Assembly (NCBI GenBank): GCA_024408105.1
Contig: JAKSVG010000001.1
Location: 50,854 to 114,853, forward strand
DNA: 64,000 nucleotides
Source: Bacilli bacterium
GTDB taxonomy: Bacteria; Bacillota_I; Bacilli_A; RFN20; CAG-826
Reading direction: 5' to 3'
Shown: positions 1 to 64,000 of the stretch, piece by piece
Layout: each line of letters starts with the position of its first letter
Position numbering within the stretch: the first letter of the stretch is position 1
The notes under the pieces: generated by a model
What the model was told of the DNA's origin: nothing
Database searches by the model: none
The model's input: only the letters and a program-made list of their open reading frames with translations
Position numbers and translations under genes: made by a program

Positions 1-1335
1 AACGATAAAGGGCAACCTGGCCTATCAATTTTTGGAGCAAATGGTGCAGTTGCAAAAGTTACAATTAACTGGGCAACAGGAAAAGACAAAGTTGAAAGTA
101 GTGGCGAAGCCAAATATAGAAACGAAGGTAAAAAGATTTATCTTTTTGCTGGTGAAAATGACTTACCATTTGTTGATGTTAATGATTTAAAACTTGATGC
201 ATATAAAGTTGGCAATGCAATCAAAGTATTTGAATTTGATCCAGCACATGCCTCACAAACATTTATGATGCCTGGAGGTGTTCATTATATTGGTATCAAG
301 TCAAGTGGTTCAGTTTACTTAGACTCACTTGTATGCTCATGGTCTGATGTAGATAAACCAGCAACATTAAATTCAATGACACTTTCTGGCACAGTTCACG
401 CAGAATGTAGTGCAGATGATACATGGAATTTTGAAAATGTTACCGTTAAAGGTAAACTTAGCAATACTAGAGAAGTCGATGTCACTCGCTATTGCTCATT
501 CTCTTCAACAACACCAGTACCAACTTCCCATGTTGAAGGCCATCAAGTGTCTGTGAAATCTACATATTTACCAGATACCACAAAAACCCAAACAACTGAC
601 CTTAACGGAACAGCAATCGAGGTTGCTTCAATCGAATTAAGTGGAACAGTATCATCATCTACTGGTGAAACAAGCTGGAATTTTGAAAATGTTAGAGCAA
701 TTGCCACATATAACGATAATTCAATAAGAGAAATTACAGATGAATGTGACTTCTCATCAACAACACCTATTCCATTAACTCCAGTGGCAGAAATGGATGT
801 TGTCGTAAATGCTCAATGGCAAAAAGACGTCTCTAAGACAGGATCAGCTACACTTAAAGGAAGTGTAGAACAATCTTATCCAACAGCTGCAAGCTGGGCA
901 TATCCTGAAGTTGCAACAGGTGGCGATTTCACAAAAACTAATCTAAAAAATGACACAACAAATAAGTGTGTTACAGAAAATAGTGCAGTCGATGCAGTTG
1001 GATATATTCAAGTATTAAATGGAACTGAAGAAATTATGAACGCCAAATCTGCAACACTAACAGCATTAATAGGTGCCGGAAGTGCAAAAGAGTTTACCTC
1101 AGAAGATTATTACGTTAAAGCATCTTTACTTGACGCTAGTGGAAACGAAATAACTAATACAACAAAAGTTCTTGCAGCATCATTAGTAAAAGAAGCAACA
1201 GAATACACTGTAATATACAGTGAGCAAGAGTTATCAGGGCTAGATGTTTACGGTGTTAGAATCTCTCATAAAAAAGTTTCAGGTTATAACATTAGATTAT
1301 TCAGTTTCGAATTAAAATACGATCCAGCAGAATAA
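1..1335 (+). CDS. 3' part of a large secreted/surface protein with tandem Ig-like repeat modules (5' end lies outside the window)
   Basis: Frame 1 is open from nt 1, with no stop before the listed Met at 265, through to TAA at 1333-1335. Two internal repeats of about 85 aa share LSGTV..WNFENV..C.FSSTTP.P. The protein is Thr/Ser-rich with no catalytic motif. A strong terminator follows. Confidence 0.6.
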   Translation, partial: NDKGQPGLSIFGANGAVAKVTINWATGKDKVESSGEAKYRNEGKKIYLFAGENDLPFVDVNDLKLDAYKVGNAIKVFEFDPAHASQTFMMPGGVHYIGIKSSGSVYLDSLVCSWSDVDKPATLNSMTLSGTVHAECSADDTWNFENVTVKGKLSNTREVDVTRYCSFSSTTPVPTSHVEGHQVSVKSTYLPDTTKTQTTDLNGTAIEVASIELSGTVSSSTGETSWNFENVRAIATYNDNSIREITDECDFSSTTPIPLTPVAEMDVVVNAQWQKDVSKTGSATLKGSVEQSYPTAASWAYPEVATGGDFTKTNLKNDTTNKCVTENSAVDAVGYIQVLNGTEEIMNAKSATLTALIGAGSAKEFTSEDYYVKASLLDASGNEITNTTKVLAASLVKEATEYTVIYSEQELSGLDVYGVRISHKKVSGYNIRLFSFELKYDPAE

Positions 1336-1356
1336 TTGTAATATCATTAAATATCA

Positions 1357-1390
1357 ACGCTTATAGATTCGTCTATAGGCGTTTTTATTT
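1357..1390 (+). terminator. intrinsic terminator after the surface-protein gene
   Basis: 11-bp stem (ACGCTTATAGA/TCTATAGGCGT with one G-U pair), 4-nt loop, then TTTTTATTTT. Confidence 0.85.
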
Positions 1391-1415
1391 TAATTTAAAT
1401 AAAGTGGAGTATAAT

Positions 1416-3638
1416 ATGTTCAATATGTCAAACGATGCTATTCAAGAAAAAGTTAAAAATAGTAAATTACATTCATTCGATGATGTAAAAGAACTTTTCT
1501 ATGCCTACATCACAAACCAAGAATCACGTAAACTTGTCGAAGATGCATACGAATTAGCAAAAGAAAAACACAAAACTCAATTTCGTAGAAGCGGCGAACC
1601 ATACATTCATCATTTAATTGAGGTTTGTTATATCCTTGCCACTTTAAACTGCGGTCCGACGACATTGGCTGCCGGTCTTTTGCACGATATTATCGAAGAT
1701 ACAGATACTTCTTTAGAAGAAATTAAAAATGCGTTTGGAAAAGAGGTTTGTTCAATTGTTAATTCTTTAACAAAAATCCAAAGAATGAAATTGTCTCATC
1801 GACCTGAAGATGAATTTGTAGCCGAAGATCATCGAAAAATATTTTTAGGAATGGCAAAAGATGTCCGCGTCATTGTCATTAAATTGGCAGATAGACTTCA
1901 TAATATGAGGACATTAGATTCTTTGCCTCCTCATAGGCAATTAGCATTAGCTAAAGAAACGTTAGAAGTTTTTACTCCAATTGCGCATAGATTAGGTATT
2001 AATACCATCAAAACTGAACTCGAAGATCTATCCATAAAATATCTTGAACCAGAAAAATATCAAGTTGTTGTAGATTTAGTTAACCGAAAAATAAAATATG
2101 GTCAAAAATCCTTGGACTCATTTACAAAAAGAATTGTCGGCATCTTGATGGAGAAAAACATTCCTTTTGAATTGGAATCAAGAGTTAAATCAATCTATTC
2201 TATTTATAGAAAAATTTACTTAAAAAACCACAAGCCAGAGGAAATTTATGATTTGCTCGCTATTAGAATAATTACTCATACAGAGTTAGAGTGTTACGAG
2301 ATTCTCGGAATCATTCATGCAACTTATACTCCTCTACCTGGGAGATTTAAAGACTACATCGCTGTTCCTAAACCGAATATGTATCAATCTCTACATACAT
2401 GCATAATTTCTGGAGATGGTAATATTTTCGAAGTTCAAATAAGAACCAAGGAAATGGATGAAATTGCTGAAAGTGGTATCGCAGCTCACTGGAGATATAA
2501 AGAGGGAACAAATTACAACCCAAAACAAGAGCAAAAAGAAATTGAAGAAAAATTGCATTGGCTCAAAGATTTGGTGAATTTATCAGAAAACGAAGAAACA
2601 TCTGACGCTAAAGAATATATGAATTCTTTATCTCACGATATTTTTGAAGCAAACGTTTATTGCTTTACACCTAAAGGAAAAGTCATTGATCTTCCAGCAG
2701 GGTCAACTCCTATCGATTTTGCTTACAAGATTCACACGGGTGTTGCTGAAAAAATGGTTGGAGCCATAATAAATAATCAAATGGTGCCTCTAACCACAGT
2801 TCTAAAAACAGGTGATATTGTTGAAATAAAGACTTCTAAAACTTCACTTGGACCTAATGAAGACTGGCTAAAAATAGCCACAACATCATTTGCGAAATCC
2901 CATATTAGAAAATTCTTATCGAAAAAGAATGCTAACTTTGTTAAAGATGAAAAAATAACTCGTGGCAAACAGGCTTGTTTGGAAGCATTTAAGAACATTG
3001 GATTCGGCGAATCACAAACATTCCAATATATAGAAAAACCAGAAGTGCTAAGTCATTTTGGTTTTGATGAAGTGGATGATTTATATGTTGCTATTTCGAA
3101 TAAAAATCCTATTCCTGCAGCAATAATCGATTTCTTAGGAATTAGACCTAAAGAAGAAATCAGATTAGACAAAAAAGAGCGATTTGAAAATGATGGTTGC
3201 CCAGTTTATGTTAACGGAGCAAGCAAAATAGCAATTAATCTTGCACCATGCTGTACGCCTATTCCAGGAGACGAAATTGTTGGCTATATTACCAAAGGTA
3301 AAGGAATAACTGTTCATAGAAAAGATTGCCCAAATATTATTAATGAAAAACAAAGATTAATCGAGGTATTTTGGAAGCCAAATCTTGAAAAGGGGAATTA
3401 TCCTGTTGATATTAGGATAACATGCAATGATAGGCAAAATCTTCTTACTGATGTGATGAATGTTCTAAATCAAAATGGAATCCCTGTAACTGCAATCAAT
3501 GCACACCTGCATACATCAACAATGGAAACAGTGATAAATGTCACAATATATGTGAGTGATTCAGAAAGATTGCAAGATATATTTAACATATTAAAAAATG
3601 TTAAAAATGTTAATCAATTGGAAAGATTGATTCATTAG
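1416..3638 (+). CDS. relA: bifunctional (p)ppGpp synthetase/hydrolase Rel (RSH family)
   Basis: HD hydrolase motifs (HHLIEV, LLHDIIEDT), synthetase motif (RFKDYIAVPKPNMYQSLHT), and TGS and C-terminal ACT-like regions. A GGAG SD lies 7 nt before ATG 1416. The ORF-track start at 1404 is a GTG inside the SD. Confidence 0.95.
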   Translation: MFNMSNDAIQEKVKNSKLHSFDDVKELFYAYITNQESRKLVEDAYELAKEKHKTQFRRSGEPYIHHLIEVCYILATLNCGPTTLAAGLLHDIIEDTDTSLEEIKNAFGKEVCSIVNSLTKIQRMKLSHRPEDEFVAEDHRKIFLGMAKDVRVIVIKLADRLHNMRTLDSLPPHRQLALAKETLEVFTPIAHRLGINTIKTELEDLSIKYLEPEKYQVVVDLVNRKIKYGQKSLDSFTKRIVGILMEKNIPFELESRVKSIYSIYRKIYLKNHKPEEIYDLLAIRIITHTELECYEILGIIHATYTPLPGRFKDYIAVPKPNMYQSLHTCIISGDGNIFEVQIRTKEMDEIAESGIAAHWRYKEGTNYNPKQEQKEIEEKLHWLKDLVNLSENEETSDAKEYMNSLSHDIFEANVYCFTPKGKVIDLPAGSTPIDFAYKIHTGVAEKMVGAIINNQMVPLTTVLKTGDIVEIKTSKTSLGPNEDWLKIATTSFAKSHIRKFLSKKNANFVKDEKITRGKQACLEAFKNIGFGESQTFQYIEKPEVLSHFGFDEVDDLYVAISNKNPIPAAIIDFLGIRPKEEIRLDKKERFENDGCPVYVNGASKIAINLAPCCTPIPGDEIVGYITKGKGITVHRKDCPNIINEKQRLIEVFWKPNLEKGNYPVDIRITCNDRQNLLTDVMNVLNQNGIPVTAINAHLHTSTMETVINVTIYVSDSERLQDIFNILKNVKNVNQLERLIH

Positions 3639-3652
3639 TATTGTTAGACAAA

Positions 3653-3681
3653 AGTTATCTTTTAATAGGTAACTTTTTTTA
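3653..3681 (+). terminator. intrinsic terminator after relA
   Basis: 7-bp stem (AGTTATC/GGTAACT with one G-U pair), 8-nt loop, then a T7 run. Confidence 0.6.
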
Positions 3682-3762
3682 TTTTTAATTTCAAAATGCT
3701 ATGTATTGAATTTATACATAATAAAATGTATAATACAAAAGATTAGAAACGGAGATTTTCGT

Positions 3763-5064
3763 ATGGCTATAAATCCTGTCAAAGGCACACATGATATCAT
3801 CGCAGACGAAGCGAATACCTATTCTGGCATCGAATATGATTGCCGAATATTAGCTGAATTATTTGGATATTCAGAAATTAGAACACCTATCATTGAACAT
3901 ACTCCATTGTTTTTAAGATCGGTTGGTGAATCAAGCGATATTGTTACAAAAGAAATGTATACATTCGATGATAAAGGCGGTCGTTCATTAACATTACGTC
4001 CAGAAATGACTGCTGGTGTCATGAGAAGTGTGGTAAGTAACAAGTTATATGCAACTAATGACTTGCCATTAAAGTATTTCTATATTGGTCCATGCTTTAG
4101 GTATGAAAGGCCGCAAGCAGGGCGATATAGACAATTCCATCAATTTGGTGTTGAAGCAATAGGTTCAACCTCCTATCTTCAAGATGTAGAAGTTATAACC
4201 TTGGGAAAAAGAGTGCTTGATTCATTAGGAATTGACAAAGTCAAAGTCTTAATAAACTCCCTTGGTGATGAAGAATCTAGAGAGAATTATAGGGCAGCAT
4301 TAAAAGAGTACTTCAGTAAGCATATTGATTGCATGTGTGAAGATTGCAAGCGCAGGCTTGAAGTCAATCCACTTCGCATTTTAGATTGCAAAGTTCCTGA
4401 AGATAGAAAAATAATCGAAGGAGCGCCAAAGATTCATGATTATTTAAGTGATGTTGCTCGTGGACATTTTGATAATGTTGTAGACATGCTTAAAAAAGTA
4501 GGCATCGATGTTGAAATTGATGATACGCTTGTGCGCGGTCTAGATTACTACACTGGCATTGTGTTTGAGTATCATATGAATGACTCTGATGATGTTGGAG
4601 CTATCGGCGGTGGAGGCCACTATAAAAATCTCTTAAAAGAGGTTGGTGGACCAGATCTTGAAGGTGTTGGGTTATCGTTTGGAATTGAACGTTTATACTA
4701 TGTATACAATAAAGTTAATGCTGGTGAGGAAATGTTTGTTAACGGTCCAGACTTCTATTTAATGGGCATGGATGCACACGCAATAGAACTCAACTTTACA
4801 TTAGCAAATATTCTTCGTATGAACGGATACGCAGTTGAAATGAACTACGAAAATAAATCATTTAAATCTTTATTTAAGATTGCAGAACATAAACATTCAA
4901 AATTTGCAATTATCGTTGGTGAAGATGAAATCAGAAACGGAACCTTGACAGTAAAGAATTTAAATACTCAAGAACAAACAACTGTAAAAACTGATGATAT
5001 GTTGCTTGTCTTTAAATCTATGCTCGAAGATTATATGCGTGATTTACGTAAGGAGGCAAAATAA
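3763..5064 (+). CDS. hisS: histidyl-tRNA synthetase
   Basis: Class II motifs RPEMTAGVMR and FRYERPQAGRYRQFHQFG, plus GGGGHY. GGAG SD before ATG 3763. The 19-codon N-terminal extension in the ORF track has no SD. Confidence 0.95.
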   Translation: MAINPVKGTHDIIADEANTYSGIEYDCRILAELFGYSEIRTPIIEHTPLFLRSVGESSDIVTKEMYTFDDKGGRSLTLRPEMTAGVMRSVVSNKLYATNDLPLKYFYIGPCFRYERPQAGRYRQFHQFGVEAIGSTSYLQDVEVITLGKRVLDSLGIDKVKVLINSLGDEESRENYRAALKEYFSKHIDCMCEDCKRRLEVNPLRILDCKVPEDRKIIEGAPKIHDYLSDVARGHFDNVVDMLKKVGIDVEIDDTLVRGLDYYTGIVFEYHMNDSDDVGAIGGGGHYKNLLKEVGGPDLEGVGLSFGIERLYYVYNKVNAGEEMFVNGPDFYLMGMDAHAIELNFTLANILRMNGYAVEMNYENKSFKSLFKIAEHKHSKFAIIVGEDEIRNGTLTVKNLNTQEQTTVKTDDMLLVFKSMLEDYMRDLRKEAK

Positions 5065-6788
5065 TGGAAAGAACTTGTTATAACACCGATTTATCACTTA
5101 GTGATGTTGGACGAAAAGTTACATTGGTTGGATGGGTAAGCAAAAGACGAAATCTAGGAAGCTTATTGTTCATTGATTTACGCGACAGAAGTGGAATCAT
5201 CCAAATCGTTGTTAATGAAGATGTTAAAATTCCTGACGTCAGAAATGAATATGTTATATCTGTAAAAGGAACTGTTTCAAAAAAAGAGGTTCCAAATAAG
5301 TTATTAAAAACAGGAGAAATTGAAGTTATTGCTGAATCAATTGAAGTATTTAGCAAAGCTAAAACAACCCCGTTAATTATCGCTGATGAAACAGATGCAT
5401 TAGAAGATGTTCGTCTAAAATATAGATATCTTGACTTACGTAGACCATCGTTACAAAAGAATTTAATGAATCGTGCAAAAATTGTAAGAATTGCACATGA
5501 ATATTTTGATAACAATGGTTTTATTGAAGTAGAAACACCGTGTTTAACTCTATCAACCCCTGAGGGTGCAAGAGATTACTTGGTTCCTTCAAGAATCAAT
5601 CACGGAAGTTTTTTCGCACTTCCTCAATCACCTCAGTTATTTAAGCAATTGCTTATGATTGGAGGGTTCGAACGTTACTATCAAATCGCAAGATGCTTTA
5701 GAGATGAGGATTTAAGGCAAGATAGGCAACCAGAATTTACTCAAATCGATCTAGAAATGTCATTCCTTGATCAAGATCAAATCCTAACAATTATGGAAGG
5801 ATTCCTAAAAAAAGTTTTTAAAGAAACAGTTGGTTATGAACTTAAAACTCCTTTGAGGAGAATGACTTATGCTGAAGCAGTTAACGATTATGGCTCTGAT
5901 AAGCCAGATACTCGGTTCGACTTAAAATTAATTGATGTAAAAGGCATTTTGTCACAAAGCGATTTTGTTGGATATAAAGATGCTTTAATGATTAAAGCAA
6001 TTGTTATTCCTAATGTTGCTGAATCCACATCAAGAAAAGTCATTGATGGTTTGAATCTTGAAGCTAAGAAATTCGGGTTATCCGGAATTGGCGTTTACAA
6101 GGTTAACGGAAACTCATTGGATGGTTCATTAACAAAATTTGTTAACGCTGATATCCAAAAATCCCTTATTGAAAAAGTTAACGCAAAAACAAACGATATT
6201 ATTCTTGTTGCAAGCGGCAAGCCTGAACAAGTTAATTTTGGTTTAGGTGCTTTACGTAGTAAATATGGCCACGAATTGGGCTATGTAAAGCCAAACACAT
6301 ATGATTTATTATGGGTTGTCGATTTTCCATTATTTGAAAAAGACATTCACGACGGATCATATAAACCGTTACATCACCCATTCACAAGGCCAACACCAGA
6401 AACGGCTCAATACCTTAATTCTGATCCAAGCAAATGTTTATCAGCTGCTTATGATATTGTGATTAATGGTTATGAAGCTGGTGGTGGTTCACTAAGAATT
6501 TACAATCAAGATATGCAAAAGAAAATATTTGAAATTCTAGGCTTCACCAGTGAAGATATCAATCGTAAATTTGGCTATTTCGTGGGGGCATTTGAATACG
6601 GAACTCCTCCTCACGGCGGAATAGCGTTTGGTTTAGAAAGATTGTCGATGATTATTTGTGGCACAGATAATATTCGAGATGTCATTGCTTTCCCTAAGAA
6701 TCTTAAAGCAAGCTGCCCAATGAGTAGTGCGCCACAGCAAGTTGATGAACAACAACTAATAGATTTGGGAATAAAAGTTGATAAATAA
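5064..6788 (+). CDS. aspS: aspartyl-tRNA synthetase
   Basis: Motifs FFALPQSPQLFKQLLM, QIARCFRDEDLRQDRQPEFTQID, GGGSLRI and PPHGGIAFGLERL. AAGGAGG SD. TAATG overlap with hisS. Confidence 0.97.
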   Translation: MERTCYNTDLSLSDVGRKVTLVGWVSKRRNLGSLLFIDLRDRSGIIQIVVNEDVKIPDVRNEYVISVKGTVSKKEVPNKLLKTGEIEVIAESIEVFSKAKTTPLIIADETDALEDVRLKYRYLDLRRPSLQKNLMNRAKIVRIAHEYFDNNGFIEVETPCLTLSTPEGARDYLVPSRINHGSFFALPQSPQLFKQLLMIGGFERYYQIARCFRDEDLRQDRQPEFTQIDLEMSFLDQDQILTIMEGFLKKVFKETVGYELKTPLRRMTYAEAVNDYGSDKPDTRFDLKLIDVKGILSQSDFVGYKDALMIKAIVIPNVAESTSRKVIDGLNLEAKKFGLSGIGVYKVNGNSLDGSLTKFVNADIQKSLIEKVNAKTNDIILVASGKPEQVNFGLGALRSKYGHELGYVKPNTYDLLWVVDFPLFEKDIHDGSYKPLHHPFTRPTPETAQYLNSDPSKCLSAAYDIVINGYEAGGGSLRIYNQDMQKKIFEILGFTSEDINRKFGYFVGAFEYGTPPHGGIAFGLERLSMIICGTDNIRDVIAFPKNLKASCPMSSAPQQVDEQQLIDLGIKVDK

Positions 6789-6815
6789 TTTATTAATAAA
6801 TTAAGGAGAAATATT

Positions 6816-8786
6816 ATGAATCAAAAAGAATTAGACAAATTAGCAGTTAGCGCAATTAGAGCGACATGTATTGATGTAGTAAATAAAGCAAAATCAGGGC
6901 ACCCAGGAATGGCACTTGGTAGTGCTCCAATACTTTACACACTATTCAGTAAACATCTAGTTGCAAACCCAAAAGATCCTTTATGGATTAATCGTGATCG
7001 TTTCATTTTGTCTGCAGGTCATGCAAGTTCATTGCTTTACACAATGCTTCATGTATCAGGATACAGAGTATCACTTGATGATTTAAAATCATTTAGACAA
7101 CTCGGTTCTCTTACACCTGGACACCCTGAATATAAGCATACTGAAGGTGTGGACGCAACAAGTGGACCATTAGGGCAAGGCATTGCACAAGCAGTAGGTG
7201 TCGCTATGGCAGAAAGAGCAACAGCTGCTCAATACAAAGACGGAGAAAAGTTAATTAACCATTACACATACGCTTTATGCGGTGACGGTTGCTTGCAAGA
7301 AGGTTTGTCACAAGAAGCAATTTCTCTTGCTGGTCATCATAGGTTAAATAAGTTAATTCTTATTTATGATTCAAACAATGTTACTCTTGATGGAGGACTT
7401 GATCTTTCCTTCTCTGAAGATGTTAAACATAGATTTCTTGCTTCTGGATGGGATGTTTTAGAAGTTAATGATGGCAACGATATCGAAGCAATCGATAAAG
7501 CTATTACGAAAGCGAAAGATAGCAAAGATAAACCAACATTAATAATCGTAAAAACTGTAATTGGTTACGGAAGCGAAAAACAAGGCACTTCAAAAGTCCA
7601 TGGTAACCCACTCGGTGAAGAAGACGGCGCACATGCAAAAGCATTCTATGGCTATAATTACCCAGCATTCACAATTCCTGAAGAAGTTTATAACTACTTC
7701 AAAGATACATTTGCTAAACGTGGTGAAAAAGCAGAAGAATCATGGAAGAAAGTTTATGATAGCTATGCTAAAGCTCACAAAGATGAAATTAAAGTCTTTG
7801 AGGACGCATTCACAGGCAATGTTTCATCATATGTTGGAAAAGAGCCAGAATTTGCCGCTGACAATGCAGATTCAAGCCGTGTCGCAAGTGGTAAGGCTTT
7901 AAATGATTTACATAGTAAAGTTCCATTCTTAATGGGTGGTAGTGCCGACGTCGCTGGATCAGTTATGACAAAAATTACTGATGGTGTAAATTTCACAAAA
8001 GAAACACCTTCTGGAAGAAATATTAATTTCGGTATTCGTGAATTTGCAATGGCAGCTGCTCAAAACGGTATGTTACTCCACGGAGGCGTAAAAACATACG
8101 TTGGAGCATTCTTAGTATTTGCTGATTATATGAAAGCCGCTATAAGAATGGCTGCATTAAGCAAACTTCCAGCATTTTATTTGTTCTCTCATGATAGCAT
8201 TGCAGTTGGAGAAGACGGTCCAACACATCAGCCTATTGAAACATTGGCTATGCTTAGAAGCATACCAAATGTCAATGTGATTCGCCCATGCGACTCACGC
8301 GAAACATATGCAGCATGGAAAATCGCTTTAGAAAGCAAGGAAACTCCAACAGCTTTAATTCTTTCAAGACAAAATCTACCTTTACTAAATTCATCATATT
8401 CTGATGTTTCTAAAGGTGCTTATATAATAAGCAAGGAATCAAAAAAGCTTGATGCAATCTTAGTTGCAACAGGCAGCGAAGTATCTTTAGCGATTAGTGC
8501 ACAAAAGATTCTTTTTGAAAAAGGACTTGATGTTAGAGTTGTTTCCATGCCATCGACATTCTTATTTGATAAACAATCTGAAGAATATAAGCACAAAGTG
8601 TTATCGTTATCAAAAGACAAAATTATTTCAGTCGAAATGTTATCAACATTTGGTTGGCATAAATATGCAAATCATACATATGGCATAGATACATTTGGAA
8701 CAAGCGCTCCAGCAAAAGATGCAATTAAATCGTTCCATTTCATGCCAGAAGATTTAGCTGATTTTGTAATGAAATCAATTAAGTAG
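6816..8786 (+). CDS. tkt: transketolase
   Basis: TPP-binding motifs SGHPGMALGSAP and GDGCLQEG, a 656-aa full-length architecture, and an AAGGAGA SD. Confidence 0.95.
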   Translation: MNQKELDKLAVSAIRATCIDVVNKAKSGHPGMALGSAPILYTLFSKHLVANPKDPLWINRDRFILSAGHASSLLYTMLHVSGYRVSLDDLKSFRQLGSLTPGHPEYKHTEGVDATSGPLGQGIAQAVGVAMAERATAAQYKDGEKLINHYTYALCGDGCLQEGLSQEAISLAGHHRLNKLILIYDSNNVTLDGGLDLSFSEDVKHRFLASGWDVLEVNDGNDIEAIDKAITKAKDSKDKPTLIIVKTVIGYGSEKQGTSKVHGNPLGEEDGAHAKAFYGYNYPAFTIPEEVYNYFKDTFAKRGEKAEESWKKVYDSYAKAHKDEIKVFEDAFTGNVSSYVGKEPEFAADNADSSRVASGKALNDLHSKVPFLMGGSADVAGSVMTKITDGVNFTKETPSGRNINFGIREFAMAAAQNGMLLHGGVKTYVGAFLVFADYMKAAIRMAALSKLPAFYLFSHDSIAVGEDGPTHQPIETLAMLRSIPNVNVIRPCDSRETYAAWKIALESKETPTALILSRQNLPLLNSSYSDVSKGAYIISKESKKLDAILVATGSEVSLAISAQKILFEKGLDVRVVSMPSTFLFDKQSEEYKHKVLSLSKDKIISVEMLSTFGWHKYANHTYGIDTFGTSAPAKDAIKSFHFMPEDLADFVMKSIK

Positions 8787-8795
8787 GTAAAAATA

Positions 8796-9140
8796 ATGTC
8801 TGACTATGTCAAAGTAAAAAACTATGCAAAAGATGGCGATATCGCTATATCTCGCAGAGTTTTTGAAGAGCTTGCAACAGAAGCAGCCAATCGTGTTATT
8901 GGCGCAGAAGTAAGCAAAGTAAAATCAAAAAATAAAATTCTTGTTAAACTTTACCGTCCGACGAAAGTAACATTTAGAAGTGACGGAAAGGTTGAAATTA
9001 GAATTTCAATCACCATAGCAAAAGGAGCGAATGCTAACGAAGTGTGTTTAAAAATTCAAGAAGAGGTTGCTCAATCGCTTTTGTTCTACACAGAAAGCGT
9101 TCCTTTCGACATTGAAATTAAAGTAGATTCTATTGCCTAA
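8796..9140 (+). CDS. Asp23/Gls24 (alkaline shock protein, DUF322) family protein
   Basis: 114 aa with the N-terminal pattern typical of Asp23 proteins (IAISRRVFEELATEAANRVIG). It sits upstream of nusB, as yqhY does in Bacillus. Confidence 0.75.
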   Translation: MSDYVKVKNYAKDGDIAISRRVFEELATEAANRVIGAEVSKVKSKNKILVKLYRPTKVTFRSDGKVEIRISITIAKGANANEVCLKIQEEVAQSLLFYTESVPFDIEIKVDSIA

Positions 9141-9141
9141 T

Positions 9142-9750
9142 ATGAAAAAAGCAAAACGTCAAAAACACCAAATCACTTATAGTGAAGCCCATAATAAAGC
9201 GGTGAAGATGTATCAAAGAAGTGCAATCTTCCTCCTTTGGGCTGGAGTTGTAAACGTTTTTGCTATCGTAATAGGGGTAATTCAACTTGCTGCAAATTCA
9301 TTAGCAACTCAAGTTCAATTCCCTTGGCCAACATCAGGGTTCGCAATGAGTTTTAGCGTACAAATATTATTAAACAGCGTAATGATAAAATCATTAGATT
9401 CATTAGCTGCTGATATTTTAATGATTATAATCGGCCTTGTCTTAGGAGGACTTTTTGCTGCGCTAGGATTTTTCGCATCAAAAGGAAAACGTTGGGTTCT
9501 TCTGCTCGGCACCGCTTTGTATGCAATAGACTTTGGAATAATGTTTTTTGTTTATGAATCAGGCTTTGTTGCAAGACTATGGACAAACTATGCATTTACT
9601 CTAGTAACTCATATCGTCGTTTTAGTTGCATGTATTGTGGCAATAGTTGAATACTATAACGTTATTCATATTGAAAAAGTGTTTAAGGGCAATAAAGCTC
9701 TGAAATTAGATGAAGAAGTAGAAGGTGAGGTAATTGCTCGTGGAAAATAA
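9142..9750 (+). CDS. uncharacterised polytopic membrane protein (about 5 TM segments)
   Basis: ATG 9142 lies 1 nt after the Asp23 stop; the ORF-track start at 9133 is TTG. Basic N-terminus (MKKAKRQKHQ) followed by 4-5 hydrophobic segments. I recognise no motif. Confidence 0.6.
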   Translation: MKKAKRQKHQITYSEAHNKAVKMYQRSAIFLLWAGVVNVFAIVIGVIQLAANSLATQVQFPWPTSGFAMSFSVQILLNSVMIKSLDSLAADILMIIIGLVLGGLFAALGFFASKGKRWVLLLGTALYAIDFGIMFFVYESGFVARLWTNYAFTLVTHIVVLVACIVAIVEYYNVIHIEKVFKGNKALKLDEEVEGEVIARGK

Positions 9751-10165
9751 TTTATCAAGAAATAAACAGCATGAATTGAATACTATTTGCATCTATGATG
9801 CATTAACATACGTCTATTCCGGTCAAGAATTTTCTGTTGAAGAAATTATGTCATCCATATTTGAAAAAGAATATGTTGAAATACCTTCTTTCGATAAGGA
9901 AGTTGTTATAAAATCTCTTACCCATTTAGACGAAATTATTTCCATTTTTCAAGAAAAAATGCCCAAAATGTCTTTTGATAGGTTAAATTTACTTGAAAGA
10001 TCGATTCTAATTATGAGCTATACAAATTTTAAATTTGTTGGCGGGGTTGATAAAAGAGTTGTTATCGATACTGCAATAAAATTATCAAAAAAATATTTAG
10101 GAACAGACTATTCTGGCAAGGACGACTATAAATTTGTGAACGCAATATTGGATAATGTTTTATGA
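9734..10165 (+). CDS. nusB: transcription antitermination factor NusB
   Basis: The C-terminal region LERSILIMSYTNF...VVIDTAIKLSKKY...KFVNAILDNV matches the NusB pattern. The start is uncertain (TTG 9734 or GTG 9740 after GGTGAGG). ATGA overlap with xseA. Confidence 0.8.
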   Translation: MLVENNLSRNKQHELNTICIYDALTYVYSGQEFSVEEIMSSIFEKEYVEIPSFDKEVVIKSLTHLDEIISIFQEKMPKMSFDRLNLLERSILIMSYTNFKFVGGVDKRVVIDTAIKLSKKYLGTDYSGKDDYKFVNAILDNVL

Positions 10166-11376
10166 TGCAAAATAATGAAGCTTTCTCAGTTACAGCTTTA
10201 AACAAATACATCAAACTTATGTTTGATAATAATTTTTCGTTGCGAAATTTAACTGTGAAAGGTGAAATTTCAAATCTAAAAAAATATCCAAGCGGCCATG
10301 TGTATTTTTCATTAAAAGATGAAGAATCTGTCATCAAAGCTGTTATGTTTTATGATTATGCAAAGCATCTCAACCAAAACATCAAAGATGGCGATGAGGT
10401 ACTTGTCACAGGAAATGTCAGCGTATATCCATCTAGGGGTGAATATCAAATATATGCAGTCGCAATGGAACTAAATGGAGCTGGAGCTCAGCTTTTAGAA
10501 TTGGAACTTCTTAAAAAGAAACTTGCCGCAGAGGGATTATTCGACATCTCTCGCAAAAGAAAAATTAATATTTTTCCAAAATCTGTTGGCGTTATTTGCG
10601 CGCCTAACTCAGCGGCAATGGCTGATATAGTCACGAATTTGCTCCGCAGATTTCCTCTTGTAGAGGTCAAAAAATTCCCTAGCCTTGTCCAAGGTAGCGA
10701 AGCAGTAAAATCGCTCTTAAATGCCTTAAATGAGGCCAAAAACAGCAATTTAGATACATTGATTATCGGTCGAGGTGGTGGAGCAAGCGAAGACTTGAGC
10801 GCATTTAATGACGAAACGCTTGTGCGCAAACTCGCAAACTTCCCAGTCCCAACAATAAGTGCTGTCGGCCACGAAATTGATTTTACACTGATAGATTATG
10901 TTGCTGATGCCAGAGCATCAACTCCCACAGGAGCTGCAGAATTAGCAACAGTTGATAAAAGAGAGATATTTCAAAAATTAGATCATGCTGATTCATCATT
11001 AACTAAGTTAATAGAAGACAAGAATGAACGTTATAGATCAAAGCTTGAATCAATTAGCAAAAGACCTTTCTTTATTAATCCAAAAACAATGTATATTGAT
11101 AAGTTGAAGGATTTAAAAATCATTAGTGATAAACTTAATTTAGTTGTAAAGCATCTTATAGATGAGAAAATCAATTATATAAATTCTCAAAGCAAACATT
11201 TGCATGCATTATCTCCCAATGGAGTTTTAAAAAGAGGTTACTCAATATTGCAAAACGAGAATGGCGCAGTTATTAACAGCACATCGATGATAAAGTTAGA
11301 TTCTACTGTTAAAACAGTATTAGCTGACGGAATAATAACATCAAAAGTTATAAAAAAGGAGAGCAAAAATGGATAG
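10162..11376 (+). CDS. xseA: exodeoxyribonuclease VII large subunit
   Basis: N-terminal OB fold (VKGEISNLKKYPSGHVYFSLKD), GRGGGASEDL and a C-terminal coiled coil. It is followed by xseB, which it overlaps. Confidence 0.93.
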   Translation: MMQNNEAFSVTALNKYIKLMFDNNFSLRNLTVKGEISNLKKYPSGHVYFSLKDEESVIKAVMFYDYAKHLNQNIKDGDEVLVTGNVSVYPSRGEYQIYAVAMELNGAGAQLLELELLKKKLAAEGLFDISRKRKINIFPKSVGVICAPNSAAMADIVTNLLRRFPLVEVKKFPSLVQGSEAVKSLLNALNEAKNSNLDTLIIGRGGGASEDLSAFNDETLVRKLANFPVPTISAVGHEIDFTLIDYVADARASTPTGAAELATVDKREIFQKLDHADSSLTKLIEDKNERYRSKLESISKRPFFINPKTMYIDKLKDLKIISDKLNLVVKHLIDEKINYINSQSKHLHALSPNGVLKRGYSILQNENGAVINSTSMIKLDSTVKTVLADGIITSKVIKKESKNG

Positions 11377-11557
11377 TAGTAAATTTGATTTTGAAAAATC
11401 ACTAAAAAGATTAGACGAAATTGTTGAAAAAGTAGAAAACGAAACCCTTCCTTTGGAAGAAACATTAAAATTGTATGAAGAAGGCAAGAAACTTATCAAG
11501 GAATTAGAGTCTACACTAAAAGAGGCTGAAAAGAAAATAGAGGAACTATCAAAATAA
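11369..11557 (+). CDS. xseB: exodeoxyribonuclease VII small subunit
   Basis: 62 aa with FEKSLKRLDEIVEKVENETLPLEETLKLYEEG, the typical XseB pattern. Confidence 0.9.
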   Translation: MDSSKFDFEKSLKRLDEIVEKVENETLPLEETLKLYEEGKKLIKELESTLKEAEKKIEELSK

Positions 11558-11575
11558 CATAGTTAAATTGTGTTA

Positions 11576-11604
11576 TTAGTATTTTTTTAGTATTTATTTA
11601 GTTT
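11576..11604 (+). repeat. three phased direct repeats TTAGTAT/TTAGTAT/TTAGTTT (11-bp period) abutting the dxs ATG
   Basis: TTAG starts at 11576, 11587 and 11598, which puts a TAG in each of the three frames. Confidence 0.6.
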
Positions 11605-13476
11605 ATGTCAAAAAAGAGAATTAACAAAGTTAAACATATCGATATTAGTGAGATAAAAAATCCTAAGTTTTTAGGAGGGCTATCTTTTAACGAACTCAAA
11701 GTTTTGGCTGAAGATATCCGTTCTGAAATTTTAAGAGTCACAAGTGTTTACGGTGGTCATCTATCAAGCAATTTAGGTGCAGTTGAATTAACTATTGCTT
11801 TGAATAGAATTTTCGACTTTTCAACTGATAAGTTGATATTTGATGTTGGCCATCAATGCTATACATATAAAATTTTAACAGGAAGATCACTTGAAGGGTT
11901 GAGGACTGAAAATGGGGTTTCTGGATTCCAAAAAATCAAAGAATCAAAATATGATTGTTATGAAGCAGGCCATTCATCAACTTCCATAAGTGCTGCAAAT
12001 GGCTTTGCCATTGCTAGAGATTTAAATAAAGAATCATATAACGTTGTAGCTTTTATTGGTGATGCTTCAATTGTTTCCGGCTTGGCTTTTGAAGGTTTAA
12101 ATAATCTAGCATCATCTAACCATAAGGTTATTGTTGTTTTAAACGACAATGGTATGTCTATTTCTAAACCTGCAGGTGGTGTGGGGAAAATGTTCGCACG
12201 CATCTCATCAGCTGCAGGCTACAATCGTATGAAGGTCGCTTATAGAAAAGTAATGTTTAAAACCAAATTCGGTAAAAGCGTGTATAACACAACTCTTAAA
12301 TTTAAAAATTGGTTTAAACGAAAAGTCGTACCACAAACTATTTTTGACTCCATCGGTTTATCCTATATTGGGCCTATAGATGGTCATAATATTAAAGCTA
12401 TTGAAAAAGCATTAAAAAGAGCTAAAAACACAACAAAATCAGTTGTTGTCCATTGCTGTACCTTAAAAGGTAAAGGATACAAATTTTCAGAAAATGACAC
12501 AACAGGATATTGGCATGGCGTTACCCCTTTTGAAGTCGAAACTGGAAAACCAAAAAATGAACACCCTGGTTTTAACTCCTGGTCTCATATCTTTGGAGAC
12601 TTAACAATGAGAATTATGGAAAAGCATAATAATGCTTATCTCATATCTCCAGCAACAATGAAAGGCGCAAGTATGGATGAAGCGTTTACTAAATATCGTG
12701 AACGCTCTATCGATGTTGGCATAGCTGAAGAACACGCTGTTACACTAGCTAGTGGCATAGCAGTTAATGGCTATCATCCTGTTATAAGCATTTACTCTAC
12801 ATTTATGCAAAGAGCATACGATGAAATATCACACGATATAGCGCGTATGAATTGCAATGCAACATTTCTAGTCGATCGTGCTGGTTTAGTGGGCTCTGAT
12901 GGCGAAACACATCAAGGCATCTATGATGTAGCATTCTTATATAGTGTGCCTAATACTGTAATCACAATGCCTTCAAGCATAGATGAAGCAAATTATTTGT
13001 ATGAAGAGTCGTTCAACAATCATGGACCATTCTTTATAAGAATACCTAGATGTATGGTGAAGCATGAAGAAACAATACACGCTTTATCCTACGAGTACGG
13101 AAAATGGCCAAAACTCAAAGAATCCCAAAACAAAAAGTTGGCAATTGCTGGGGTTGGACCACTCTTAAGAGAACTTGCAAAACTCATTGAAGAGAATGGC
13201 ATCGACTGTACAATTTATAACGCAATTTATATTAAACCGATGGATGATGCAGCAATTTCTGAGCTCACATCATACGATAAAATCGTGATTTATGACCCTT
13301 ATTCAACCCAAGAAGGCTTTGTAAATGCGCTAATAAGCAATTTATCGTTAAAAAACTTTAAAGGGCTAATTTCGCCGTTTGTGATAAAAAATGAGTTTAT
13401 TACGCAGGCAACAGTTGAAAAACAATTAGAACGATATGGCTTAATGCCTCAACAAATAATTGATTCAATTAAATAA
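11605..13476 (+). CDS. dxs: 1-deoxy-D-xylulose-5-phosphate synthase
   Basis: Motifs GHLSSNLGAVELTIAL, DVGHQCYTYKILTGR and GDASIVSGLAFEGLNN. No SD upstream. Confidence 0.95.
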   Translation: MSKKRINKVKHIDISEIKNPKFLGGLSFNELKVLAEDIRSEILRVTSVYGGHLSSNLGAVELTIALNRIFDFSTDKLIFDVGHQCYTYKILTGRSLEGLRTENGVSGFQKIKESKYDCYEAGHSSTSISAANGFAIARDLNKESYNVVAFIGDASIVSGLAFEGLNNLASSNHKVIVVLNDNGMSISKPAGGVGKMFARISSAAGYNRMKVAYRKVMFKTKFGKSVYNTTLKFKNWFKRKVVPQTIFDSIGLSYIGPIDGHNIKAIEKALKRAKNTTKSVVVHCCTLKGKGYKFSENDTTGYWHGVTPFEVETGKPKNEHPGFNSWSHIFGDLTMRIMEKHNNAYLISPATMKGASMDEAFTKYRERSIDVGIAEEHAVTLASGIAVNGYHPVISIYSTFMQRAYDEISHDIARMNCNATFLVDRAGLVGSDGETHQGIYDVAFLYSVPNTVITMPSSIDEANYLYEESFNNHGPFFIRIPRCMVKHEETIHALSYEYGKWPKLKESQNKKLAIAGVGPLLRELAKLIEENGIDCTIYNAIYIKPMDDAAISELTSYDKIVIYDPYSTQEGFVNALISNLSLKNFKGLISPFVIKNEFITQATVEKQLERYGLMPQQIIDSIK

Positions 13477-13481
13477 CATTT

Positions 13482-13520
13482 AAGCATATCTTGGTTAACA
13501 TAATATTGATATGCTTTTTT
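13482..13520 (+). terminator. intrinsic terminator after dxs (large loop carrying the dif-like half site)
   Basis: 9-bp perfect stem AAGCATATC/GATATGCTT, 17-nt loop, then a T6 run. Confidence 0.7.
13491..13510 (-). repeat. partial dif-like copy (XerD arm plus core only)
   Basis: TTGGTTAACATAATATTGAT matches TTGGTTAACATAATAGTGAT at 18759-18778 at 19 of 20 positions, in the same orientation. The XerC-arm position is not conserved. It lies in the loop and 3' stem of the dxs terminator. Confidence 0.7.
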
Positions 13521-13540
13521 ATTTTATCTAAAATAATAAT

Positions 13541-14743
13541 ATGTCAAAGATTATTCTCCATATTGATTTGAACCAATTCTTTGTTCGCTGCGAAGAAATT
13601 AAAAATCCTAACCTTATAGGAAAACCAGTTATTATTGGACACGATGGTCGAGGCGGAATTGTTTCAACATGTTCATATGAGGCAAGAAAATTTGGCATCA
13701 AAAGCGGTATGCCAACATTCATGGCTATTAAATTAAATCCAAAAGTGATAATGATTCCAGGCGATTATAAATTTTATTCGTCAATGTCGCGAAAATTTAT
13801 TAATTTTATTAAAACAAAAGCAACGAATATAGAACAAGCCTCAATTGATGAGTGTTATGTTGATATGACAAAAGAATTAAAAGACGTAAAAAATGTTGAG
13901 CAATATCTTTTAGATATGCAAAACGAGTTATATGAAAAAACGGGGTTAAAATGTTCAATAGGCGTAGCTCCCACCAAATTTCTTGCAAAAATGGGGAGCG
14001 ATATGAAAAAACCAATGGGATTAACTATAATTCGCCGAAAAGACATAAGAAAAATGATTTATCCGTTGCCCATTAGTGATTTTTATGGAATTGGTAAGAA
14101 AACTACGCCTAAATTAGAAAAGATTGGAATTAAAACTATCGGTGATTTAGCAATAAGAGTAAATAATGATGACAAAGTCATAAAAAACGAATTAGGCAAA
14201 TTCTTTTTTGCGGTAAAAGATATGATTAATGGACAGAGCAGCGATTATGTAGACTCTGAACCATTTGATCCAAAATCAATTGGTAATAGCCATACGCTTC
14301 CATTTGATACAAATAGCTATAATGATTTGAAAGAAAATTTAGTTATATTGGCCGAGGAAGTATCACAACGAGCAAAAGAAGCAAATAAGGTTGGAACAAC
14401 AGTTCAAGTAGTTCTAAAAGATAACGGATTCAAAGTTATCAATAGATCTATATCATTTAGCAAGCCAACCAACGATTTTGATGTAATCAAATCTTATACA
14501 ATTCAATTGTTAGACAAAAACTACGATAGCGAAAAAATGATTAGGTTAGTAGGAGTAACACTTCAAAATCTAATTAACCCTTCGGAGGTTACTATTCAAA
14601 TGTCTATTTTTGACGATTTTGAGAAGATAAAAGAAGAATGCGCAACAAAGTTGCTCATTTCAGAACTAAATAGAAAAATGAACAAGTCTGTTTTTAAGAC
14701 TGCTGCAGAATTGGAGTCAGAAAAAAGAAATGGAAGTAAATGA
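13541..14743 (+). CDS. dinB: DNA polymerase IV (Y-family)
   Basis: Motifs ILHIDLNQFFVRCE and SIDECYVD, and an HhH region (FYGIGKKT). Confidence 0.92.
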   Translation: MSKIILHIDLNQFFVRCEEIKNPNLIGKPVIIGHDGRGGIVSTCSYEARKFGIKSGMPTFMAIKLNPKVIMIPGDYKFYSSMSRKFINFIKTKATNIEQASIDECYVDMTKELKDVKNVEQYLLDMQNELYEKTGLKCSIGVAPTKFLAKMGSDMKKPMGLTIIRRKDIRKMIYPLPISDFYGIGKKTTPKLEKIGIKTIGDLAIRVNNDDKVIKNELGKFFFAVKDMINGQSSDYVDSEPFDPKSIGNSHTLPFDTNSYNDLKENLVILAEEVSQRAKEANKVGTTVQVVLKDNGFKVINRSISFSKPTNDFDVIKSYTIQLLDKNYDSEKMIRLVGVTLQNLINPSEVTIQMSIFDDFEKIKEECATKLLISELNRKMNKSVFKTAAELESEKRNGSK

Positions 14744-15608
14744 TGCAATCGATTTATTTATCCAATACCTTAGAGTAGAAAAAGGCGTGAGCGAGGATAC
14801 GGTCAAGTCATACTTATATGATTTAAAGCAATTTTTCTTAGCGTTGCCTAAAAAAGATACAGCTGAATTTCTGCCAGTTGATATAGCAGACTTTATTAAA
14901 ATACAAAATAAAAAAATGCTATCAAGTTCTACGGTTTTAAGAAGACTTTCATCGACAAAAAACTTTTATTTATTTTGCCAAAGAGAACATATTATTGATT
15001 TTAATATCAATAAATTTGAAACGCCAAAAGGGATGAAACATCTTCCTATTTCAATATCAGTTGAAGAGGTTGAGAATTTGCTTAATGCACCAAATGAAGA
15101 AAAGCCTGAAGGATTAAGAGATCGTGCAATGCTAGAAACAATGTATTCTAGCGGACTTCGTGTTAGCGAACTTATTATGCTAAAAATATCACAAGTCAAT
15201 TTTGACAAAGGCATCATAAATGTTATCGGTAAAGGAAACAAACAAAGAAAAGTACCAATCGGAGATTTTGCTTTGGATTATGTCCAAAAATATGTTCAGA
15301 CAGCAAGATATAAGAATCCAGGAAAAAATACTCCTTATTTATTTTTAAATAGATATGGTCAACCTATTTCCAGGCAATTCTTTTTCAAACAAGTTAAAAA
15401 ATATGCAGAACAGGTTGGAATAGAAGAAAATATCTCGCCTCATACTTTAAGGCATTGCTTTGCAACGCATCTTTTGGAAAATGGGGCTGAACTTAGAGCG
15501 GTGCAAGAAATGCTCGGACACACAAATATTGCAACAACGCAAATTTATACCAATATTTCAAGCAAGCGCATTATGAGTGCGTATGATTTGTATGTGAAAC
15601 GAAAATAG
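14730..15608 (+). CDS. xerD: tyrosine site-specific recombinase XerD (XerC/XerD family)
   Basis: Catalytic R (GLRVSEL), HTLRHCFATHLL and LGHTNIATTQIYT (H, Y). N-terminal SAM-like domain. It lies next to deoB, as I recall for ripX/xerD in B. subtilis. The XerD-versus-XerC assignment is less certain than the family. Confidence 0.8.
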   Translation: MEVNDAIDLFIQYLRVEKGVSEDTVKSYLYDLKQFFLALPKKDTAEFLPVDIADFIKIQNKKMLSSSTVLRRLSSTKNFYLFCQREHIIDFNINKFETPKGMKHLPISISVEEVENLLNAPNEEKPEGLRDRAMLETMYSSGLRVSELIMLKISQVNFDKGIINVIGKGNKQRKVPIGDFALDYVQKYVQTARYKNPGKNTPYLFLNRYGQPISRQFFFKQVKKYAEQVGIEENISPHTLRHCFATHLLENGAELRAVQEMLGHTNIATTQIYTNISSKRIMSAYDLYVKRK

Positions 15609-15642
15609 TGATAATATAATTATCGTCTAAGGGAGTGAAAAA

Positions 15643-16836
15643 ATGAAATTTAAAAGAATATTTGTTATTGTAGCAGATTCAGCTGGAATTGGAGAAATGC
15701 CTGATGCTGCCAAATTTGGTGACGCAGGAACAAATACATTTGTTCATACTTCAGAAAAGTGTGGCGGATTAAATGTACCAGTCATGAATTCAATGGGTTT
15801 AGGCGAATTAGCTCCTGTCCTTGGAACAAGCAAAGTTTCTCATCCAAATTCATATTGCATGAGACTAAGAGAAGCAAGTGCTGGAAAAGACACTATGACT
15901 GGACACTGGGAAATGATGGGAATTTACACAACCAAACCATTCCAGACATTTACCGATACAGGTTTTCCTCAAAGTTTAATCGAAGAATTAGAAAAACGCA
16001 CTGGTCACAAAATAATTGGCAACAAAGCCGCAAGTGGAACAGAAATTCTTAAAGAATTAGGCGAAGAACAAAAACGAGATAATTCTTTAATTGTATATAC
16101 ATCCGCTGATAGCGTTCTCCAAATTGCTGCTCATGAAGAAACTACTGGTGTAAAAGAGTTATATAGATGCTGTGATATAGCCCGCGAACTATGTATGAAA
16201 CCCGAATATTTTGTCGGAAGAATCATTGCAAGACCTTTTATTGGTGACAGCGCAGAAACATTTAAACGTACTCCAAATAGACATGATATAGCTGTCAGCC
16301 CAACTGGTACGACTGTTATGAATATTTTGCAAGATAACCATTTTATGGTTAGTTGCGTTGGAAAAATAGGAGACATTTTCAACCAGGTCGGAGTTGTCAA
16401 AACCCAAAAGACTGTGAGCAATATGGATGGAATGGATAAAACAATTGACGAAGCTAAAAATCACGATTTTGAAGGATTGTGCTATGTCAATCTAGTTGAA
16501 TTTGATTCCGAATATGGTCATAGAAGAAACGCACTAGGATATGGAAAAGCATTAGAAGAATTCGATGTTCGCATAGGCGAACTCATAAAAGTTCTACACG
16601 ACGATGACTTACTAATGATTACAGCAGATCACGGAAACGATCCAACCCATACCGGGACAGATCATACAAGGGAAAAAGTTCCTTTACTTGTTTATAGTAA
16701 ATCATTCAAAAACGGAAGATATCTTGATGAAAGATCTACATTCGCAGATATTGGTGGTACAATTCTCAAAAACTTTGGGTTAAAGAAATCAGACAATGAG
16801 ATTGGAGAACCAATCTATGAGTTGTTCGAAGATTAG
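15643..16836 (+). CDS. deoB: phosphopentomutase
   Basis: Motifs RIFVIVADSAGIG, GKDTMTGHWEMMG and TADHGNDPTHTGTDHTRE. GGGAG SD. Confidence 0.95.
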   Translation: MKFKRIFVIVADSAGIGEMPDAAKFGDAGTNTFVHTSEKCGGLNVPVMNSMGLGELAPVLGTSKVSHPNSYCMRLREASAGKDTMTGHWEMMGIYTTKPFQTFTDTGFPQSLIEELEKRTGHKIIGNKAASGTEILKELGEEQKRDNSLIVYTSADSVLQIAAHEETTGVKELYRCCDIARELCMKPEYFVGRIIARPFIGDSAETFKRTPNRHDIAVSPTGTTVMNILQDNHFMVSCVGKIGDIFNQVGVVKTQKTVSNMDGMDKTIDEAKNHDFEGLCYVNLVEFDSEYGHRRNALGYGKALEEFDVRIGELIKVLHDDDLLMITADHGNDPTHTGTDHTREKVPLLVYSKSFKNGRYLDERSTFADIGGTILKNFGLKKSDNEIGEPIYELFED

Positions 16837-17791
16837 AAAAATTTCAATTTTGCCTTTATTGACAATAGCCTTAATTAGTTGTTCTAAAACTAAGCAAAGT
16901 CTCATGTGCGTGTGTCCTAAGGGAGCACCTGCACTTAGTTTTTATAACGTAAATTTCGAAGAAATTGAATTCAGATCAGAACCAACACTAGTTTTATCAG
17001 AATTACAAAAAAATGATTTTGATATGGTTGTTTTCGACTCGATTAATGGATTAAAAAGCTGCGTGAAAAACAAAGCTAACTATGCTTTAGCAAAGCTAAT
17101 TACAGGTGGCAATTTCTATTTAGTAGGAATTGATGTAAAGCCATTAAGCGATGGAAGTTATCCTCTCCCAAAGAGTGATGACATAGTTGTTTCGTTTGGG
17201 CAAAACCTAATACCAGATTTAGTTTATTCAAAACTATGTTCTGACTTTTGGCACATAGAAAATAATGCACATTACGTTAATAGCGTAAACGATGCCTTGG
17301 CCGTATTGAAAAGTGGAAGATATAGTGGTGGAAATGCCAATTACGTATTTATTGCTGAACCAGCATTAACAGCAGCATTAAACGACAAAACATGCGAAAC
17401 ATACGGAAAAGTTAACATAGTTAAAAATATACGTTCAGAATGGAAAATTTATTCTGGCCAAGATGGGTTAGCTCAAGCTGGTATATTCGTGAACAAATCT
17501 TCATATGAAAAGAGAAAAGATGAATTGCATAAATATATTGTTAATGTAGAAAATGCTATTGAAACCGCTATAAACGATCCTTTAAGTGTAAAACACGATA
17601 TGGATTCAAAGCTGAGTCTTAATGAACAAATTGAAAAATACGGGTTTAATTCAAACACAGTTCTTCAAGTCCAAAGTGATAACCGCAATGGATTCGGATT
17701 AGTGGGGAAAAATGAATCAATTGACGTTAATAAATTTTTGGAATACTTAGGACAAAGTCCTATACCAGAGGATTATTTTATTGAAGTATGA
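16817..17791 (+). CDS. lipoprotein, ABC-transporter substrate-binding protein (NMT1/TauA-like)
   Basis: Signal peptide with lipobox (ILPLLTIALISC). The size and periplasmic-binding-protein-like composition fit the call. Its start overlaps the deoB 3' end, and its stop overlaps the permease start. The family assignment is tentative. Confidence 0.6.
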   Translation: MSCSKIRKISILPLLTIALISCSKTKQSLMCVCPKGAPALSFYNVNFEEIEFRSEPTLVLSELQKNDFDMVVFDSINGLKSCVKNKANYALAKLITGGNFYLVGIDVKPLSDGSYPLPKSDDIVVSFGQNLIPDLVYSKLCSDFWHIENNAHYVNSVNDALAVLKSGRYSGGNANYVFIAEPALTAALNDKTCETYGKVNIVKNIRSEWKIYSGQDGLAQAGIFVNKSSYEKRKDELHKYIVNVENAIETAINDPLSVKHDMDSKLSLNEQIEKYGFNSNTVLQVQSDNRNGFGLVGKNESIDVNKFLEYLGQSPIPEDYFIEV

Positions 17792-18561
17792 GAAGAATCA
17801 CAAGATTTTATAAAAATAATCGTATTCTAATTTGGACAATTATCGGAACAGGAACATTGTTTTTACTTTGGTGGATAATTTCATTGCTTGTAAATTCAAC
17901 ATTGTTTCCTGGCCCACAAGTGGTTGTTCCAGAATTTGTGGCGCATTTAGGCAAAGGGGGCACATATCTTGCAATTGGAGGAACATTAATAAGGTTATTA
18001 ATCTCGATTGCTTTAGGTTTTTTCTTTGGAATACTTCTAGGTATATTTGGTGGTCTTTCAGTTGGGTTTAGAGCATTTATGAGACCGTTTATTATTGTTT
18101 TTAGAACAATTCCAACGGCAGCAGTCGTTTTCATTATAGTCGCTTTGCTAAAACCAATGTTTGCACCGACAATTATCGTATTTCTAATTGTGTTCCCAAT
18201 TCTCTATGAATCGGTTGTCAGCGGAATTACAAACGTAGATCAATCAATTGTTGACGCACTAAAAATCGATGGAACAAATGTTAGAAAGGCAGTATTCAAA
18301 ATATATTTGCCATTATCATGGAGTTATATTCTTTTAGGATTGGTATCAAGCATTGGCTTAGGAATGAAAGTTGGAATAATGAGTGAAATATTAGCTGGAA
18401 GCGATTCGGCAAATGGGCTTGGAAAGCTAATTCGTGATGCTGCGACAATTGCTGATATGAAAGGCGTTTTGTCCTATTCGTTAATCGCTATCATATTGAT
18501 TGGGTTAATTGATATAGGAATGTATTTCCTGAAGAAAAAATTAAAAAATTATGCAAGATAA
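17788..18561 (+). CDS. ABC transporter permease (nitrate/sulfonate/taurine TauC/SsuC-like family)
   Basis: 6 TM segments and an EAA-loop-like segment (VDQSIVDALKIDGTNVRKAVFKIYLP). No ATPase gene is adjacent. Followed by a terminator. Confidence 0.8.
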   Translation: MRRITRFYKNNRILIWTIIGTGTLFLLWWIISLLVNSTLFPGPQVVVPEFVAHLGKGGTYLAIGGTLIRLLISIALGFFFGILLGIFGGLSVGFRAFMRPFIIVFRTIPTAAVVFIIVALLKPMFAPTIIVFLIVFPILYESVVSGITNVDQSIVDALKIDGTNVRKAVFKIYLPLSWSYILLGLVSSIGLGMKVGIMSEILAGSDSANGLGKLIRDAATIADMKGVLSYSLIAIILIGLIDIGMYFLKKKLKNYAR

Positions 18562-18563
18562 CC

Positions 18564-18590
18564 AAGCCATTGAAATGTGGCTTTTTTTCT
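18564..18590 (+). terminator. intrinsic terminator after the ABC permease
   Basis: Stem AAGCCAT/GTGGCTT, 6-nt loop, then a T7 run. Confidence 0.8.
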
Positions 18591-18629
18591 TGCAAACCAA
18601 GCAAAAATTGGAGTGGTAGTGAATCATAA

Positions 18630-18647
18630 TTAGTAGATATTTAGTAG
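18630..18647 (+). repeat. phased direct repeat TTAGTAG-N4-TTAGTAG
   Basis: Copies at 18630-18636 and 18641-18647, about 115 bp from dif. Confidence 0.6.
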
Positions 18648-18760
18648 TTTTTATCCACAAAAATAATTGTTGAAAGATGGTTATTAGATATTTTATGCAA
18701 TCATTTGTTTTCGAAAAATATTCAAAAAAGATTCGATGAATACTTATATTTATACATTTT

Positions 18761-18788
18761 GGTTAACATAATAGTGATTATACGAAGT
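18761..18788 (-). other. dif: dif chromosome dimer resolution site (XerC arm - 6-bp core - XerD arm)
   Basis: The minus strand reads ACTTCGTATAA-TCACTA-TTATGTTAACC. From memory, B. subtilis dif is ACTTCCTAGAA-TATATA-TTATGTAAACT and the E. coli XerD arm is TTATGTTAAAT. The site lies in the convergent gap where gene orientation flips, with xerD 3.2 kb away. Confidence 0.8.
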
Positions 18789-18799
18789 TATATGTTTTT

Positions 18800-18826
18800 A
18801 AGAAAACGTGCTTTTTAGTCAGCACG
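18800..18826 (-). terminator. intrinsic terminator after rsfS
   Basis: The minus strand has CGTGCT-gactaaaa-AGCACG followed by TTTTCTT. Confidence 0.7.
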
Positions 18827-18833
18827 GCTTCTC

Positions 18834-19157
18834 TTACTTAGATTTTAGTAATTCATCAAGACTAATTCTATCGCGTTCTTCTTTCGTAAAGATGTTTACA
18901 ATTACATGATGAGCATCAATTAATATCCAACCAGATTCTGCTTTCCCTTCAATGTGCCCAATGCTTATTTTATTCTTTTCAAATTCATCTTCAATCAATT
19001 CGACAAGCGCTTTTAACTGTCTGTTACTTCCTGCTGTTGCTAAAACATAATAATCAGCGAATGGGGTTTTATCCTTAACATCAATTACTTGAATATTTTC
19101 AGCCTTATGTTCGTTTAAAACTTTTTCGGCTAAAGACACGGTTTTATCTTTTTTCAT
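18834..19157 (-). CDS. rsfS: ribosomal silencing factor RsfS
   Basis: 107 aa with ENIQVIDVKDKTPFADYYVLATAGSNRQLKAL and GWILIDAHHVIVNIF, typical of RsfS/YbeB. Confidence 0.92.
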   Translation of the reverse strand: MKKDKTVSLAEKVLNEHKAENIQVIDVKDKTPFADYYVLATAGSNRQLKALVELIEDEFEKNKISIGHIEGKAESGWILIDAHHVIVNIFTKEERDRISLDELLKSK

Positions 19158-20262
19158 TATTTAACTCCTTTGGTAAATACATCTCAAAACATTTATCAGT
19201 TAATTCATTGGTAATATCTTTGTTGTGCGCCAATAAATATTTTTTATTATCAATTAACGTATCAATGAACCCTTGCTTGTAATTGGCAAGGCTTGAATTA
19301 ATTAGCCATCTAGAATCAAAACCTCTTGTAGGTTCTATTTTATCGCTCGTATAAACAACCATTCCTAATGGACTCATATTCTCGTTGCCTGTGCAATGAT
19401 ACTTGATTGCCTCTAACATTTCTTCATCTTCAATGCTAAATAATTCTTTGGCAAGGTATTCACCAATAAATTGGTGGTATGAAAACGAAGGAAAATTTAC
19501 ATATTCTGGATAATACTTTTTCATCAGCGAAACCATATTCTCATCTTCTTTATAATAAGTTTTGCCAACATCATGAAGTAATCCAGCAAAATAATATTTT
19601 TCTAAGTTAGACAATTTATTGACCTTTGCGATTCTAAGTGAGAGATTAGCAACTTGAATGCAATGTTCTAAACGATCTTTTGGTAAAATCTTTTCTAGTT
19701 TAGAAAAGAAATATAATTTATGTTTTTCAATATAGTCTAAAACTTTTTCAGGAATATCAATAGATTTCATCTCTCTAAAACTAGTCGAGCTTACATCTCC
19801 ACTCTCGAGAAAACTTAAATCAAGCATATGGTATGTCTTTATAACATTTTGATCTAGTTTTACGCTTGGTCGAGAAACAAATGTTATTTGAGCTAGATTA
19901 GCTATTTCCTCAGCGTTTTTCCATTCACTAAATCTATTGACCTGGTCTGCGCCAATTAATAAATACAATTTATCTTTTGGATATTTTTTCTTGAAATGAC
20001 GAACTGTATCAATTGTGTAGTTAATATCAGCATTACTCTTAATTTCAAAATCTGATATGGTAGTTCCACTCGGGCATTGCTTTATAGCCAATTTTAGCAT
20101 AGCTAATCGTTCTTTATATGTCGTTAATGGCGTTTTCCATCTAGGTGATCTAGCAGGAATGAAAATAACATCAGCATTCAACTTTAAAGAGGCAGCTGAC
20201 GCGATTCGCACATGTCCATTATGGATCGGGTCGAATGTTCCACCGAATAGGATATAATTCAT
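19144..20262 (-). CDS. nadD: fusion protein: nicotinate-nucleotide adenylyltransferase (NadD) + HD-domain YqeK (COG1713, Ap4A hydrolase family)
   Basis: The N-terminal half has GGTFDPIHNGH and ISSTxxR-like SSTSFR. The C-terminal half has the HD domain (LEHCIQV, LLHDVGK, YHCTG, SDKIEPTRG). It is a single uninterrupted 372-codon ORF. Confidence 0.9.
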   Translation of the reverse strand: MNYILFGGTFDPIHNGHVRIASAASLKLNADVIFIPARSPRWKTPLTTYKERLAMLKLAIKQCPSGTTISDFEIKSNADINYTIDTVRHFKKKYPKDKLYLLIGADQVNRFSEWKNAEEIANLAQITFVSRPSVKLDQNVIKTYHMLDLSFLESGDVSSTSFREMKSIDIPEKVLDYIEKHKLYFFSKLEKILPKDRLEHCIQVANLSLRIAKVNKLSNLEKYYFAGLLHDVGKTYYKEDENMVSLMKKYYPEYVNFPSFSYHQFIGEYLAKELFSIEDEEMLEAIKYHCTGNENMSPLGMVVYTSDKIEPTRGFDSRWLINSSLANYKQGFIDTLIDNKKYLLAHNKDITNELTDKCFEMYLPKELNNEKR

Positions 20263-20263
20263 T

Positions 20264-21424
20264 TTATTTTTTCTTCTTAATTAATATTTTTGAACGTGAA
20301 TGATACATTGAAACATTCTTAGGCACATAAACTCTAATGGTTTGTTTGTTTGCTTCAAATGAAACCCATCCAAGACCTAATATGCCAATATCACGTTGAT
20401 TTGATTCGGTGACCACCACATCATATACATCCAAATCTTTTACTGATTTAATATACGATAAAGCTGGCTTTAATGATTTCTTTGAAATCATCTTTACAAA
20501 TCTTTCATCAATTGGCAGTGATTCTTTGTTATGGTGTTTTTTAAATTTAATATGTTCGTGGAAATAGCAAGAGAACGTAGTTTTTTTGCCACTTACAAGT
20601 TCAATAATTGCCATTCCTCCAATAAGCATGCATTGTTTGCGATTCAATGTCACTACACGTGGTTTAACACTTTTTGTGATCCAGATTTCACGCATAGTAG
20701 CCTTATCAAGGTTAAATAGAATAGAGTTATCTAAGGATATACCAGGAGTATTATAAAGATTTGATTTTGTACTTAGAGGAATTTTCATAACACTCAAATC
20801 TGTGTTTTTGTATGGTTCAGTAACAATATTTCCTTTGGAAAGATTGTTAAATACTCTTAAAAATGATGAAAGTAATGTTGACTTACCAGAAAGCTGACTA
20901 CCAACAAGATAAACATCCTTGCCATTTTTTAATTCATAAATTCTGGTCATGATTTCACGAGCTGTTTCATCATCAAACGCATTCGCAACAATAACGTTTT
21001 CAGAATGAATAGTTAAACCGGCAGCTCTAAATCTATGAGCAACATACTCTTTGGTTAATTCTTTGCTTGTTTTTGCAGGGAGAAGGTCAAATTTGTTTCC
21101 AACAACAAGAATATTCATCCCTTCTAATATTTCATTAATTTGATGATTAAATGCTGCTTCAAAAGAAAATAAGTTAACAACATAAACTATTAAGGACCCT
21201 TTCTTCTTTGCGTCATTTAACAAAGTTAAAAAGTCAGGATCAAGCAATGGCTCGTTACTTCTTTCTTTGAAACGTTCGAGTTCAAAACATTTGTCACAAA
21301 ATAAGAAATTTTGTGTCGCGTTTTCTAAAACCTCTTTTTTAACATATCCTTCTTTTGAAGGGTGCTCACATTGAAGTATTGCGCCACAGTTGTAACATCT
21401 TCTTACTTTACTTATTTCCGCCAT
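20264..21424 (-). CDS. yqeH: ribosome biogenesis GTPase YqeH
   Basis: N-terminal zinc finger (CYNCG...CDKCF) and a circularly permuted GTPase (VGNKFDLL, then GSQLSGKSTLL). GGAAGGAG SD before ATG 21424. Confidence 0.9.
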   Translation of the reverse strand: MAEISKVRRCYNCGAILQCEHPSKEGYVKKEVLENATQNFLFCDKCFELERFKERSNEPLLDPDFLTLLNDAKKKGSLIVYVVNLFSFEAAFNHQINEILEGMNILVVGNKFDLLPAKTSKELTKEYVAHRFRAAGLTIHSENVIVANAFDDETAREIMTRIYELKNGKDVYLVGSQLSGKSTLLSSFLRVFNNLSKGNIVTEPYKNTDLSVMKIPLSTKSNLYNTPGISLDNSILFNLDKATMREIWITKSVKPRVVTLNRKQCMLIGGMAIIELVSGKKTTFSCYFHEHIKFKKHHNKESLPIDERFVKMISKKSLKPALSYIKSVKDLDVYDVVVTESNQRDIGILGLGWVSFEANKQTIRVYVPKNVSMYHSRSKILIKKKK

Positions 21425-21953
21425 ATAATTTCTCCTTCCAATCAATTATTAGGTTCTTTTTAAACAATTTCTTTTTTATAGGTCTTTCAAATATCCTATT
21501 AAATCTTGTTGTAGGTTGATCCTCTTTAACTAACTTTTCAACATATAACGATTTTATTTTAGCACGATTTGCAGCGGCAATATCAGTCATTAACTGATCT
21601 CCCACTAACATTACTTCGTTTTTACTGATATTTTTTGATTTAAGAAATTTATTAATTCCTCTAGCAAAAGGTTTTCCTATTGAACTTACATAAGGAACCT
21701 TTAACTCATCTGCATATATGCCAACACGCTTGCCTGTGTTATTTGAAAGGATATACATCTCAATACCATGATTATAAAGTTCTTCTTTAAGAAGAAAAAC
21801 TTGTTCGGATGGTTTCTTTGTTTTATATGAATCTAAAGTATTATCCAAATCAACAAGCAAAAATTTTACATTGTTTGCGACAAAAAATTCAACGTCAACA
21901 TCGAATATATTTTTAGCATGAACATAAGGAATGTAAGTTTTTAGCATATACAT
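21408..21953 (-). CDS. yqeG: HAD-family phosphatase YqeG
   Basis: HAD motifs LLVDLDNTL and VGDQLMTDI. Conserved yqeG-yqeH order. The start is probably the ATG at 21947 (see the leaderless finding). Confidence 0.88.
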   Translation of the reverse strand: MYMLKTYIPYVHAKNIFDVDVEFFVANNVKFLLVDLDNTLDSYKTKKPSEQVFLLKEELYNHGIEMYILSNNTGKRVGIYADELKVPYVSSIGKPFARGINKFLKSKNISKNEVMLVGDQLMTDIAAANRAKIKSLYVEKLVKEDQPTTRFNRIFERPIKKKLFKKNLIIDWKEKLYGGNK

Positions 21954-21959
21954 ATTATA
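21954..21959 (-). promoter_or_regulatory. -10 box (TATAAT) abutting the first yqeG ATG and 6 nt upstream of the second
   Basis: The minus strand reads TATAAT-ATGTAT-ATG, downstream of the parC terminator. Confidence 0.55.
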
Positions 21960-22018
21960 ATGAAAAATTTACAAAAGAATATCTTTTGCAAAGAAAATAT
22001 ATAAATAACATATGCACG

Positions 22019-22047
22019 AAAAGAAAAATGTGGCAACTTTTGCCACA
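22019..22047 (-). terminator. intrinsic terminator after parC
   Basis: The minus strand has TGTGGCAA-aagt-TTGCCACA followed by TTTTTCTTTT. Confidence 0.85.
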
Positions 22048-22058
22048 ATTTTCATTAA

Positions 22059-24677
22059 TTAGAAATCATCATCATCTTCAAATATTGAGATTTGTGTATA
22101 GCCTTTTTCTTCTTCAACTTTTTCTTCGGTTTGATTAGTAGAATTTTCGTTGTCAGATTCAATGGCAATTGGCTCAGTTTTTATTTCCTTTGATTCAATG
22201 TCTTTCGAGATATAATCATCGCCTTCGATGAACGGTATTTGAAGTGATAATTTTTTAGGCATATCGATTGTCATTTTCGCATAACGATCTATCGGTGTAA
22301 CATGATAGTCATCAACAACAATATCAACCACTTCTTTTATGTTGTTTAACACTCTAATGAGTGTTTTTTCACAATTTGTATCAAGTTTTTTAACATAAAT
22401 TAATTCGTGTGGTTCATTCTTAAATGAGCGGAAAACGATAGATGTTTTTCCAAGTCTATTTGTTAGATTTGTATTTGTAATATCATAGATGCGAACACAC
22501 CCTTTATCAGTAAGCAAAATTACCTTGCCTTTTGTATTATCTGCATCATATGTTTTTATAGCTGAAATAGTTGCTTTTCCTAGGTGAGAAAATGCTTTTA
22601 CTCCACCTGATTTCATGCCAGCAGATGGCAGTCCATTTTCGTTAAACATAGAAGAATTGCCATCACTAGTAAATAAGACGATATTAGAATTTCCAGTTGA
22701 GAAAGCAACATCGCATATTTCATCATCTTGAAGCAATTTCATGCACATTAATGGTTTGGAATATCTAATTACAGAGAAATCGCTTAAACGTAAACGTTTA
22801 ATTTGGCCATATTTCGAAACAAGAATAAAGAATAAATCATCTCTAAACTTTTCGATAACGTAGGCGCGCACAATTTTTTCATTAGGATTTAAGGAAATAA
22901 GATAATTTATGTGCTTTCCTTCATCTTTCCATTTATTTTCATTAATTTCGTGAATTGGAATATATAAGAAGTTTCCAACATTAGTAAAACAGATTAAATA
23001 ATCTGTTGTCATAGCCTTTCCAGAATAAATGCAAGCATCGCCATCTTTCATACCTGGCAATGGATTTACTCCACTGCTTCTATATGATTTAATTGATGAA
23101 TATTTAATATATCCATCACGACTAACAGCAAGCATAATTTCTTCCTTTGAAATAAGGTCACGTTTATCAATACTTATAGAGCCTTCTTTTTCAATAATTT
23201 GAGTTTTTCTAGGCTTACCATACTTGCTCGCAATTGCTTTCAAATCGCTTACTAATAAACGATCTAATTTCTTTCTATCTTGAAGTATTCCGTTAAGTGT
23301 GTCGATCGTAGACTCAAGTTGCTTTTTCTCATTGACTAAAGTAGTTAAATCTGTGTTGGACAACTTATAAAGTTGTAACATAACAATTGCTTCGCTTTGT
23401 GGCTCGCTAAAATTAAATTTTTCTTGTATGTTTTTCTTAGCATCAGCCTTGTCTTTACTAGCACGAATTGTATCAACAACATCATCCAAAATTGAAACTG
23501 CTTTAATTAATCCATCAACGACTTCAAGACGTGATTTAGATTTCCTTAAATCATAGTTCGAACGTCTGGTAATAACATCAACTTGATGGTCAATAAATGC
23601 ATCAATAAAATCTAATAAATTTAATGTTTTTGGTCTTCCGTTAACTATTGCAACATTATTTGCTGAGTATGAGGTTCTTAGTCCAGTTTTATTCATTAAA
23701 TAATTATGAATAACTTCAACATTTGCTTCTTTCTTTAAGTCGATTGCAATGCGTAAACCATCTCTTCCTGATTCATCTCTAACTTCAGAAATTCCGGAGA
23801 CGACCTTATCATGAATTAATTTATCAATCTCGTAAACGAGATTTGTTATTGTTGATTTATAAGGAATTTCACTAACAATAATTTGTTTTTCGTTTTTGTT
23901 ATCTACAATTTCAGTTTTAGCAGCAATTTCAATTCTTCCACGCCCAGTCAAATATATATCTTCTAAACCTTTGCTTTTATAGATATATCCACCACTAGGA
24001 AAATCTGGGCCAGGAATAAATTGCATCAAATCAATAGGTTCGACACGAACATGGCCAATTCGATAAATAACTGCATCTATTACTTCGCAAAGATTGTGTG
24101 TTGGTATTTCAGTTGCTAAAGCAACTGCAATTCCCTCGGATCCGTTAACTAAAAGGTTTGGGAATCTAGCAGGCATAACGACTGGTTCAAAATCAGTGTC
24201 ATCAAATGTTAAGGCCATATCAACAGTTTCTTTATCTATATCTCTCACCATTTCTTCAGCTATTTGGCTGAGTCTGGCTTCGGTATAACGATATGCTGCT
24301 GCTGGGTCACCATTTATAGATCCATTGTTACCTTGAAAGTCAATTAATGGATTATTTAATTTCCAATCTTGTGACATTCTCACTAAAGCTTCGTAAATTG
24401 ATGAATCACCATGTGGATGATATTTCCCCATAACTTCGCCGACTGTGTGAGCAGATTTTCGTGTTGGTCGAGTGAAAATATTGCCAGTTTTATACATAGA
24501 GAAGATTATTCTTCTCTGAACAGGTTTTAAACCATCTCTCGCATCAGGTATTGCTCGATCTTGAATAACATATTTTGCATATGTCGCATAACGAGTCGCC
24601 ATTATTTCTTCGACTGTTTCATTATGAATGTTTTCTTGTATTTCAATTTCGACGGGTTCTATTTTTCTTTTTGCCAT
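22059..24677 (-). CDS. parC: DNA topoisomerase IV subunit A (ParC), with a long acidic C-terminal tail
   Basis: Motifs AIPDARDGLKPVQRRI (VQRR rather than the VHRR of GyrA), HPHGDSSIY and the catalytic-Tyr motif AAAYRYTEARL. I saw no GyrA box. It lies downstream of parE and next to plsY, as in other Firmicutes. Confidence 0.85.
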   Translation of the reverse strand: MAKRKIEPVEIEIQENIHNETVEEIMATRYATYAKYVIQDRAIPDARDGLKPVQRRIIFSMYKTGNIFTRPTRKSAHTVGEVMGKYHPHGDSSIYEALVRMSQDWKLNNPLIDFQGNNGSINGDPAAAYRYTEARLSQIAEEMVRDIDKETVDMALTFDDTDFEPVVMPARFPNLLVNGSEGIAVALATEIPTHNLCEVIDAVIYRIGHVRVEPIDLMQFIPGPDFPSGGYIYKSKGLEDIYLTGRGRIEIAAKTEIVDNKNEKQIIVSEIPYKSTITNLVYEIDKLIHDKVVSGISEVRDESGRDGLRIAIDLKKEANVEVIHNYLMNKTGLRTSYSANNVAIVNGRPKTLNLLDFIDAFIDHQVDVITRRSNYDLRKSKSRLEVVDGLIKAVSILDDVVDTIRASKDKADAKKNIQEKFNFSEPQSEAIVMLQLYKLSNTDLTTLVNEKKQLESTIDTLNGILQDRKKLDRLLVSDLKAIASKYGKPRKTQIIEKEGSISIDKRDLISKEEIMLAVSRDGYIKYSSIKSYRSSGVNPLPGMKDGDACIYSGKAMTTDYLICFTNVGNFLYIPIHEINENKWKDEGKHINYLISLNPNEKIVRAYVIEKFRDDLFFILVSKYGQIKRLRLSDFSVIRYSKPLMCMKLLQDDEICDVAFSTGNSNIVLFTSDGNSSMFNENGLPSAGMKSGGVKAFSHLGKATISAIKTYDADNTKGKVILLTDKGCVRIYDITNTNLTNRLGKTSIVFRSFKNEPHELIYVKKLDTNCEKTLIRVLNNIKEVVDIVVDDYHVTPIDRYAKMTIDMPKKLSLQIPFIEGDDYISKDIESKEIKTEPIAIESDNENSTNQTEEKVEEEKGYTQISIFEDDDDF

Positions 24678-24678
24678 A

Positions 24679-26619
24679 TTATTTTACCTCGTCAATGAAT
24701 GAGTCAACTTCGTTGAAGTTAACATTTTCTTCAACCCATTGTCTTCTTATAACTGTGTCATTTCCCATTAAAATCGATATTTCGCGAGCTGCAGAAACAG
24801 GGTCTTCAATAGTGACTTTGCACAATTGTCTTTGGGATGGATCCATTGTGGATTCCCATAATTGATTAGCGTCCATTTCGCCTAGACCTTTATAACGAGA
24901 AATTCTATATCCTGCGCCAATTTCTTTCTTTGCTTTTTCTAAATCAGCTTCATCCCATGCATATCTATAAACTAACTTATGATTCACTTCTTTAGAAACA
25001 CGATATAAAGGTGGCATTGCAACAAACAATTTTCCTTTTAAAATAAGTGGTTTCATATAGTTATAGAAAAATGTTAAAAGCAATGTTTGAATATGAGCAC
25101 CATCTGTATCAGCGTCTGTCATAATAATAACTTTTCCGTAATGTGAATTATCAGCTTTGAAGTCCTCACCAAAACCTGCTCCAATAGTATTAACAATTGT
25201 TGCAAATTCTTCATTTTTGAGCATTTTTTCCGTTGATACGGAATCCGTATTTAAAGGTTTACCACGAAGTGGTAGAATTGCTTGATGTAAATTGTTTCTT
25301 CCTTTTCTAGCGGTTCCTCCAGCAGACTCACCTTCAACAATAAAAAGTTCGTTTTTATCATAATCCTTTGATTGGCATGGAGTTAATTTATCAGACAAAA
25401 TCATTTCAGATTTTGCACGTTTCGTATTTCTTATCTCATCCTTTGCTTTTCTTGCAGCAACACGAGCATTTTGCGCATCAATGCATTTTTTAATTAAGTT
25501 TACAGCAAACTCTTTATTTTCGTTAAGATAATAACTAAAGTTATTATACACAAAGTTACTTACAATAGTTAGTGCCTCAGGCGTTCCAAGTTTTTGCTTT
25601 GTTTGTCCTTCATATTCTAACTTTTGTTCAGGGATCTTTAATGATATAACTGCGGTTAAACCTTCTCTTATATCAGTGCCCTCTAATTTAATTTTGCCTT
25701 TTAAAAGTTGGTTCTCTTCAGCATAATCATTTACTGCTTTCGTGATTCCTGATCTAAATCCGCTTTCGTGAGTACCACCATCTTTTGTTCTTACATTATT
25801 GGCATACGAATAAATATATTCGCCATAATCTCTTGAACAATATTGCATAGCAATATCTATCTTGATCGTGTCTTCTTCGCCAGAAAATGTTAACACTTCC
25901 CCGAGTTGCGATTTTTCTTTGCAAAGATTGGAAACGTATTCTTTAATGCCTTCTTTATAGCAAAACTCAACTTTTTCTCCATTTCTTTCATCAGTAAGAG
26001 CAAAAGTTACGCCTTTTAACAAAAATGCACTTTCTTGAATATGATTGGAAATAATCTCAAATTGAAAATTGGTTGTAGAAAATATTTTTGAATCAGGTTT
26101 GAACCTTACTAAAGTGCCGTGCTTCTTGGTACTACCAAGAACCTCTAGAGGTATAGCAAGTTTACCACCATTTTCAAAACGAAGATGATGGATACTGCCT
26201 GACTTAAAAACAGTAATGTCGCAATACTCACTAAGTGCGTTTGTAACACTTGATCCAACACCATGAAGACCAGCTGAAGAAGCATATACTTTAGATGAGA
26301 ATTTTCCACCACTATGCAGTGTGGAAAAAATTAATTGAACAGCTGGCATACCAGTTTGTTTATGAATATCGACCGGAATACCTCTGCCTTCATCTAAAAC
26401 GGAAACGGAACCATCTTTATGAATAGTTATGGTGATTTTATCACCATATCCGTTTAAAGCTTCGTCAACAGCGTTGTCTATAATTTCCCAAACAAGATGA
26501 TGTAAACCGGTCGAATTTGTTGAACCGATATACATTGCAGGACGTTTTCTAACGCCCGCTAATCCTTCGAGAATTTCGATGTCAGCCGCTGAATAATTAT
26601 TACTTTTCTCTAGTGCCAT
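24679..26619 (-). CDS. parE: DNA topoisomerase IV subunit B (ParE)
   Basis: GHKL ATPase (LHHLVWEIIDNAVDE, GLHGVG) and TOPRIM (EGESAGG, IMTDADTDGAHI). The ATG at 26619 gives an N-terminus of normal length; the ORF-track start is TTG. Confidence 0.85.
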   Translation of the reverse strand: MALEKSNNYSAADIEILEGLAGVRKRPAMYIGSTNSTGLHHLVWEIIDNAVDEALNGYGDKITITIHKDGSVSVLDEGRGIPVDIHKQTGMPAVQLIFSTLHSGGKFSSKVYASSAGLHGVGSSVTNALSEYCDITVFKSGSIHHLRFENGGKLAIPLEVLGSTKKHGTLVRFKPDSKIFSTTNFQFEIISNHIQESAFLLKGVTFALTDERNGEKVEFCYKEGIKEYVSNLCKEKSQLGEVLTFSGEEDTIKIDIAMQYCSRDYGEYIYSYANNVRTKDGGTHESGFRSGITKAVNDYAEENQLLKGKIKLEGTDIREGLTAVISLKIPEQKLEYEGQTKQKLGTPEALTIVSNFVYNNFSYYLNENKEFAVNLIKKCIDAQNARVAARKAKDEIRNTKRAKSEMILSDKLTPCQSKDYDKNELFIVEGESAGGTARKGRNNLHQAILPLRGKPLNTDSVSTEKMLKNEEFATIVNTIGAGFGEDFKADNSHYGKVIIMTDADTDGAHIQTLLLTFFYNYMKPLILKGKLFVAMPPLYRVSKEVNHKLVYRYAWDEADLEKAKKEIGAGYRISRYKGLGEMDANQLWESTMDPSQRQLCKVTIEDPVSAAREISILMGNDTVIRRQWVEENVNFNEVDSFIDEVK

Positions 26620-26721
26620 ATATGTAAAACTCTTCAATTTGTGAAATTGATTATACCAAGAAAAAAGTTGAAAAGTAATCTACTTTTTTAGTATCATTGT
26701 TGAGGTTGTGAGGTTTTGAAC

Positions 26722-27453
26722 ATGGATATTATTTTATATAATATAGTAACAGCATTTTGCTCATTATTTTTTGGATATATTTTTGGAAGTATACCAACTG
26801 GAGTTATGGTTGGGAAGTTAATATATCATCGTGATCCCCGCCAAGAAGGTTCTAAAAATTCAGGTGGAACTAATGTTGGTCGGCTTTTTGGAAAAAAAGC
26901 CGGTGTGCTTGTAATTATATTAGATATGCTTAAATGTGTATTACCAACAATTTCTGCATGGGCAATTATAAGCTTTTCAGGATTAAGTGAAGCATTAGCT
27001 TCAGATACCTGGAGTCAATTCCATATTTTATACATTTATTTAACACCATTAGGCGTAGCTTTAGGACATTGCTGGCCATTATTCGGCGGGTTTAAGGGCG
27101 GAAAAGCAGTTGCGACATTCTGTGGATTCGCTGCTTGCTCATGTTGGGCAATATTGATTTTGGGTGTTATTACATTCTTCACAACATTAAAAGCAAAAAA
27201 ATATGTCTCACTGGCATCAATAATCACAAGTCTAGTCGCTAGTATTTTGGCATGGATTTTGTTTGTTCTAAAAATCACTGTTTTTCCAAGCCAAATTGAT
27301 ATCGTTATGTGGGGTGCTGGATCCTTCCTAGTTTGTGGGTGGGAATTCGCATCTGTATTAACGCTAATTTCTTTAATGCTAATAATTCGCCATAGAGCAA
27401 ATATCGTCCGTTTGGTTAGACACGAAGAAAGAAAGATAAAATGGATGAAGTAA
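26722..27453 (+). CDS. plsY: glycerol-3-phosphate acyltransferase PlsY
   Basis: Motifs GSIPTGVMVGK, GSKNSGGTNVGR and HCWPLFGGFKGGKAVAT. GAGG SD before ATG 26722. Confidence 0.93.
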   Translation: MDIILYNIVTAFCSLFFGYIFGSIPTGVMVGKLIYHRDPRQEGSKNSGGTNVGRLFGKKAGVLVIILDMLKCVLPTISAWAIISFSGLSEALASDTWSQFHILYIYLTPLGVALGHCWPLFGGFKGGKAVATFCGFAACSCWAILILGVITFFTTLKAKKYVSLASIITSLVASILAWILFVLKITVFPSQIDIVMWGAGSFLVCGWEFASVLTLISLMLIIRHRANIVRLVRHEERKIKWMK

Positions 27454-27481
27454 TAGTATGTCGTTAGTAGTTTTTTAGTAG
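27453..27481 (+). repeat. phased direct repeats ATAGTAT-N4-TTAGTAG-N4-TTAGTAG
   Basis: Copies start at 27453, 27464 and 27475 (11-bp period). The first overlaps the plsY stop codon. Confidence 0.6.
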
Positions 27482-27518
27482 TTTTATTTATTGTGTGAAA
27501 TTCCTAGATAATTTGAAG

Positions 27519-27554
27519 ACTCCCAAAATTGTTTCGATGAATTGGGAGTTTTTA
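27519..27554 (+). terminator. intrinsic terminator after plsY
   Basis: 8-bp stem ACTCCCAA/TTGGGAGT, 15-nt loop, then a T5 run. Confidence 0.75.
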
Positions 27555-27765
27555 ATTGACGTTTTTTTACAGAGAGTTCGTATCTTATGAAAAAGTTACT
27601 TCTTCCACTACTATGATTTTTTTAGCTTGCAACAGAGGCCTATTTTAGCCTCGTAATATATGTCTATGAACAATTCCCTACCCTATTATTATTTGCGTGA
27701 TTCTAGCGCCTTTTCTGTAATAATTTTATTTTTGATTTTTGGCTTATATTTTTCGCAAAAATTCC

Positions 27766-27801
27766 CACAAAAAAAGCGCCGAATTTTCGACGCATTTTTT
27801 T
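27766..27801 (-). terminator. terminator after yneF (bidirectional appearance)
   Basis: GC-rich hairpin GCGCCGA/TCGACGC (one mismatch), flanked by an A7 run on the + strand (T run on the - strand) and by a T7 run on the + side. Confidence 0.7.
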
Positions 27802-27811
27802 GCATGTTTTT

Positions 27812-28033
27812 TTATTGATTTCGCTTCATTGAATTCATGACAGCTTTGATTTGTGCTTCAGATGGTTTGCGACCCATTTGCATAAACATTGCTCTTATCA
27901 TGTTTTCGTTTATTGGTGGATTTTTTTGGAGTTGTCTTTTGAGAAACCATCTCGTGACAATAAATCCGATTATCAATCCTCCAACCAAACAGCCGATTAG
28001 GGCAGCGACAAATACTCCTACTTCAATATTCAT
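27812..28033 (-). CDS. UPF0154 family membrane protein (YneF-like)
   Basis: 73 aa with a single N-terminal TM and the conserved KNPPINENMIRAMFMQMGRKPSEAQI segment typical of YneF/UPF0154. Confidence 0.85.
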   Translation of the reverse strand: MNIEVGVFVAALIGCLVGGLIIGFIVTRWFLKRQLQKNPPINENMIRAMFMQMGRKPSEAQIKAVMNSMKRNQ

Positions 28034-28041
28034 ATAATCAC

Positions 28042-28599
28042 CTATGCACGGCCGTCATATATGCCTGTATCTGTGCGAACAAGTATAGTTTCACCGTTTT
28101 CAATGAATAATGGAACTTTAACTTGGAATCCTGTTTCTACAGTAGCTAATTTCATTGCTTTATTGACTGTATCTCCACGAACTCCTGGCTCACAATCAGT
28201 AATCTTGAGTGCTACACTTGTAGGAAGTGTGATACCTAAGATTTCCTCTTCAAAGAAGAGAATGTCAATTTCTGCATTTGATACAAGGAAATTTTGTTCC
28301 CACTCAAGTCTTGATTTTGCAATCTCAATTTGTTCATATGTTGTGTTGTCCATAAAGACAAGAGTTTCACCAGCATCATATAAATAAGCCATTTTCTTTT
28401 TATCTAATACGGCTTTTTCAACATCATATCCACTATTTCTAGCAAGTTCTGTGATTGCGCCTGTGCGCATATTCTTAGCTTTAACTTTTGCAACCATTTT
28501 TCTCATGGCTGTTTTATTAAGAAGAATATCCATAACTTGATAAAGATTGCCTTCATCAATGAAATAGTTTCCTGGTCTTAATTCAGTAACGTTCATCAT
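28042..28599 (-). CDS. efp: elongation factor P
   Basis: 185 aa with LRPGNYFIDEGNLYQV and KVKAKNMRTG in a three-domain EF-P pattern. Confidence 0.95.
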   Translation of the reverse strand: MMNVTELRPGNYFIDEGNLYQVMDILLNKTAMRKMVAKVKAKNMRTGAITELARNSGYDVEKAVLDKKKMAYLYDAGETLVFMDNTTYEQIEIAKSRLEWEQNFLVSNAEIDILFFEEEILGITLPTSVALKITDCEPGVRGDTVNKAMKLATVETGFQVKVPLFIENGETILVRTDTGIYDGRA

Positions 28600-28634
28600 T
28601 AAATCCTCCTAATGTAAAAATATTATACTTATTT

Positions 28635-29252
28635 TTATATATTCCGCAAATACGGATTATATTTTGATTCTCTTTCAATCGTCGTGTTTGGCCCGTGCCC
28701 AGGGAAAACTTTTGTTTCTTTTGATAAAATCAAAAGTTTTCTCAAACTCGATTCAATTGTTCTACTGGATCCGCTAGGCAAATCAGTTCTTCCGATTGAA
28801 GACATAAATAATGTGTCGCCTGAAAATAGCACATTTTCTTGTTTAATATAAAAACACGAACTACCAATCGTGTGAAAAGGCGTATGAATCATTGTAATTT
28901 CATAGCCGCCCGCTTTAAATTGCTCGTTGTCGCATAAAATAACTACGTTTTTTGGAACATAAGTTAAACTATTTCTTAAATTATATTTTGGATCACCAAT
29001 TTCAATTAATGTATGATCCGAACAATAAATTTGTGCATTTGGAAACATAGAACAAATATCTTCTAATGCTCCAATATGGTCAAAATGACCATGAGTTATT
29101 AAAATTGCTGTTATCGTTAAACCAAGCTTTTTAATATGCTCAATTAAACAATTTCCGCCATTATATCCAGGGTCTACGATAAGCGCATTATTCTTATCTT
29201 TGTATAAAAAATAAGTGTTACAACCAAGTGCTTTTTCGTATTTATCTAACAT
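28635..29252 (-). CDS. MBL-fold metallo-hydrolase (YqgX/glyoxalase II-like)
   Basis: THGHFDH metal-binding motif. The N-terminus from ATG 29252 (MLDKYEKALGCNTYFLY) matches the usual beta-lactamase-fold start. The longer ORF-track version would overlap rpmG. Confidence 0.85.
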   Translation of the reverse strand: MLDKYEKALGCNTYFLYKDKNNALIVDPGYNGGNCLIEHIKKLGLTITAILITHGHFDHIGALEDICSMFPNAQIYCSDHTLIEIGDPKYNLRNSLTYVPKNVVILCDNEQFKAGGYEITMIHTPFHTIGSSCFYIKQENVLFSGDTLFMSSIGRTDLPSGSSRTIESSLRKLLILSKETKVFPGHGPNTTIERESKYNPYLRNI

Positions 29253-29275
29253 ATAAAAAAGAAGGATTATAAATC

Positions 29276-29425
29276 CTACTTTTTCTCCTTGTGCAATGTT
29301 TGCTTTTTGCATCTTTTGCAGTATTTTTTTGTTTCTAATCTGTCTGGATGCTCTTTTTTATTTTTTGTTGTAATGTAATTCTCTTCACCACAAACAGTGC
29401 ATTTCAATGTAATGTTGTCGCGCAT
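29276..29425 (-). CDS. rpmG: 50S ribosomal protein L33
   Basis: Absent from the ORF track (49 aa). My translation is [49 protein letters not shown]. It has the L33 zinc-ribbon pattern, with a GGAGAA SD upstream. Confidence 0.92.
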
Positions 29426-29501
29426 AAGGTTCTCCTTTTATTTTCGCAAGTAGAATAATAGCACATTCAAAAAAAGATATCTACAAGATATTTTTATACT
29501 A

Positions 29502-29507
29502 TATAAT
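29502..29507 (+). promoter_or_regulatory. -10 box (TATAAT) 6 nt upstream of the ispG ATG
   Basis: TATAAT-gaaagc-ATG, with no SD at a functional distance. Confidence 0.55.
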
Positions 29508-29513
29508 GAAAGC

Positions 29514-30581
29514 ATGAAAAACAAATTGCCAAGAGAAAAAACAAAACGAATTCAGATCGGAAACACTTTCATTGGTGGAACCAATAATGTATTAATCCAA
29601 TCCATGTGTAATATTAAGACGGAAAGATATAAAGAAGTTGCTGATCAAATCAATCGTTGCGAAAAATTAGGAGCGGATTTGATGCGCGTTTCTGTTTTAG
29701 ATGAAAAAGATGCTGAAGCAATCAAAGAAATAAAGAAATTGATAAATATCCCTTTGATAGCTGATATTCATTTCGATTATCGCTTGGCGATAAAATCAAT
29801 TGAATCAGGAGCAGATGCTGTTAGATTAAATCCCGGAAATATCGGTTCTAAGGAAAACATAGAAAAAGTAGTCTCATTATGTAAACAAAAACATATACCT
29901 ATTAGAATTGGAGTTAATTCTGGATCAATAGATAAAGAAATAAATAATTCAACAAAATCAGTTCGCTCAAATGAGTTAAATGAATCAGCTAAAAGAACAG
30001 TTAAAATTTTAGAAGATTTAGAATTTTATGATATTGTAATATCATTAAAAGGGAGTCATGTACTAGAGACTGTTGAGGCATATAGACTCGCAAAAGACGC
30101 ATTTAACTATCCTTTGCACCTCGGAATAACAGAGGCTGGGCCAAAGGATATCGGTCTAGTTAGAAGCGTCGCCGGCTTAGCTCCTATCTTGTTAGAAGGA
30201 ATAGGTGATACAATTCGCATTTCATTGAGCGATGAGCCAGAAGAGGAAGTTAGGGCGTGTAGGAGATTACTAAAAGATCTAGAAATTAGAACTGATTATC
30301 CAACGTTGATTTCTTGTCCAACATGTGGAAGAACGCAAGTTAATTTGGTTCCTCTTGCAGAGCAAGTATTGAATTTTTTAGAAGAAAATAAAATTAATTT
30401 AACTGTTGCGATAATGGGTTGCATAGTCAATGGACCAGGAGAAGCCAAACGTGCAGATATTGGCTGTGCAGGAGGCAAGGGTCAATGGGTTATTTTCAAA
30501 AAAGACAAGATATTAAAAACTGTTCTTGAAAAGGATATCTACAAAGAATTAACATCTGAAATATTAAAAATGAAGTCTTAA
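29514..30581 (+). CDS. ispG: 4-hydroxy-3-methylbut-2-en-1-yl diphosphate synthase
   Basis: Motifs VLIQSMCN, RLNPGNIG, CPTCGRT and GCIVNGPGE. Confidence 0.95.
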   Translation: MKNKLPREKTKRIQIGNTFIGGTNNVLIQSMCNIKTERYKEVADQINRCEKLGADLMRVSVLDEKDAEAIKEIKKLINIPLIADIHFDYRLAIKSIESGADAVRLNPGNIGSKENIEKVVSLCKQKHIPIRIGVNSGSIDKEINNSTKSVRSNELNESAKRTVKILEDLEFYDIVISLKGSHVLETVEAYRLAKDAFNYPLHLGITEAGPKDIGLVRSVAGLAPILLEGIGDTIRISLSDEPEEEVRACRRLLKDLEIRTDYPTLISCPTCGRTQVNLVPLAEQVLNFLEENKINLTVAIMGCIVNGPGEAKRADIGCAGGKGQWVIFKKDKILKTVLEKDIYKELTSEILKMKS

Positions 30582-30598
30582 AGACTTCTTTTTATTTT
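30566..30598. terminator. bidirectional terminator shared by the convergent ispG and nfo genes
   Basis: 7-bp palindromic stem GAAGTCT/AGACTTC containing the ispG stop codon. A T5-A-T4 run follows on the + strand and a T5 run on the - strand. Confidence 0.75.
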
Positions 30599-31467
30599 CT
30601 CCAGTCAGCTTCGAATTTATTATTTAAAAGCATTTCGATTTCTTTTTTATATGGAGGTTTGCCATCATAATATGGAGTTTCAAGAATTTTTGGGATATTA
30701 ATTAACCGAGGATCATGAACGTATTTGGCAAGCGCTTCAAATCCTATTTCTCCATATCCAATATTTTCATGTCTGTCTTTATGCGACCCCATTGGATTCT
30801 TTGAATCATTAATGTGAATGCATAATAGATACTTTAAACCAACAATTTCATCAAACGATTTCAAAACATTATCAATATCATTGATATCTAGGCCCTCATC
30901 ATTCACGTGACAGGTATCTAAACACACTCCAACACGTTCAGGATTACGAACGTGAGTAATAATATAATGAAGCTGATCAAATGATGAACCCATTTCACCG
31001 CCTTTGCCTGCCATAGTTTCAAGAGCAATTTTAACTTCTGTACCATCTTTGGAAAAAACTTCATCCAAAGCCTTTACAATAGAATCTAGGCCGTTTTCAA
31101 CACCAGTGCCAACATGACTGCCTGGATGAAGAACAAGTATTTTTAAGCCAAAATCTTGAACACGTTTAAGTTCTTTTACCAAATTATCTTTAGATATTTG
31201 GTATAATGATTCATTTAACTGATTGGCAATGTTTAAAATATATGGAGCATGAACAACAATTTTATCTTCATTTAGCCCCGCTTCTTTAATAAGTTTTCTG
31301 CCTTCAGCAATTTTTAGTTTATCTGTTGGTATTCTAAAGGAGTTTTGTGGAGCACCTGTGTAAAACATAAAAGTAGATGAACCATAGGTTAAAGCTTCTT
31401 TAACAGAGCCAATATAATAATCGGGTCCAGACATCGATACATGTGAACCAATATAAATCTTATCCAT
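30592..31467 (-). CDS. nfo: endonuclease IV
   Basis: Motifs IGSHVS, VLHPGSH, LETMAGKG, CLDTCH and IHINDSKN. Confidence 0.95.
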   Translation of the reverse strand: MDKIYIGSHVSMSGPDYYIGSVKEALTYGSSTFMFYTGAPQNSFRIPTDKLKIAEGRKLIKEAGLNEDKIVVHAPYILNIANQLNESLYQISKDNLVKELKRVQDFGLKILVLHPGSHVGTGVENGLDSIVKALDEVFSKDGTEVKIALETMAGKGGEMGSSFDQLHYIITHVRNPERVGVCLDTCHVNDEGLDINDIDNVLKSFDEIVGLKYLLCIHINDSKNPMGSHKDRHENIGYGEIGFEALAKYVHDPRLINIPKILETPYYDGKPPYKKEIEMLLNNKFEADWRK

Positions 31468-32821
31468 TATTGCGACCTTCTTTTTTATAACGTTCGACTC
31501 TTTGACGACGAATATCTTTTTTTATAATCTCACGTCTATGTTTTTGCTTAGCTTTTTCGATAGCTTGTTTCTGTTTCTTTTTATAACCAGGTTTAACTTT
31601 TTTATTTTTAGTTGATGATTGATTGCTTATTCTTTTAATTTCTTTTGCAAGCTCAGGATCGATATGTTTTTTGCTAGGATGAGTTCTTTCGATCGGCTTT
31701 CCGCTAACGAGTTCGCCTTCCTTTAAAGCGAGATATTCAAAAGAGAGTCCATTAGAAATTAATGCTAATGGTTTTCTCGTGGAATCATTATTATAAAATG
31801 TAAAACATTTTCCTTTTTTATCAAAACGACCCGTACGGCCCGCTCTATGATAATAAAATTCAAGATTATTAGGTAAATCAATATTCAAAACCTCGGTTAC
31901 GTTAGGAATATCTAAACCACGCGCAGCCATATCGGAGCAAACCAAAATAAAAATCTTGTCATTTTGGAGTTGCTTCATAACATTTTTGCGTTCTCTAGAA
32001 GATAAATCTCCAGTCAATAAACCAGCCTTATAGCCATTAAGTTTTAAAAATTTATAAACCGAATTCGCTGTTTCTTTTTTAGAAGCAAAAATAAGGAGCA
32101 AATAAGGATTAACAGCATCGATAAATTGCTTTGTCGCATTGTTAATGTCAATATGCTTAATGTCTACCATATAATGAGTGACATTACTTGATGTCATGAC
32201 CTCTTCATTAACAATAGGAGTATTTGGCCCAACGTATTTTTCTAATTGGTGGGCTAAATTTGCTTCAAGAGTTGCACTAAAAACTAAAAATTGTGGATTT
32301 TTTATTTGCAAAACAAATTTGTCTATTTCTTCAAAATATCCTTCTGATAAAAGCATGTCAGCTTCATCAAAGACAATAGTTTTCACATTATTTAATAATG
32401 TAGAATGTTTTTGAGCTAAAACTTCAGACAATCTTCCCGGTGTTCCAATTAAGATATGTGGAGAAATAGATAAGCCTTTCATGGAGTTTTCAATTTCTTC
32501 GCCAGATTTTAATAAACGAATTTTTAACCTGCGGAATTCATCAGCAAATGGAATTGCAAAATTATAAATTTGTTGTGCTAATTCTCTTGTAGGAGCAATT
32601 ATAATTGCTTGTGTTTCTTGCTTGCTTAAATTGATTGAATCAATAATTGGGATTAAAAAGCATAATGTTTTCCCGCTTCCTGTAGAAGATTGAACCATTA
32701 ATGTTTCGCCTCTAAGTGCCTTTGGAATAGTTCTTAATTGAATTTGAGATGGCTCAAAATATTTCTGACGATTCAGAGATTTAATCATTGATTCGGATAA
32801 ATTTATCGCTTTAAAAGACAT
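31460..32821 (-). CDS. DEAD-box ATP-dependent RNA helicase with a basic C-terminal tail
   Basis: Q motif (PSQIQ), TGSGKT, DEAD, SAT and HRAGRTGR, plus a Lys/Arg-rich C-terminus. The ATG at 32821 is preceded by GGTGA. Confidence 0.92.
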   Translation of the reverse strand: MSFKAINLSESMIKSLNRQKYFEPSQIQLRTIPKALRGETLMVQSSTGSGKTLCFLIPIIDSINLSKQETQAIIIAPTRELAQQIYNFAIPFADEFRRLKIRLLKSGEEIENSMKGLSISPHILIGTPGRLSEVLAQKHSTLLNNVKTIVFDEADMLLSEGYFEEIDKFVLQIKNPQFLVFSATLEANLAHQLEKYVGPNTPIVNEEVMTSSNVTHYMVDIKHIDINNATKQFIDAVNPYLLLIFASKKETANSVYKFLKLNGYKAGLLTGDLSSRERKNVMKQLQNDKIFILVCSDMAARGLDIPNVTEVLNIDLPNNLEFYYHRAGRTGRFDKKGKCFTFYNNDSTRKPLALISNGLSFEYLALKEGELVSGKPIERTHPSKKHIDPELAKEIKRISNQSSTKNKKVKPGYKKKQKQAIEKAKQKHRREIIKKDIRRQRVERYKKEGRNNG

Positions 32822-32861
32822 ATTTTCACCGCGATTTATTATACACGAAATATTACACACG

Positions 32862-32870
32862 TGTTATTAT
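32862..32870 (+). promoter_or_regulatory. extended -10 box (TGtTATTAT) 6 nt upstream of the ispH ATG
   Basis: TGTTATTAT-gaagac-ATG, with no SD. Confidence 0.55.
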
Positions 32871-32876
32871 GAAGAC

Positions 32877-33740
32877 ATGAAAATTGAGATTTTAGAACCA
32901 AGTGGGTACTGTTCAGGCGTAAATCGCGCTATAGAACTTGCCATAAGCGCAAGAAAAGAAAATCCTTTAAAAAGGATTTGTGTCTTAGGAAAATTAGTTC
33001 ACAATAACGACGCTTTGCAAGAACTTAGTAAAATGAATATAGAAACATTGGATAATGATATGTCTGTTGTTGATAGTCTGTCAGATGATACAATCGTAAT
33101 ATTAACTGCCCATGGCCACGACAAAAATATTGAAAATATTTTGAATAAAAAGAATATTAAGTTTATTGATGCAACGTGTCCTTTTGTGAAACAAGCATTA
33201 AGAATTATTACAAATGCAATAAACACTAATAAAGAAGTTATTTATATTGGAAAGAAAAATCACCCTGAAGCAAACGCAGCATTGTCCATTTCAAACAAAG
33301 TACATTTGATTGATATTAATGAAAAATTCGACCCGTCTATTACAAACGACAAAAATCCATTAGTTATTTCCCAAACCACTTTTAGTGATTTAGAAGTCAA
33401 TGCTTTGAATAAAGAAATTAAGAATTGTATTCCTAATGCAACAATTCATAATGGGGTATGTAATGCTTCAACATCAAGGCAAAAAGCTTTGCTTTCATTA
33501 CCAAAAGATGTTGAATTGATTTATGTGGTCGGTGGGAAGAACTCAAATAACACAAAAACATTATTTAATTTAGCAAAAAAGAATTTTCCAAATTCAAAAG
33601 TATTAATGATTGAAAATAAAAATGAAATTAATAAAAAAGACCTTAAAGGTCTTAATTATATCGCAATATCTTCGGGAGCATCTACTCCGTTATCAATTGT
33701 TTCTGAAATAAAATCGTATATTGAATTACTCGGTAATTAA
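32877..33740 (+). CDS. ispH: 4-hydroxy-3-methylbut-2-enyl diphosphate reductase
   Basis: Motifs GYCSGVNRAI, TAHGH, ATCPFV, SQTT and VCNAS. Confidence 0.95.
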   Translation: MKIEILEPSGYCSGVNRAIELAISARKENPLKRICVLGKLVHNNDALQELSKMNIETLDNDMSVVDSLSDDTIVILTAHGHDKNIENILNKKNIKFIDATCPFVKQALRIITNAINTNKEVIYIGKKNHPEANAALSISNKVHLIDINEKFDPSITNDKNPLVISQTTFSDLEVNALNKEIKNCIPNATIHNGVCNASTSRQKALLSLPKDVELIYVVGGKNSNNTKTLFNLAKKNFPNSKVLMIENKNEINKKDLKGLNYIAISSGASTPLSIVSEIKSYIELLGN

Positions 33741-34502
33741 TTCAGGAAGATTTTCGTGATTAATTATTGTAACTTGAATATCTGGATCAATTTCTCTAAG
33801 TATTTTTTTCATTTGTGGCATAAAAATTCTTTCAACTTCGTGAGAGACATCTAAATAGTTGAATTTATTTGATATAACGTCCCGACGAATATGATGAGGT
33901 GTGTCGCCACTAATATAAATATCATATCCTTCAAGCATAGCATTCACATATTTATATGAACCGCCACCACCGATAATAGCGACTTTTTTAATCATATCTT
34001 TTCCGCCATGAACAAGATGCGAATATTCAATAGATAAACATTTATTTGCATATTTTGCAAATTCGTGAATTTCCATTGCTTCTTTTAATTCACCACCACG
34101 AGCCATCTTGCATGTTTCTAATTGAACAATATTTTGAAGTCCTAAAGCTTCAGCTAATGCATCGTTCATTCCATCTTTGCCCGTGTCAAAATTTGTATGC
34201 ATGCTATATACAGGGATGCCTAAATTATCAATCCTTTCACACAAATCCTTTTTTATCTCATCGTGTTTAAAAACACGATATTTTGTGCCGTAAATAAATG
34301 GATGGTGTGTCAAAATTAAGTCCGGTTTAATGCCTAATTTCTTGATTTCATCAAGAGCGACATCATCAAAATCAAGGCATAGAACAATTGACTTTATATC
34401 TTCTGGCAATTTTCCTGTCATTAAGCCAACATGATCGCCTGGAGTTTTTATTGACTTTGGGAATCTTTTTGCCAAAGTCCTAAGTAGTTTTATTGAATTC
34501 AT
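33726..34502 (-). CDS. Nif3-like dinuclear metal centre protein (GTP cyclohydrolase 1 type 2 family)
   Basis: Motifs LTHHPFIY and MHTNFD. Conserved sigA-trmK-nif3 order. Confidence 0.88.
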   Translation of the reverse strand: MNSIKLLRTLAKRFPKSIKTPGDHVGLMTGKLPEDIKSIVLCLDFDDVALDEIKKLGIKPDLILTHHPFIYGTKYRVFKHDEIKKDLCERIDNLGIPVYSMHTNFDTGKDGMNDALAEALGLQNIVQLETCKMARGGELKEAMEIHEFAKYANKCLSIEYSHLVHGGKDMIKKVAIIGGGGSYKYVNAMLEGYDIYISGDTPHHIRRDVISNKFNYLDVSHEVERIFMPQMKKILREIDPDIQVTIINHENLPELITE

Positions 34503-35149
34503 AGTGATTCCAACCTTTCAATTTTTGATTCCAGTTTTTTTATTTGATCTGGTTTGATAATTTTTGCTTTCTTTTGTTTTATTAAGTTCAAACTTAGCCT
34601 TTTAATTTCTTGAGTTTTAAATTCTTGAAATAATGGGTCGCGAGATATTTGATAGCCAAATTCTATCTCAATATCTTTGTATGAGGAATTGCCTTTCACA
34701 AAAGATATTATAAAATAATATTTGCCGTTCTCTTGAATGATTTTTTCTCTTTCAATGCAATAACCAATTCTTGTTATTTCTCGCCTCACCAACTCAACAT
34801 CTTTATGAGCATCTATAACGATTTGACTTATGTAATTTAATTTTTGGATAAATCTAGTAAGAATATCTACAATAGCGAATCCACCCATACCGGCGATGAC
34901 TATCGTGTCGCAAGAATCATCCAAATCTTCGATTCCATCGCTTAACAAAACTGTTGCTTTATAGTCTTTTAGACTATTTTTTAAAATTTTATATGGTCCT
35001 TCTTTATTTTCAACCGCTACGATGTTTCTAACTAAAGAATTGTCCAATAGATACTTTTCTAATAAGCCGTGATCAGCACCGACATCAAAAACGCTCGCAT
35101 CTTTATGGATAAAATTTGCAATTGTTATAAGTCGATTTGATAACGACAT
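34499..35149 (-). CDS. trmK: tRNA (adenine22-N1)-methyltransferase TrmK
   Basis: SAM-binding motif FDVGADHG and IAGMGG. It lies immediately downstream of sigA, as yqfN/trmK does in Bacillus. Confidence 0.85.
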   Translation of the reverse strand: MSLSNRLITIANFIHKDASVFDVGADHGLLEKYLLDNSLVRNIVAVENKEGPYKILKNSLKDYKATVLLSDGIEDLDDSCDTIVIAGMGGFAIVDILTRFIQKLNYISQIVIDAHKDVELVRREITRIGYCIEREKIIQENGKYYFIISFVKGNSSYKDIEIEFGYQISRDPLFQEFKTQEIKRLSLNLIKQKKAKIIKPDQIKKLESKIERLESL

Positions 35150-36424
35150 TTACACTACCTCGTGATAGTCTCCTAGTTTTTTGAGTTTACTTTTCTTTCT
35201 TAACGTTCGGATAGCTTTTGCTTCAATCTGTCTAATACGTTCACGAGTAACGCCAAACTCTTTGCCAACTTCTTCAAGTGTTCTTGGGTGATTATCATCA
35301 AGGCCATATCTTCTACGAAGAACCTTTTCTTCACGTTCTGTCAAACTCTCAGCCATAACATCATAAAGTTCTTGTTTAAGAAGTGACTTAGTTGTGTATT
35401 CACTAGGCGATAATGTTTCTTTATCTTCAACAAAGTCCGATAACCTTGAATCATCTTCTTCACCAATTGGTGTTTCTAGAGAAACAGGTTCTTGATTCAC
35501 ACGTTGAATTTCTCTAATTCGATCAGCAGACAAAGCGCCTTGAAGTTTATCAGATATTTCCTCAGCTGTTGGATCACGTCCCAATTCTTGGACTAATTCG
35601 CGTTGAGCTCTTGTAATCTTATTAATTGTTTCCACCATGTGAACAGGAATGCGAATTGTGCGAGCTTGGTCGGCGATAGCGCGCGTAATTGCTTGCCTAA
35701 TCCACCATGTTGCATACGTAGAAAATTTAAATCCTTTTTGGTAATCAAATTTTTCAACTGCTTTAATAAGACCCATATTTCCTTCTTGTATCAAATCAAG
35801 GAATGGCATTCCCCTACCAGCATAACGTTTAGCAATGGAAATAACTAAACGAAGGTTTGCATTGATGAGTTGCTGCTTTGCGTCTTCATCACCAGCAACA
35901 ATTCTTTGAGCTAATTCTTGTTCTTGCTTTGCATTTAATAATGGGACTTTTCCTATTTCTTTAAGATAAATCTTAACAGAGTCATTAACTTTAACATCTC
36001 CGGTAACCAATTTACTTAAATCATTTAATTCTTGTTCAGATGGGACATCAGAATCTCCTATATCTAAATCGTCATCCAATAAATCGTCTTCTGCATCTTC
36101 ACTGAATTCTAGTTCGTCAATATCACCATCAGGATTATCAGTTAAAACGTTGACACCGTTTTTTCTGAAGAACTCTAAGAGTCCATCCATCGATCCATCA
36201 TCCATATCAAGGTGTTGAATTGCGTCAAAAATCTCGGATTGTTCAATCTCGTTTCCGTTATTCTTTGATTGTTTTAATAAGCGTTTCTTAATCTGTTCAA
36301 GATCTTCGATTTCATTTTCGTTGTCATCAAATTCGTCTTTGGCAGCTTTCGCTTTAGTTGGTTTTTTCGCTTTTTTAGCGCTTTTAGCAGCCTTTTCTGC
36401 GGGTTTTTTAGCTTTTGCTGGCAT
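35150..36424 (-). CDS. sigA: primary RNA polymerase sigma factor SigA/RpoD, with a Lys/Ala-rich N-terminal extension
   Basis: Region 2 ([48 protein letters not shown]) and region 4 ([28 protein letters not shown]). Confidence 0.97.
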
Positions 36425-36452
36425 AATTCCTAGTCCTTCTTTCTAACGAGTC

Positions 36453-38258
36453 TTATTTCGCCTTTTTCTCGTTTGTGCGTTTAATATAATCATCAAGCAG
36501 GCGTGCTTGTTCAGCAGGAGATTTTCCTTCAAGGGCAAGTTTAATATTTGTCCTATTGTAATTCTTGGTTCGTTCTTCGTTGATTGTTATCAAACAATCA
36601 TTAAGAATTTCGTCAAGCTCATGCTTTTGGAATTTATGCAATGGAATTGCACTCAGTTCGTATAACAGTTTCCCCTTATTTGGATTATCGCTTTGCGAAA
36701 TATAATCCATTACCATTGATACATCCACTGAATTGTATTTTGATGCATACTCCACAAAATAATTTGCTAAGTCCCTATGTAAATCAATATTGAAGTAACC
36801 TATATTTTTTTCATAAAAATCTATTGCGTCCTTATCGTTTGCCATAAGTTCAAGAACTTGTCGCTCAGCACAGGCGAGTCTTCTTAGTTCGCGACTCACA
36901 TTAATGCCTTCATATTTTGGTTCATCTATTAAAATAGATTTGTCTGTTTTATCATGATTATCTGCTTTGTATTCTTTAATGAAATTTTTAATTGCATTCG
37001 CATTAAATCTCGTTACATCTGCGAGTTTATATATGTAATCCTCATATTCTAATTTTGACTTTATTCCAATTAGCATTGGAGCAAAATGAGAAATAACTTT
37101 TTTTCTATCCTCAACGGTTTCTAGAGGCGAAATATTTTTGTAGTAATTTAATGCAAAGTTAAACGGATCAACTAATGTCTTTACAAAAACTTTTAGTTTT
37201 TCTTCCCCATCTTGCTTAAGTATTTCATCTGGGTCACGAATTTCTCCAGGAAGCGATACAACTCTATATGAAATTCCAGCCTTATCAAGTGAGGACATAA
37301 TTTTCATCATTGCTTCTTGGCCTGGTTTATCTCCATCAAGGCATAATCTAATTTCTACATTTAGTCTGCGAATGAGCTCAATATGCTTATCTGTCAATTT
37401 TGTGCCCATTATAGCAACAGAAGAAGATATTCCTATGGAATCTAACGCAAATACATCCATAAAACCTTCAACCAAATATAGATATCCGTCATGTTTTGCT
37501 GACTGCTTTGCGATATGGTAGTTGTATAAAATTGATTCTTTTTTAAAAATTTTGGTTGTTGGAGAATTCACATATTTAGGTGCATCATCACCACTAGTCA
37601 TTTTTCTAGCAGAAAAACCTACCACTTGACCATTTGAGTTTTTTATTGGAAATATTAAACGACCAGCATTTGAGTCAGAAGTATCGGATGATCGAACTAA
37701 CGCAATACCAATATCTTCAATATTTTTCAAAGAAAAACCTTTCTGTTGCAAATAAGAAATAGTCATTTTTCCATTTTGCAATGAATAACCTAATGAATAT
37801 TTTTCTATTTGTTCTCTTGAAATTTGTCTTTTAGCTAAATAATCTAGAGCGGGCTTACCCTCATCGATCTGAAGACCGTATTCATAAAATTTTTGAAGTT
37901 CATTAATGCAGTTATAAAGAGTTTGTACATCTACATCAACAGGTTTTATTACCTCGTGTTTATGTAATCGTGGGTCATCGAAATTGATAATTTCGCAAAC
38001 CCTTTTAACTGCTTCACTAAAAGTAATTTTTTCGTAATCAGCGACAAAAGTAAAAACGTCTCCACCGTGATGACACACATAGCAATGGAATGTTTGTCTT
38101 TCTTTGTTAATGTCCATACTAGGAGTATGATCATCATGAAATGGACAAAGAGCAACGTAGCGTCTTCCTTTTTTAATCACGTTTAAATAGGAAGAGATGA
38201 CATCCACAATGTCGGCTCTACTTTTTATTTCTGCTAATAAATCGTGATCAAATACCAT
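36453..38258 (-). CDS. dnaG: DNA primase
   Basis: Zinc finger CPFHDDHTPSMDINKERQTFHCYVCHHGGD and TOPRIM (LVEGFMDV, DGDKPGQEA). The start is uncertain (ATG 38258 or TTG 38279) and neither has an SD. Confidence 0.93.
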   Translation of the reverse strand: MVFDHDLLAEIKSRADIVDVISSYLNVIKKGRRYVALCPFHDDHTPSMDINKERQTFHCYVCHHGGDVFTFVADYEKITFSEAVKRVCEIINFDDPRLHKHEVIKPVDVDVQTLYNCINELQKFYEYGLQIDEGKPALDYLAKRQISREQIEKYSLGYSLQNGKMTISYLQQKGFSLKNIEDIGIALVRSSDTSDSNAGRLIFPIKNSNGQVVGFSARKMTSGDDAPKYVNSPTTKIFKKESILYNYHIAKQSAKHDGYLYLVEGFMDVFALDSIGISSSVAIMGTKLTDKHIELIRRLNVEIRLCLDGDKPGQEAMMKIMSSLDKAGISYRVVSLPGEIRDPDEILKQDGEEKLKVFVKTLVDPFNFALNYYKNISPLETVEDRKKVISHFAPMLIGIKSKLEYEDYIYKLADVTRFNANAIKNFIKEYKADNHDKTDKSILIDEPKYEGINVSRELRRLACAERQVLELMANDKDAIDFYEKNIGYFNIDLHRDLANYFVEYASKYNSVDVSMVMDYISQSDNPNKGKLLYELSAIPLHKFQKHELDEILNDCLITINEERTKNYNRTNIKLALEGKSPAEQARLLDDYIKRTNEKKAK

Positions 38259-38290
38259 ATATAAATTACTATTAATCAACTAATTTTTAA

Positions 38291-39664
38291 CTATTTTTCA
38301 ATTTTATCTAAAAGATAGTTTCTAACATCACTTATAGGCATTCTAATTTGTTCCATAGTATCGCGGTCTCTAATTGTGACACAATTGTCTTTTTCGACAG
38401 TATCAAAATCTACTGTTATACAGTAAGGTGTGCCTATCGCATCCTGCCTTCTATATCTTTTGCCAATCGAGCCTGTTTCATCATAAATAACAGAGAAATG
38501 CTTATTAAGCATCGATAACACTTCTTTCGCTTTTTCTCCAAGCTGCTTGCTTAATGGTAATACGGCTGCTAAATATGGTGCAAGAATTGGCTTTAAATGC
38601 ATTACGACTCTTGTATCATTTTCTTTTAATGTTTCAACATCATATGCTTCGCATGCAACCATCAAAAAGATTCTCTCCACCCCCATCGAAGGCTCAATGC
38701 AATAAGGAACATACTTTTCGTTTGTTTCTGAATCTAAATATTCTAATGATTCACCACTTGCTTCCATGTGGCGTTTAAGGTCATAATCCGTTCTATCGGC
38801 TACGCCGAGAATTTCTCCCCAACCAAATGGGAACATATATTCAACATCGGTGGTTGCTTTTGAATAGAAGGCAAGTTCTTCCGGTTCGTGATCCCTGTAT
38901 CTAAGGTTTTCTTGACTAATATTTAAAGATGACAAGAAATCTAATGAAAACTTTTTCCAATAGGAAAACCACTCTAAATCAGTACCTGGTTTGCAGAAAA
39001 ATTCCATTTCCATTTGTTCAAATTCGCGTACTCTGAATATAAAGTTCCCTGGAGTGATTTCATTGCGGAAACTCTTTCCTATATTGCAAATGCCGAAAGG
39101 TATTTTTCTTCTTGATGTTCTTTGAACATTTTTGAAGTTCACAAACATTCCTTGGGCTGTTTCTGGACGTAGATATACTAAGCTTTCGGAAGCTTCGGTC
39201 ACGCCAATGTGGGTTCTAAACATTAAATTAAATTGACGAATATCAGTAAAATCTGACTTCCCACATACAGGACACGAAACTTTGTTATCTTTGATAAACT
39301 TAACCATTTCTTCATTAGTCATCCCGTTTACGTCAACGTCTGGATATGCTTTTTCAATCAAATTATCAGCGCGATGGCGTGAATGGCAATTTTTACAATC
39401 AATTAAAGGATCAGCAAATGTGGCAACGTGTCCAGTTGCTTTCCAAACATTAGGATTCATCAATATTGCTGCATCAATTCCAACATTAGTTGGAGATTCA
39501 CGAACGAATTTCTCCCACCAATATTTTTTAATATTATTTTTTAGCTCAACACCTAGCGGACCAAAATCCCATGAATTGGAAAGACCACCATAGATTTCAG
39601 AATCTTGATAAACAAATCCGCTAGTAATTAAGTGTGTAACAATTTCATCAAATTTCTTTTTCAT
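38291..39664 (-). CDS. glyQS: glycyl-tRNA synthetase (homodimeric GlyQS type)
   Basis: Motifs WDFGPLG, LRPETAQG, FRNEITPGNFIFRVREFEQMEMEFF and PSMGVERI. Confidence 0.95.
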   Translation of the reverse strand: MKKKFDEIVTHLITSGFVYQDSEIYGGLSNSWDFGPLGVELKNNIKKYWWEKFVRESPTNVGIDAAILMNPNVWKATGHVATFADPLIDCKNCHSRHRADNLIEKAYPDVDVNGMTNEEMVKFIKDNKVSCPVCGKSDFTDIRQFNLMFRTHIGVTEASESLVYLRPETAQGMFVNFKNVQRTSRRKIPFGICNIGKSFRNEITPGNFIFRVREFEQMEMEFFCKPGTDLEWFSYWKKFSLDFLSSLNISQENLRYRDHEPEELAFYSKATTDVEYMFPFGWGEILGVADRTDYDLKRHMEASGESLEYLDSETNEKYVPYCIEPSMGVERIFLMVACEAYDVETLKENDTRVVMHLKPILAPYLAAVLPLSKQLGEKAKEVLSMLNKHFSVIYDETGSIGKRYRRQDAIGTPYCITVDFDTVEKDNCVTIRDRDTMEQIRMPISDVRNYLLDKIEK

Positions 39665-39698
39665 AATAGTTAATTATCCTCGTCAATAAACGCAACAT

Positions 39699-39727
39699 AG
39701 TATATGTGCGTGTGAATATCTTGTCAA
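39699..39727 (-). promoter_or_regulatory. sigma-A promoter upstream of glyQS
   Basis: The minus strand has TTGACA, a 17-nt spacer and TATACT, 35 nt upstream of the glyQS ATG. Confidence 0.8.
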
Positions 39728-39744
39728 CCTATTATAAGTGTATT

Positions 39745-40464
39745 TTATATCTTATTCAAAAGATTTATAGATTTTATATCTATTTGGGCATTATCATAAG
39801 CAAACTTCTTAAGATCATTAATTAATTCTAAGCATTCTTGTTTTGTAAATATAACTTTATCAAAGTTATTGATATCTACTTTAAATATGTAACGAATTAT
39901 TTTAAGTTTTCTACTGTCACATTGAACGTGTTTTGAAGGCATATAGCAGTCTTTGCATATAAATCCTCCATCTAGATATGAAACGGCTGTAATTTGGCTT
40001 GTTTTGCCACAAATAACGCAACTATCAACGTTAAGTTGGTATCCAGTTTCTTTTAATACAACTGCAAAATAAATTAAACCAATGGTAAACGGATCAAATC
40101 CTTCATCCAATAATTCTAAGGCTTTGCTAAACCAATTATAAACTTTAGCGGCGTCATCATTTTGGATAAATTTATTTGTTATTTCTCCAATCATATCCGC
40201 AATGGCTAGTGTGGAAATATTATCTTTGATATGAGGGAAACTAGTATGTAATTCTCCACTTCTTAAAGAAAAACCTTCTTTACCTTTAGATAATTGAAAT
40301 TTTGCCTTAGAAAAAAGATTTACAGTTGGTGCGTTTTTGCTTTCAAATTTTAATACGCCTCTAGCCAAAAACGAAATGATTCTATCATTGGTTAAGACAT
40401 TTACCACTGCATCATTTTCACGAAAAGGGGTGGCTCTAATCACAATGCCTTCAATCTCGAACAT
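39745..40464 (-). CDS. recO: DNA repair protein RecO
   Basis: N-terminal OB fold (GIVIRATPFRENDAVV) and zinc-finger cysteines (CVICG...CKDC). Conserved era-recO order. Confidence 0.88.
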   Translation of the reverse strand: MFEIEGIVIRATPFRENDAVVNVLTNDRIISFLARGVLKFESKNAPTVNLFSKAKFQLSKGKEGFSLRSGELHTSFPHIKDNISTLAIADMIGEITNKFIQNDDAAKVYNWFSKALELLDEGFDPFTIGLIYFAVVLKETGYQLNVDSCVICGKTSQITAVSYLDGGFICKDCYMPSKHVQCDSRKLKIIRYIFKVDINNFDKVIFTKQECLELINDLKKFAYDNAQIDIKSINLLNKI

Positions 40465-41336
40465 TATTTATAGCCTAATTCCTTCAGTATTTTTGGATTA
40501 TTAATCCAATCTTCTTTTACAGAAACAAATAGGTCGAGGAAAATGTGCTTATTAAAGTACTCTTCTAATGTTTTTCTAGACTTGATGCCAATAGCTTTAA
40601 TTTTCTTCCCGCCTTTTCCAATTACAATTCCTTTATGCGATTCACGGTCAACAATTATTGTTGCCTTGATATAAACTGCATCAGACTTGTGCTGTATTTC
40701 ATCAACTCTAACAGCCAGTTCATGGGGAACTTCTTCCTTTAAAAATTTAAGTAATTTTTCACGTATTATTTCAGAAACATAAAACGCTGCATCCTTATCA
40801 GTGATAGTTTCTTCATCATAGTACCGCGGCCCTTCTTTCATTAATGGCTTAATTTTTTCAAGTAATTCCCTAATGCCAAAATTTTCTATCGCACTCATCT
40901 CAAGGATTTCTGCATTTGGGTATTTATTTTTATAAATTTCTTTAATAGCCACAACTTCAGGAAGCCTAAGCAAATCAATTTTATTGATAATTACAAATAA
41001 AGGGCAATTTTCCGGAATGTTCTTTGCTATATATTCATCACCAGCATCAAACTTCTTAGATCCGTCAACAACTAAGACGATTGCCTCAACTCCTTTTGTG
41101 GAATCAATCGCACCTTGATTCATGATTCTTCCAAGGGAATGGCGTGCCTTATGAATTCCAGGTGTATCAACAAAAACAATTTGATAATCGCCATCATCAA
41201 ATATTCCTCTAATTGCGTTACGTGTCGTTTGTGCTTTTTCGGTAACTATTGATATATCTCGCTCTAAAAGAGCGTTAATCAAAGTCGACTTTCCCGCATT
41301 AGGCCTTCCAATAATAGCTACAAAGCCAGAACGCAT
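40464..41336 (-). CDS. era: GTPase Era
   Basis: Motifs GRPNAGKSTL, DTPG and NKID, plus a C-terminal KH domain (VIGKGGKKIKAIG). Confidence 0.96.
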   Translation of the reverse strand: MRSGFVAIIGRPNAGKSTLINALLERDISIVTEKAQTTRNAIRGIFDDGDYQIVFVDTPGIHKARHSLGRIMNQGAIDSTKGVEAIVLVVDGSKKFDAGDEYIAKNIPENCPLFVIINKIDLLRLPEVVAIKEIYKNKYPNAEILEMSAIENFGIRELLEKIKPLMKEGPRYYDEETITDKDAAFYVSEIIREKLLKFLKEEVPHELAVRVDEIQHKSDAVYIKATIIVDRESHKGIVIGKGGKKIKAIGIKSRKTLEEYFNKHIFLDLFVSVKEDWINNPKILKELGYK

Positions 41337-42181
41337 TATTTCAAATCATCCTCAGAAAATGCAAACGGAAGTAGTTCATCAATAGATGTTTCTTGAACTA
41401 AACCTTTTAGGTTTGCCATAAATATAGGGGCGCTCTTTGGCATAAGTTCTGACATAACTTGTCTACATGCGCCGCATGGAGCACAAGGACCTTCGGTATC
41501 CGCAGCTAATGCTAAGGCAGCAATATCGCCCTTTTTAACGCCATGCATATATGCATTATAGAGAGCGTTTCTTTCAGCACACATGCAAAGTGGGTAAGCA
41601 GAGTTTTCAATATTAGCTCCTAAAAAGACTTTGCCATCGGTTGTCAAAACTGCTGCACCAACTTTGAATTTTGAATAAGGAGAGTAAGATAATTCTCTCG
41701 CCTCAATCGCTTTAGTAACTAATTCATTCTTTTCCATTTTGTGTCCTCCGAGGATTTCATCCTGCAATTGAAACATAACGATTTCATCGTTCTTTTTCAT
41801 ATGATCATAGCCTAATAAATGAAGCATTCCATGAACAAAAAGAAATGACATTTCTCTGTTAACTGAGTGACCGAATTCTTTAGCTTGTTCTTCGGCTTTT
41901 TCATATGAAATAACAATTTGCCCTAAAGATAAAGGAATATCTGAAGAAATTGTTTCATTTTCATCATCAAAAAATGCAAAACTGATTACATCAGTCGGCT
42001 TATCATTTTTTCGATAATCGCGATTAATTTCTTGGATAGATTTATTATCTACAATAATCACATCAACGATATAATTTTCTTTAATACCTAAATGATTAAA
42101 GACCTTCTCAGTTAAATTTGAGAACTGATTTTCAAATGCATCATAAGATGCAGGTCCGTGATTGATAAAATCTAATTCCAT
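41336..42181 (-). CDS. ybeY: in-frame fusion: endoribonuclease YbeY + cytidine deaminase Cdd
   Basis: Residues 1-147 carry the YbeY motif HGMLHLLGYDH. Residues 148-281 carry the Cdd zinc motifs CAERNAL and PCGACRQ. No stop codon separates them. An internal GGAGGA SD lies 6 nt before ATG 41737. Confidence 0.9.
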   Translation of the reverse strand: MELDFINHGPASYDAFENQFSNLTEKVFNHLGIKENYIVDVIIVDNKSIQEINRDYRKNDKPTDVISFAFFDDENETISSDIPLSLGQIVISYEKAEEQAKEFGHSVNREMSFLFVHGMLHLLGYDHMKKNDEIVMFQLQDEILGGHKMEKNELVTKAIEARELSYSPYSKFKVGAAVLTTDGKVFLGANIENSAYPLCMCAERNALYNAYMHGVKKGDIAALALAADTEGPCAPCGACRQVMSELMPKSAPIFMANLKGLVQETSIDELLPFAFSEDDLK

Positions 42182-42223
42182 ATATTAGGGATTTATATAA
42201 TAACATACATTTAATGCTATGTC

Positions 42224-43396
42224 CTATAAATTGCATTTATGAATGAATTTAGCCTTGTCTTTTTTGTAATCAGAAATTTCCCAATCCGCATTAAGAAAAA
42301 CGTCAAAGTTCATCAGAAGAACATAATATAATCCAAAGTGAAAAATCACATAATTTACACTGATTTCTTTAGCAGATAACATAAGCAAAAAGCTAATTAT
42401 AATAACTATAAATGTATTAATACATTTTCTTAAAGCAATTTTTAAAGCAAAAGAAGATGATTTATTACATACTGATTTAATATCTTCAACTAAGTTTGAT
42501 CTTGCAGAACTGCAAAGTGCTTGTTCATTGATAGATATATCATCTTTAATTTTGCAGTCACCTTTATGAAACATAATTTTTTCAATGACACACACTAATA
42601 AAAGAATTAAGAAAGCTATACAATTTTTTGAATCATTTAAAATTAAGCTAACAACTATAATTATCGTGAGAATTAAACTAGAAAATAATTTACGAGAATA
42701 AGAAAAATATTTTGACTTAAAACTTGCATAAAATTTATAGTCATTTTTTGATATATTATTGCTTGAGAAAAATAATGGGATATATTTATTATCAAAGAAT
42801 TTAATTTCTTTGATTAAATACCATTTTTCTACTAATTCGAAAATCATAAATATAGTCAATAAAATAAATGGAGTAAGAATAAAAGAATCACCTTTTATGA
42901 AATATAAACCCGTTACCAAAGAGGCTACTCCTAGTATCGAAAGTGAAAGAGAAATAATTTGGGAAATTGGGGATAGGATATTTTTGTTTTTTATTTTTAG
43001 TTCCTTTCTTTTATATTCTGCTATTTCAAGAGTTTCTCCACTCCAACTATTTAAAAATTTATCAATTTTAATTTTGATAGAACCAAGTGATGGATCATTG
43101 ACTAGGATGAATTTTGTTGTGATCTTTTTCACTAATACTAAATGATTAGAATTAATAAGCACTAAAGCAGGAATGTTTATCTTTGATAAATCTTTATCAA
43201 TATATTTAAACGCACAAAGTTTAACGTTATATCTTGAAGCGATTTCGATTAAATTCGAAAAAGAATATGGACGGTCTTTAAAAGGGGAATTAAGACGCAG
43301 AAAAGATTTATTCTTGTTTATTGTGGCTAAAAGCATTTTTAATGACGCAAAGCCACAATCATGTTCGCTCCCTTGATAGCAAAAATATTTTGACAC
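42224..43396 (-). CDS. C39 cysteine peptidase domain fused to a 6-TM ABC-exporter-like membrane domain, with no ATPase domain
   Basis: The N-terminal 130 aa have the full C39 catalytic set in the usual spacing: Q..(5)..C in YQGSEHDCGFASLKML, His in SNHLVLV, Asp in VNDPSLG. Six hydrophobic helices follow, arranged with two long cytoplasmic loops. The ORF ends 42 nt before ybeY. GGAGGTGA SD 8 nt before GTG 43396. Confidence 0.7.
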   Translation of the reverse strand: MSKYFCYQGSEHDCGFASLKMLLATINKNKSFLRLNSPFKDRPYSFSNLIEIASRYNVKLCAFKYIDKDLSKINIPALVLINSNHLVLVKKITTKFILVNDPSLGSIKIKIDKFLNSWSGETLEIAEYKRKELKIKNKNILSPISQIISLSLSILGVASLVTGLYFIKGDSFILTPFILLTIFMIFELVEKWYLIKEIKFFDNKYIPLFFSSNNISKNDYKFYASFKSKYFSYSRKLFSSLILTIIIVVSLILNDSKNCIAFLILLLVCVIEKIMFHKGDCKIKDDISINEQALCSSARSNLVEDIKSVCNKSSSFALKIALRKCINTFIVIIISFLLMLSAKEISVNYVIFHFGLYYVLLMNFDVFLNADWEISDYKKDKAKFIHKCNL

Positions 43397-43442
43397 TAGT
43401 TTCACCTCCAATATCTAGTAGTCAATTTTCAAGAAAAAATGC

Positions 43443-43471
43443 TAAAAGAAAAAGGGAAGCAAATGCTTCCC
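43443..43471 (-). terminator. intrinsic terminator after rpsU
   Basis: The minus strand has GGGAAGC-attt-GCTTCCC followed by TTTTTCTTTT. It separates rpsU from the C39-TMD gene. Confidence 0.88.
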
Positions 43472-43480
43472 AATTATTGA

Positions 43481-43497
43481 TTAGTACGTATTAGTAA
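43481..43497 (+). repeat. phased direct repeat TTAGTAC-N3-TTAGTAA
   Basis: Copies at 43481 and 43491 (10-bp period), overlapping the rpsU stop on the opposite strand. Confidence 0.45.
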
Positions 43498-43664
43498 GTT
43501 TTACGTCTTGCCATTTCGCTTTTTAGTTTACGCTTAAGTCCTTTTTTAAGGTAGAACTCTCTTTTACGTGTCTCAAGGAGAACGCCGGATTTGTTCACTT
43601 GGCGTTTAAAACGGCGAAGTGCTTCGTCTAATGTTTCGTTTTCACGAACAACTGTCTTTGGCAT
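43491..43664 (-). CDS. rpsU: 30S ribosomal protein S21
   Basis: Absent from the ORF track (57 aa). My translation is [67 protein letters not shown]. Followed by a terminator. Confidence 0.93.
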
Positions 43665-43702
43665 TTAATTCATCTCCTTCCTTACGTACAGAATAACTAA
43701 TG

Positions 43703-44347
43703 TTATTCACCTTTTACGATTTTAACACCGCAAGAGGCGCCGATGCGAGATGCACCAGCATTAATCATATCTTCAGCTTCAAAGCGATTATGGATACCAC
43801 CACTGGCCTTAACACCAAATGTAGGTCCGACTGCTTCACGCATCATAGCAACATGACGCACTGTAGCTCCGCCTTTTGAGAAGCCTGTAGATGTTTTAAC
43901 ATAGTCTGCGCCAGCACGCACACACGCTCTACAGCACTCAACGATTTCTTCGTCGGTGAGTAAACATGTTTCAAGAATTACTTTTAGTAATTTGCCACCG
44001 CATCCTTCTTTAACTAATCTAACTTCTTTTTCGATAAAATCATAATCATGCTCTTTAGCCATTGAAATGTTTAGAACCATATCAATTTCTTGAGCACCTG
44101 CTTTAACAGCTTCGCTTGCTTCAAACTTTTTAACCTCTGGAAGCGTTGCTCCTAATGGGAATCCAATAACTGTGCAAACCTTAACAATTGAGCCTGCAAG
44201 TAGTTTGCTCGCCACTGGGACAAAGCAAGGGTTGACGCACACAGATGCAAATTCATAACTACGTGCTTCTTCACACAATTTTTTAATTGCTTCTATAGAA
44301 GCATCTGGTTTTAAAAGTGTGTGATCAATCATTCTATTAATTTCCAT
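43703..44347 (-). CDS. deoC: deoxyribose-phosphate aldolase
   Basis: IDHTLLKP and the Schiff-base lysine context DYVKTSTGF, with GVKASGGI. Confidence 0.94.
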   Translation of the reverse strand: MEINRMIDHTLLKPDASIEAIKKLCEEARSYEFASVCVNPCFVPVASKLLAGSIVKVCTVIGFPLGATLPEVKKFEASEAVKAGAQEIDMVLNISMAKEHDYDFIEKEVRLVKEGCGGKLLKVILETCLLTDEEIVECCRACVRAGADYVKTSTGFSKGGATVRHVAMMREAVGPTFGVKASGGIHNRFEAEDMINAGASRIGASCGVKIVKGE

Positions 44348-44394
44348 TTTTGTTACCTCTTTGTTAGATTATAACACAAAGTGTTGATTTAAGA

Positions 44395-44643
44395 CTACTC
44401 TGCTTTTTTAGAAGCTGTTTTCTTAGTTGCTTTCTTTGGAGCAGGTTTTACATCAACTGCTTTTGTGTCTTTTTTGCTCATAACGTCTTTTCCGTTATAG
44501 TAACCACATTTAGGGCACACATTATGAGATTTAATAGTTGCACCACAATTTGGGCACTTAACTAATCCAGAAACTGAAAGTTTAAAGTGAGTGCGGCGCA
44601 TTCTTTTTGATGTTTTTGATGTTCTTCTGAATGGGACTGCCAT
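44395..44643 (-). CDS. rpmF: 50S ribosomal protein L32 with a Lys-rich C-terminal extension
   Basis: [19 protein letters not shown] and the zinc ribbon CPNCG..CPKCG. It is 82 aa against the usual 57-60. Confidence 0.92.
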
Positions 44644-44745
44644 AGAATTTTCCTCCTAACAAACTGCAGTTAATTATAAATTAATGATATATAAAAGCAA
44701 TATTTTTTAATACAATGTTTAAAAATTTACTATCTTTTCTCGACA

Positions 44746-45999
44746 CTATCGAACTTTTAATTTAACGATTTTGCCAATATATTCATCAGGCAAATCTGCT
44801 GATATCTTAAGATAATTCGATGTAAAACCAGACAATAATCCTGTTGTTTTATTTCTCTCTTCTAAAAGAACTTCTAATTCTTTGCCTCTAAATGAGTTGA
44901 AATACTTATCATAAAGAACGTTAGACAATTCAATTAGCTTACTGACTCGTTCGTTTTTAACCTTAGGGTCGACTTGCTCACTCATCTCGTAAGCTGGCGT
45001 TCCTTCTCTAGCAGAAAACGGAAAAACATGTAACTCAGCAAAATTAACTTTTTTTATAAATTCATATGTTTCGTTGAATTCTTCTTCGCTTTCGCCAGGG
45101 AATCCAACAATTACATCTGTCGTGATTGCAATATCCGGTCGCACTTCTCTAATTTTATTAACTTTGTTAACGAAGTCTTGAACATTATATTTTCTGTGCA
45201 TTCTTTTTAGCACACTTGATGATCCACTTTGCAAAGGCATGTGCAAATGGTTTGCAATGTTTGGATAGTTTTTAAGCAAATTAATAAATTTATCGTCGAT
45301 TTCACTTTCTTCAATTGAAGATATCCTTAATCTATATAAGCCAGGTATTTTCAAAATTTCTTCAACTAAATCTGAAAACGTGATTCCTTTTAAATCAATC
45401 CCATAGAACGCTGTGTGAATTCCCGTTAGCACGAATTCTTTGAATCCTTGAGAAATAAGATGCTTTATTTCATCAATAATTTCATCTTTGTCTCTTGATC
45501 GAACATTGCCTCTTGTGTATGGTATTGTACAATATGTACAAAAATTATTACATCCATCTTCAACTTTTATGTATGCTCGAGTAGATTCTGGCAATGTGAA
45601 AACACCAAAAGATTCATATTTTAAATGGCGAACATCGTCATCTATCATTTTTATTGGCTTCTTAGTTTTTAAAAATGTCTGAATCAACTCTAAAATCTTA
45701 TTTCTGTTTGAAGTTCCGACAACAATATCAGCGTTGCATTCTTTTATTACATAATCTGCATTCTTCTGAGAATAGCACCCCATCACAACCACAATAGAAT
45801 TGATATTGTTTCTTTTTTCTCGTCTTATTATCTGCCGAGATTTTTGATCTGCAACAGATGTAACAGAACATGTATTGATAATAGTTACATCTGGTGAAAT
45901 TTGAGATTCCTCATAACCATTTAAAAAAAGCATCTGGCGAATAGCGTTGCTTTCATATGAATTAACTTTGCAACCAAGTGATATTAATTTAAATTTCAT
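44746..45999 (-). CDS. mtaB: radical-SAM methylthiotransferase, MtaB (YqeV)-like
   Basis: MTTase N-terminal domain (NTCSVT), radical SAM CNNFCTYC and a C-terminal TRAM-like region. It lies in the rsmE neighbourhood, as yqeV does in Bacillus. The MtaB-versus-MiaB call is based on context and size. Confidence 0.8.
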   Translation of the reverse strand: MKFKLISLGCKVNSYESNAIRQMLFLNGYEESQISPDVTIINTCSVTSVADQKSRQIIRREKRNNINSIVVVMGCYSQKNADYVIKECNADIVVGTSNRNKILELIQTFLKTKKPIKMIDDDVRHLKYESFGVFTLPESTRAYIKVEDGCNNFCTYCTIPYTRGNVRSRDKDEIIDEIKHLISQGFKEFVLTGIHTAFYGIDLKGITFSDLVEEILKIPGLYRLRISSIEESEIDDKFINLLKNYPNIANHLHMPLQSGSSSVLKRMHRKYNVQDFVNKVNKIREVRPDIAITTDVIVGFPGESEEEFNETYEFIKKVNFAELHVFPFSAREGTPAYEMSEQVDPKVKNERVSKLIELSNVLYDKYFNSFRGKELEVLLEERNKTTGLLSGFTSNYLKISADLPDEYIGKIVKLKVR

Positions 46000-46781
46000 T
46001 TTGCTTTTCTTTCTAATGAATGTTTAATCTTAAAATCTCTATGTTTAATTTTATAAATTAATTTTTCTGATACTAATTTATTTTGAATTAAAGCTTGCAG
46101 CATCCCCTCTTTATCATCATCAAGATAATTTTCAATAACCGGTCTAATTCGTTCAATAATACGACTGGTAGGTGGATGTTTTAAATACTTATCAAATAAA
46201 GGAATTTTTGCATCTAAACGTCCTTGATTATTTATTATATAAATAGTCTTAAAATCGAAATGATAGACCGCCATAACTTTTTCTGTTTTTTTAACAACAA
46301 CAAGTTTCGTAAACAAAGAATCATATAAATCAAAGTTATAAAGTTCAAATAAATCTATACACGAAGTGTTAAAAGAAGAAATCAATTTAGCATAAGGCGC
46401 TTTTAAAAGTTTTCCATGTTGATTCGAATAAAATCCATTGATTGCTCGTGAAAAAATTGGGACATATATTTTTGTTTCGTTTTCTTTTACATATGGAGCA
46501 TTTTTCATTTGCTCACTAATATATTTTTCAACCTCATTTGTTTTCATATTGCTTTCTTTGAAAGCATATAAAATGGCTTTTTCCAATTTTGATTTGTTTT
46601 GCAACGCTTGAATTATTATGTTTGCTCGAATAACGTCGAATTCATCACGAGCATCTAAAAGCATTTTGTACATTTCAATTCCGGAAAATAAATGTCTATT
46701 TGTTAAATAAAAGTAATAGTCTTCAGTTTTTCTAAAGTCTATGCCTTTTTGATATTTATCTAATAATTCGTATAACTGCAT
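45996..46781 (-). CDS. hypothetical protein (261 aa, soluble, no recognisable motif)
   Basis: The ORF has coding-like composition. Its stop forms an ATGA overlap with the mtaB start, and its start lies 1 nt after the rsmE stop. Confidence 0.6.
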   Translation of the reverse strand: MQLYELLDKYQKGIDFRKTEDYYFYLTNRHLFSGIEMYKMLLDARDEFDVIRANIIIQALQNKSKLEKAILYAFKESNMKTNEVEKYISEQMKNAPYVKENETKIYVPIFSRAINGFYSNQHGKLLKAPYAKLISSFNTSCIDLFELYNFDLYDSLFTKLVVVKKTEKVMAVYHFDFKTIYIINNQGRLDAKIPLFDKYLKHPPTSRIIERIRPVIENYLDDDKEGMLQALIQNKLVSEKLIYKIKHRDFKIKHSLERKAK

Positions 46782-46782
46782 A

Positions 46783-47502
46783 TTATTTTTTCTCTAACAG
46801 GCAGGATATAACACTCAATGCATATATAGAGGCAGTTTCTGCTCTAAGAATGCGCCTTCCTAATGAAACAGGTACAAACCCTTCGCACTTAGCAATGTTA
46901 ACTTCGTATTCTGCAAAGCCACCTTCAGGCCCTACCATAACCGCAATTGTTTGATCTTCTTTAGCTTTATTTATTTCATCAATAAATGTTTTGGTTATTC
47001 CTGCGTTTAATTCATAAGGAATTATTTTTATATCAGCTTTTATTCGTGAAAGTTCATTAATGCTAATGACTTTTGAGACATCAGGCACAGCTAAACGGCA
47101 TGATTGTTCAGCGGCCTCCTTAGCAATTCTTTTATATCTATCAAGTCTATTGCTGTTGTCACGCCTATTAACTCTAATTATCGTTCGTTCACTTTCTAAA
47201 AAAACGATTTCATTTACGCCTAATTCTGTCGCTTTTTGTACAACAAAATCCATTTTCTCGCCTTTTAATAAAGCTGCAATGAGAATTATCTTGCATTTTA
47301 ATTCTCTTTTTTCGTTAATTTTTCTTTTAACTTTTATCGCTAATGGTTTTATTGATTTAATCTCGCATAAAAAAACTTGATGATTATTTACAACTTCAAT
47401 TTCATCATTGCAGCGAGCTCGCATGACTTTGGTTAGATGAAAAATATCATCATCGGAAAGCAATACATCTTTATCAACGATTGAAGCAAAATATCTTTGC
47501 AT
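46783..47502 (-). CDS. rsmE: 16S rRNA (uracil1498-N3)-methyltransferase RsmE
   Basis: MQRYF start, a PUA-like N-terminus, and GPEGGF plus LGRRILRAETA at the C-terminus. Confidence 0.9.
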   Translation of the reverse strand: MQRYFASIVDKDVLLSDDDIFHLTKVMRARCNDEIEVVNNHQVFLCEIKSIKPLAIKVKRKINEKRELKCKIILIAALLKGEKMDFVVQKATELGVNEIVFLESERTIIRVNRRDNSNRLDRYKRIAKEAAEQSCRLAVPDVSKVISINELSRIKADIKIIPYELNAGITKTFIDEINKAKEDQTIAVMVGPEGGFAEYEVNIAKCEGFVPVSLGRRILRAETASIYALSVISCLLEKK

Positions 47503-47942
47503 TATTTTAAAAATTCTCCATCTCCGTCAACTAAATCGTGGCGAATAAAAATCATTATGCCAGAAATAATCATCATAATTTCTAGAACAAAATACGGAAT
47601 TAAAAACGCTAAAGCGTTTGGGATTGCATTTGTAAAGAATAAAATAGAACCTAATGTAGCGATAAACACTACTGTTATTGCTATAAGAATAAATCCGATT
47701 TTTTTACGATTTAAATAAAACATATGTGCACCAAAAACGCCTAAGAAAATAGCTAATATGCCGGCAATTTTTCTACTTTTATGTTTTATTTCTTCAACAT
47801 TACATTCAATTGGATCAAATGCTTTAGTAAAATCTTGAGTCACATTATCGTTGCCTTCAAGAGGCTTTCTTGTGCCACAAAATGGACAAATGTCTTTGTC
47901 TAATCTAGATATTTCTTCACCACAGTTTTTACATTTAGCCAT
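47502..47942 (-). CDS. zinc-ribbon plus TM2-domain membrane protein
   Basis: N-terminal CKNCG..CPFCG, then GILAIFLGVFGAHMFYLNRKKIGFILI, which is typical of the TM2 domain. Confidence 0.7.
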   Translation of the reverse strand: MAKCKNCGEEISRLDKDICPFCGTRKPLEGNDNVTQDFTKAFDPIECNVEEIKHKSRKIAGILAIFLGVFGAHMFYLNRKKIGFILIAITVVFIATLGSILFFTNAIPNALAFLIPYFVLEIMMIISGIMIFIRHDLVDGDGEFLK

Positions 47943-47969
47943 AAATACTTCAATAGTATAACACGAAAA

Positions 47970-49502
47970 TTAAAAATTAATTTCGTAATCTACTAGACCA
48001 TCATAAAAATCTTTCTCATGCGAAACAATAATTACGCATCCGCTAAATCTTTCAATAGCGGAAAATAATGCCTCCTTTGCTTTTTGATCCAAATGATTTG
48101 TAGGTTCGTCCAAGATAAGGAAATTTGACTTTATTAAAGTCATTGCAGCGAATCGTGCCTTAGTAACTTCGCCTCCAGATAATTCCTTCATTTTTCTAAT
48201 AGCTAATTCTTTTCTTAGACCGCAAGAACCAAGAATTGTTCTAATTTGAGTATTAGTTAATTCAGGATGAAGGTTATGAATATAATCAAATGGACTTTGA
48301 TTTAAATCAATTGATTTCTCTTGATCATAGTAATTAATTACTGTGCCTTCTAACCACTTAAAAGATCCATCGATTTTTTCTATATGGCCAAGTATCGTCT
48401 TTAAGAATGTTGTTTTCCCAACGCCATTCTTACCTAATATCGCTATCTTTTGTCCTTTTTTTAACGAAAACGATATTGAAGGAAGCAAAGCTTTGTTGTA
48501 TCCAATTACTAGTTCATCAATGGAAAGAACATCTTTGCCAACATCTTTTGTGAAAGGAAAATTAAAATGAACAATGCCTTCTTCTTTTCCTGGAGCTTCC
48601 ATTCTATCTAAATGTTCTAGTTGTTTTCTATGGGATTTAGCGGCTCTAGATGAAGTTGCTCGAACAATATGTTTTTCGATAAATTCTTCCTCTTTTTTTA
48701 TATATCTTTGTTGAGCGTTATATCGTTTTTCATACATTTCTTTATCAAGAGCGTGTTGCTCTAAAAAGTGGTCGAATGATCCTCTATATCTAACAATTGT
48801 TTTATTTTCTAAAGAAAATACAACATTTGCAATTTTTCTTAGAAATTCTTGGTCATGTGAAACAACTAAAAAAGCCTTTGGATAACTATTTAAATAAGAT
48901 GCTAACCAATCAACTTGATTTGCATCTAAAAAGTTAGTTGGCTCATCCATAATCAGTACATCTTTTTGTTCGAGAAGCATTCTCACTAAATACACTTTTT
49001 CTCTTTGGCCAGATGAGAGTTTTGATAAAGGCAAATTAAGTCTATCTTCTTGGATTCCTAAACCAGCAATTAATTTAGCTATATTTTCTTTCAAAGAATA
49101 GAAACCATCTACAGTAAGTTCATCTTGCAATTTAGATGCTTTTTCTAGCAATACTTCGTAATTTTCAAAATCTAATGCAGACTGCTCATACAATTTTTCC
49201 ATTCGTTTTTCTTTTTTAAATAAAAACGAAAATACTTCGTGCAGATAGTCAATTGTTATTAAATCCTGATTAACTTTAAGATTTTGATCCAAATAAGAAT
49301 ATGTTACATGTGGAGTCCATACAACTTTTCCCTTATCAGGAGATAGTTTCTTTGTAAGCAAATTTAAAATAGTTGTCTTGCCTGAGCCATTTACCCCAAC
49401 AAGAACGCAGTGCTCACCATCATTAATTTTCATATTAATAGAACGGTAAAGTTCTTTGTCAGCATAATTAAATTCAATATCCTGTAGTTCAATTAAAGCC
49501 AT
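47970..49502 (-). CDS. ABC-F family ATPase (two ABC domains, no TM domain)
   Basis: Walker A GVNGSGKTT and GKNGVGKTT, signatures LSSGQ and LSGGE, and an inter-domain linker. Confidence 0.9.
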   Translation of the reverse strand: MALIELQDIEFNYADKELYRSINMKINDGEHCVLVGVNGSGKTTILNLLTKKLSPDKGKVVWTPHVTYSYLDQNLKVNQDLITIDYLHEVFSFLFKKEKRMEKLYEQSALDFENYEVLLEKASKLQDELTVDGFYSLKENIAKLIAGLGIQEDRLNLPLSKLSSGQREKVYLVRMLLEQKDVLIMDEPTNFLDANQVDWLASYLNSYPKAFLVVSHDQEFLRKIANVVFSLENKTIVRYRGSFDHFLEQHALDKEMYEKRYNAQQRYIKKEEEFIEKHIVRATSSRAAKSHRKQLEHLDRMEAPGKEEGIVHFNFPFTKDVGKDVLSIDELVIGYNKALLPSISFSLKKGQKIAILGKNGVGKTTFLKTILGHIEKIDGSFKWLEGTVINYYDQEKSIDLNQSPFDYIHNLHPELTNTQIRTILGSCGLRKELAIRKMKELSGGEVTKARFAAMTLIKSNFLILDEPTNHLDQKAKEALFSAIERFSGCVIIVSHEKDFYDGLVDYEINF

Positions 49503-49523
49503 GCAAATATAATATCAAATATT

Positions 49524-49550
49524 CTAAAAATAAAAAGGGATTAATCCCTT
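49524..49550 (-). terminator. intrinsic terminator after dnaJ
   Basis: The minus strand has AAGGGATTAATCCCTT followed by TTTATTTTT. Confidence 0.8.
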
Positions 49551-49579
49551 CTTATCATAATTGTATATTATTATGCGAA

Positions 49580-50716
49580 TTATTTTTTAAATGCCTTAAC
49601 AAATTTATCAAATGCCGTATCGCCTCTTGATTCATTTTTTCTGAATTCTTCAAGAAGTTTCTTTTGTTCCTTAGATAATTTTGTAGGAGTTTTTATTTGC
49701 ATATGTAGATATTGATCACCTGGTGTTCCTCTGCGTAAATCTTTTACCCCACGGCCTTTTAATCTAAGGGTTTGATTTGGCTGTGTTCCAGCAGGAACAT
49801 CAACTTCTACAGTGCCATAAACAGTTGGAACTTCGATTGTCTTACCTAATGAAGCATCAGCAAAGCTGATTGGAACATCGATATGAATATCATTTCCATC
49901 ACGCTTAAATATTTCATGAGGAATAATGACTATCTCTAAATACAAATCTCCATTTTCTCCTCCGTTAACACCGCGTTCGCCTTTGCCTTTAATAACAATT
50001 TGCTGTCCAGCGTTAATGCCAGCAGGAATATTTACTTCTAAATCGCGTTTAATATGTTTATAACCTTTGCCACCACATTCATCGCATTTAGTTTCAATAA
50101 TTTTTCCCGATCCACCACAATGAGGGCACGGAGCTTGACCTTCCATTACGCCAAACAATGTTCTTTGTTGAGTTCTTACATAACCCCTGCCTCCGCAATG
50201 AGGACATGTTTTTATATCATTAGGAGTTTTTGCACCTGTGCCACCACACTTTGAGCATTTTTCATCATAACTGACAGGAACCAATACCTTTTTGCCTAAA
50301 ACAGCATCCATAAATGGGACTCTAATGCGTTGCAACGCATCATCGCCTCTTCTAGGGCCATAACTTTGTCGTTGTTGACGGCCACCACCGAAGAAAGATG
50401 AAAATATATCTCCTAAATCAACTCCGCCAAATCCTTGCGAAGAAAATCCGCCACCAGCAAAAGGATTGCCGTTTCCACCAGTTGATGCGCCTTGCTCAAA
50501 AGCAGCCATGCCGAATTGATCATACATTTGACGCTTCTTATCATCATAAAGAATGTCATAAGCTTCTTGCACTTCTTTAAATTTTTCAGCAGCATCAGGC
50601 TCGTGATTTAAATCTGGGTGATATTTCTTAGCTAATTTTCGATAAGCACTTTTAATTTCATCCTTTGAAGATGATTTGCTAATGCCAAGCACTTCATAGA
50701 AATCTCTTTTAGCCAT
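49580..50716 (-). CDS. dnaJ: chaperone DnaJ
   Basis: J domain with HPD, a G/F-rich region and four CxxCxGxG zinc motifs. Confidence 0.97.
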
Positions 50717-50736
50717 ATTAGTTCCTTTCTTACTGA

Positions 50737-50765
50737 GAAAGCGAAGGGTTTCCCCATTCGCTTTC
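50737..50765 (-). promoter_or_regulatory. stable hairpin in the dnaK-dnaJ intergenic region (no U-tract)
   Basis: 9-bp perfect stem GAAAGCGAA/TTCGCTTTC with an 11-nt loop. No T run follows, and the dnaJ SD lies about 10 nt downstream. Confidence 0.6.
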
Positions 50766-50790
50766 AGAGTATAGTTTTAACTTTTATAAG

Positions 50791-52608
50791 TTAATTTTTC
50801 ATTTTGCTGTCAGCATCAACAACATCATCTGCTGTTTCTTGTCCTTCAGCTTTAGGTGATTCTTGGGCAGATTTGCCTGTTTGGGTTTGCGCCATCATAG
50901 CAGCAGCCTGCTCAAGTTCATTGATTCTATTCTTAAGAGTTTCGATATCATTATTATCTAAAGCAGTCTTAAGTTCATCTCTAAGTTTTTGAGTTTGTTC
51001 TTTTTGAGATGCCTCGATTGAGTCACCTTTTTCTTGCAAAGCTTGATCAATACTATTTATGTATTGTTCGGCTTTGTTTTTGAGTTCAACTTCTTCTTTA
51101 CGTTTTGCGTCTGCTTCAGCATTCGCTTCAGCTTCGTGAACCATGCGGTCAATATCTTCTTTTGATAAACCATTTGAACCAGAAATTGTAATTTCTTGTT
51201 CTTTTTGAGTATCTAAGTCTTTGGCTGTAACCTTAACAATACCATTAACGTCGATATTAAATGTAACCTCAATACGTGGTTCACCACGTCTTGCTGGTTT
51301 AATACCAGTTAATTGGAAGTGACCAAGTAACTTGTTGTCGGCTGCCATTGGGCGTTCACCTTGATAAACCATGATATCAACAGCTGGTTGATTATCTGCT
51401 GCTGTTGAGAATATTTGACTCTTTGTTGTAGGAATTGTTGTATTTCTTTCAATAAGAGGTGTCATCATTCCACCAAGTGTTTCAATACCAAGAGTTAATG
51501 GTGTGACGTCAAGAAGGACGACATCTTTGATGTCACCACTGACAACACCGCCTTGAATTGCAGCACCGATTGAAACTGCTTCGTCAGGATTAACTGATAA
51601 GTTTGGTGTTTTACCTGTAAGTTTCTTTACTAATTCTTGAACTGCAGGCATACGAATTGAACCACCAATGAGAATAACTTGATCTAAATCACTAGCAGAG
51701 AGTTTTGCATCGCTTAATGCTCTCTTAACTGGTTCTTCTGTGCGAGCAAGTAAATGCTTTGTCATATCTTGGAATTTAGCTCTTGATAGAGTTGCTTCGA
51801 AGTTGACTGGACCATTTCCGCTCATTGCAATAAATGGAAGGGAAATTGTTGTTTCAAGTGAACTTGAAAGTTCAATCTTTGCCTTTTCAGCAGCGTCAAT
51901 GAAACGTTGTTGAGCCATTTTATCAGTAATATCAATTCCATGTTGAATCTTAATTTGAGCACGAATCCAATCAGCAACAACCTTATCCCAGTCATCACCA
52001 CCGAGTTTGTTATCACCGGCTGTTGAGACGACTTCGAATGTGCCATCACCAATATCAAGGATAGAGACATCAAATGTACCACCACCAAGATCATAAACAA
52101 GAATCTTTTCAGATTTGTTTGTATCTAAGCCATAGGCTAATGCAGCAGCTGTTGGTTCGTTAATAATACGAACAACATCAAGACCAGCGATTTGACCTGC
52201 ATCTTTTGTTGCTTGTCTTTGAGCGTCATTAAAGTACGCTGGAACTGTAATAACTGCTTTTGCAATCTTTTGTCCTAAATTTTCTTCTGCATATTTTTTC
52301 ATGTATGCGAGAACTTTTGCAGAGATTTCTTGAGGTGTAAAATCTTTATTTAAAGATTTAATAAAGACCTTTTCACTTGATCCCATTTTACGTTTAATTG
52401 ATGAGACAGTGTCTGGGTTTGTGACAGCTTGACGTTTTGCGGCGTTTCCAACGATTTCTTCACCGCCTGCTTTAAATGCGACAACGGATGGTGTAGTCAT
52501 AGTGCCTTCTGGGTTAGGGATGACCTTAACCTTTCCATCAGCTTGTAAATATGAAACAACTGAGTTTGTTGTACCTAAGTCGATACCAAGAATAATTTCT
52601 TTTGCCAT
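50791..52608 (-). CDS. dnaK: chaperone DnaK (Hsp70)
   Basis: Motifs [17 protein letters not shown] and [11 protein letters not shown], in a 605-aa protein. Confidence 0.98.
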
Positions 52609-52624
52609 GTTTATTTCCTCCTAA

Positions 52625-53197
52625 CTAGGCATCCATTTCTGGACTATTATCAATTTTTTTGTCATCAATTTTTTCTTTAACCGAGACGATGACCATCGCG
52701 GGGCGAACAAGATGTTCGTGCAACATATAACCTTTGGTTATAACTTTTGTAATTTTGTCTGGATTTTTTTCATCGACGACTGTTTCGACCGCTTGCATTA
52801 GGCTTGGATTGAACTTGTCATTAATTTTTGGAGAAATTTCCTTAACTCCTTCATTTTCTAGAACCGTAACAAGATTTCTATAAATATATTCAAACCCTGT
52901 TAAGAAATTTTTCATTTCAATGGATGAAGGTTCGTTTTGAAGAGCCATTGAGAATCCATCTAATATAGGAAGTAAGTCTCCAACAAAACCTTCTAATCGA
53001 TATTTCATCGCGTCTCGATGATCAGCTTCAACTCGTTTTCTTAAGTTTTGCATATCAGCATAGGCACGGTAATATTCGTTTTTCCAATGCTCTAAATCAG
53101 CGCTTAATTTCTCTATTTGTTCTTTGGTTTTGTCCACCTTTTTGGTTTCTTTGTTTATTTTCTCTTTCACGCTTATCTTCCTTTCTTTCATCTTCAT
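52625..53197 (-). CDS. grpE: nucleotide exchange factor GrpE
   Basis: YADMQNLRKR and the C-terminal beta domain. The start is ambiguous: ATG 53197 has no SD, whereas GTG 53170 lies 6 nt after AAGGAAG. Either start overlaps the hrcA 3' end. Confidence 0.9.
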   Translation of the reverse strand: MKMKERKISVKEKINKETKKVDKTKEQIEKLSADLEHWKNEYYRAYADMQNLRKRVEADHRDAMKYRLEGFVGDLLPILDGFSMALQNEPSSIEMKNFLTGFEYIYRNLVTVLENEGVKEISPKINDKFNPSLMQAVETVVDEKNPDKITKVITKGYMLHEHLVRPAMVIVSVKEKIDDKKIDNSPEMDA

Positions 53198-54185
53198 AAT
53201 ATGAATCTAACTGATTAATTAGATATTCAAGTGATGAAACTACTTTGTCGTAGTCCATTCTTTTAGGACCTACAACTGCGATTGACCGCTCTTGCTTACC
53301 TGGCATTTTAACTTTTGCCTGGACGATTGAGACATCTTCATCTCCTAATGCTTCACCGCCAATATGTATCGAGATATTTTCATTATCATTTTCTACTTCT
53401 CTGAATACATCAGGTCTATTAAGAAGTTCCATCAGTTTTTTCATTTTATTCGCGTCATTTGCGAATTCTGGCTGTTCGAACAATTCTTCTTGCCCAAATG
53501 CTGATAGTCTGTCTTTCGCGAATCCGACAAAGGCTTCAAGCATTGCTTTGTAAATCACATCGTGATTTATTACCATATCATTAATTAATGGTCGAATGGC
53601 TTGCATCTTAGGAATGAGTTCTGAGATAGACGTTCCTTTTAATCTGTCATTTAATAGTTTTACGCAATTTTCTACATCATTAAGTTTATTTTTCTCGTCG
53701 ATTACAAATGTCTTATTTTCGACATATCCTTGATCTGTGACGAATACACATGTTGCGCTTGTATCACTAATAGGAACGAGTTGAACCGAGACAAGGTGTT
53801 CATTGTTTGCTCCAGGACCTAAGACAATGCTGGCAAGATTTGTCATTTGCGACAATATTTCGCAAGATTGTTTGATGACATCTTGAATTGACTTAACTTT
53901 TTGATCTAATACTGTCTGCATCTGATATTTAAATTCTTCGTCAATACTTCTGTCACGAAGATTTGCAATGTAGTATCTATATCCTTTGGAAGAAGGAACG
54001 CGTCCGCTTGATATGTGCGTCTTTTCTAGATAACCATCAACTTCCAAGGCATTCATTTCACTACGAATTGTCGCAGATGAATATTCAAGACCATATTCTT
54101 CGATAAGTGTTTTACTGCCAACTGGTTGAGCGCTTTTAATAAAATGTTCAACAATGAGCTTGAGTACTTTATCTCGTCTATTCAT
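53097..54185 (-). CDS. hrcA: heat-inducible transcription repressor HrcA
   Basis: N-terminal wHTH (VGSKTL..YSSATIRSEMNALEVDGYLEKTHISSGRVPS). AAGGAGG SD before ATG 54185. CIRCE operators lie upstream. The ORF-track GTG start lies inside CIRCE. Confidence 0.93.
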   Translation of the reverse strand: MNRRDKVLKLIVEHFIKSAQPVGSKTLIEEYGLEYSSATIRSEMNALEVDGYLEKTHISSGRVPSSKGYRYYIANLRDRSIDEEFKYQMQTVLDQKVKSIQDVIKQSCEILSQMTNLASIVLGPGANNEHLVSVQLVPISDTSATCVFVTDQGYVENKTFVIDEKNKLNDVENCVKLLNDRLKGTSISELIPKMQAIRPLINDMVINHDVIYKAMLEAFVGFAKDRLSAFGQEELFEQPEFANDANKMKKLMELLNRPDVFREVENDNENISIHIGGEALGDEDVSIVQAKVKMPGKQERSIAVVGPKRMDYDKVVSSLEYLINQLDSYYEDERKEDKRERENKQRNQKGGQNQRTNREIKR

Positions 54186-54199
54186 TTTAGCCTCCTTTT

Positions 54200-54226
54200 T
54201 TGGCACTCATATTTTCCGAGTGCTAA
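54200..54226 (-). promoter_or_regulatory. CIRCE operator (HrcA binding site), promoter-proximal
   Basis: The minus strand reads TTAGCACTC-GGAAAATAT-GAGTGCCAA. The consensus is TTAGCACTC-N9-GAGTGCTAA, giving 17 of 18 matches. It lies between the -10 element and the hrcA SD. Confidence 0.92.
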
Positions 54227-54230
54227 TCAT

Positions 54231-54258
54231 ATTATAGATTGAATATTGGCACTGTCAA
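54231..54258 (-). promoter_or_regulatory. sigma-A promoter of the hrcA-grpE-dnaK-dnaJ operon
   Basis: The minus strand has TTGACA (54258-54253), a 16-nt spacer and TATAAT (54236-54231). Confidence 0.85.
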
Positions 54259-54272
54259 GCGGTAAGTGCTAA
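54246..54272 (-). promoter_or_regulatory. second, degenerate CIRCE-like inverted repeat overlapping the -35
   Basis: The minus strand reads TTAGCACTT-ACCGCTTGA-CAGTGCCAA, giving 15 of 18 matches to CIRCE. Confidence 0.7.
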
Positions 54273-54280
54273 ATTTTTTT

Positions 54281-54307
54281 AAATAAAAGAAAAACCGCAA
54301 AGCGGTT
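54281..54307 (-). terminator. intrinsic terminator after the RDD-family gene, insulating the hrcA promoter
   Basis: The minus strand has AACCGC-ttt-GCGGTT followed by TTTTCTTTTATTT. Confidence 0.75.
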
Positions 54308-54334
54308 AAGAAACAATTTGATAATTAAAATTTG

Positions 54335-54763
54335 TTAAATAGAACGATTTCTCCAGTCAGCAACGAGTGTTTTTGTAACTCTATCAAATATTGATTTTTC
54401 AGTGTGACTAATCATTACATATAATGTGTTTATAATCGCTAAAACAATGAGTCCATTCATTGCCGAGCGAGAAATGCAGTCTCCAAATGTTAATTTGCTA
54501 ACATCATTATGAACTACTCTAAGACCTATTATTAAATTTCCTAAGGTTCTTCCGTTAGATGTTTTTAGCCATATAGAATACATCAACGTATAAATTAACC
54601 AATCGGCAGCAATAAACATTAACACTACAAAAAATGCTGGTATAGTGACAAAATCTCTAAACAAAAATATCGCAGCAACCAATACTCCAGCAGAAATTAT
54701 TAATGCAAAAACAAAGTCTATTACATAGGCCCAGGTTCTTTTCATATAACTTGCGATATTCAT
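54335..54763 (-). CDS. RDD-family membrane protein
   Basis: The N-terminal KRTWAYVIDFVFALII pattern and 3 TM segments are typical of the RDD domain. Confidence 0.7.
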   Translation of the reverse strand: MNIASYMKRTWAYVIDFVFALIISAGVLVAAIFLFRDFVTIPAFFVVLMFIAADWLIYTLMYSIWLKTSNGRTLGNLIIGLRVVHNDVSKLTFGDCISRSAMNGLIVLAIINTLYVMISHTEKSIFDRVTKTLVADWRNRSI

Positions 54764-55848
54764 AATAATTCCAATAAGACACGATCGAGGGTAACTATCC
54801 CTTCATCGCTAAGCATTATTCTATCATTATTTATGATAAGAAGGTTATCATTAATTAATTTTGTGATTTTAGAAGAAAATATTTCTGTGAAATCGTGCCC
54901 AAATCTTTCTTTAAAATCTAATCTAGAAAAACCATCTTCTAATCTTAAGTTGCATAGCAAATAGTCTTCAAGAATTTCTTCTTTGCTAAGTTTTTCACTG
55001 GTTCCAATAAAATCGTGTTTCAAATAATTGGTCAGGTTTTTTGTGTTTGTATATCTAACGCCATTGACATAACCGGATGCGCCTAAACCGGCCCCATAGT
55101 ATTCTTCATCTTTCCAGTATGTAAGATTATGTCGTGAAAATTTTCCGTTCTTTGCAAAATTACTAACTTCATAACGCTTAAACCCATGCTTTCTCAATGC
55201 ATTTACGATATGATCGTAATATAAACGCGAATCGTCCTCGTTTTGTTCTTTGATTCCTTTGTTGTAAAAAGCTGTATTTTTAGAAACGATAAGAGAATAA
55301 ATAGAAACATGGTTTGTGTTTAAATTGATTATATTGTTTAAATCATTTTTTAGGTCATCCAAACTTTGGTGAGGAAAACCGTAAATCAAATCAACATTTA
55401 CTTCAAAATATTTTTGTAATTCTATGACGGCGTTAATAGCGTCTTGATATGTATGATGTCTGCCTATTGCTCTTAAAAGAGCATCATTTGTAGATTCCAC
55501 CCCTACAGAGACTCTTGTGACACCATATTTTTTCATCAAAATGATTTTTTCTCCAGAAAGATTTTCAATGTTCGCTTCGACAGTGAATTCTCCTCCTTGT
55601 TCGAGCAATGGAGAAACTTTTTTTAGTAGACTTTCAAATTCATCTAGCGATAATGCTGTCGGGGTACCACCGCCAATATAAATCGTCTTTACATGATCAA
55701 TATTGAATGAATCAATTTCATAGAAAAGAGCCTTTAGATAGGGCTCGGAAAATTTTTTGTTATAGAATAGTTTTGTAAAATCGCAATATTCACATATATG
55801 TGCGCAGAAGGGCACATGGATGTACAAAGAATTAGTCTTTTTTGGCAT
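54760..55848 (-). CDS. hemW: radical SAM heme chaperone HemW (HemN-like, YqeR)
   Basis: CAHICEYCDF radical-SAM cluster motif, IYIGGGTP and a HemN C-terminal domain. It lies between lepA and hrcA, as in Bacillus. Confidence 0.9.
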   Translation of the reverse strand: MPKKTNSLYIHVPFCAHICEYCDFTKLFYNKKFSEPYLKALFYEIDSFNIDHVKTIYIGGGTPTALSLDEFESLLKKVSPLLEQGGEFTVEANIENLSGEKIILMKKYGVTRVSVGVESTNDALLRAIGRHHTYQDAINAVIELQKYFEVNVDLIYGFPHQSLDDLKNDLNNIINLNTNHVSIYSLIVSKNTAFYNKGIKEQNEDDSRLYYDHIVNALRKHGFKRYEVSNFAKNGKFSRHNLTYWKDEEYYGAGLGASGYVNGVRYTNTKNLTNYLKHDFIGTSEKLSKEEILEDYLLCNLRLEDGFSRLDFKERFGHDFTEIFSSKITKLINDNLLIINNDRIMLSDEGIVTLDRVLLELL

Positions 55849-56098
55849 CGTTTTTAGTTACATCTTTTAATGTGGCTTCTTCCATTTGCTTTTGGATATT
55901 TTCATCCTCGATTGGAACTAAAATACGATCAAGTTCTTGCTTTGCAAGTTCTTCTTCTGAAATATCGTCTTTTTTGATTTGAAGCGATGTAAAATGTTTC
56001 TTAACTAAAATAATGATTAAAATCAATAATCCAAAAAATGCTAAAACAGAGATTAAGATAACACCTGTTAATGCTGGTCCGTCCAATAATAATTTCAT
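55832..56098 (-). CDS. small single-pass membrane protein with an acidic C-terminal tail
   Basis: 88 aa with one N-terminal TM (GVILISVLAFFGLLILIIILV) followed by a Glu/Lys-rich region. It overlaps the hemW start by 17 nt. Confidence 0.5.
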   Translation of the reverse strand: MKLLLDGPALTGVILISVLAFFGLLILIIILVKKHFTSLQIKKDDISEEELAKQELDRILVPIEDENIQKQMEEATLKDVTKNDAKKD

Positions 56099-56118
56099 AA
56101 TTTTTTACCGCCCTTATT

Positions 56119-57495
56119 TTACTCTTTAGTGATTGGTGTGTAAACAAACTTATTTTTTACTTGCTCGCGTCTGTAATAGCCAGCACGCGCTAAATTATCC
56201 ATAGATGTGCGCGCTGTTTCATAAACACATTTTTCACATTGTTTAAATTGTTGAATTGTATAATATTTGCCCATTGTGCAATGCCTCACATAAAAGTGAG
56301 CATGGCTTGGTCTTAATGTAGGATCACTTTCCAACAAATCTTCTGCAGCTCTTTTAAGAGCTTTTTCATCTAACTCTTGGAAAACTTTTACATTTACTTT
56401 TGGTTGATTATTAGCTGGCTGAGCAGGTTTTTTGTTATCAACAACAGGTTTTGTTTCATTGTTTATAGATGGCTGAATATATACTTTTTCATCTTCAACT
56501 TCAGGTTCATCGCTATAAAAAGCTTTTTCAGTTGCGTCTCTAGAAACTGTAACAACTCTATCAAGAACCAAAGATAGAATGTCATCAGTCATTTTAGCTG
56601 ATTCAATAACATAATATGTTAAATCATTATTTTTTTGAGCTTCTTTAGAGCAATTCGATAATAATCCTCTAGTATCAATTAGCAGGATCTCCATAGGAAT
56701 TAATGCTGCCGCATGAATTTTATGATTTTTTTGAATTACTGATTTAATTAAAAGAGCAGTCATCTCTTCATTGTAATTCTCAAAGGGCATAATGTAATTC
56801 ATAGCAAAGCTAATGCCAGCAATTTTTGTCAGAATATCAACATTTGAATCATTCAAAAATACAATCAAATTCTCCATCATCGATTCAATAGCAGATGTTG
56901 GTGCGCCATTATATTCTCGATTTATTAGTACTTTTTGACTAGGAGCGCTTATTTCATTTTCTCTATAAAATGAAGTTAATTCGCCACCCTCGAGTATTTC
57001 TAAAAATTTAGCAATTAATGACTCATCAATAATTAAATTATTAGTTTGTTCTAGCATGGTAAGAGCGGAGTAATATCTCGAAATTGGCTCATATAATAAG
57101 TCACAGCTTCTACCAGCGATAATATTATCTAAAGCTATATCATTTACAATGATGTTTTTAACTTTGGCGATATGTCGTAAACTTTGACGCATCATATCTT
57201 TACGGAAAGTTTCTTTTTCAATAGAGCCGTCCTTTAATGAATCAAACTCAGAAAAGACTTGTTCTATTCTAGAATTTATTTTTTCGCATTTGTTCAATAC
57301 ATTGCTTGTCAATGTTACATAATAAGAGTATTTATTAATATCTTTCAAAGAAAGATAAGACATAAAAGTCTTACGATAATTAATAATTTGAACCCAAATT
57401 GAATCAATTAAATTTGTTCCTAATGATTTCGCAACATCACTTCTAGTTGCGTAAACTTCATCCGTGAAACGAATAGCAAGATTAGAATTAGCCAT
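56119..57495 (-). CDS. Fic-like protein with a degenerate active-site motif and a C-terminal winged-helix domain (tentative)
   Basis: IMPFENYNEEMTALLI aligns with the Fic core HPFx(D/E)GNGRxxRLL but lacks His, Gly-Asn-Gly and both Arg. The C-terminal VYETARTSMDNLARAGYYRREQVKNKFVYTP resembles the wHTH found at the C-terminus of Fic proteins. A Pro/Asn/Lys-rich linker separates the two regions. Confidence 0.4.
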   Translation of the reverse strand: MANSNLAIRFTDEVYATRSDVAKSLGTNLIDSIWVQIINYRKTFMSYLSLKDINKYSYYVTLTSNVLNKCEKINSRIEQVFSEFDSLKDGSIEKETFRKDMMRQSLRHIAKVKNIIVNDIALDNIIAGRSCDLLYEPISRYYSALTMLEQTNNLIIDESLIAKFLEILEGGELTSFYRENEISAPSQKVLINREYNGAPTSAIESMMENLIVFLNDSNVDILTKIAGISFAMNYIMPFENYNEEMTALLIKSVIQKNHKIHAAALIPMEILLIDTRGLLSNCSKEAQKNNDLTYYVIESAKMTDDILSLVLDRVVTVSRDATEKAFYSDEPEVEDEKVYIQPSINNETKPVVDNKKPAQPANNQPKVNVKVFQELDEKALKRAAEDLLESDPTLRPSHAHFYVRHCTMGKYYTIQQFKQCEKCVYETARTSMDNLARAGYYRREQVKNKFVYTPITKE

Positions 57496-57579
57496 AATTA
57501 TTTACCTCTCAACCATTTTACTATAAAGAATTATCTTATACAATAAGAAATATACTAAATTTAAACTAAAAAACAACTA

Positions 57580-59391
57580 TTAATCTTCGTCATCAATAGA
57601 AAGAACACTCATAAAAGCTTCTTGTGGAACTTCAACTGAGCCAATAGCTTTCATGCGCTTCTTTCCTTCTTTTTGCTTTTCAAGCAATTTGCGCTTTCTA
57701 GAAATGTCACCACCATAACATTTAGCAAGAACATCTTTTCTGACCGCTTTAATATCTGCTCTAGCTATGACTTTGCCATTTATGGCAGCTTGTACAGGAA
57801 CTTCAAATTGCTGACGTGGAATAATTTCTTTTAGTTTTCTAACAACTATGCTACCTCTTTCATAGGCTGTTGATCTATGAACGATAATCGATAAAGCGTC
57901 AATTACATCTCCATTTAGGAGAATATCCATTTTTGCTAATGTTCCGCTCTTATATCCACAGTATTCATAGTCGAATGATGCATATCCTTTTGTATAACTT
58001 TTTAATTTGTCAAAGAAATTGTAAACAATTTCAGATAATGGTAACTCATATGTAATCACCATTCTTGTATCATCAAAATATTGGAGATCTTTATAAATAC
58101 CTCTTCTGTTTTGACATAATTCCATAACAGGGCCAACATATTCCTTAGGAGTCATTATATCGGCTTTAACATATGGCTCTTGGATTTCCTTAATTAAAGT
58201 AACATCTGGCAATTTTGACGGATTATCAAGCTCAATCATATCACCTTTGGTGAGATAAACATGATAAATAACACTTGGCGCAGTCAATATTAAATCTAAA
58301 CCGTATTCTCTTTCGAGTCGTTCTTGAACTACATCCATGTGAAGCAAACCTAAAAAGCCACATCTAAATCCAAAACCTAAAGCTTGCGAGGTTTCAGCTT
58401 CGAATACTAAAGATGCATCATTCAAACAAAGCTTTTCTAAGGCATCTTTTAAATCTAAAAACTTCTTACTATCCACAGGATAGAGTCCGCAGTAAACCAT
58501 TGGATTCATTTTTCTATAGCCAGGCAATGCTTGGGAACATGGGTTATTAGCATTAGTCACTGTGTCACCTGGAAACACATCTTTGATGTCTTTTATTTGT
58601 GCTGCAATATATCCAACTTCGCCAGCAGACAATTGAATCTTTTTTAACTCCTTAGGAGTTCTTATGCCGACTTCGGTAACAAGATATTCTTTTCCTGATG
58701 ACATGAGTCTAATTGTATCGCCAACCTTCACAACACCATTCTTAATATTAACCAAAACAACAACTCCACGGTATGAATCATAGAAGGAATCAAAAATTAA
58801 GGCCTGCAAAGGCGCATTAGAGTCGCCTTTTGGCGCTGGTATATATTTGACTATTGCTTCAAGCACATCGCCCACTCCAACGCCTGTTTTTGCACTGACG
58901 TAACAAGCATTATCGCAAGGAATGCCAATTCTTTCTTCAATTTCTTTTACAGCATTTTCCGGCATTGCACTAGGCAAATCAATTTTATTAATAACAGGAA
59001 TAATTTCCAAATTGTTATCAACTGCTAAATAGACATTGGCTAATGTTTGGGCTTCGACTCCTTGAGTCGCATCAACAACTAGCAAACATCCTTCACAGGC
59101 AGCAAGCGACCTACTTACTTCGTAAGAAAAGTCAACATGCCCCGGGGTGTCGATTAAATTAAACACATAATCTTCACCGTTTTGAGCATGATATTTTAAG
59201 GTAACTGCATTTAGTTTAATTGTAATGCCACGTTCTCTCTCTAAATCCATCGAATCAAGAAATTGCTCTTTCATTTCTCTTTTAGAGATTGTTTCAGTTA
59301 ATTCTAAAATTCTATCAGCCAATGTTGATTTTCCATGGTCAATATGAGCAATGATTGAGAAGTTTCTTATATGTGCTTTATCAAAATCCAT
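57580..59391 (-). CDS. lepA: translation elongation factor 4 (LepA)
   Basis: Motifs [21 protein letters not shown] and NKIDL, plus the LepA-specific C-terminal domain. Confidence 0.97.
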
Positions 59392-59420
59392 ACTTTAGTA
59401 TTTTATTACAATCCTAATTT

Positions 59421-61748
59421 TTAGTCATTCCAAAATTTTTTAACTGTTCTATTAACATCTTCTGGGCATGTTACTACTATGTAGTCATTCCATTCGTTTT
59501 TAAACAAATCCCTATAGGTTGAATTCATATATCTTTCGTCAATTAGCAAAGCAACTCCTCGGTCAGATTCACTTCTAATTACTCTTCCGACTGCTTGCAT
59601 AACCTTATTCATCCCTGGATTAATGTAACTATAGTTGTAACCTTTATTATTTTCTTTATCAAAGAACTCGCGAATCTTTTCTTTCTCAAAGCATATTTGT
59701 GGTAATCCAACACCAACTACAACAACGCCAATAAGTCTATCACTCACAAGATCTATACCTTCTCCAAATGCTCCTCCGACTACAGCAAGACCAACAGTTG
59801 TAACTTTAGGCTTGTCGGTAAATAACGATAAAAAGTCGCGCTTATCAACTTCGCTCATATCTTTTTCTTGAACGATTAAATTTGCATCATCAAGATTTAA
59901 AACATTTTTCAAATTTTCAAGATATTCATAACTTGGAACATAAATAAAATAGTTTCCTATTTTGCCTTTAACAAACTCTTTGATGTATGATGCAACAACT
60001 TTATAAGTTGAATTTCTATCTTTATATTTTATTGAAACTTTTGGAGCAATCATTAAACACAAGTTTTCTTTTGGAAATGGCGACGGTAACATTAAAACAG
60101 GACTCTCACCGCTGCCACCAATCATATTGATATAGTAATCAATAGGAGAAAGGGTAGCAGAAAAAACTACTTTACTTCTCACTTTGTCCAATGATTTTCT
60201 TAAAAAATCGCTTGGGTTTAAGCACAACAAGCAAATCTTTGTATCGTTATCGCTTTTAGAGATGTAAAGGCAGAAGTTTTCGTTAAAATACTCAAGCAAA
60301 CGATTAAATCTAACTAAATCATGCGAAAATGAAACAAATTCATCTGTTATGAATTCATGATGATGTTTTGACACATCAATTGATGCTAAAAGATACGCTT
60401 CAATTGCATTCAGCGAGGTTTGGCTTAAAGATTCAATTATTGTTTCGCCATTTTCTAAATTGCTATATTCAGAAAATATCTTTGATATTCTTTTTATGGC
60501 ATTCTTAATCTTTTTATGTTCTAAGTGCTTTAATGAACGCTTTACTTTTTTAAATAGCGATTCACTAATAGATGAACTATACATTCCTCTGCCTCTTTCC
60601 ACAAGATTGTGCGCTTCATCAACTAAGACAGCCATTTTTGAGGCATCTTCATCAAAATAACGTTTCAAGTAAACCATCGGATCGAAGAAATAGTTATAAT
60701 CACAAATTATTATGTCAACATATAAAGACAAATCTAATGATAATTCAAATGGGCATATTCCTTTTTTGGATGCGATGCCTAAAATTACTTCACGTGAAAA
60801 TTCGTTATATGCTTTTATCGAATTAATTAATATCTTTCTGATTTTTGTGTAATAGCCTTTTGCATAAGGACATTCATCAGGATTGCAGGCTTTGCCTGGG
60901 CAATAACACATTTTGTCTTTTGCAGTTATTAGAATGTCACTTGCAATAAGACCATTTTTTCTCATAATTGAGACAGTTTGAAAAGCTGTTTCTTTGCCAG
61001 AGCCCTTCGCAGTTAAGTAGAAAATTTTATCATTGGTTTCATTAGCAAAACTTTTTGCATACGGATAAAGAGTTGAAATTGTCTTTCCAATGCCTGTTGG
61101 GGCTTCGCAGAATAATAAACCACCATCCTTGGCGATGCCATATGAGTATTTAGCTAATTTCTTTTGCCCTTTTCTAAAATTGTCGAATGGGAAAGTGAGT
61201 TTTTTTGCAGATTCATTTCTAATTATTGTTCGATTATAAATTAATTTATAAAAATCAAGGTATTCTATTAGAAGTTTATTTATATCGGTTTCTAATTTCG
61301 ATGTTTTGAATGTAAATTTCTTAATCATTCTTTCATCCGTTAATTGATGGATGTATGTAAGATTAATATTCACATGATCCAGTCCTTTTTCATGAGCGTA
61401 CATTAATGCATAGCATTTTGCTTGACCTAAATGCCATTCTTTCTGCTCATTAAAAAATGACTCTAGAGGGGAAATGGTTGATTTTATTTCATCAATCGTG
61501 ACCTCATTTTTATCTACGATAATTCCATCTGCTCTGCCTTCTAAAGATATTTTGAAGTCATCCACATCAAATGTTTCAAATAATTGGTATTCAGAAATAT
61601 AATTTTTGCCTTGTTTTGTTTGATAAAAGCTATGAATGCGTGTGCCTTCATTCATAGTAGTTTTATTAAAAACGCGATTATCGATATCGCCGGTTCTAAG
61701 CAAAAAATCAACTAACTGATGAACAGATAATTTCAAATTCTTATTCAT
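59421..61748 (-). CDS. PD-(D/E)XK nuclease domain fused to an XPD/DinG-type Fe-S superfamily 2 helicase
   Basis: N-terminal 160 aa: GTRIH..EGRADGII..IDEIKST..HLGQAKCYA (D..(D/E)xK..Q..Y nuclease core). Then Walker A APTGIGKT, the Cys cluster CYCPGKACNPDECPY, the DEAH box (VDEAHNL) and C-terminal helicase motifs (QAVGRVIRSESDRG). Confidence 0.8.
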   Translation of the reverse strand: MNKNLKLSVHQLVDFLLRTGDIDNRVFNKTTMNEGTRIHSFYQTKQGKNYISEYQLFETFDVDDFKISLEGRADGIIVDKNEVTIDEIKSTISPLESFFNEQKEWHLGQAKCYALMYAHEKGLDHVNINLTYIHQLTDERMIKKFTFKTSKLETDINKLLIEYLDFYKLIYNRTIIRNESAKKLTFPFDNFRKGQKKLAKYSYGIAKDGGLLFCEAPTGIGKTISTLYPYAKSFANETNDKIFYLTAKGSGKETAFQTVSIMRKNGLIASDILITAKDKMCYCPGKACNPDECPYAKGYYTKIRKILINSIKAYNEFSREVILGIASKKGICPFELSLDLSLYVDIIICDYNYFFDPMVYLKRYFDEDASKMAVLVDEAHNLVERGRGMYSSSISESLFKKVKRSLKHLEHKKIKNAIKRISKIFSEYSNLENGETIIESLSQTSLNAIEAYLLASIDVSKHHHEFITDEFVSFSHDLVRFNRLLEYFNENFCLYISKSDNDTKICLLCLNPSDFLRKSLDKVRSKVVFSATLSPIDYYINMIGGSGESPVLMLPSPFPKENLCLMIAPKVSIKYKDRNSTYKVVASYIKEFVKGKIGNYFIYVPSYEYLENLKNVLNLDDANLIVQEKDMSEVDKRDFLSLFTDKPKVTTVGLAVVGGAFGEGIDLVSDRLIGVVVVGVGLPQICFEKEKIREFFDKENNKGYNYSYINPGMNKVMQAVGRVIRSESDRGVALLIDERYMNSTYRDLFKNEWNDYIVVTCPEDVNRTVKKFWND

Positions 61749-61763
61749 AATTATATTTTATAC

Positions 61764-61790
61764 AAAAAAAGACTAATTTAATAGTCTTTT
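61764..61790 (-). terminator. intrinsic terminator after fmt
   Basis: The minus strand has AAGACTA-ttaaat-TAGTCTT followed by a T7 run. The stem overlaps the fmt stop codon. Confidence 0.75.
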
Positions 61791-62721
61791 ATTTAAGAAT
61801 GATTCCGCTTAGGGATTTGTTTCCGTTAGCAAAACTCTTTCCGTCCATTTTTTTCTTTCCTTCAAGTTGAACAATATCAAGTTCTATCAGACCATCGATT
61901 AGCTGAAGTTTAATTGTTTTGTTAATATCAATTTTCCCAACCTCTCCTATTTGGTCACTAACTTTATGAGCTTTGAAAATTTTAAGTTTCTTTCCATCTA
62001 TATATAGATATGCTCCAGGCTCATCACTTAATCCCCTTATGTAATTTATAAATTCACATGAAGGTTTTGTTAAATCAAGTTTTTCATCTTCAGGTAAAAT
62101 TTTATCAGCAAAGGTCACAAGCGACTCGTCTTGACTGGCTCCTTGAAGATTTCCATTTAAATAATTTAACAAATTATTAATAGTAACATCTATTGCGGCA
62201 TCAGCTAGCTTATCACACAATGAACTATAATTATCATCTTTATCTATAACTACTTCTTTGATGGCAAACATGCGACCAGCGTCCATCTTGTCGATCATTT
62301 CCATAAGAGTTATGCCGGTTTTTTCTTCGCCATTTATAATTGCACGCTGAATGGGAGCTGCGCCTCTATATGACGGAAGAATTGAACCGTGAAGATTCAA
62401 ACAACCATAGGTTGGTATATCAAGCACAGTTTGAGGAACAATCTGCCCATAAGCCATTGTTAAAATCAAGTCAGGTTTCAAGTCTTTTAAAAAATCAAAA
62501 TCTTTTCTAATTCTGTGTGGCTGAAATACAGGTATTCCATACTTAAGAGCAATAGCCTTGGTCGGAACTGGTTCTAGTATAGCTTTTCTTCCTACAGGTT
62601 TATCTTCTTGAGCAACAAGGCCAACAAAGTTGAATCCATAATTAATTAATGCCTCAAAAACCTTTGCGGCAATGCTTGGTGTCCCCATAAAAACTAATCT
62701 ATATTCTTTCATTGTTTTCAT
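61789..62721 (-). CDS. fmt: methionyl-tRNA formyltransferase
   Basis: Motifs RLVFMGTP and HGSILPSYRGAAPIQRAI. The start is ATG 62721 or 62712. The ORF-track start at 62760 lies inside the promoter -35 element. Confidence 0.92.
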   Translation of the reverse strand: MKTMKEYRLVFMGTPSIAAKVFEALINYGFNFVGLVAQEDKPVGRKAILEPVPTKAIALKYGIPVFQPHRIRKDFDFLKDLKPDLILTMAYGQIVPQTVLDIPTYGCLNLHGSILPSYRGAAPIQRAIINGEEKTGITLMEMIDKMDAGRMFAIKEVVIDKDDNYSSLCDKLADAAIDVTINNLLNYLNGNLQGASQDESLVTFADKILPEDEKLDLTKPSCEFINYIRGLSDEPGAYLYIDGKKLKIFKAHKVSDQIGEVGKIDINKTIKLQLIDGLIELDIVQLEGKKKMDGKSFANGNKSLSGIILK

Positions 62722-62731
62722 AACGATAGTT

Positions 62732-62760
62732 ATTATAAGAAAAACATTTAGTATTTTCAA
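62732..62760 (-). promoter_or_regulatory. sigma-A promoter of fmt
   Basis: The minus strand has TTGAAA, a 17-nt spacer and TATAAT. The -10 element ends 10 nt before ATG 62721, and there is no SD. Confidence 0.75.
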
Positions 62761-62802
62761 ATATTGAAAAAAGTTATAAGATTAAATTTCCGGAGGTTAT
62801 AT

Positions 62803-64000
62803 ATGTACTCTGAATACAAACAAGTTAAACAATTTTTCCAAAGTGCAGAAGATTTACTCAAAACATCCAAAACAATGGAAGATATTTTTTTAAGAGCAAC
62901 TTCTTTGCACAAAAAAGAAAAAGCCATTACATGGATTAATGAAAAAGGAAAAGTTTCATCTTTTAAATATAAACATTACAAAACATATTGTTTTGAATAT
63001 GCATCTAGAATTTCACAAAAATTAAAGGATTATCCTCTTGATTCTGTTGTTGCTCTAAAATTTCACAATTGCCCAGATTGGCCATTAGTGTTTTGGGGTA
63101 TTTTAATGAGTGGTTATATCCCATTCTTAATTGATGCAAAACTTCCAAAGGAAAATACAGAAGTTTTGCTAAAAGAATCACACGCTGTCGCCATAATAAC
63201 TCAGGAAATTGTTACATATTCTGTCACAAGTATAAACTTTAATTCTCTCAAAGATGTTAAAGTTAACTTTAAATTTGCAAATAAATGGGCAAATAATGTT
63301 ATTTTTTGTTCCTCTGGCACAACCGGAAATGTCAAATTAATGAAATATGATGGCAAAAACCTTTGCTATCAAATCGCAGCTGCAATTGATATGCCAGAAG
63401 AAACAAAGGATATTATGTATCCTGGTGAGATAAATATTCTCGCTATCATACCTTTCCATCACATTTTTGGCTTTGTTGCAGTCTTTCTATGGTACACATT
63501 CTTTGGTAAAAATATTGTTTTTACAAAAGATCTATCGCCAAAAGAGGTTGCAAATGTTTCTCAAAAATGTTCCGTTACTCACATATATAGTGTTCCACTA
63601 TTCTGGGATTCATTAGCTCAACAAGTTAATAGAAAAGCCGAGTTAGAAGGCGAAAAGAAAATGGATTTACTTGCAAAAATGATCGCTTTCCATACTCACA
63701 AAATTTCAAATGAAGAGGCTGGAATGGCTGCAAGCAATATTGCGCTAAATACAGTTCAATCACAACTCCTTGGTAAGAAAGTTAGATATTGTATTTCTGG
63801 TGGAGGTTATTTATCAGCTGACACATTAAATACCATTAATGGTATAGGATACAACTTATATAACGGCTTTGGCATGACTGAGGTTGGGGTTGTTTCTGTT
63901 GAATTATCGAGTTATGTTGAACAAAGACTTAAAGGTAGCATTGGAAAGCCGCTCCACGGAGTTACATATAAACTAGCAAACACAACAAAACTCGAACCTA
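62803..64000 (+). CDS. AMP-dependent synthetase/ligase (acyl-CoA synthetase-like), 3' end outside the window
   Basis: Absent from the ORF track because there is no stop codon in the window. GGAGG SD 6 nt before ATG 62803. The frame is open to nt 64000. AMP-binding motifs are SSGTTGNVK and GFGMTE. Confidence 0.8.
   Translation, partial: MYSEYKQVKQFFQSAEDLLKTSKTMEDIFLRATSLHKKEKAITWINEKGKVSSFKYKHYKTYCFEYASRISQKLKDYPLDSVVALKFHNCPDWPLVFWGILMSGYIPFLIDAKLPKENTEVLLKESHAVAIITQEIVTYSVTSINFNSLKDVKVNFKFANKWANNVIFCSSGTTGNVKLMKYDGKNLCYQIAAAIDMPEETKDIMYPGEINILAIIPFHHIFGFVAVFLWYTFFGKNIVFTKDLSPKEVANVSQKCSVTHIYSVPLFWDSLAQQVNRKAELEGEKKMDLLAKMIAFHTHKISNEEAGMAASNIALNTVQSQLLGKKVRYCISGGGYLSADTLNTINGIGYNLYNGFGMTEVGVVSVELSSYVEQRLKGSIGKPLHGVTYKLANTTKLEP

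Follow-up and report, generated by a model that had tools for sequence, protein, structure and literature searches.

A lone XerD arm conserved at the predicted dinB-xerD promoter, close to dif, in uncultured Bacilli

An 11-nt XerD arm, identical to that of the genome's own dif, stands alone at the predicted promoter of dinB and xerD in the 64-kb stretch of DNA that was analysed (the window), and it keeps this place in most of the related genomes that were compared. The 14-nt block that contains the arm is very probably a functional XerD-recognition sequence, and to judge from the sequence comparison strong purifying selection maintains it at the dinB-xerD promoter, since it is kept in 43 of 51 loci while the neighbouring spacer positions are unconserved. 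Three readings of the copy had been put forward in the initial annotation, and the one that is favoured here is a XerD-only site beside the xerD gene that would act in regulation or titration; such a XerD-only docking site would most likely serve self-regulation and/or the organisation of the terminus. So far XerD-only sites have been known from experiments in B. subtilis and S. aureus, where they act in SMC unloading, and the lineage described here is a different, uncultured one, which contributes comparative evidence for strong long-term selection on a lone XerD arm.

The lone XerD arm and dif in the window

The 20 nucleotides at 13491-13510, TTGGTTAACATAATATTGAT, are identical at 19 of 20 positions to those at 18759-18778, TTGGTTAACATAATAGTGAT, on the same strand and 5268 nt (~5.3 kb) further on. 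The claim of a near-identical copy in the same orientation was therefore reproduced, coordinates included, and shuffling that preserves dinucleotides puts the chance expectation at 0.02: when up to three mismatches are allowed, the 20-mer has only two matches in the 64-kb window, and none of 100 shuffled sequences contained two or more. Within this match lies the lone XerD arm GGTTAACATAA (13493-13503, plus strand), which is identical to the XerD arm of dif at 11/11 positions and to those of E. coli and B. subtilis at 9/11 each (dif sequences from PMC3025954). Together with two T's on its 5' side and one T on its 3' side, the arm forms the conserved 14-nt block TTGGTTAACATAAT (13491-13504, plus strand). 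At the position of the XerC arm (within 13493-13520) the lone site has TATGCTTTTTT, as against TTATACGAAGT in dif, so that of the XerC arm, 6-bp centre and XerD arm by which dif is recognised it holds the XerD arm only. It also lies off the GC-skew switch, the cumulative skew peaking at 18-19 kb and not at 13.5 kb, and off the switch of gene orientation at 18.6-18.8 kb. The match had been described as reaching over most of the core as well. The "core" of the window copy reads TATTGA and that of dif TAGTGA, but the extra matches coincide with the -35 TTGATA of dinB and are absent from relatives; what stood of the claimed extent is the 11-nt XerD arm with its flanks, which are conserved, and not the core. 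Apart from the two known copies, the 11-mer with up to one mismatch occurs in the 64-kb window at chance frequency, and no further lone arm was found on either side of dif in the 18.7 kb (left) and 45 kb (right) that were scanned, the right replichore included.

The second copy belongs to dif (18761-18788, plus strand), which is composed of the XerD arm GGTTAACATAA (18761-18771), the centre TAGTGA (18772-18777) and the XerC arm TTATACGAAGT (18778-18788). Its minus-strand sequence is ACTTCGTATAA-TCACTA-TTATGTTAACC, and the right arm in this orientation is, as we take from established knowledge, the XerD arm. This right arm agrees at 9/11 positions with the E. coli XerD arm TTATGTTAAAT, and each arm of dif agrees at 9/11 with B. 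subtilis dif, ACTTCCTAGAA-TATATA-TTATGTAAACT (both sequences from PMC3025954). The site is located at the cumulative GC-skew maximum (18-19 kb), between convergent operons, and RGTTAACATAA-N6-TTATGCGAAGT is found at the same convergence point in about 50 relatives. Given the skew peak, the convergence of gene orientation and an architecture and position that are kept in about 50 relatives, 18761-18788 is the true dif. A terminator-like hairpin (18807-18826), scored on both strands and with its T-rich tail on the minus strand, lies just downstream of the rsfS 3' end. The sequence TATACGAAGTTAT at 18779-18791, which is made up of the dif XerC arm and two flanking bases, is presumably an exact 13/13 match to the loxP inverted-repeat arm, as the reverse complement of ATAACTTCGTATA; the clade consensus at this place is TTATGCGAAGT, hence the exact match to the loxP arm is limited to a few lineages. 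One relative (L027) has three dif-like sequences within 700 nt, at 15985 (+), 16577 (-) and 16682 (+), two of them in or around a 134-codon ORF, and this trio may reflect a duplication of dif or the integration of an Xer-dependent element.

All genes from xseA through the ABC permease are directed rightward, and from 18834 on rsfS (18834-19157, minus strand), nadD-yqeK and yqeH are directed leftward. The first gene of the operon that follows the lone arm is dinB, encoding DNA polymerase IV (13541-14743, plus strand; NCBIfam NF002492, E = 3.7e-98), and the second is the tyrosine recombinase gene xerD (14730-15608, plus strand), whose product scores 326 bits with the XerD model TIGR02225 (cut-off 329.6) and 295 with the XerC model; its synteny with deoB agrees with Neobacillus, in line with the xerD assignment. 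The reading frames of dinB and xerD overlap by 14 nt in the window and overlap or abut in most relatives, so that both genes would form one operon and the dinB promoter would be the xerD promoter too. Further downstream, all on the plus strand, are deoB (15643-16836), an ORF of 331 aa (16796-17791) that has no Pfam or NCBIfam match and for which the earlier label "binding protein" is putative, an ABC permease gene (17788-18561) and a canonical terminator (18564-18583), which is the probable end of the operon. Homologues of the 331-aa ORF are 25-70% identical in relatives, and the pair formed by this ORF and the permease is inverted or absent in many of them.

On the other side of dif, a single ORF of 372 aa (19144-20262, minus strand) joins NadD (residues 5-184) to a YqeK HD-domain Ap4A hydrolase (191-352), a gene fusion that is kept across the clade. 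Late chromosome-segregation genes are grouped at the terminus, with xerD 3.2 kb left of dif and the topoisomerase IV genes parC and parE (22059-26637, minus strand) at 3.3-7.9 kb on its right; rpoD, dnaG, glyS, dnaK and lepA come next on the same replichore as parC/parE. Neither smc nor scpAB is present among the genes of the 64-kb window, and a search for known RNA families (Rfam) in 11-21 kb gave none at E <= 1.

Conservation of the arm across relatives

Relatives were collected with XerD as a query, one genome per species, which yielded 80 loci, 56 of them from uncultured Bacilli MAGs (rumen, horse and other guts) with a XerD 44-88% identical to the one in the window; gene order was established by tblastn of the window proteins, with about 20 kb covered per locus. 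The arm was counted in the 51 loci that have an intact dinB 5' region, the window included (XerD 50-88% identical). The 12-mer GGTTAACATAAT, with up to one mismatch, is situated just upstream of dinB in 43 of them, and TTGGTTAACATAAT or TTAGTTAACATAAT is present in nearly all dxs-dinB spacers, or, where dinB has a neighbour other than dxs, in the 200 nt before it. In a column profile anchored on the block, information content is high across TTGGTTAACATAAT only and the flanking spacer columns are near background; likewise, the aligned sequences of the window's own subclade do not vary in the block, and the remaining spacer has diverged.

The genomic distribution of the sequence is equally restricted. 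In 1.08 Mb (the window and the 56 loci) the exact 12-mer [GA]GTTAACATAAT occurs 89 times, compared with 1.4 copies predicted by base composition: 39 copies are at the dinB promoter, 35 in dif and 15 elsewhere, all of the latter within 6 kb of dif. The lone site upstream of dinB is always 3.6-7.2 kb from dif. A generic dispersed intergenic repeat without any link to Xer, for which the window holds nothing beyond the two copies, is hardly credible when the 20-mer has two copies in 64 kb and every exact 12-mer in 1.08 Mb is found at dif, at the dinB promoter or at most 6 kb from dif. The suggestion of a small intergenic repeat family was consequently abandoned for this genome on account of its two copies in 64 kb, while some relatives do have small arrays of arms round dif. 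The first base of the arm (G or A) is concordant between lone site and dif in 28 of 40 cases, a figure that is confounded by phylogeny and was not used as evidence.

The arm had been described as embedded in the dxs terminator. In the window an inverted repeat does enclose it: AAGCATATC (13482-13490) and GATATGCTT (13508-13516) flank a 17-nt loop (13491-13507) and are followed by TTTTATTTT (13482-13525 as a whole, plus strand), with UUUUAUUUU directly after the 3' arm of the hairpin. The copy was said to form the loop and a part of the 3' stem, and it indeed occupies the whole 17-nt loop together with the first 3 nt of the 3' arm. Three of the 9 bp of the stem are G-C pairs, and the RNA fold is predicted at -11.2 kcal/mol (z = -3.0 versus shuffles), which makes the hairpin a weak candidate for the dxs terminator. 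The hairpin at 13482-13516 was not called in a scan for consensus terminators, because its 17-nt loop exceeds 8 nt. As a general feature, however, the embedding did not survive the comparison: the hairpin surrounds the arm in the window and in L001 (XerD 88% identical) only, with no conservation or covariation beyond L001, in five relatives (L003, L006, L028, L052, L055) a conventional dxs terminator precedes the block as a separate element, and many have a dxs-dinB spacer of 41-48 nt without a terminator. The arm goes with dinB, also where another gene is located upstream (L020, L031, L033, L036, L039, L040, L045-L047), and for this reason it is assigned to the dinB-xerD promoter and not to the dxs terminator.

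Is the lone arm then the trace of an Xer-exploiting integrative element (IMEX), that is, a degraded second dif that marks one end of a 5.3-kb insertion? A block of genes does lie between a complete and a partial dif-like sequence in direct orientation, and the gene content between deoB and dif is variable among relatives with regard to the presence and orientation of the ABC pair. Yet the order xseA-xseB-dxs-dinB-xerD-deoB-(variable)-dif-rsfS-nadD-yqeH is found almost everywhere, in about 55 genomes; the adjacency of xerD and deoB, for which the initial annotation itself had doubted the scar, extends to Neobacillus bataviensis, and dinB...xerD-deoB is present in a Coprobacillus MAG. Comparison of the interval 13.5-18.8 kb with relatives shows ancestral synteny, and the GC content is 0.32-0.36 throughout, inside and outside of the interval. 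Moreover, the centres of lone site and dif are unrelated in relatives, and the arm is conserved across lineages, unlike a decaying scar. On the ancestral gene order, the flat GC content and the conservation of the arm, an IMEX scar is extremely unlikely and was rejected.

The arm is missing from eight of the 51 loci (L014, L018, L024, L025, L027, L048, L051, L056), and no relocated arm was found upstream of xerD in these relatives. Three of them (L018, L024, L027) have a dinB led by a Shine-Dalgarno (SD) sequence and a separate SD-led xerD promoter without the arm; the lone site appears to be dispensable, since these genomes do without it by means of ordinary SD-led promoters. Among the outgroups (L057-L080; Neobacillus, Coprobacillus, Eubacterium, Clostridia) no convincing arm was seen at xerD promoters in a scan made without outgroup dif sequences. 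In L035, which is without dinB, xerD follows directly on dxs, and its start has no arm. The dif arm and the lone arm of L035 both carry the rare variant GGTTGACATAA, and this common variant suggests that one protein may read both arms. The lone arm in question, TTGGTTGACATAAT, has the same rare G variant as its own dif arm and lies about 2.3 kb to the left of dif (sites 10001 and 12220 (-)).

Predicted promoter and a candidate XerD operator

The predicted sigma-70-type promoter of dinB-xerD (plus strand) comprises a -35 element TTGATA (13506-13511), a 17-nt spacer and a -10 element TAAAAT (13529-13534), and agrees with the consensus at 10 of 12 positions; the ATG at 13541 is placed 6 nt past the -10 and is not preceded by a Shine-Dalgarno sequence. 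In the relatives, a -10-like hexamer was counted at 5/6 or more consensus matches, and GGAG, GAGG or AGGA in the 20 nt upstream was considered SD-like. The -10 ends exactly 6 nt before the dinB start in 30 of the 43 arm-bearing loci, and an SD-like sequence is absent in 42 of the 43. With a -10 that is 6 nt before the ATG and no ribosome-binding site, the dinB mRNA looks leaderless, with its start at or beside the A of ATG.

The distance from the end of the arm to the -10 is 1-25 nt in 42 of 43 relatives and falls into three registers. In the window's subclade the end of the arm is 24-25 nt away from the -10, one base ahead of a separate TTGnnn -35; in the largest group the arm ends 13-14 nt upstream, and TTAACA of the arm itself serves as the -35 at 17-18 nt spacing; in the remaining relatives it ends 1-12 nt upstream, inside the promoter spacer. 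The arm overlaps or abuts the predicted -35 or spacer in 42 of 43 loci, the promoter being a consensus prediction that is backed by conservation. Three registers, all inside the polymerase footprint, argue for more than a promoter hexamer and fit steric occlusion. Palindromes of the 6-3-6 type lie over the -10, between the arm and the dinB ATG, in L010 (8815-8829) and at the corresponding position in over 13 relatives, and also in L002, L003, L005, L006, L028, L052 and L055; one large group has CATTAT-ATA-ATAATG, the sister lineages of the window have TTCTAT-AAA-ATAGAA, and the window's own counterpart is ATTTTA-TC-TAAAAT (13521-13534). They may represent a second operator, or result from TATAAT being nearly palindromic.

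The block may alternatively be a promoter element (a -35 or an upstream element) or the operator of another regulator, e.g., the SOS repressor, its likeness to a XerD arm being coincidental. TTAACA within the block matches the -35 consensus at 5/6 positions and is 17-18 nt away from a TATAAT-like -10 in about 20 relatives, and dinB is damage-regulated in many bacteria, which would favour another regulator. Nevertheless, this explanation is improbable: the conserved run of 14 contiguous positions is far longer than a -35 requires and agrees with the dif XerD arm at 11/11 positions, with the same flanks; the block is unchanged where a separate -35 (TTGATA, TTGCTA or TTGAAT) sits 10-11 nt downstream or where the block is in the spacer; and the same 12-mer recurs solely at or near dif. 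A LexA/Cheo-box operator was considered and rejected, as the block has no GAAC-N4-GTTC symmetry and what would be the right half of a palindrome is unconserved.

The explanation that we prefer is a XerD-only operator. The direct evidence is that the sequence equals the dif arm, is deeply conserved, overlaps the promoter and has no XerC arm; XerD binding at the lone arm, repression and any effect on SMC are what we infer. It is proposed that XerD would dock at the full consensus arm and that no recombination synapse could form for want of a XerC arm; recombination at the lone arm is not expected, because there is no XerC arm and the centre in relatives is not homologous to that of dif. In the window the arm stops 1 nt before the -35, and the body of the recombinase, which normally lies over half of the dif centre, would cover this element, while in most relatives the arm itself would supply the -35 (TTAACA) and in others it would lie in the spacer. 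Free XerD in excess of the capacity of dif would then occupy the non-cooperative lone site, RNA polymerase would be blocked, and transcription of dinB and xerD would go down. We give an even chance to this full scheme, in which the lone arm is a XerD-only site and bound XerD closes a negative feedback by blocking polymerase at the dinB-xerD promoter. Several points weigh against it. The spacer is just 30-90 nt long, so that proximity to the promoter is partly unavoidable and overlap alone is no proof of regulation; the effect of binding in the window could be neutral or even activating, since the arm is there just upstream of the -35 and not on it; and the intragenic arms of L041-L044 show a lone-arm function that is unrelated to promoters.

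These four relatives, which form a subclade, have 4-6 extra exact lone arms within 6 kb of dif, on both sides and in both orientations, and extra arms are found in L053 and L031 as well, which gives 1-6 additional lone arms in each of the six. In L042 they are placed at -6.06, -5.83, -1.01, -0.77, +0.94 and +1.43 kb from dif; recorded positions are 8549, 13602, 13838, 15550 and 16042 in L042, 2406, 2637 and 5882 in L053, and 10615 in L031. Most extra arms are intragenic (dxs, ABC permease, nadD, a small gene). The copies in dxs and nadD encode DYVNQ and DYVNL where orthologues elsewhere have AAISE, SMLDE, DYPRF and GHKHF, and this lack of conservation of the local peptide in other species argues that the DNA motif was selected over the protein. 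Such in-gene arms, imposed on the protein sequence, point to a function of lone arms that is independent of promoters as well, and arrays in which a DNA motif overrides protein near dif support a structural role of XerD-bound terminus DNA.

The same XerD molecule bound 5.3 kb from dif may act in the manner of the XerD-only sites (XDS) of B. subtilis, unloading SMC at the terminus. One may ask if this is the primary function, i.e., if XerD at the lone arm unloads or stalls Smc-ScpAB, or otherwise organises the terminus, and the promoter position is incidental, the dinB promoter being one of the few non-coding stretches beside dif. The distance of always 3.6-7.2 kb to a dif that is at the GC-skew peak, the further arms on both sides of dif in L041-L044 (also L053 and L031), several of which override protein, and the fact that B. 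subtilis and S. aureus have XerD-only sites for which this role is documented all speak for it. However, the window has one lone arm and none on the right replichore, several sites probably being needed for efficient unloading according to commentary on XDS and matS, and a purely positional role would allow drift among spacers, yet the arm is fixed at the dinB promoter in 43 lineages. A primarily positional role is thus rather unlikely, although it is compatible with the XerD-only operator and both could hold. A broader proposal, which we make tentatively and regard as possible though short of even, is that XerD would be a sequence-specific transcription factor that, by way of the lone arm on a leaderless promoter, represses its own operon together with the error-prone polymerase DinB, and that lone arms were multiplied round dif in some lineages, coding sequence included, to give a XerD-bound terminus domain. 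If this is true, the capacity for dimer resolution and for translesion synthesis would be tied to the amount of free XerD.

Comparison with known Xer systems

Attachment scars of IMEX of the CTXphi/VGJphi/TLCphi type (reviewed in PMC5357621) resemble the situation in the window in that a good and an imperfect dif-like site occur in direct orientation. They differ in flanking acquired DNA and in being strain-variable, whereas here the DNA between the sites is ancestral core genome and the "imperfect" site is kept clade-wide. Scans for dif should expect conserved half sites nearby, and these should not be taken for scars of mobile elements.

The closest parallel are the XDS in the terminus of B. 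subtilis and S. aureus, which according to later accounts unload SMC independently of XerC, dif and catalysis (Karaboja et al. 2021, Mol Cell 81:756, via PMC9226527, PMC11840125, PMC10945525 and PMC11894783). Like these sites, as far as such accounts describe them, the lone site is a bona fide XerD arm without a XerC arm in the terminus region, presumed to bind XerD alone and without recombination, and the small arm arrays of L041-L044 flank dif in a similar way. In the definition quoted in PMC9226527, an XDS is composed of a XerD arm, a degenerate centre of 5-6 bp and, from a second XerD arm, the innermost five bp (TTATG). In the window a 5-bp centre is followed by ATATG, 4/5 of this motif, but over the 43 promoter sites the second partial arm is background-like, with three sites at 4/5 and none at 5/5, and the extra in-gene arms are not enriched for it. 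By this quoted definition the second partial arm is missing in the clade, and the lone arms would be true half sites, a variant of XDS rather than XDS proper; what is new in this version is that a single XerD monomer may suffice. In location and copy number, too, the window differs from XDS: the lone site is the sole lone arm in 64 kb, it is on the promoter of the xerD operon, and it is only 5.3 kb from dif, the arms of L041-L044 numbering 4-6.

In haloarchaea, dif-like sequences occur upstream of operons that contain xerA, beside SMC-dependent domain boundaries (PMC11840125). There, as here, an Xer site lies upstream of the recombinase operon, and theirs is linked to chromosome domain structure; unlike the lone arm, the haloarchaeal sites are full inverted-repeat dif-like sequences of an archaeal XerA system, with no half site. 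A recombinase acting as its own repressor is itself not without precedent: Tn3 and gamma-delta resolvase repress their own gene at res, which overlaps the promoter. The XerD operator proposed here would be analogous, as a recombination-type site on the promoter of the recombinase gene. It would differ in that resolvase is a serine recombinase that works at a functional transposon res, and here the site is a chromosomal half site.

Among Xer systems, a similar arrangement is that of difSL, located just upstream of xerS, for which autoregulation of XerS via difSL was speculated (Le Bourgeois et al. 2007, PMC1914069). In streptococci and lactococci, as in the clade described here, the recombinase's site is directly upstream of the recombinase gene at the terminus, but difSL is a complete, functional site of a single recombinase, whereas here a two-arm XerC/XerD dif is accompanied by a separate non-recombinogenic half site. 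The same report states that the classical xerC and xerD are far from dif (PMC1914069); xerD is near dif in this clade. No relevant report of XerD autoregulation was found in a literature search, and the fixed place of the lone arm on the promoter of the xerD operon provides a testable case of classical Xer autoregulation, which had earlier been speculated for XerS only.

Follow-up and report, generated by a model that had tools for sequence, protein, structure and literature searches.

The 28-bp sequence at positions 18761-18788, on the minus strand of the 64-kb stretch of DNA analysed here (hereafter the window), is very probably the dif site carried by the chromosome of an uncultured lineage of low-GC Bacilli from gut or rumen, and the window probably spans the terminus region. 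This identification, proposed in the first-pass annotation, is upheld by a 28-bp conservation footprint in about 50 species, by the uniqueness of the site in the window under a weight matrix, by an adjacent XerD orthologue and by an element inserted at the corresponding site of a relative. The site is a further member of a well-known class, and its annotation as dif is correct but ordinary.

The dif site and its arms

The sequence and the position first given for the 28-mer were both recovered. The following elements can be distinguished at the site and on either side of it:

18761-18788, minus strand: dif site, 28 bp, ACTTCGTATAA-TCACTA-TTATGTTAACC (full 28-mer ACTTCGTATAATCACTATTATGTTAACC)
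18778-18788, minus strand: XerC-type arm of dif, ACTTCGTATAA, matching the B. subtilis arm at 9 of 11 positions
18772-18777, minus strand: central region of dif, TCACTA, the predicted locus of strand exchange
18761-18771, minus strand: XerD-type arm of dif, TTATGTTAACC, matching the B. subtilis arm at 9 of 11 positions and the E. coli XerD arm at 9 of 11
18564-18583, plus strand: terminator-like hairpin at the end of the left (plus-strand) operon
18807-18826, minus strand: terminator-like hairpin at the end of the rsfS (minus-strand) operon

The arm counts first given are right when checked against the reference dif sequences in print, ACTTCCTAGAATATATATTATGTAAACT for B. subtilis and GGTGCGCATAATGTATATTATGTTAAAT for E. 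coli (Kono et al. 2011, PMC3025954). The site lies in a convergent gap of 272 bp (18562-18833) bordered by an ABC permease gene (17788-18561, plus strand) and by rsfS (18834-19157, minus strand); the gap had been described as lying between terminators, and hairpins are indeed found on both sides of dif. A small ORF in this gap was considered and rejected, as the alignment of relatives shows no coding conservation.

The centre TCACTA had been called atypical, a description that does not hold for the clade, since the central hexamer is free to vary among relatives and includes TGACTA, TGGCTA, TGTCTA, TTTCCG and TTGTCA. Overlapping the XerC arm on the plus strand, at 18779-18791, is TATACGAAGTTAT, the exact 13-bp arm of loxP. 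A lone loxP-like arm is no lox site, and its presence is a curiosity of the similarity among tyrosine-recombinase targets.

Conservation of the site among relatives

A search with the Xer protein, restricted to one genome per species, yielded 80 loci, of which the closest 56 (L001-L056) belong to metagenome-assembled genomes (MAGs) of uncultured Bacilli sampled in the rumen, the gut and horse faeces; Candidatus Fiminaster equi is one of them. The XerD proteins of relatives that carry dif are 44-88% identical to that of the window and come from different species and more than 50 genomes. Throughout L001-L056, apart from two exceptions which are both short loci, a 28-mer with 0-5 arm mismatches is located 2-6 kb downstream of xerD, and in every relative locus save L049 it is on the strand opposite xerD.

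Across 50 loci, positions 1-12 and 17-28 have a high information content and positions 13-16 a low one; it is about zero outside the 28 bp, where the flanks of the relatives cannot be aligned. Within the centre only positions 12 (T) and 17 (A) are conserved and positions 13-16 are variable. The clade consensus of the XerC arm is ACTTCGCATAA, with no variation at positions 3, 5, 6 and 9-11 and at least 92% conservation at positions 1, 2, 4 and 8; in the XerD arm, TTATGT is invariant in the 50 loci. The consensus of the whole site, ACTTCGCATAATGTCTATTATGTTAACT, is identical to E. coli dif at 23 of 28 positions. Such an 11-6-11 footprint with a variable centre has the shape expected of dif, and the site is evidently selected as a 28-bp unit.

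The linked recombinase and its presumed partner

A gene for a XerC/D-family recombinase, said to lie 3.2 kb from the site, was measured at 3153 bp from dif. It follows the gene for a DNA polymerase:

13541-14743, plus strand: dinB (DNA polymerase IV), overlapping the start of xerD by 14 nt
14730-15608, plus strand: xerD (ripX) orthologue, a 292-aa tyrosine recombinase, assigned from NCBIfam, PDB and synteny

The recombinase reaches 326.4 bits against the NCBIfam XerD model TIGR02225, 3 bits short of the cut-off (329.6), and 295 bits against the XerC equivalog model (cut-off 335), and it passes the cut-off of the subfamily model NF001399; the XerS model NF003462 gives 132 bits against a cut-off of 267. 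Its best PDB match is E. coli XerD (1a0p, 8.5e-53), to which it aligns over the full length with all the catalytic residues of XerD (R, K, HxxR, H and Y) present. The order dinB-xerD-deoB is kept across the clade and the xer-deoB pair is also found in Neobacillus and Coprobacillus. As in Bacillaceae, the recombinase gene is beside deoB (drm), and in B. subtilis itself ripX likewise adjoins it. The conserved adjacency to deoB and the match to 1a0p with aligned catalytic residues identify the recombinase as the RipX/XerD orthologue. An identical XerD protein is recorded in GCA_024500545.1. Because the two open reading frames overlap by 14 nt, dinB and xerD probably form one operon.

No XerC/CodV paralogue was found in the 64 kb, and no second Xer gene within 10 kb of the relatives' xerD; likewise, the 64-kb window contains no gene for an FtsK/SpoIIIE translocase. 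These observations bear on an alternative in which one recombinase suffices for dif: the XerD-like protein encoded nearby would bind both arms and perform both exchanges, as do XerS at difSL and XerH at difH. Single-recombinase systems are typically gene-linked, and a single recombinase would explain why the linkage between xerD and dif, at 2-6 kb in about 50 species, is kept across the clade. The score of the protein just below both the XerD and the XerC equivalog cut-offs points in the same direction, as does the lack of a second Xer gene, both in the window and in the 10-kb surroundings of xerD in relatives.

Other features speak against this alternative, which we consider improbable. The site is a canonical dif with two unlike conserved arms (ACTTCGCATAA versus GGTTAACATAA, read on the opposite strand), and its left arm is similar to the B. 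subtilis CodV arm. Across the clade, isolated 10-mers of the XerD arm are in excess (58 versus 8.4 expected), whereas isolated XerC arms occur at chance level, which suggests that the linked protein recognises the XerD arm alone. A phage-associated site in one relative (L072, described below) has a perfect XerC arm but a XerD arm that is degenerate, as is typical of elements relying on XerC catalysis. Although the XerS/difSL system of streptococci and lactococci and the XerH/difH system of epsilon-proteobacteria resemble the present case in the linkage of recombinase gene and site, their sites are atypical in sequence and length, difSL being 31 bp long (PMC3025954), and here the dif is canonical and 28 bp long. 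The XerS score (132 against 267 bits) and the canonical 28-bp site do not fit a module of the XerS/difSL type. We therefore assume a two-recombinase system and think that a XerC partner is encoded elsewhere, since the arms differ and are each conserved, the half-sites of the clade are of the XerD type only and the L072 phage site has a perfect XerC arm.

An insertion at dif in a relative and the uniqueness of the site

Comparison of L072 with L056, which are 90% identical, revealed a 5,428-bp insertion exactly at dif in L072 that is absent from L056. The inserted element and its borders are as follows:

L072 14757-14784: intact dif at one border of the insertion
L072 14785-20211: filamentous-phage-like element, 5.4 kb
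L072 20212-20239: hybrid site at the other border, combining the XerC arm of the chromosome with a degenerate XerD arm

The element encodes a Rep_OBD protein (Pfam, 1.3e-15), a Zot-like ATPase and small membrane proteins; the Zot match is marginal (20.9 bits against a Pfam threshold of 20.3), and a comparison of the element's proteins with PHROGs gave no match. With Rep and Zot-like genes in a 5.4-kb element located at dif, although in a relative and not in the window, this layout follows the pattern of filamentous phages that integrate via Xer (CTX-phi-type IMEX). It provides indirect evidence that the site family is recombinationally active in nature and that the orthologous site has been used by an integrating element.

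Another relative, L027, contains a second dif-like sequence 699 bp from dif on the XerC-arm side, in which 9 nt separate a perfect XerC arm from an arm resembling that of XerD (ACTTCGTATAATCGACCAAGTTATGTAAAC). This second sequence may be an integration remnant.

Sites of the same dif type, ACTTCGYATAAT-N5-TTATGTWAA, are contained in 105 IMG/VR viral contigs (L081-L185) of 28-66% GC, indicating a widespread, canonical form. Predicted (pro)viruses appear to make wide use of this type of dif, or at least to carry it. The frequency of such sites in viral contigs, and the phage-like element at the orthologous site of L072, could also be taken to mean that a mobile element owns the 28-mer or left it behind as a Xer target (an attachment or resolution site of a phage or plasmid), that it is not the chromosomal dif, and that the change in gene polarity is local and has nothing to do with the terminus. 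This is very unlikely: the site is surrounded by housekeeping genes only, in a window without phage or plasmid genes; it is single, with no flanking pair; the site and its synteny are conserved down to 44% XerD identity; and the polarity bias stretches over no less than 18 kb to one side of dif and 45 kb to the other.

The chromosomal dif is also unique within the DNA analysed. No other site in the window comes within 5 arm mismatches of B. subtilis dif, and there is one copy in the 64-kb window and generally one per related locus of about 20 kb. A chance resemblance, for which regional AT-richness and nothing more would argue, is ruled out for this AT-rich intergenic DNA by shuffles of the window, none of which matched the arms at up to 3 mismatches, by a weight matrix derived from 49 relatives, to which the window itself did not contribute and under which dif scores 38.0 bits against -3.6 for the next best position in 64 kb and 9.1 for the best of 20 shuffles, and by a footprint of exactly 28 bp.

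Gene polarity, skew and the probable terminus region

All 16 coding sequences to the left of dif are on the plus strand, as had been reported; to the right there are 43, with 40 on the minus and 3 on the plus strand, and not 40 of 44 as in the first count (small ORFs are included in these counts). Left of dif the total GC skew is positive and right of it negative, the cumulative G-C curve has its maximum at 18810, and the sign of the skew changes at the orthologous dif in 47 of 52 relatives.

As independent proof of a terminus, the GC skew is weakened by its behaviour at third codon positions, where the plus-strand value is -0.148 on the left and +0.085 on the right, opposite in sign to the total. 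The total skew must then come from codon positions 1 and 2, hence largely from gene orientation, and constitutes no independent evidence of a terminus. Intergenic skew has the expected direction (+0.21 on the left, -0.03 on the right) in a small number of bases. The word GAAGAAG changes orientation across dif, from 4:0 to 3:12 in the window and with a ratio of 542:83 clade-wide, but it is a coding-biased word whose orientation is inseparable from coding-strand bias.

The order of genes around dif in the clade is relA-hisS-aspS-tkt-nusB-xseA-xseB-dxs-dinB-xerD-deoB-(ABC)-dif-rsfS-nadD/yqeK-yqeH-yqeG-parC-parE, and its conservation clade-wide shows that the junction is no assembly artefact. Together, the convergent polarity over 64 kb and the conserved dif are good evidence of a terminus region, and the two replichores would meet in the gap that holds dif. 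The earlier statement that the replication forks converge here is retained in softened form: local polarity and skew fit a terminus region, but "here" is too strong and should read "near here", as Kono et al. (PMC3025954) conclude that replication terminates near dif and not at dif.

Genes for enzymes that act at the terminus flank dif on both sides, xerD at 3.2 kb and parC-parE (topoisomerase IV, 22059-26637) at 3.3-7.9 kb, an arrangement that is conserved in the clade. Among the genes to the right, one 372-aa ORF (19144-20262, minus strand) is a fusion of nadD (nicotinate-nucleotide adenylyltransferase) with yqeK (Ap4A hydrolase). A GGAG, GAGG or AGGA word is found within 20 nt before the start codon of 24 of the 59 genes of the window.

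Isolated XerD half-sites

Apart from dif itself, the window contains one exact copy of the XerD arm:

13493-13503, minus strand: isolated XerD-arm half-site, TTATGTTAACC, exact 11-mer, 38 nt upstream of the dinB ATG

This half-site has the same orientation as in dif and is located in a hairpin loop followed by a T-run. It is kept at the orthologous spot upstream of dinB in 41 of 51 relatives. Copies of the XerD arm with one mismatch are at chance level in the window (5 versus 4.7 expected), and only the exact copy at 13493 is conserved. In a sub-clade formed by L041-L044 and L053, 4-6 isolated XerD-arm half-sites in both orientations are found within about 6 kb of dif, an accumulation that is reminiscent, by analogy, of the XDS clusters of B. 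subtilis.

XDS are XerD sites at which, in the terminus of B. subtilis, SMC complexes are unloaded (Karaboja et al. 2021, as related in PMC11894783 and PMC13220808). The likeness, drawn from this description of XDS, lies in isolated XerD arms without a XerC arm near the terminus; the difference is that the conserved copy is here in the 5' region of xerD's own operon. This location suggests autoregulation, instead of or beside SMC unloading, and both autoregulation of xerD and an XDS-like unloading of SMC are possible roles for the half-site.

A DnaA box and TTAGTAG repeats beside dif

Between dif and the end of the left operon are two further elements, and arrays of the same heptamer occur elsewhere in the window:

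18651-18659, plus strand: perfect DnaA-box consensus, TTATCCACA, 101 bp from the XerD arm, the sole perfect copy in 64 kb
18630-18647, plus strand: TTAGTAG-N4-TTAGTAG, two direct repeats with an 11-bp period, pointing toward dif
11576-11604, plus strand: TTAGTA(G/T) array abutting the dxs ATG
27464-27481, plus strand: TTAGTA(G/T) array after the plsY stop

One or two DnaA-box-like sequences, TT(A/T)TCCACA, are strongly enriched beside the dif of relatives, mostly at 85-87 bp from the XerD arm. The TTAGTAG pair (CTACTAA-N4-CTACTAA on the other strand) occurs in 49 of 54 loci, its distance from the XerD arm being 80-125 bp overall and about 113-125 bp in most. The same conserved module also includes a weak GATTTAATC-like element, found at 18-27 bp on the XerD-arm side of dif; outward from dif the order is this element, a hairpin, TT(A/T)TCCACA and CTACTAA-N4-CTACTAA. 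In L001-L056 the hairpin, the DnaA-box-like motifs and the repeats lie 60-135 bp from the XerD arm with near-fixed spacing, the intervening DNA not being conserved, and the module remains with dif where the neighbouring gene differs.

We propose tentatively, and with some doubt, that in this clade a larger, conserved terminus module may be built around dif, which would then be more than a bare 28-mer. This proposal is based on the near-fixed spacing of the DnaA box (one or two, at about 86 bp from dif) and TTAGTAG repeats (at about 114 bp), on the fact that the module tracks dif, on the half-site in front of dinB-xerD and on the position of dif between xerD and parC/parE.

Arrays of 2-3 TTAGTA(G/T) heptamers with an 11-nt period are also seen at other orthologous spots, often after a short AT-rich hairpin. 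Clade-wide, 109 of 114 TTAGTAG arrays are intergenic, and all 109 are downstream of a gene 3' end, 91 in sense and 18 in antisense. Three TTAGTAG repeats put TAG stops in all three frames. A fork trap of the RTP/Ter or Tus/Ter kind was considered for these repeats and rejected: the pairs nearest dif are inverted about dif, but outer copies, at 27464-27481 in the window and 10-14 kb out in many relatives, have the wrong polarity. Moreover, TTAGTAG units are direct repeats, whereas the RTP type consists of inverted repeats. A KOPS-like reading was set aside because the strand skew of the repeats is merely 122:56, and a function as ribosome-binding or promoter element is unsupported, the arrays occurring in both orientations to genes and always 3' of a gene end. 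At gathering thresholds the whole 64 kb is without any Rfam match (no tRNA, riboswitch or T-box) and the dif gap gives chance-level matches only, so that the conserved dif flank and the TTAGTAG arrays correspond to no known RNA family.

Comparison with known systems and proposed mechanism

A close parallel is the dif/RipX(XerD)/CodV(XerC) system of B. subtilis. Its site too is 28 bp long with an 11-6-11 layout, agrees with the present one at 18 of 22 arm positions and is located, as the present one probably is, in the terminus of a Bacilli chromosome; PMC13220808 summarises what RipX-CodV and the translocases SpoIIIE/SftA do. The system described here differs from the B. subtilis type in that xerD is only 3.2 kb from dif and that this linkage is conserved in the clade, whereas Neobacillus has no dif within 10 kb of its xerD homologue. 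Unlike in B. subtilis, no fork trap of the RTP/Ter type is evident here.

With the E. coli dif/XerC/XerD/FtsK system, the likeness comprises 9 of 11 positions in the XerD arm, 23 of 28 in the clade consensus and a XerD that aligns with 1a0p. The difference resides in the outer half of the XerC arm, which is ACTT here and GGTG in E. coli. The G-rich KOPS motif of E. coli is nearly absent from this window of 33% GC.

By reference to these systems, an odd number of crossovers after replication would leave sister chromosomes joined as a dimer. The XerD-type recombinase encoded 3.2 kb away would bind the TTATGTTAACC arm and a XerC/CodV-type partner encoded elsewhere the ACTTCGTATAA arm; two such Xer-dif complexes would synapse at the division septum, where a translocase of the FtsK/SpoIIIE family would activate XerD, and two pairs of strand exchanges over the 6-bp centre would resolve the dimer to monomers. 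The XerC partner, the dependence on FtsK, recombination at this copy and a position opposite oriC are all inferred.

The identification places dif and the terminus region in a little-known uncultured lineage of gut and rumen Bacilli. It can be of use for orienting MAG contigs, for estimating growth rate from read coverage and for spotting mobile elements integrated at dif. Otherwise, the site joins the hundreds of canonical dif sites that have already been predicted. The potentially new biology is in the neighbourhood of dif, with a XerD half-site before xerD's own operon and a module of DnaA box and repeats. If such a terminus module is real, XerD could regulate its own operon or unload SMC complexes via the half-sites, and DnaA or a repeat-binding protein could couple the end of replication to dimer resolution.

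Follow-up and report, generated by a model that had tools for sequence, protein, structure and literature searches.

Introduction

ATP-driven alternating access is the defining property of ABC exporters, and in those of type IV the coupling helices within the TM2–TM3 and TM4–TM5 loops dock the nucleotide-binding domain (NBD). The peptidase-containing ABC transporters (PCATs; the PCAT/AMS systems PCAT1, ComA, LagD, LcnC and CvaB) end in an NBD bearing Walker A and B motifs and an LSGGQ signature. To our knowledge, SbmA/BacA is the sole documented branch that has dropped the ATPase yet kept the fold. These transporters (SLiPTs) have the ABC-exporter fold, have lost the NBDs and coupling helices and are proton-driven, and LmrA with its NBD deleted can also exploit a proton gradient (PMC8442886, PMC13316013).

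Described here is a 390-aa protein of a Bacilli bacterium in which a C39 peptidase domain is joined to a six-helix membrane domain, predicted to be of the type IV exporter fold, with no NBD following. The gene lies in a 64,000-nucleotide stretch of contig JAKSVG010000001.1, referred to throughout as the window. A full-text search of the literature returned no description of an NBD-less family combining C39 and membrane domains.

Results

Gene, start site and peptidase domain

The gene runs on the minus strand from a GTG codon (43394-43396) to a stop codon at 42224-42226, and its features are collected in Table 1. The GTG start is favoured over a TTG at 43411 because the homologues start at the same point, with N-termini reading MSKYF or MKYF, in agreement with the start and the dedicated Shine-Dalgarno sequence proposed in the first-pass annotation. 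Between rpsU and the gene, where a terminator had also been proposed, lies the hairpin GGGAAGCATTTGCTTCCC (43471-43454, minus strand) followed by TTTTTCTTTT. An equivalent hairpin and T-run, with differing stem sequences, is found in 28 of 32 related loci. The element would make the gene the opening cistron of the following transcription unit, or the gene may be expressed by read-through. The protein is 100% identical to cluster P0001, named at NCBI 'cysteine peptidase family C39 domain-containing protein [Bacilli bacterium]', and the database labels for the family are just 'C39 domain-containing protein' or 'hypothetical protein'.

Table 1. Features of the locus, in window coordinates
Feature	Position	Strand	Basis or remark
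Gene of the 390-aa protein (C39 peptidase and exporter-type membrane domain)	42224..43396	minus	ORF list, sequence
Shine-Dalgarno sequence GGAGGTG	43403..43409	minus	sequence; 6 nt before GTG start
Cytoplasmic C39 (double-glycine-type) cysteine peptidase domain, residues 1-128 (predicted)	43013..43396	minus	
C39 catalytic codons	Gln8 43373-43375, Cys14 43355-43357, His85 43142-43144, Asp101 43094-43096	minus	
Basic linker KRKELKIKNKNILS, residues 129-142	42971..43012	minus	sequence, model
Six-helix membrane domain, predicted type IV ABC-exporter fold, residues 143-388	42233..42970	minus	
Glu187 (candidate functional residue), in most hydrophobic stretch of TM2	42836..42838	minus	Glu in 76% of family; aligned PCAT column variable
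TM2–TM3 loop tip, residues 214/215	42752..42757	minus	12 PCAT residues 'LPMNFFGTREVG' (C. botulinum PCAT, L042) without counterpart; hhalign
TM4–TM5 loop tip, residues 298/299	42500..42505	minus	19 PCAT residues 'VESLNGVETIKAFNAEGEV' without counterpart; hhalign
Intrinsic-terminator-like hairpin and T-run after rpsU	43444..43471	minus	sequence
rpsU (ribosomal protein S21), upstream neighbour	43491..43664	minus	Pfam PF01165, E 1.6e-18
Fused ybeY-cdd ORF (281 aa)	41336..42181	minus	Pfam YbeY E 2.5e-45 and cytidine deaminase E 2e-17 in one ORF
era	40464-41336		after ybeY-cdd; synteny
recO	39745-40464		after era; synteny

Residues 4-127 match the Pfam family Peptidase_C39 (PF03412) with an E value of 2.6e-20 and 73 bits against a cut-off of 22. 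The complete C39 signature reported earlier is present as described, with Gln8 six residues ahead of Cys14 in YQGSEHDCGFASLKML, His85 in SNHLVLV and Asp101 in VNDPSLG. An alignment of 140 family representatives, inspected for substitution of these residues, retained all four in 139-140 sequences, with Cys14 invariant. Sequence conservation thus supports a catalytically intact C39 domain, and the basic linker that follows it is consistent with a cytoplasmic location in both sequence and model.

The membrane domain

The AlphaFold 2 (AF2) model of the protein contains six membrane-domain helices (residues 143-165, 174-209, 217-254, 258-296, 302-342 and 347-388), connected on the outside by short loops of 8, 3 and 4 residues. 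The 19-residue windows of highest hydropathy in TM1 to TM6 (147-165, 177-195, 236-254, 259-277, 324-342 and 350-368) were taken as putative membrane cores. The hydropathy maximum of each helix lies near its outer end, so that TM2 to TM6 are expected to reach 14-22 residues into the cytoplasm.

Comparison of the full-length family profile with 11 annotated PCATs using hhalign gave a Prob of 99.7% (P 2.9e-27), with an alignment that stops at PCAT residue 462, the Walker A motif being located at residue 518. The membrane domain alone aligned to the PCATs over 246 collinear columns (Prob 86.5%, P 4.6e-6), and reversed and block-shuffled membrane-domain controls gave a Prob of at most 1.5%. Pfam returned no ABC_membrane match for the 390-aa protein, nor was this family among the 25 listed in a scan of 120 family members, and the 25 NCBIfam families listed for 31 membrane-domain-only sequences included no ABC-exporter family. 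A search of PDB sequences with the membrane-domain profile gave nothing significant, the best real match being ABCB6 at an E value of 1.8. The kinship with ABC exporters is therefore missed by single-sequence HMM methods and is detected only by profile–profile comparison and structure. Of the HMM searches proposed in the first-pass annotation, that for Peptidase_C39 gave a match and that for ABC_membrane did not, the relation to PCATs emerging instead from hhalign and the predicted structure, both of which agree with the six-TM domain of ABC-exporter type that had been proposed. AlphaFold was trained on PCAT1. Together, the profile–profile comparison and the AlphaFold model support a membrane domain of the type IV ABC-exporter kind, and specifically one related to PCATs.

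Residues E187, N254, N258, E291, K324 and F352 of the membrane domain are conserved in the family and unconserved in the aligned PCAT columns, with N254 and N258 positioned at the outer TM3–TM4 turn. The conserved acidic residues are E187 (76%), D202 and E291 (97-98% for the latter two), and Glu187 may be considered a candidate proton- or cargo-binding residue. D202 and K227, which are the best-conserved residues of the domain, are found in its cytoplasmic extensions beside the peptidase and have counterparts in PCATs (Asp and Arg, respectively); being common to both groups, they are ancestral rather than part of a new proton path. Pairwise identity was 22.5% in the putative membrane cores and 18.1% in the cytoplasmic extensions. 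The family-specific residues and the slightly greater conservation of the cores indicate that the membrane domain is under a constraint of its own.

Absence of the nucleotide-binding domain and its docking segments

The protein ends two residues past helix 6 without a linker, 42 nt separate it from the start of ybeY at 42181, and Pfam ABC_tran has no match within its 390 residues, bearing out the earlier observation that neither an NBD nor a remnant of one is present. Deletions in the cytoplasmic loops were measured from the hhalign residue pairing of the family with the 11 PCATs (-M first), and a PCAT segment without counterpart was found at the tip of both the TM2–TM3 and the TM4–TM5 loop (Table 1). 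In the model, these tips consist only of coils of seven (210-216) and five residues (297-301), and loop lengths are constant across the family, the TM2–TM3 loop segment measuring 40-41 residues in 126 of its 140 representatives. On the established architecture of type IV exporters, the absent segments of 12 and 19 residues are taken to be the coupling helices, and deletion of both makes the use of a borrowed ATPase unlikely.

The first-pass annotation had suggested that the protein borrows an NBD encoded elsewhere. In such a split exporter, an independently encoded nucleotide-binding protein would dock in two copies and drive a normal PCAT cycle, as the PCAT-like fold and domain order would allow. 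This arrangement is disfavoured and considered improbable, given the deleted docking segments, the lack of a helix in either loop of the model, a chain that stops about two residues beyond TM6 and lacks a linker, and the purely housekeeping neighbours seen when 41 related loci were compared with the gene set of the window. A scan of ORFs of more than 150 aa for Walker A and ABC-signature motifs revealed no transporter ATPase gene in the 64-kb window. The one ORF with both motifs (47970-49502) encodes a soluble two-cassette protein of the ABC-F type, and was rejected as a partner because it is soluble, lies 4.6 kb away and is absent from the region in three related loci (L001, L003 and L005). 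Furthermore, in SbmA the loss of the coupling helices is taken to exclude orphan NBDs (PMC8442886).

More doubtful still is a heterodimer in which the protein serves as the accessory or regulatory half, its partner being a separately encoded full-length PCAT or ABC half-transporter. Heterodimers are common among type IV exporters and the fold would be compatible with one, but by the established ABC mechanism a single NBD cannot form an ATP sandwich, and the family is conserved as one gene within a housekeeping operon, with no transporter gene beside it.

Family and genomic context

At least 330 clusters (50% identity) are related to the protein at E < 1e-30, and the best 150 of these range from 377 to 419 aa save for a few shorter entries. 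The hosts are uncultured gut and rumen Bacilli known from metagenome-assembled genomes (MAGs), carriers of the gene including GCA_024695235.1 and a 930-kb scaffold (ERZ28653736 scaffold_2), and the matches listed for a 120-sequence profile search were metagenome or MAG proteins only. When used as a query, L039 (labelled Coprobacillus sp. MAG), which diverges most from the rest of the family, matched only itself and one other protein. A plasmid collection held no relative of the membrane domain and a phage collection no relative of the whole protein.

The gene is directly upstream of ybeY-cdd-era in all 37 related loci with readable downstream DNA, usually behind an rpsU terminator, and the same position is held on 40 related contig loci. 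Across these 37 loci, the ybeY-cdd-era-recO unit thus consistently begins with this gene. Synteny with the ybeY unit persists down to about 24% protein identity, which argues that the gene is ancestral to a deep lineage. Where the first-pass annotation had described an insertion interrupting the locus, the gene proved to be a fixed resident in every related genome examined, and the proposed survey of synteny and distribution delineated a broad family of NBD-less homologues.

The same recurrence bears on whether the gene might be a truncated pseudogene, or the product of a faulty assembly that dropped a downstream NBD. The missing NBD is the only point in its favour. A length of about 390 aa is repeated in hundreds of clusters with near-invariant catalytic residues, the junction between the gene and ybeY is the same on 37 related contig loci from different studies, and the 42-nt gap leaves no space for a remnant. 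The assembly error raised as a concern at the outset is refuted by these relatives, and the pseudogene reading is given almost no credence. The family is large, conserved and uncharacterised, and reflects neither a truncation nor a recent insertion.

Strict and relaxed regular-expression searches of all ORFs of 30-400 aa found no credible double-glycine leader in the 64-kb window. The strict match (43700-43879, plus strand) was rejected as antisense within deoC, and the relaxed matches were rejected as transmembrane segments. These scans and the neighbour comparison concur with the earlier statement that no cargo, immunity or accessory gene is nearby. The neighbours in the 41 related loci that were matched by the gene set of the window are all housekeeping genes, and in that comparison no other kind of gene was seen beside the family gene. 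The Prp/L27 protease is encoded in a ribosomal operon. An analogous role in ribosomal-protein processing was set aside, with S21 being of normal length (57 aa) and the enzyme having a complete membrane exporter domain.

Discussion

From sequence and model, the family is best explained as a vertically inherited PCAT derivative that would have kept the C39 and six-helix domains and lost the NBD together with both coupling-helix segments. It probably functions independently of ATP. The chance is put at about even that this derivative has given up ATPase use, cleaves the leader from a cargo encoded elsewhere and may move that cargo by a proton gradient or without energy input. By analogy with PCAT1 and SbmA, the protein would form a homodimer in the membrane. 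The C39 domain, whose catalytic residues are conserved, would sit against the cytoplasmic face of the membrane domain, where it would bind and cleave an N-terminal leader, presumably of the double-glycine type, from a cargo encoded elsewhere in the genome. The matured cargo could then pass through the chamber of the membrane domain across or into the membrane, powered either by the proton gradient, as in SbmA/BacA, or by the gradient of the cargo alone. Candidates for coupling or cargo contact are Glu187 in the hydrophobic stretch of TM2, Asn254, Asn258, Glu291 and Lys324. The first position in the ybeY-cdd-era-recO unit suggests that the gene is expressed constitutively, at the level of a housekeeping gene, and not as part of a bacteriocin island.

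The energy-independent membrane protease proposed in the first-pass annotation is judged somewhat doubtful. The protein would then be a membrane-anchored processing protease only, with the exporter-type domain as a platform that positions and activates C39 and holds the substrate, and the product would stay in the cytoplasm or membrane or exit by another route. The absence of an energy-coupling module is in keeping with this, as is the location of the best-conserved residues, D202 and K227, in cytoplasmic extensions near the peptidase. The peptidase activity of PCAT1 and NukT is strongly enhanced by association with the membrane domain (PMC6363468), and the peptidase domain of PCAT1 stabilizes the inward-facing state (PMC11491471). 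However, a simple anchor or platform would require neither all six helices at constant length, as seen in over 300 clusters that share about 20% identity, nor the family-specific polar residues E187, in a putative core, and N254 and N258, at the outer turn, far from the peptidase. A third reading, an ATP-free transporter similar to SbmA/BacA, a precedent that the first-pass annotation did not take up, is preferred. Specifically, it is tentatively proposed that the family comprises secondary-active (proton-coupled) or passive 'peptidase-containing exporters', with transport, dimerization and proton coupling all suggested by analogy.

If an ATP-free transporter is correct, the family would represent a second, independent ATP-free type IV ABC exporter after SbmA/BacA and the first to keep a processing protease, showing that evolution has discarded the NBD more than once. 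As a natural 'NBD-less PCAT', it would allow study of how peptidase, chamber and cargo cooperate without ATP. It would also give a whole uncultured gut and rumen lineage of Bacilli a housekeeping pathway, expressed together with ybeY and era, by which a leader-bearing protein is matured and exported. The fixed place of the gene at the start of the ybeY-era operon, seen in hundreds of clusters from MAGs of the gut and rumen, makes a core task likely, and a major secreted or surface protein of these Bacilli might be the cargo. Bacteriocin-mining pipelines keyed on C39 could mistake the family for bacteriocin exporters.

Comparison with known systems

The C39-like domain (CLD) ABC transporters such as HlyB lack the catalytic Cys, whereas Cys14 is invariant here (140/140). 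HlyB additionally carries an NBD and works with HlyD and TolC. The stand-alone or excised double-glycine peptidases LahT150, FapD and FilB share the C39 catalytic domain. Among single domains the strongest match was to LahT150 (6mpz; E 3.6e-17), and the NCBIfam matches to FapD and FilB were weak (29 bits against a cut-off of 330, and 20 against 475, respectively). These enzymes are soluble or differently anchored and have no exporter-type six-helix domain. AgrB (peptidase C75) of staphylococcal quorum sensing is a multi-TM integral-membrane cysteine peptidase that processes a peptide precursor without an ATPase, removing a C-terminal tail and forming a thiolactone, and is encoded beside its own substrate. 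The likeness to AgrB would be one of functional analogy only; its fold and family are unrelated.

With the PCATs the protein has in common a C39 domain bearing the catalytic Cys, His and Asp and the oxyanion Gln, and a homologous six-helix domain, predicted to be of type IV. It differs in lacking the NBD and both coupling-helix segments, in outside loops that are 14 and 6 residues shorter, and in having no adjacent cargo, immunity or HlyD-type accessory gene. The plasmid PCATs compared mostly adjoin bacteriocin or HlyD-family and other accessory genes; the PCAT setting is a mobile bacteriocin locus, whereas here it is a core housekeeping operon.

Like SbmA/BacA, the protein has an ABC-exporter-like membrane domain without an NBD or coupling helices, although at 6% identity the sequence relationship is undetectable. 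Pfam SbmA_BacA had no match in the 390-aa protein and was missing from the 25 families listed in the scan of 120 members. The extra N-terminal TM0 of SLiPTs is absent, the N-terminus being the C39 domain followed by six helices only, and no glutamate ladder like the conserved one lining the SLiPT cavity is evident. The hosts are Gram-positive Bacilli rather than Proteobacteria, and the protein bears a protease domain and appears to descend from the PCAT branch rather than that of YddA. Finally, SbmA imports its substrates, whereas export would be expected of the 390-aa protein.

Gene structure and conserved genomic setting

The C39-TMD gene, whose product joins a C39 peptidase to a six-helix membrane domain (TMD) without an ATPase, possesses its own Shine-Dalgarno sequence and lies behind the rpsU terminator, with a 42-nt gap to ybeY, all as described in the first-pass annotation. 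Homologues of the protein begin at the equivalent residue. Beyond the ybeY-cytidine deaminase (cdd) ORF lie era, recO, the glycyl-tRNA synthetase gene and dnaG (Pfam labels taken from syntenic loci).

Table. Coordinates of the C39-TMD gene, its signals and neighbours, and the loop deletions in its product relative to peptidase-containing ABC transporters (PCATs)
Feature	Position	Strand	Details	Evidence
C39-TMD gene	42224-43396	-	product 390 aa	ORF list and sequence
GTG start of C39-TMD gene	43394-43396	-		sequence
Shine-Dalgarno GGAGGTG	43403-43409	-	ahead of GTG start	sequence
rpsU	43491-43664	-	upstream neighbour	Pfam S21, E 1.6e-18
Terminator-like hairpin and T-run	43471-43444	-	between rpsU and C39-TMD gene	sequence
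ybeY-cytidine deaminase fusion	41336-42181	-	single ORF, 42 nt downstream of C39-TMD gene	Pfam
TM2-TM3 loop deletion vs PCATs	between residues 214 and 215		12 residues, LPMNFFGTREVG in Clostridium botulinum PCAT	hhalign
TM4-TM5 loop deletion vs PCATs	between residues 298 and 299		19 residues, VESLNGVETIKAFNAEGEV in Clostridium botulinum PCAT	hhalign

The gene had been read as an insertion interrupting the rpsU...ybeY-cdd-era-recO arrangement, a view that was overturned by comparison of related loci. Three long contigs with homologues at 33-42% identity share the order rpmF-deoC-rpsU-gene-ybeY-cdd-era-recO-glyS-dnaG-sigA. Scanning a single genome for each GTDB species gave 34 loci, every one of them in a MAG of an uncultured Bacilli-type organism, from rumen, gut or elsewhere (taxonomy by MAG record titles), and ybeY-cdd-era follow the gene within a few tens of bases in 33 of them, the exception being L023, where the contig ends at the gene. 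Directly upstream is rpsU in most loci, with a hairpin and T-run of differing stem sequence between the two in 28/32. The junction with ybeY is kept despite a differing upstream side in loci L020 (2.6-kb insert), L035, L036, L039 (yqfC-yqfD) and L040 (dnaJ, ~24% identity). Because the ybeY junction and the rpsU terminator recur across loci, the ybeY-era unit begins with the C39-TMD gene as first cistron in a deep lineage, and the gene is not a recent insertion. The rpsU-ybeY interval is variable among Firmicutes, here being filled by the C39-TMD gene, since Bacillus subtilis also carries several genes between rpsU and ybeY, phoH and pgpH/yqfF among them. At 25.7% G+C, against 33.4% for the window, the C39-TMD gene is AT-rich and, given the conserved synteny, this more likely reflects an Ile/Phe/Lys/Asn-rich membrane-protein composition than recent transfer.

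Two of the variant loci have further features. The block between rpsU and the C39-TMD gene of L020, a sheep-rumen MAG, lies on the opposite strand (3472-5743) and by eye resembles a partner-switching module, which would comprise a 519-aa multi-pass membrane phosphatase of PP2C/SpoIIE-like type together with 143-aa anti-sigma-kinase-like and 103-aa STAS-like proteins. L039 (4790-7107, MAG labelled Coprobacillus sp.) encodes a very divergent 379-aa member with Gln/Cys/His/Asp retained by eye, flanked by ORFs that look yqfC/yqfD-like (sporulation) upstream and by ybeY downstream, a slot that holds phoH-pgpH in Bacillus subtilis; a protein search with this member found only one other relative.

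Other observations were made within the window. The ybeY-cdd fusion ORF encodes 281 aa and is also called in L003 and L004, while ybeY and cdd are separate in L001 and L005 (149-151 and 133 aa); frame arithmetic on tblastn coordinates suggests that the fusion is confined to the subclade nearest the window (L003, L004, L006, L007, L009 and L010). A 261-aa ORF (45996-46781, -) lies between rsmE and an mtaB-like radical-SAM gene; an ORF of equal length, with no Pfam family on record, occupies this place in L003, and none is there in L001 or L005. The small protein at 47502-47942 (-) combines a zinc-ribbon-like CxxC...CxxC motif at its N-terminus with a TM2 domain at its C-terminus (labelled from Pfam on the syntenic L001, L003 and L005 genes), and its gene is kept between dnaJ and rsmE across related loci. 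Directly upstream of the ABC-importer permease gene 17788-18561 (BPD_transp_1), a 331-aa ORF (16796-17791, +) without a Pfam match at E <= 1e-5 may be a divergent substrate-binding protein or second permease. An Rfam gathering-threshold scan of the 64-kb window returned no RNA family; tRNAs were absent, as were T-box leaders ahead of hisS (3706-5064), aspS (5064-6788) or the glycyl-tRNA synthetase gene (38291-39664). Such a lack of tRNAs and T-box leaders is unusual for Firmicutes.

Peptidase domain and extent of the family

Pfam Peptidase_C39 matched residues 4-127 (E 2.6e-20), and the solved double-glycine protease LahT150 (6mpz) matched the same domain at E 6e-9, or E 3.6e-17 with the family profile. 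The signature reported from the sequence is complete and canonically spaced, comprising Gln8, Cys14, His85 and Asp101. When 140 representatives of clusters at 50% identity were aligned, Cys14 was kept in 140/140 and Gln8, His85 and Asp101 each in 139/140, so the catalytic residues, whose substitution had been considered, are near-invariant. With these residues present and kept, the peptidase domain is of the active type, unlike the cysteine-less C39-like domain of HlyB.

Among 5.8 billion proteins searched there were 43 relatives, of 388-403 aa save one 354-aa entry, all annotated with C39 alone. The survey of NBD-less homologues (NBD, nucleotide-binding domain) proposed earlier took in the 34 loci above and a profile search of 1.84 billion cluster representatives, which returned at least 330 clusters at E < 1e-30; the best 150 measure 377-419 aa apart from a few shorter entries and align end to end, with identity to the window protein dropping as low as 20-25%. 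Against this breadth, the chance that the architecture is an artefact is negligible. NCBI names extend no further than "cysteine peptidase family C39 domain-containing protein" or "hypothetical protein", and in NCBIfam the top match over the full length was to the PCAT family of Mycoplasma Mbov_0121, at 36.6 bits vs a cut-off of 500. No relative was found in plasmid (membrane domain) or phage (whole protein) collections, nor did searches of an open-access library bring up any description of an NBD-less C39 and membrane-domain family, an absence that is not proof.

Homology of the membrane domain to PCATs

The AlphaFold2 model, built from a 26-sequence alignment, was confident (mean pLDDT 87, pTM 0.75) and contains six long helices (143-165, 174-209, 217-254, 258-296, 302-342 and 347-388). 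The most hydrophobic 19-residue stretches, taken as membrane cores, are 147-165, 177-195, 236-254, 259-277, 324-342 and 350-368; with the cores so placed, TM2-TM6 extend beyond the membrane by 14-22 residues on the cytoplasmic side, and loops of 8, 3 and 4 residues join the helices outside. With these long cytoplasmic extensions and short outside loops, the predicted structure has the outline of a type IV ABC exporter. The comparison with PCAT1 that had been proposed proved favourable, as PCAT1 (8vp5_B) ranked first in Foldseek against the PDB (E 4.7e-13, TM-score 0.68 on the query) across both peptidase and membrane domain. Exporters without C39, such as BmrA, McjD and TAP, also matched over ~300 columns.

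Because AlphaFold has seen PCAT1, sequence evidence independent of the model was sought. Of the HMM searches proposed, that for Peptidase_C39 gave a match and that for ABC_membrane gave none; when 120 family members were scanned, ABC_membrane was likewise missing from the 25 families listed. NCBIfam gave no ABC-exporter family among 25 listed for 31 membrane-domain-only sequences, and a membrane-domain-only profile found nothing significant among PDB sequences. Single-sequence HMM methods thus miss a relationship that profile-profile comparison detects. When the family membrane-domain profile was compared by hhalign with the excised membrane domains of 11 aligned, annotated PCATs from plasmids, 246 collinear columns were matched with Prob 86.5% and P 4.6e-6 (global mode, Prob 90.9% and P 1.4e-7), whereas a reversed target and ten block-shuffled targets gave Prob <= 1.5% and P >= 0.014. 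Across settings Prob was 79-91%, which is moderate yet clearly above controls. With such a separation, the membrane domain is homologous to that of PCATs, and the region is of ABC-exporter type as first proposed; the fold assignment rests on a predicted structure and a profile-profile alignment of moderate probability.

Loss of the NBD and coupling-helix segments

Full-length hhalign comparison (Prob 99.7%, P 2.9e-27) stops at PCAT residue 462, with Walker A at 518. The protein terminates two residues past helix 6, so neither an NBD nor a remnant is present, in agreement with the first-pass annotation. Two outside loops are also shorter than in PCATs, by 14 and 6 residues in the profile alignment, and the 12- and 19-residue deletions fall in the two intracellular loops, TM2-TM3 and TM4-TM5, each at the loop tip. 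It is these loops that bear the NBD-gripping coupling helices of type IV exporters (PMC8442886, PMC13316013). The model is concordant, with only coils of 7 residues (210-216) and 5 residues (297-301), and alignment and model together indicate that the coupling-helix segments are absent. Short intracellular loops are shared across the family: the cytoplasmic segment between TM2 and TM3 is 40-41 residues long in 126/140 members.

It is improbable that a separately encoded NBD drives the protein, and a heterodimer with a full transporter is more improbable still. Within the 64 kb, a pair of ABC ATPase motifs occurs only in a two-cassette protein without a membrane domain (47970-49502, -). This 510-aa protein is of ABC-F type and lies between dnaJ and the TM2-domain gene; since L001, L003 and L005 lack its gene at the equivalent position, it was inserted in a lineage-specific manner into synteny that is otherwise conserved. 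An ORF scan of the window found no credible double-glycine-leader ORF, bearing out the earlier statement that no such peptide gene lies nearby. The PCAT loci fetched for comparison mostly place bacteriocin genes or an HlyD-type or other accessory gene beside the transporter, whereas the C39-TMD gene has no such neighbourhood.

Possible mechanism and comparison with known systems

It is established that the protein has a C39 domain of active type and a six-helix domain homologous to that of PCATs, that it lacks NBD and coupling-helix segments, and that it is strongly conserved with a fixed operon position; we give about an even chance to the protein performing ATP-free processing and translocation. 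Such working is plausible because SbmA/BacA, of the same fold without NBDs and coupling helices, are proton-driven through conserved acidic residues, and LmrA with its NBD deleted can likewise use the proton gradient (PMC8442886; PMC13316013). In the membrane domain D202, K227, N254 and E291 are kept in >= 96% of the 140 representatives, and E187, N258, K324 (K or R pooled) and F352 in 74-81%. By profile alignment P176, D202 and K227 (R in PCATs) are common to both families, while E187, N254, N258, E291, K324 and F352 are family-specific. E187, which is family-specific and sits where TM2 is most hydrophobic, would be the leading candidate for a residue that takes up protons or binds cargo. The main rival, possible if doubtful, is a protease that has lost transport and retains the membrane domain as a platform for its activation; in PCAT1 and NukT, association with the TMD raises peptidase activity (PMC6363468).

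The protein would resemble PCATs in its predicted leader recognition and cleavage, but it lacks the NBD and coupling helices that define them. With the SbmA/BacA-like peptide transporters (SLiPT), which are proton-driven and have an ABC-exporter-like fold without an NBD, it shares loss of the ATPase; however, it is not a SLiPT member, as it has no sequence relationship to them and neither a TM0 domain nor an evident glutamate ladder.
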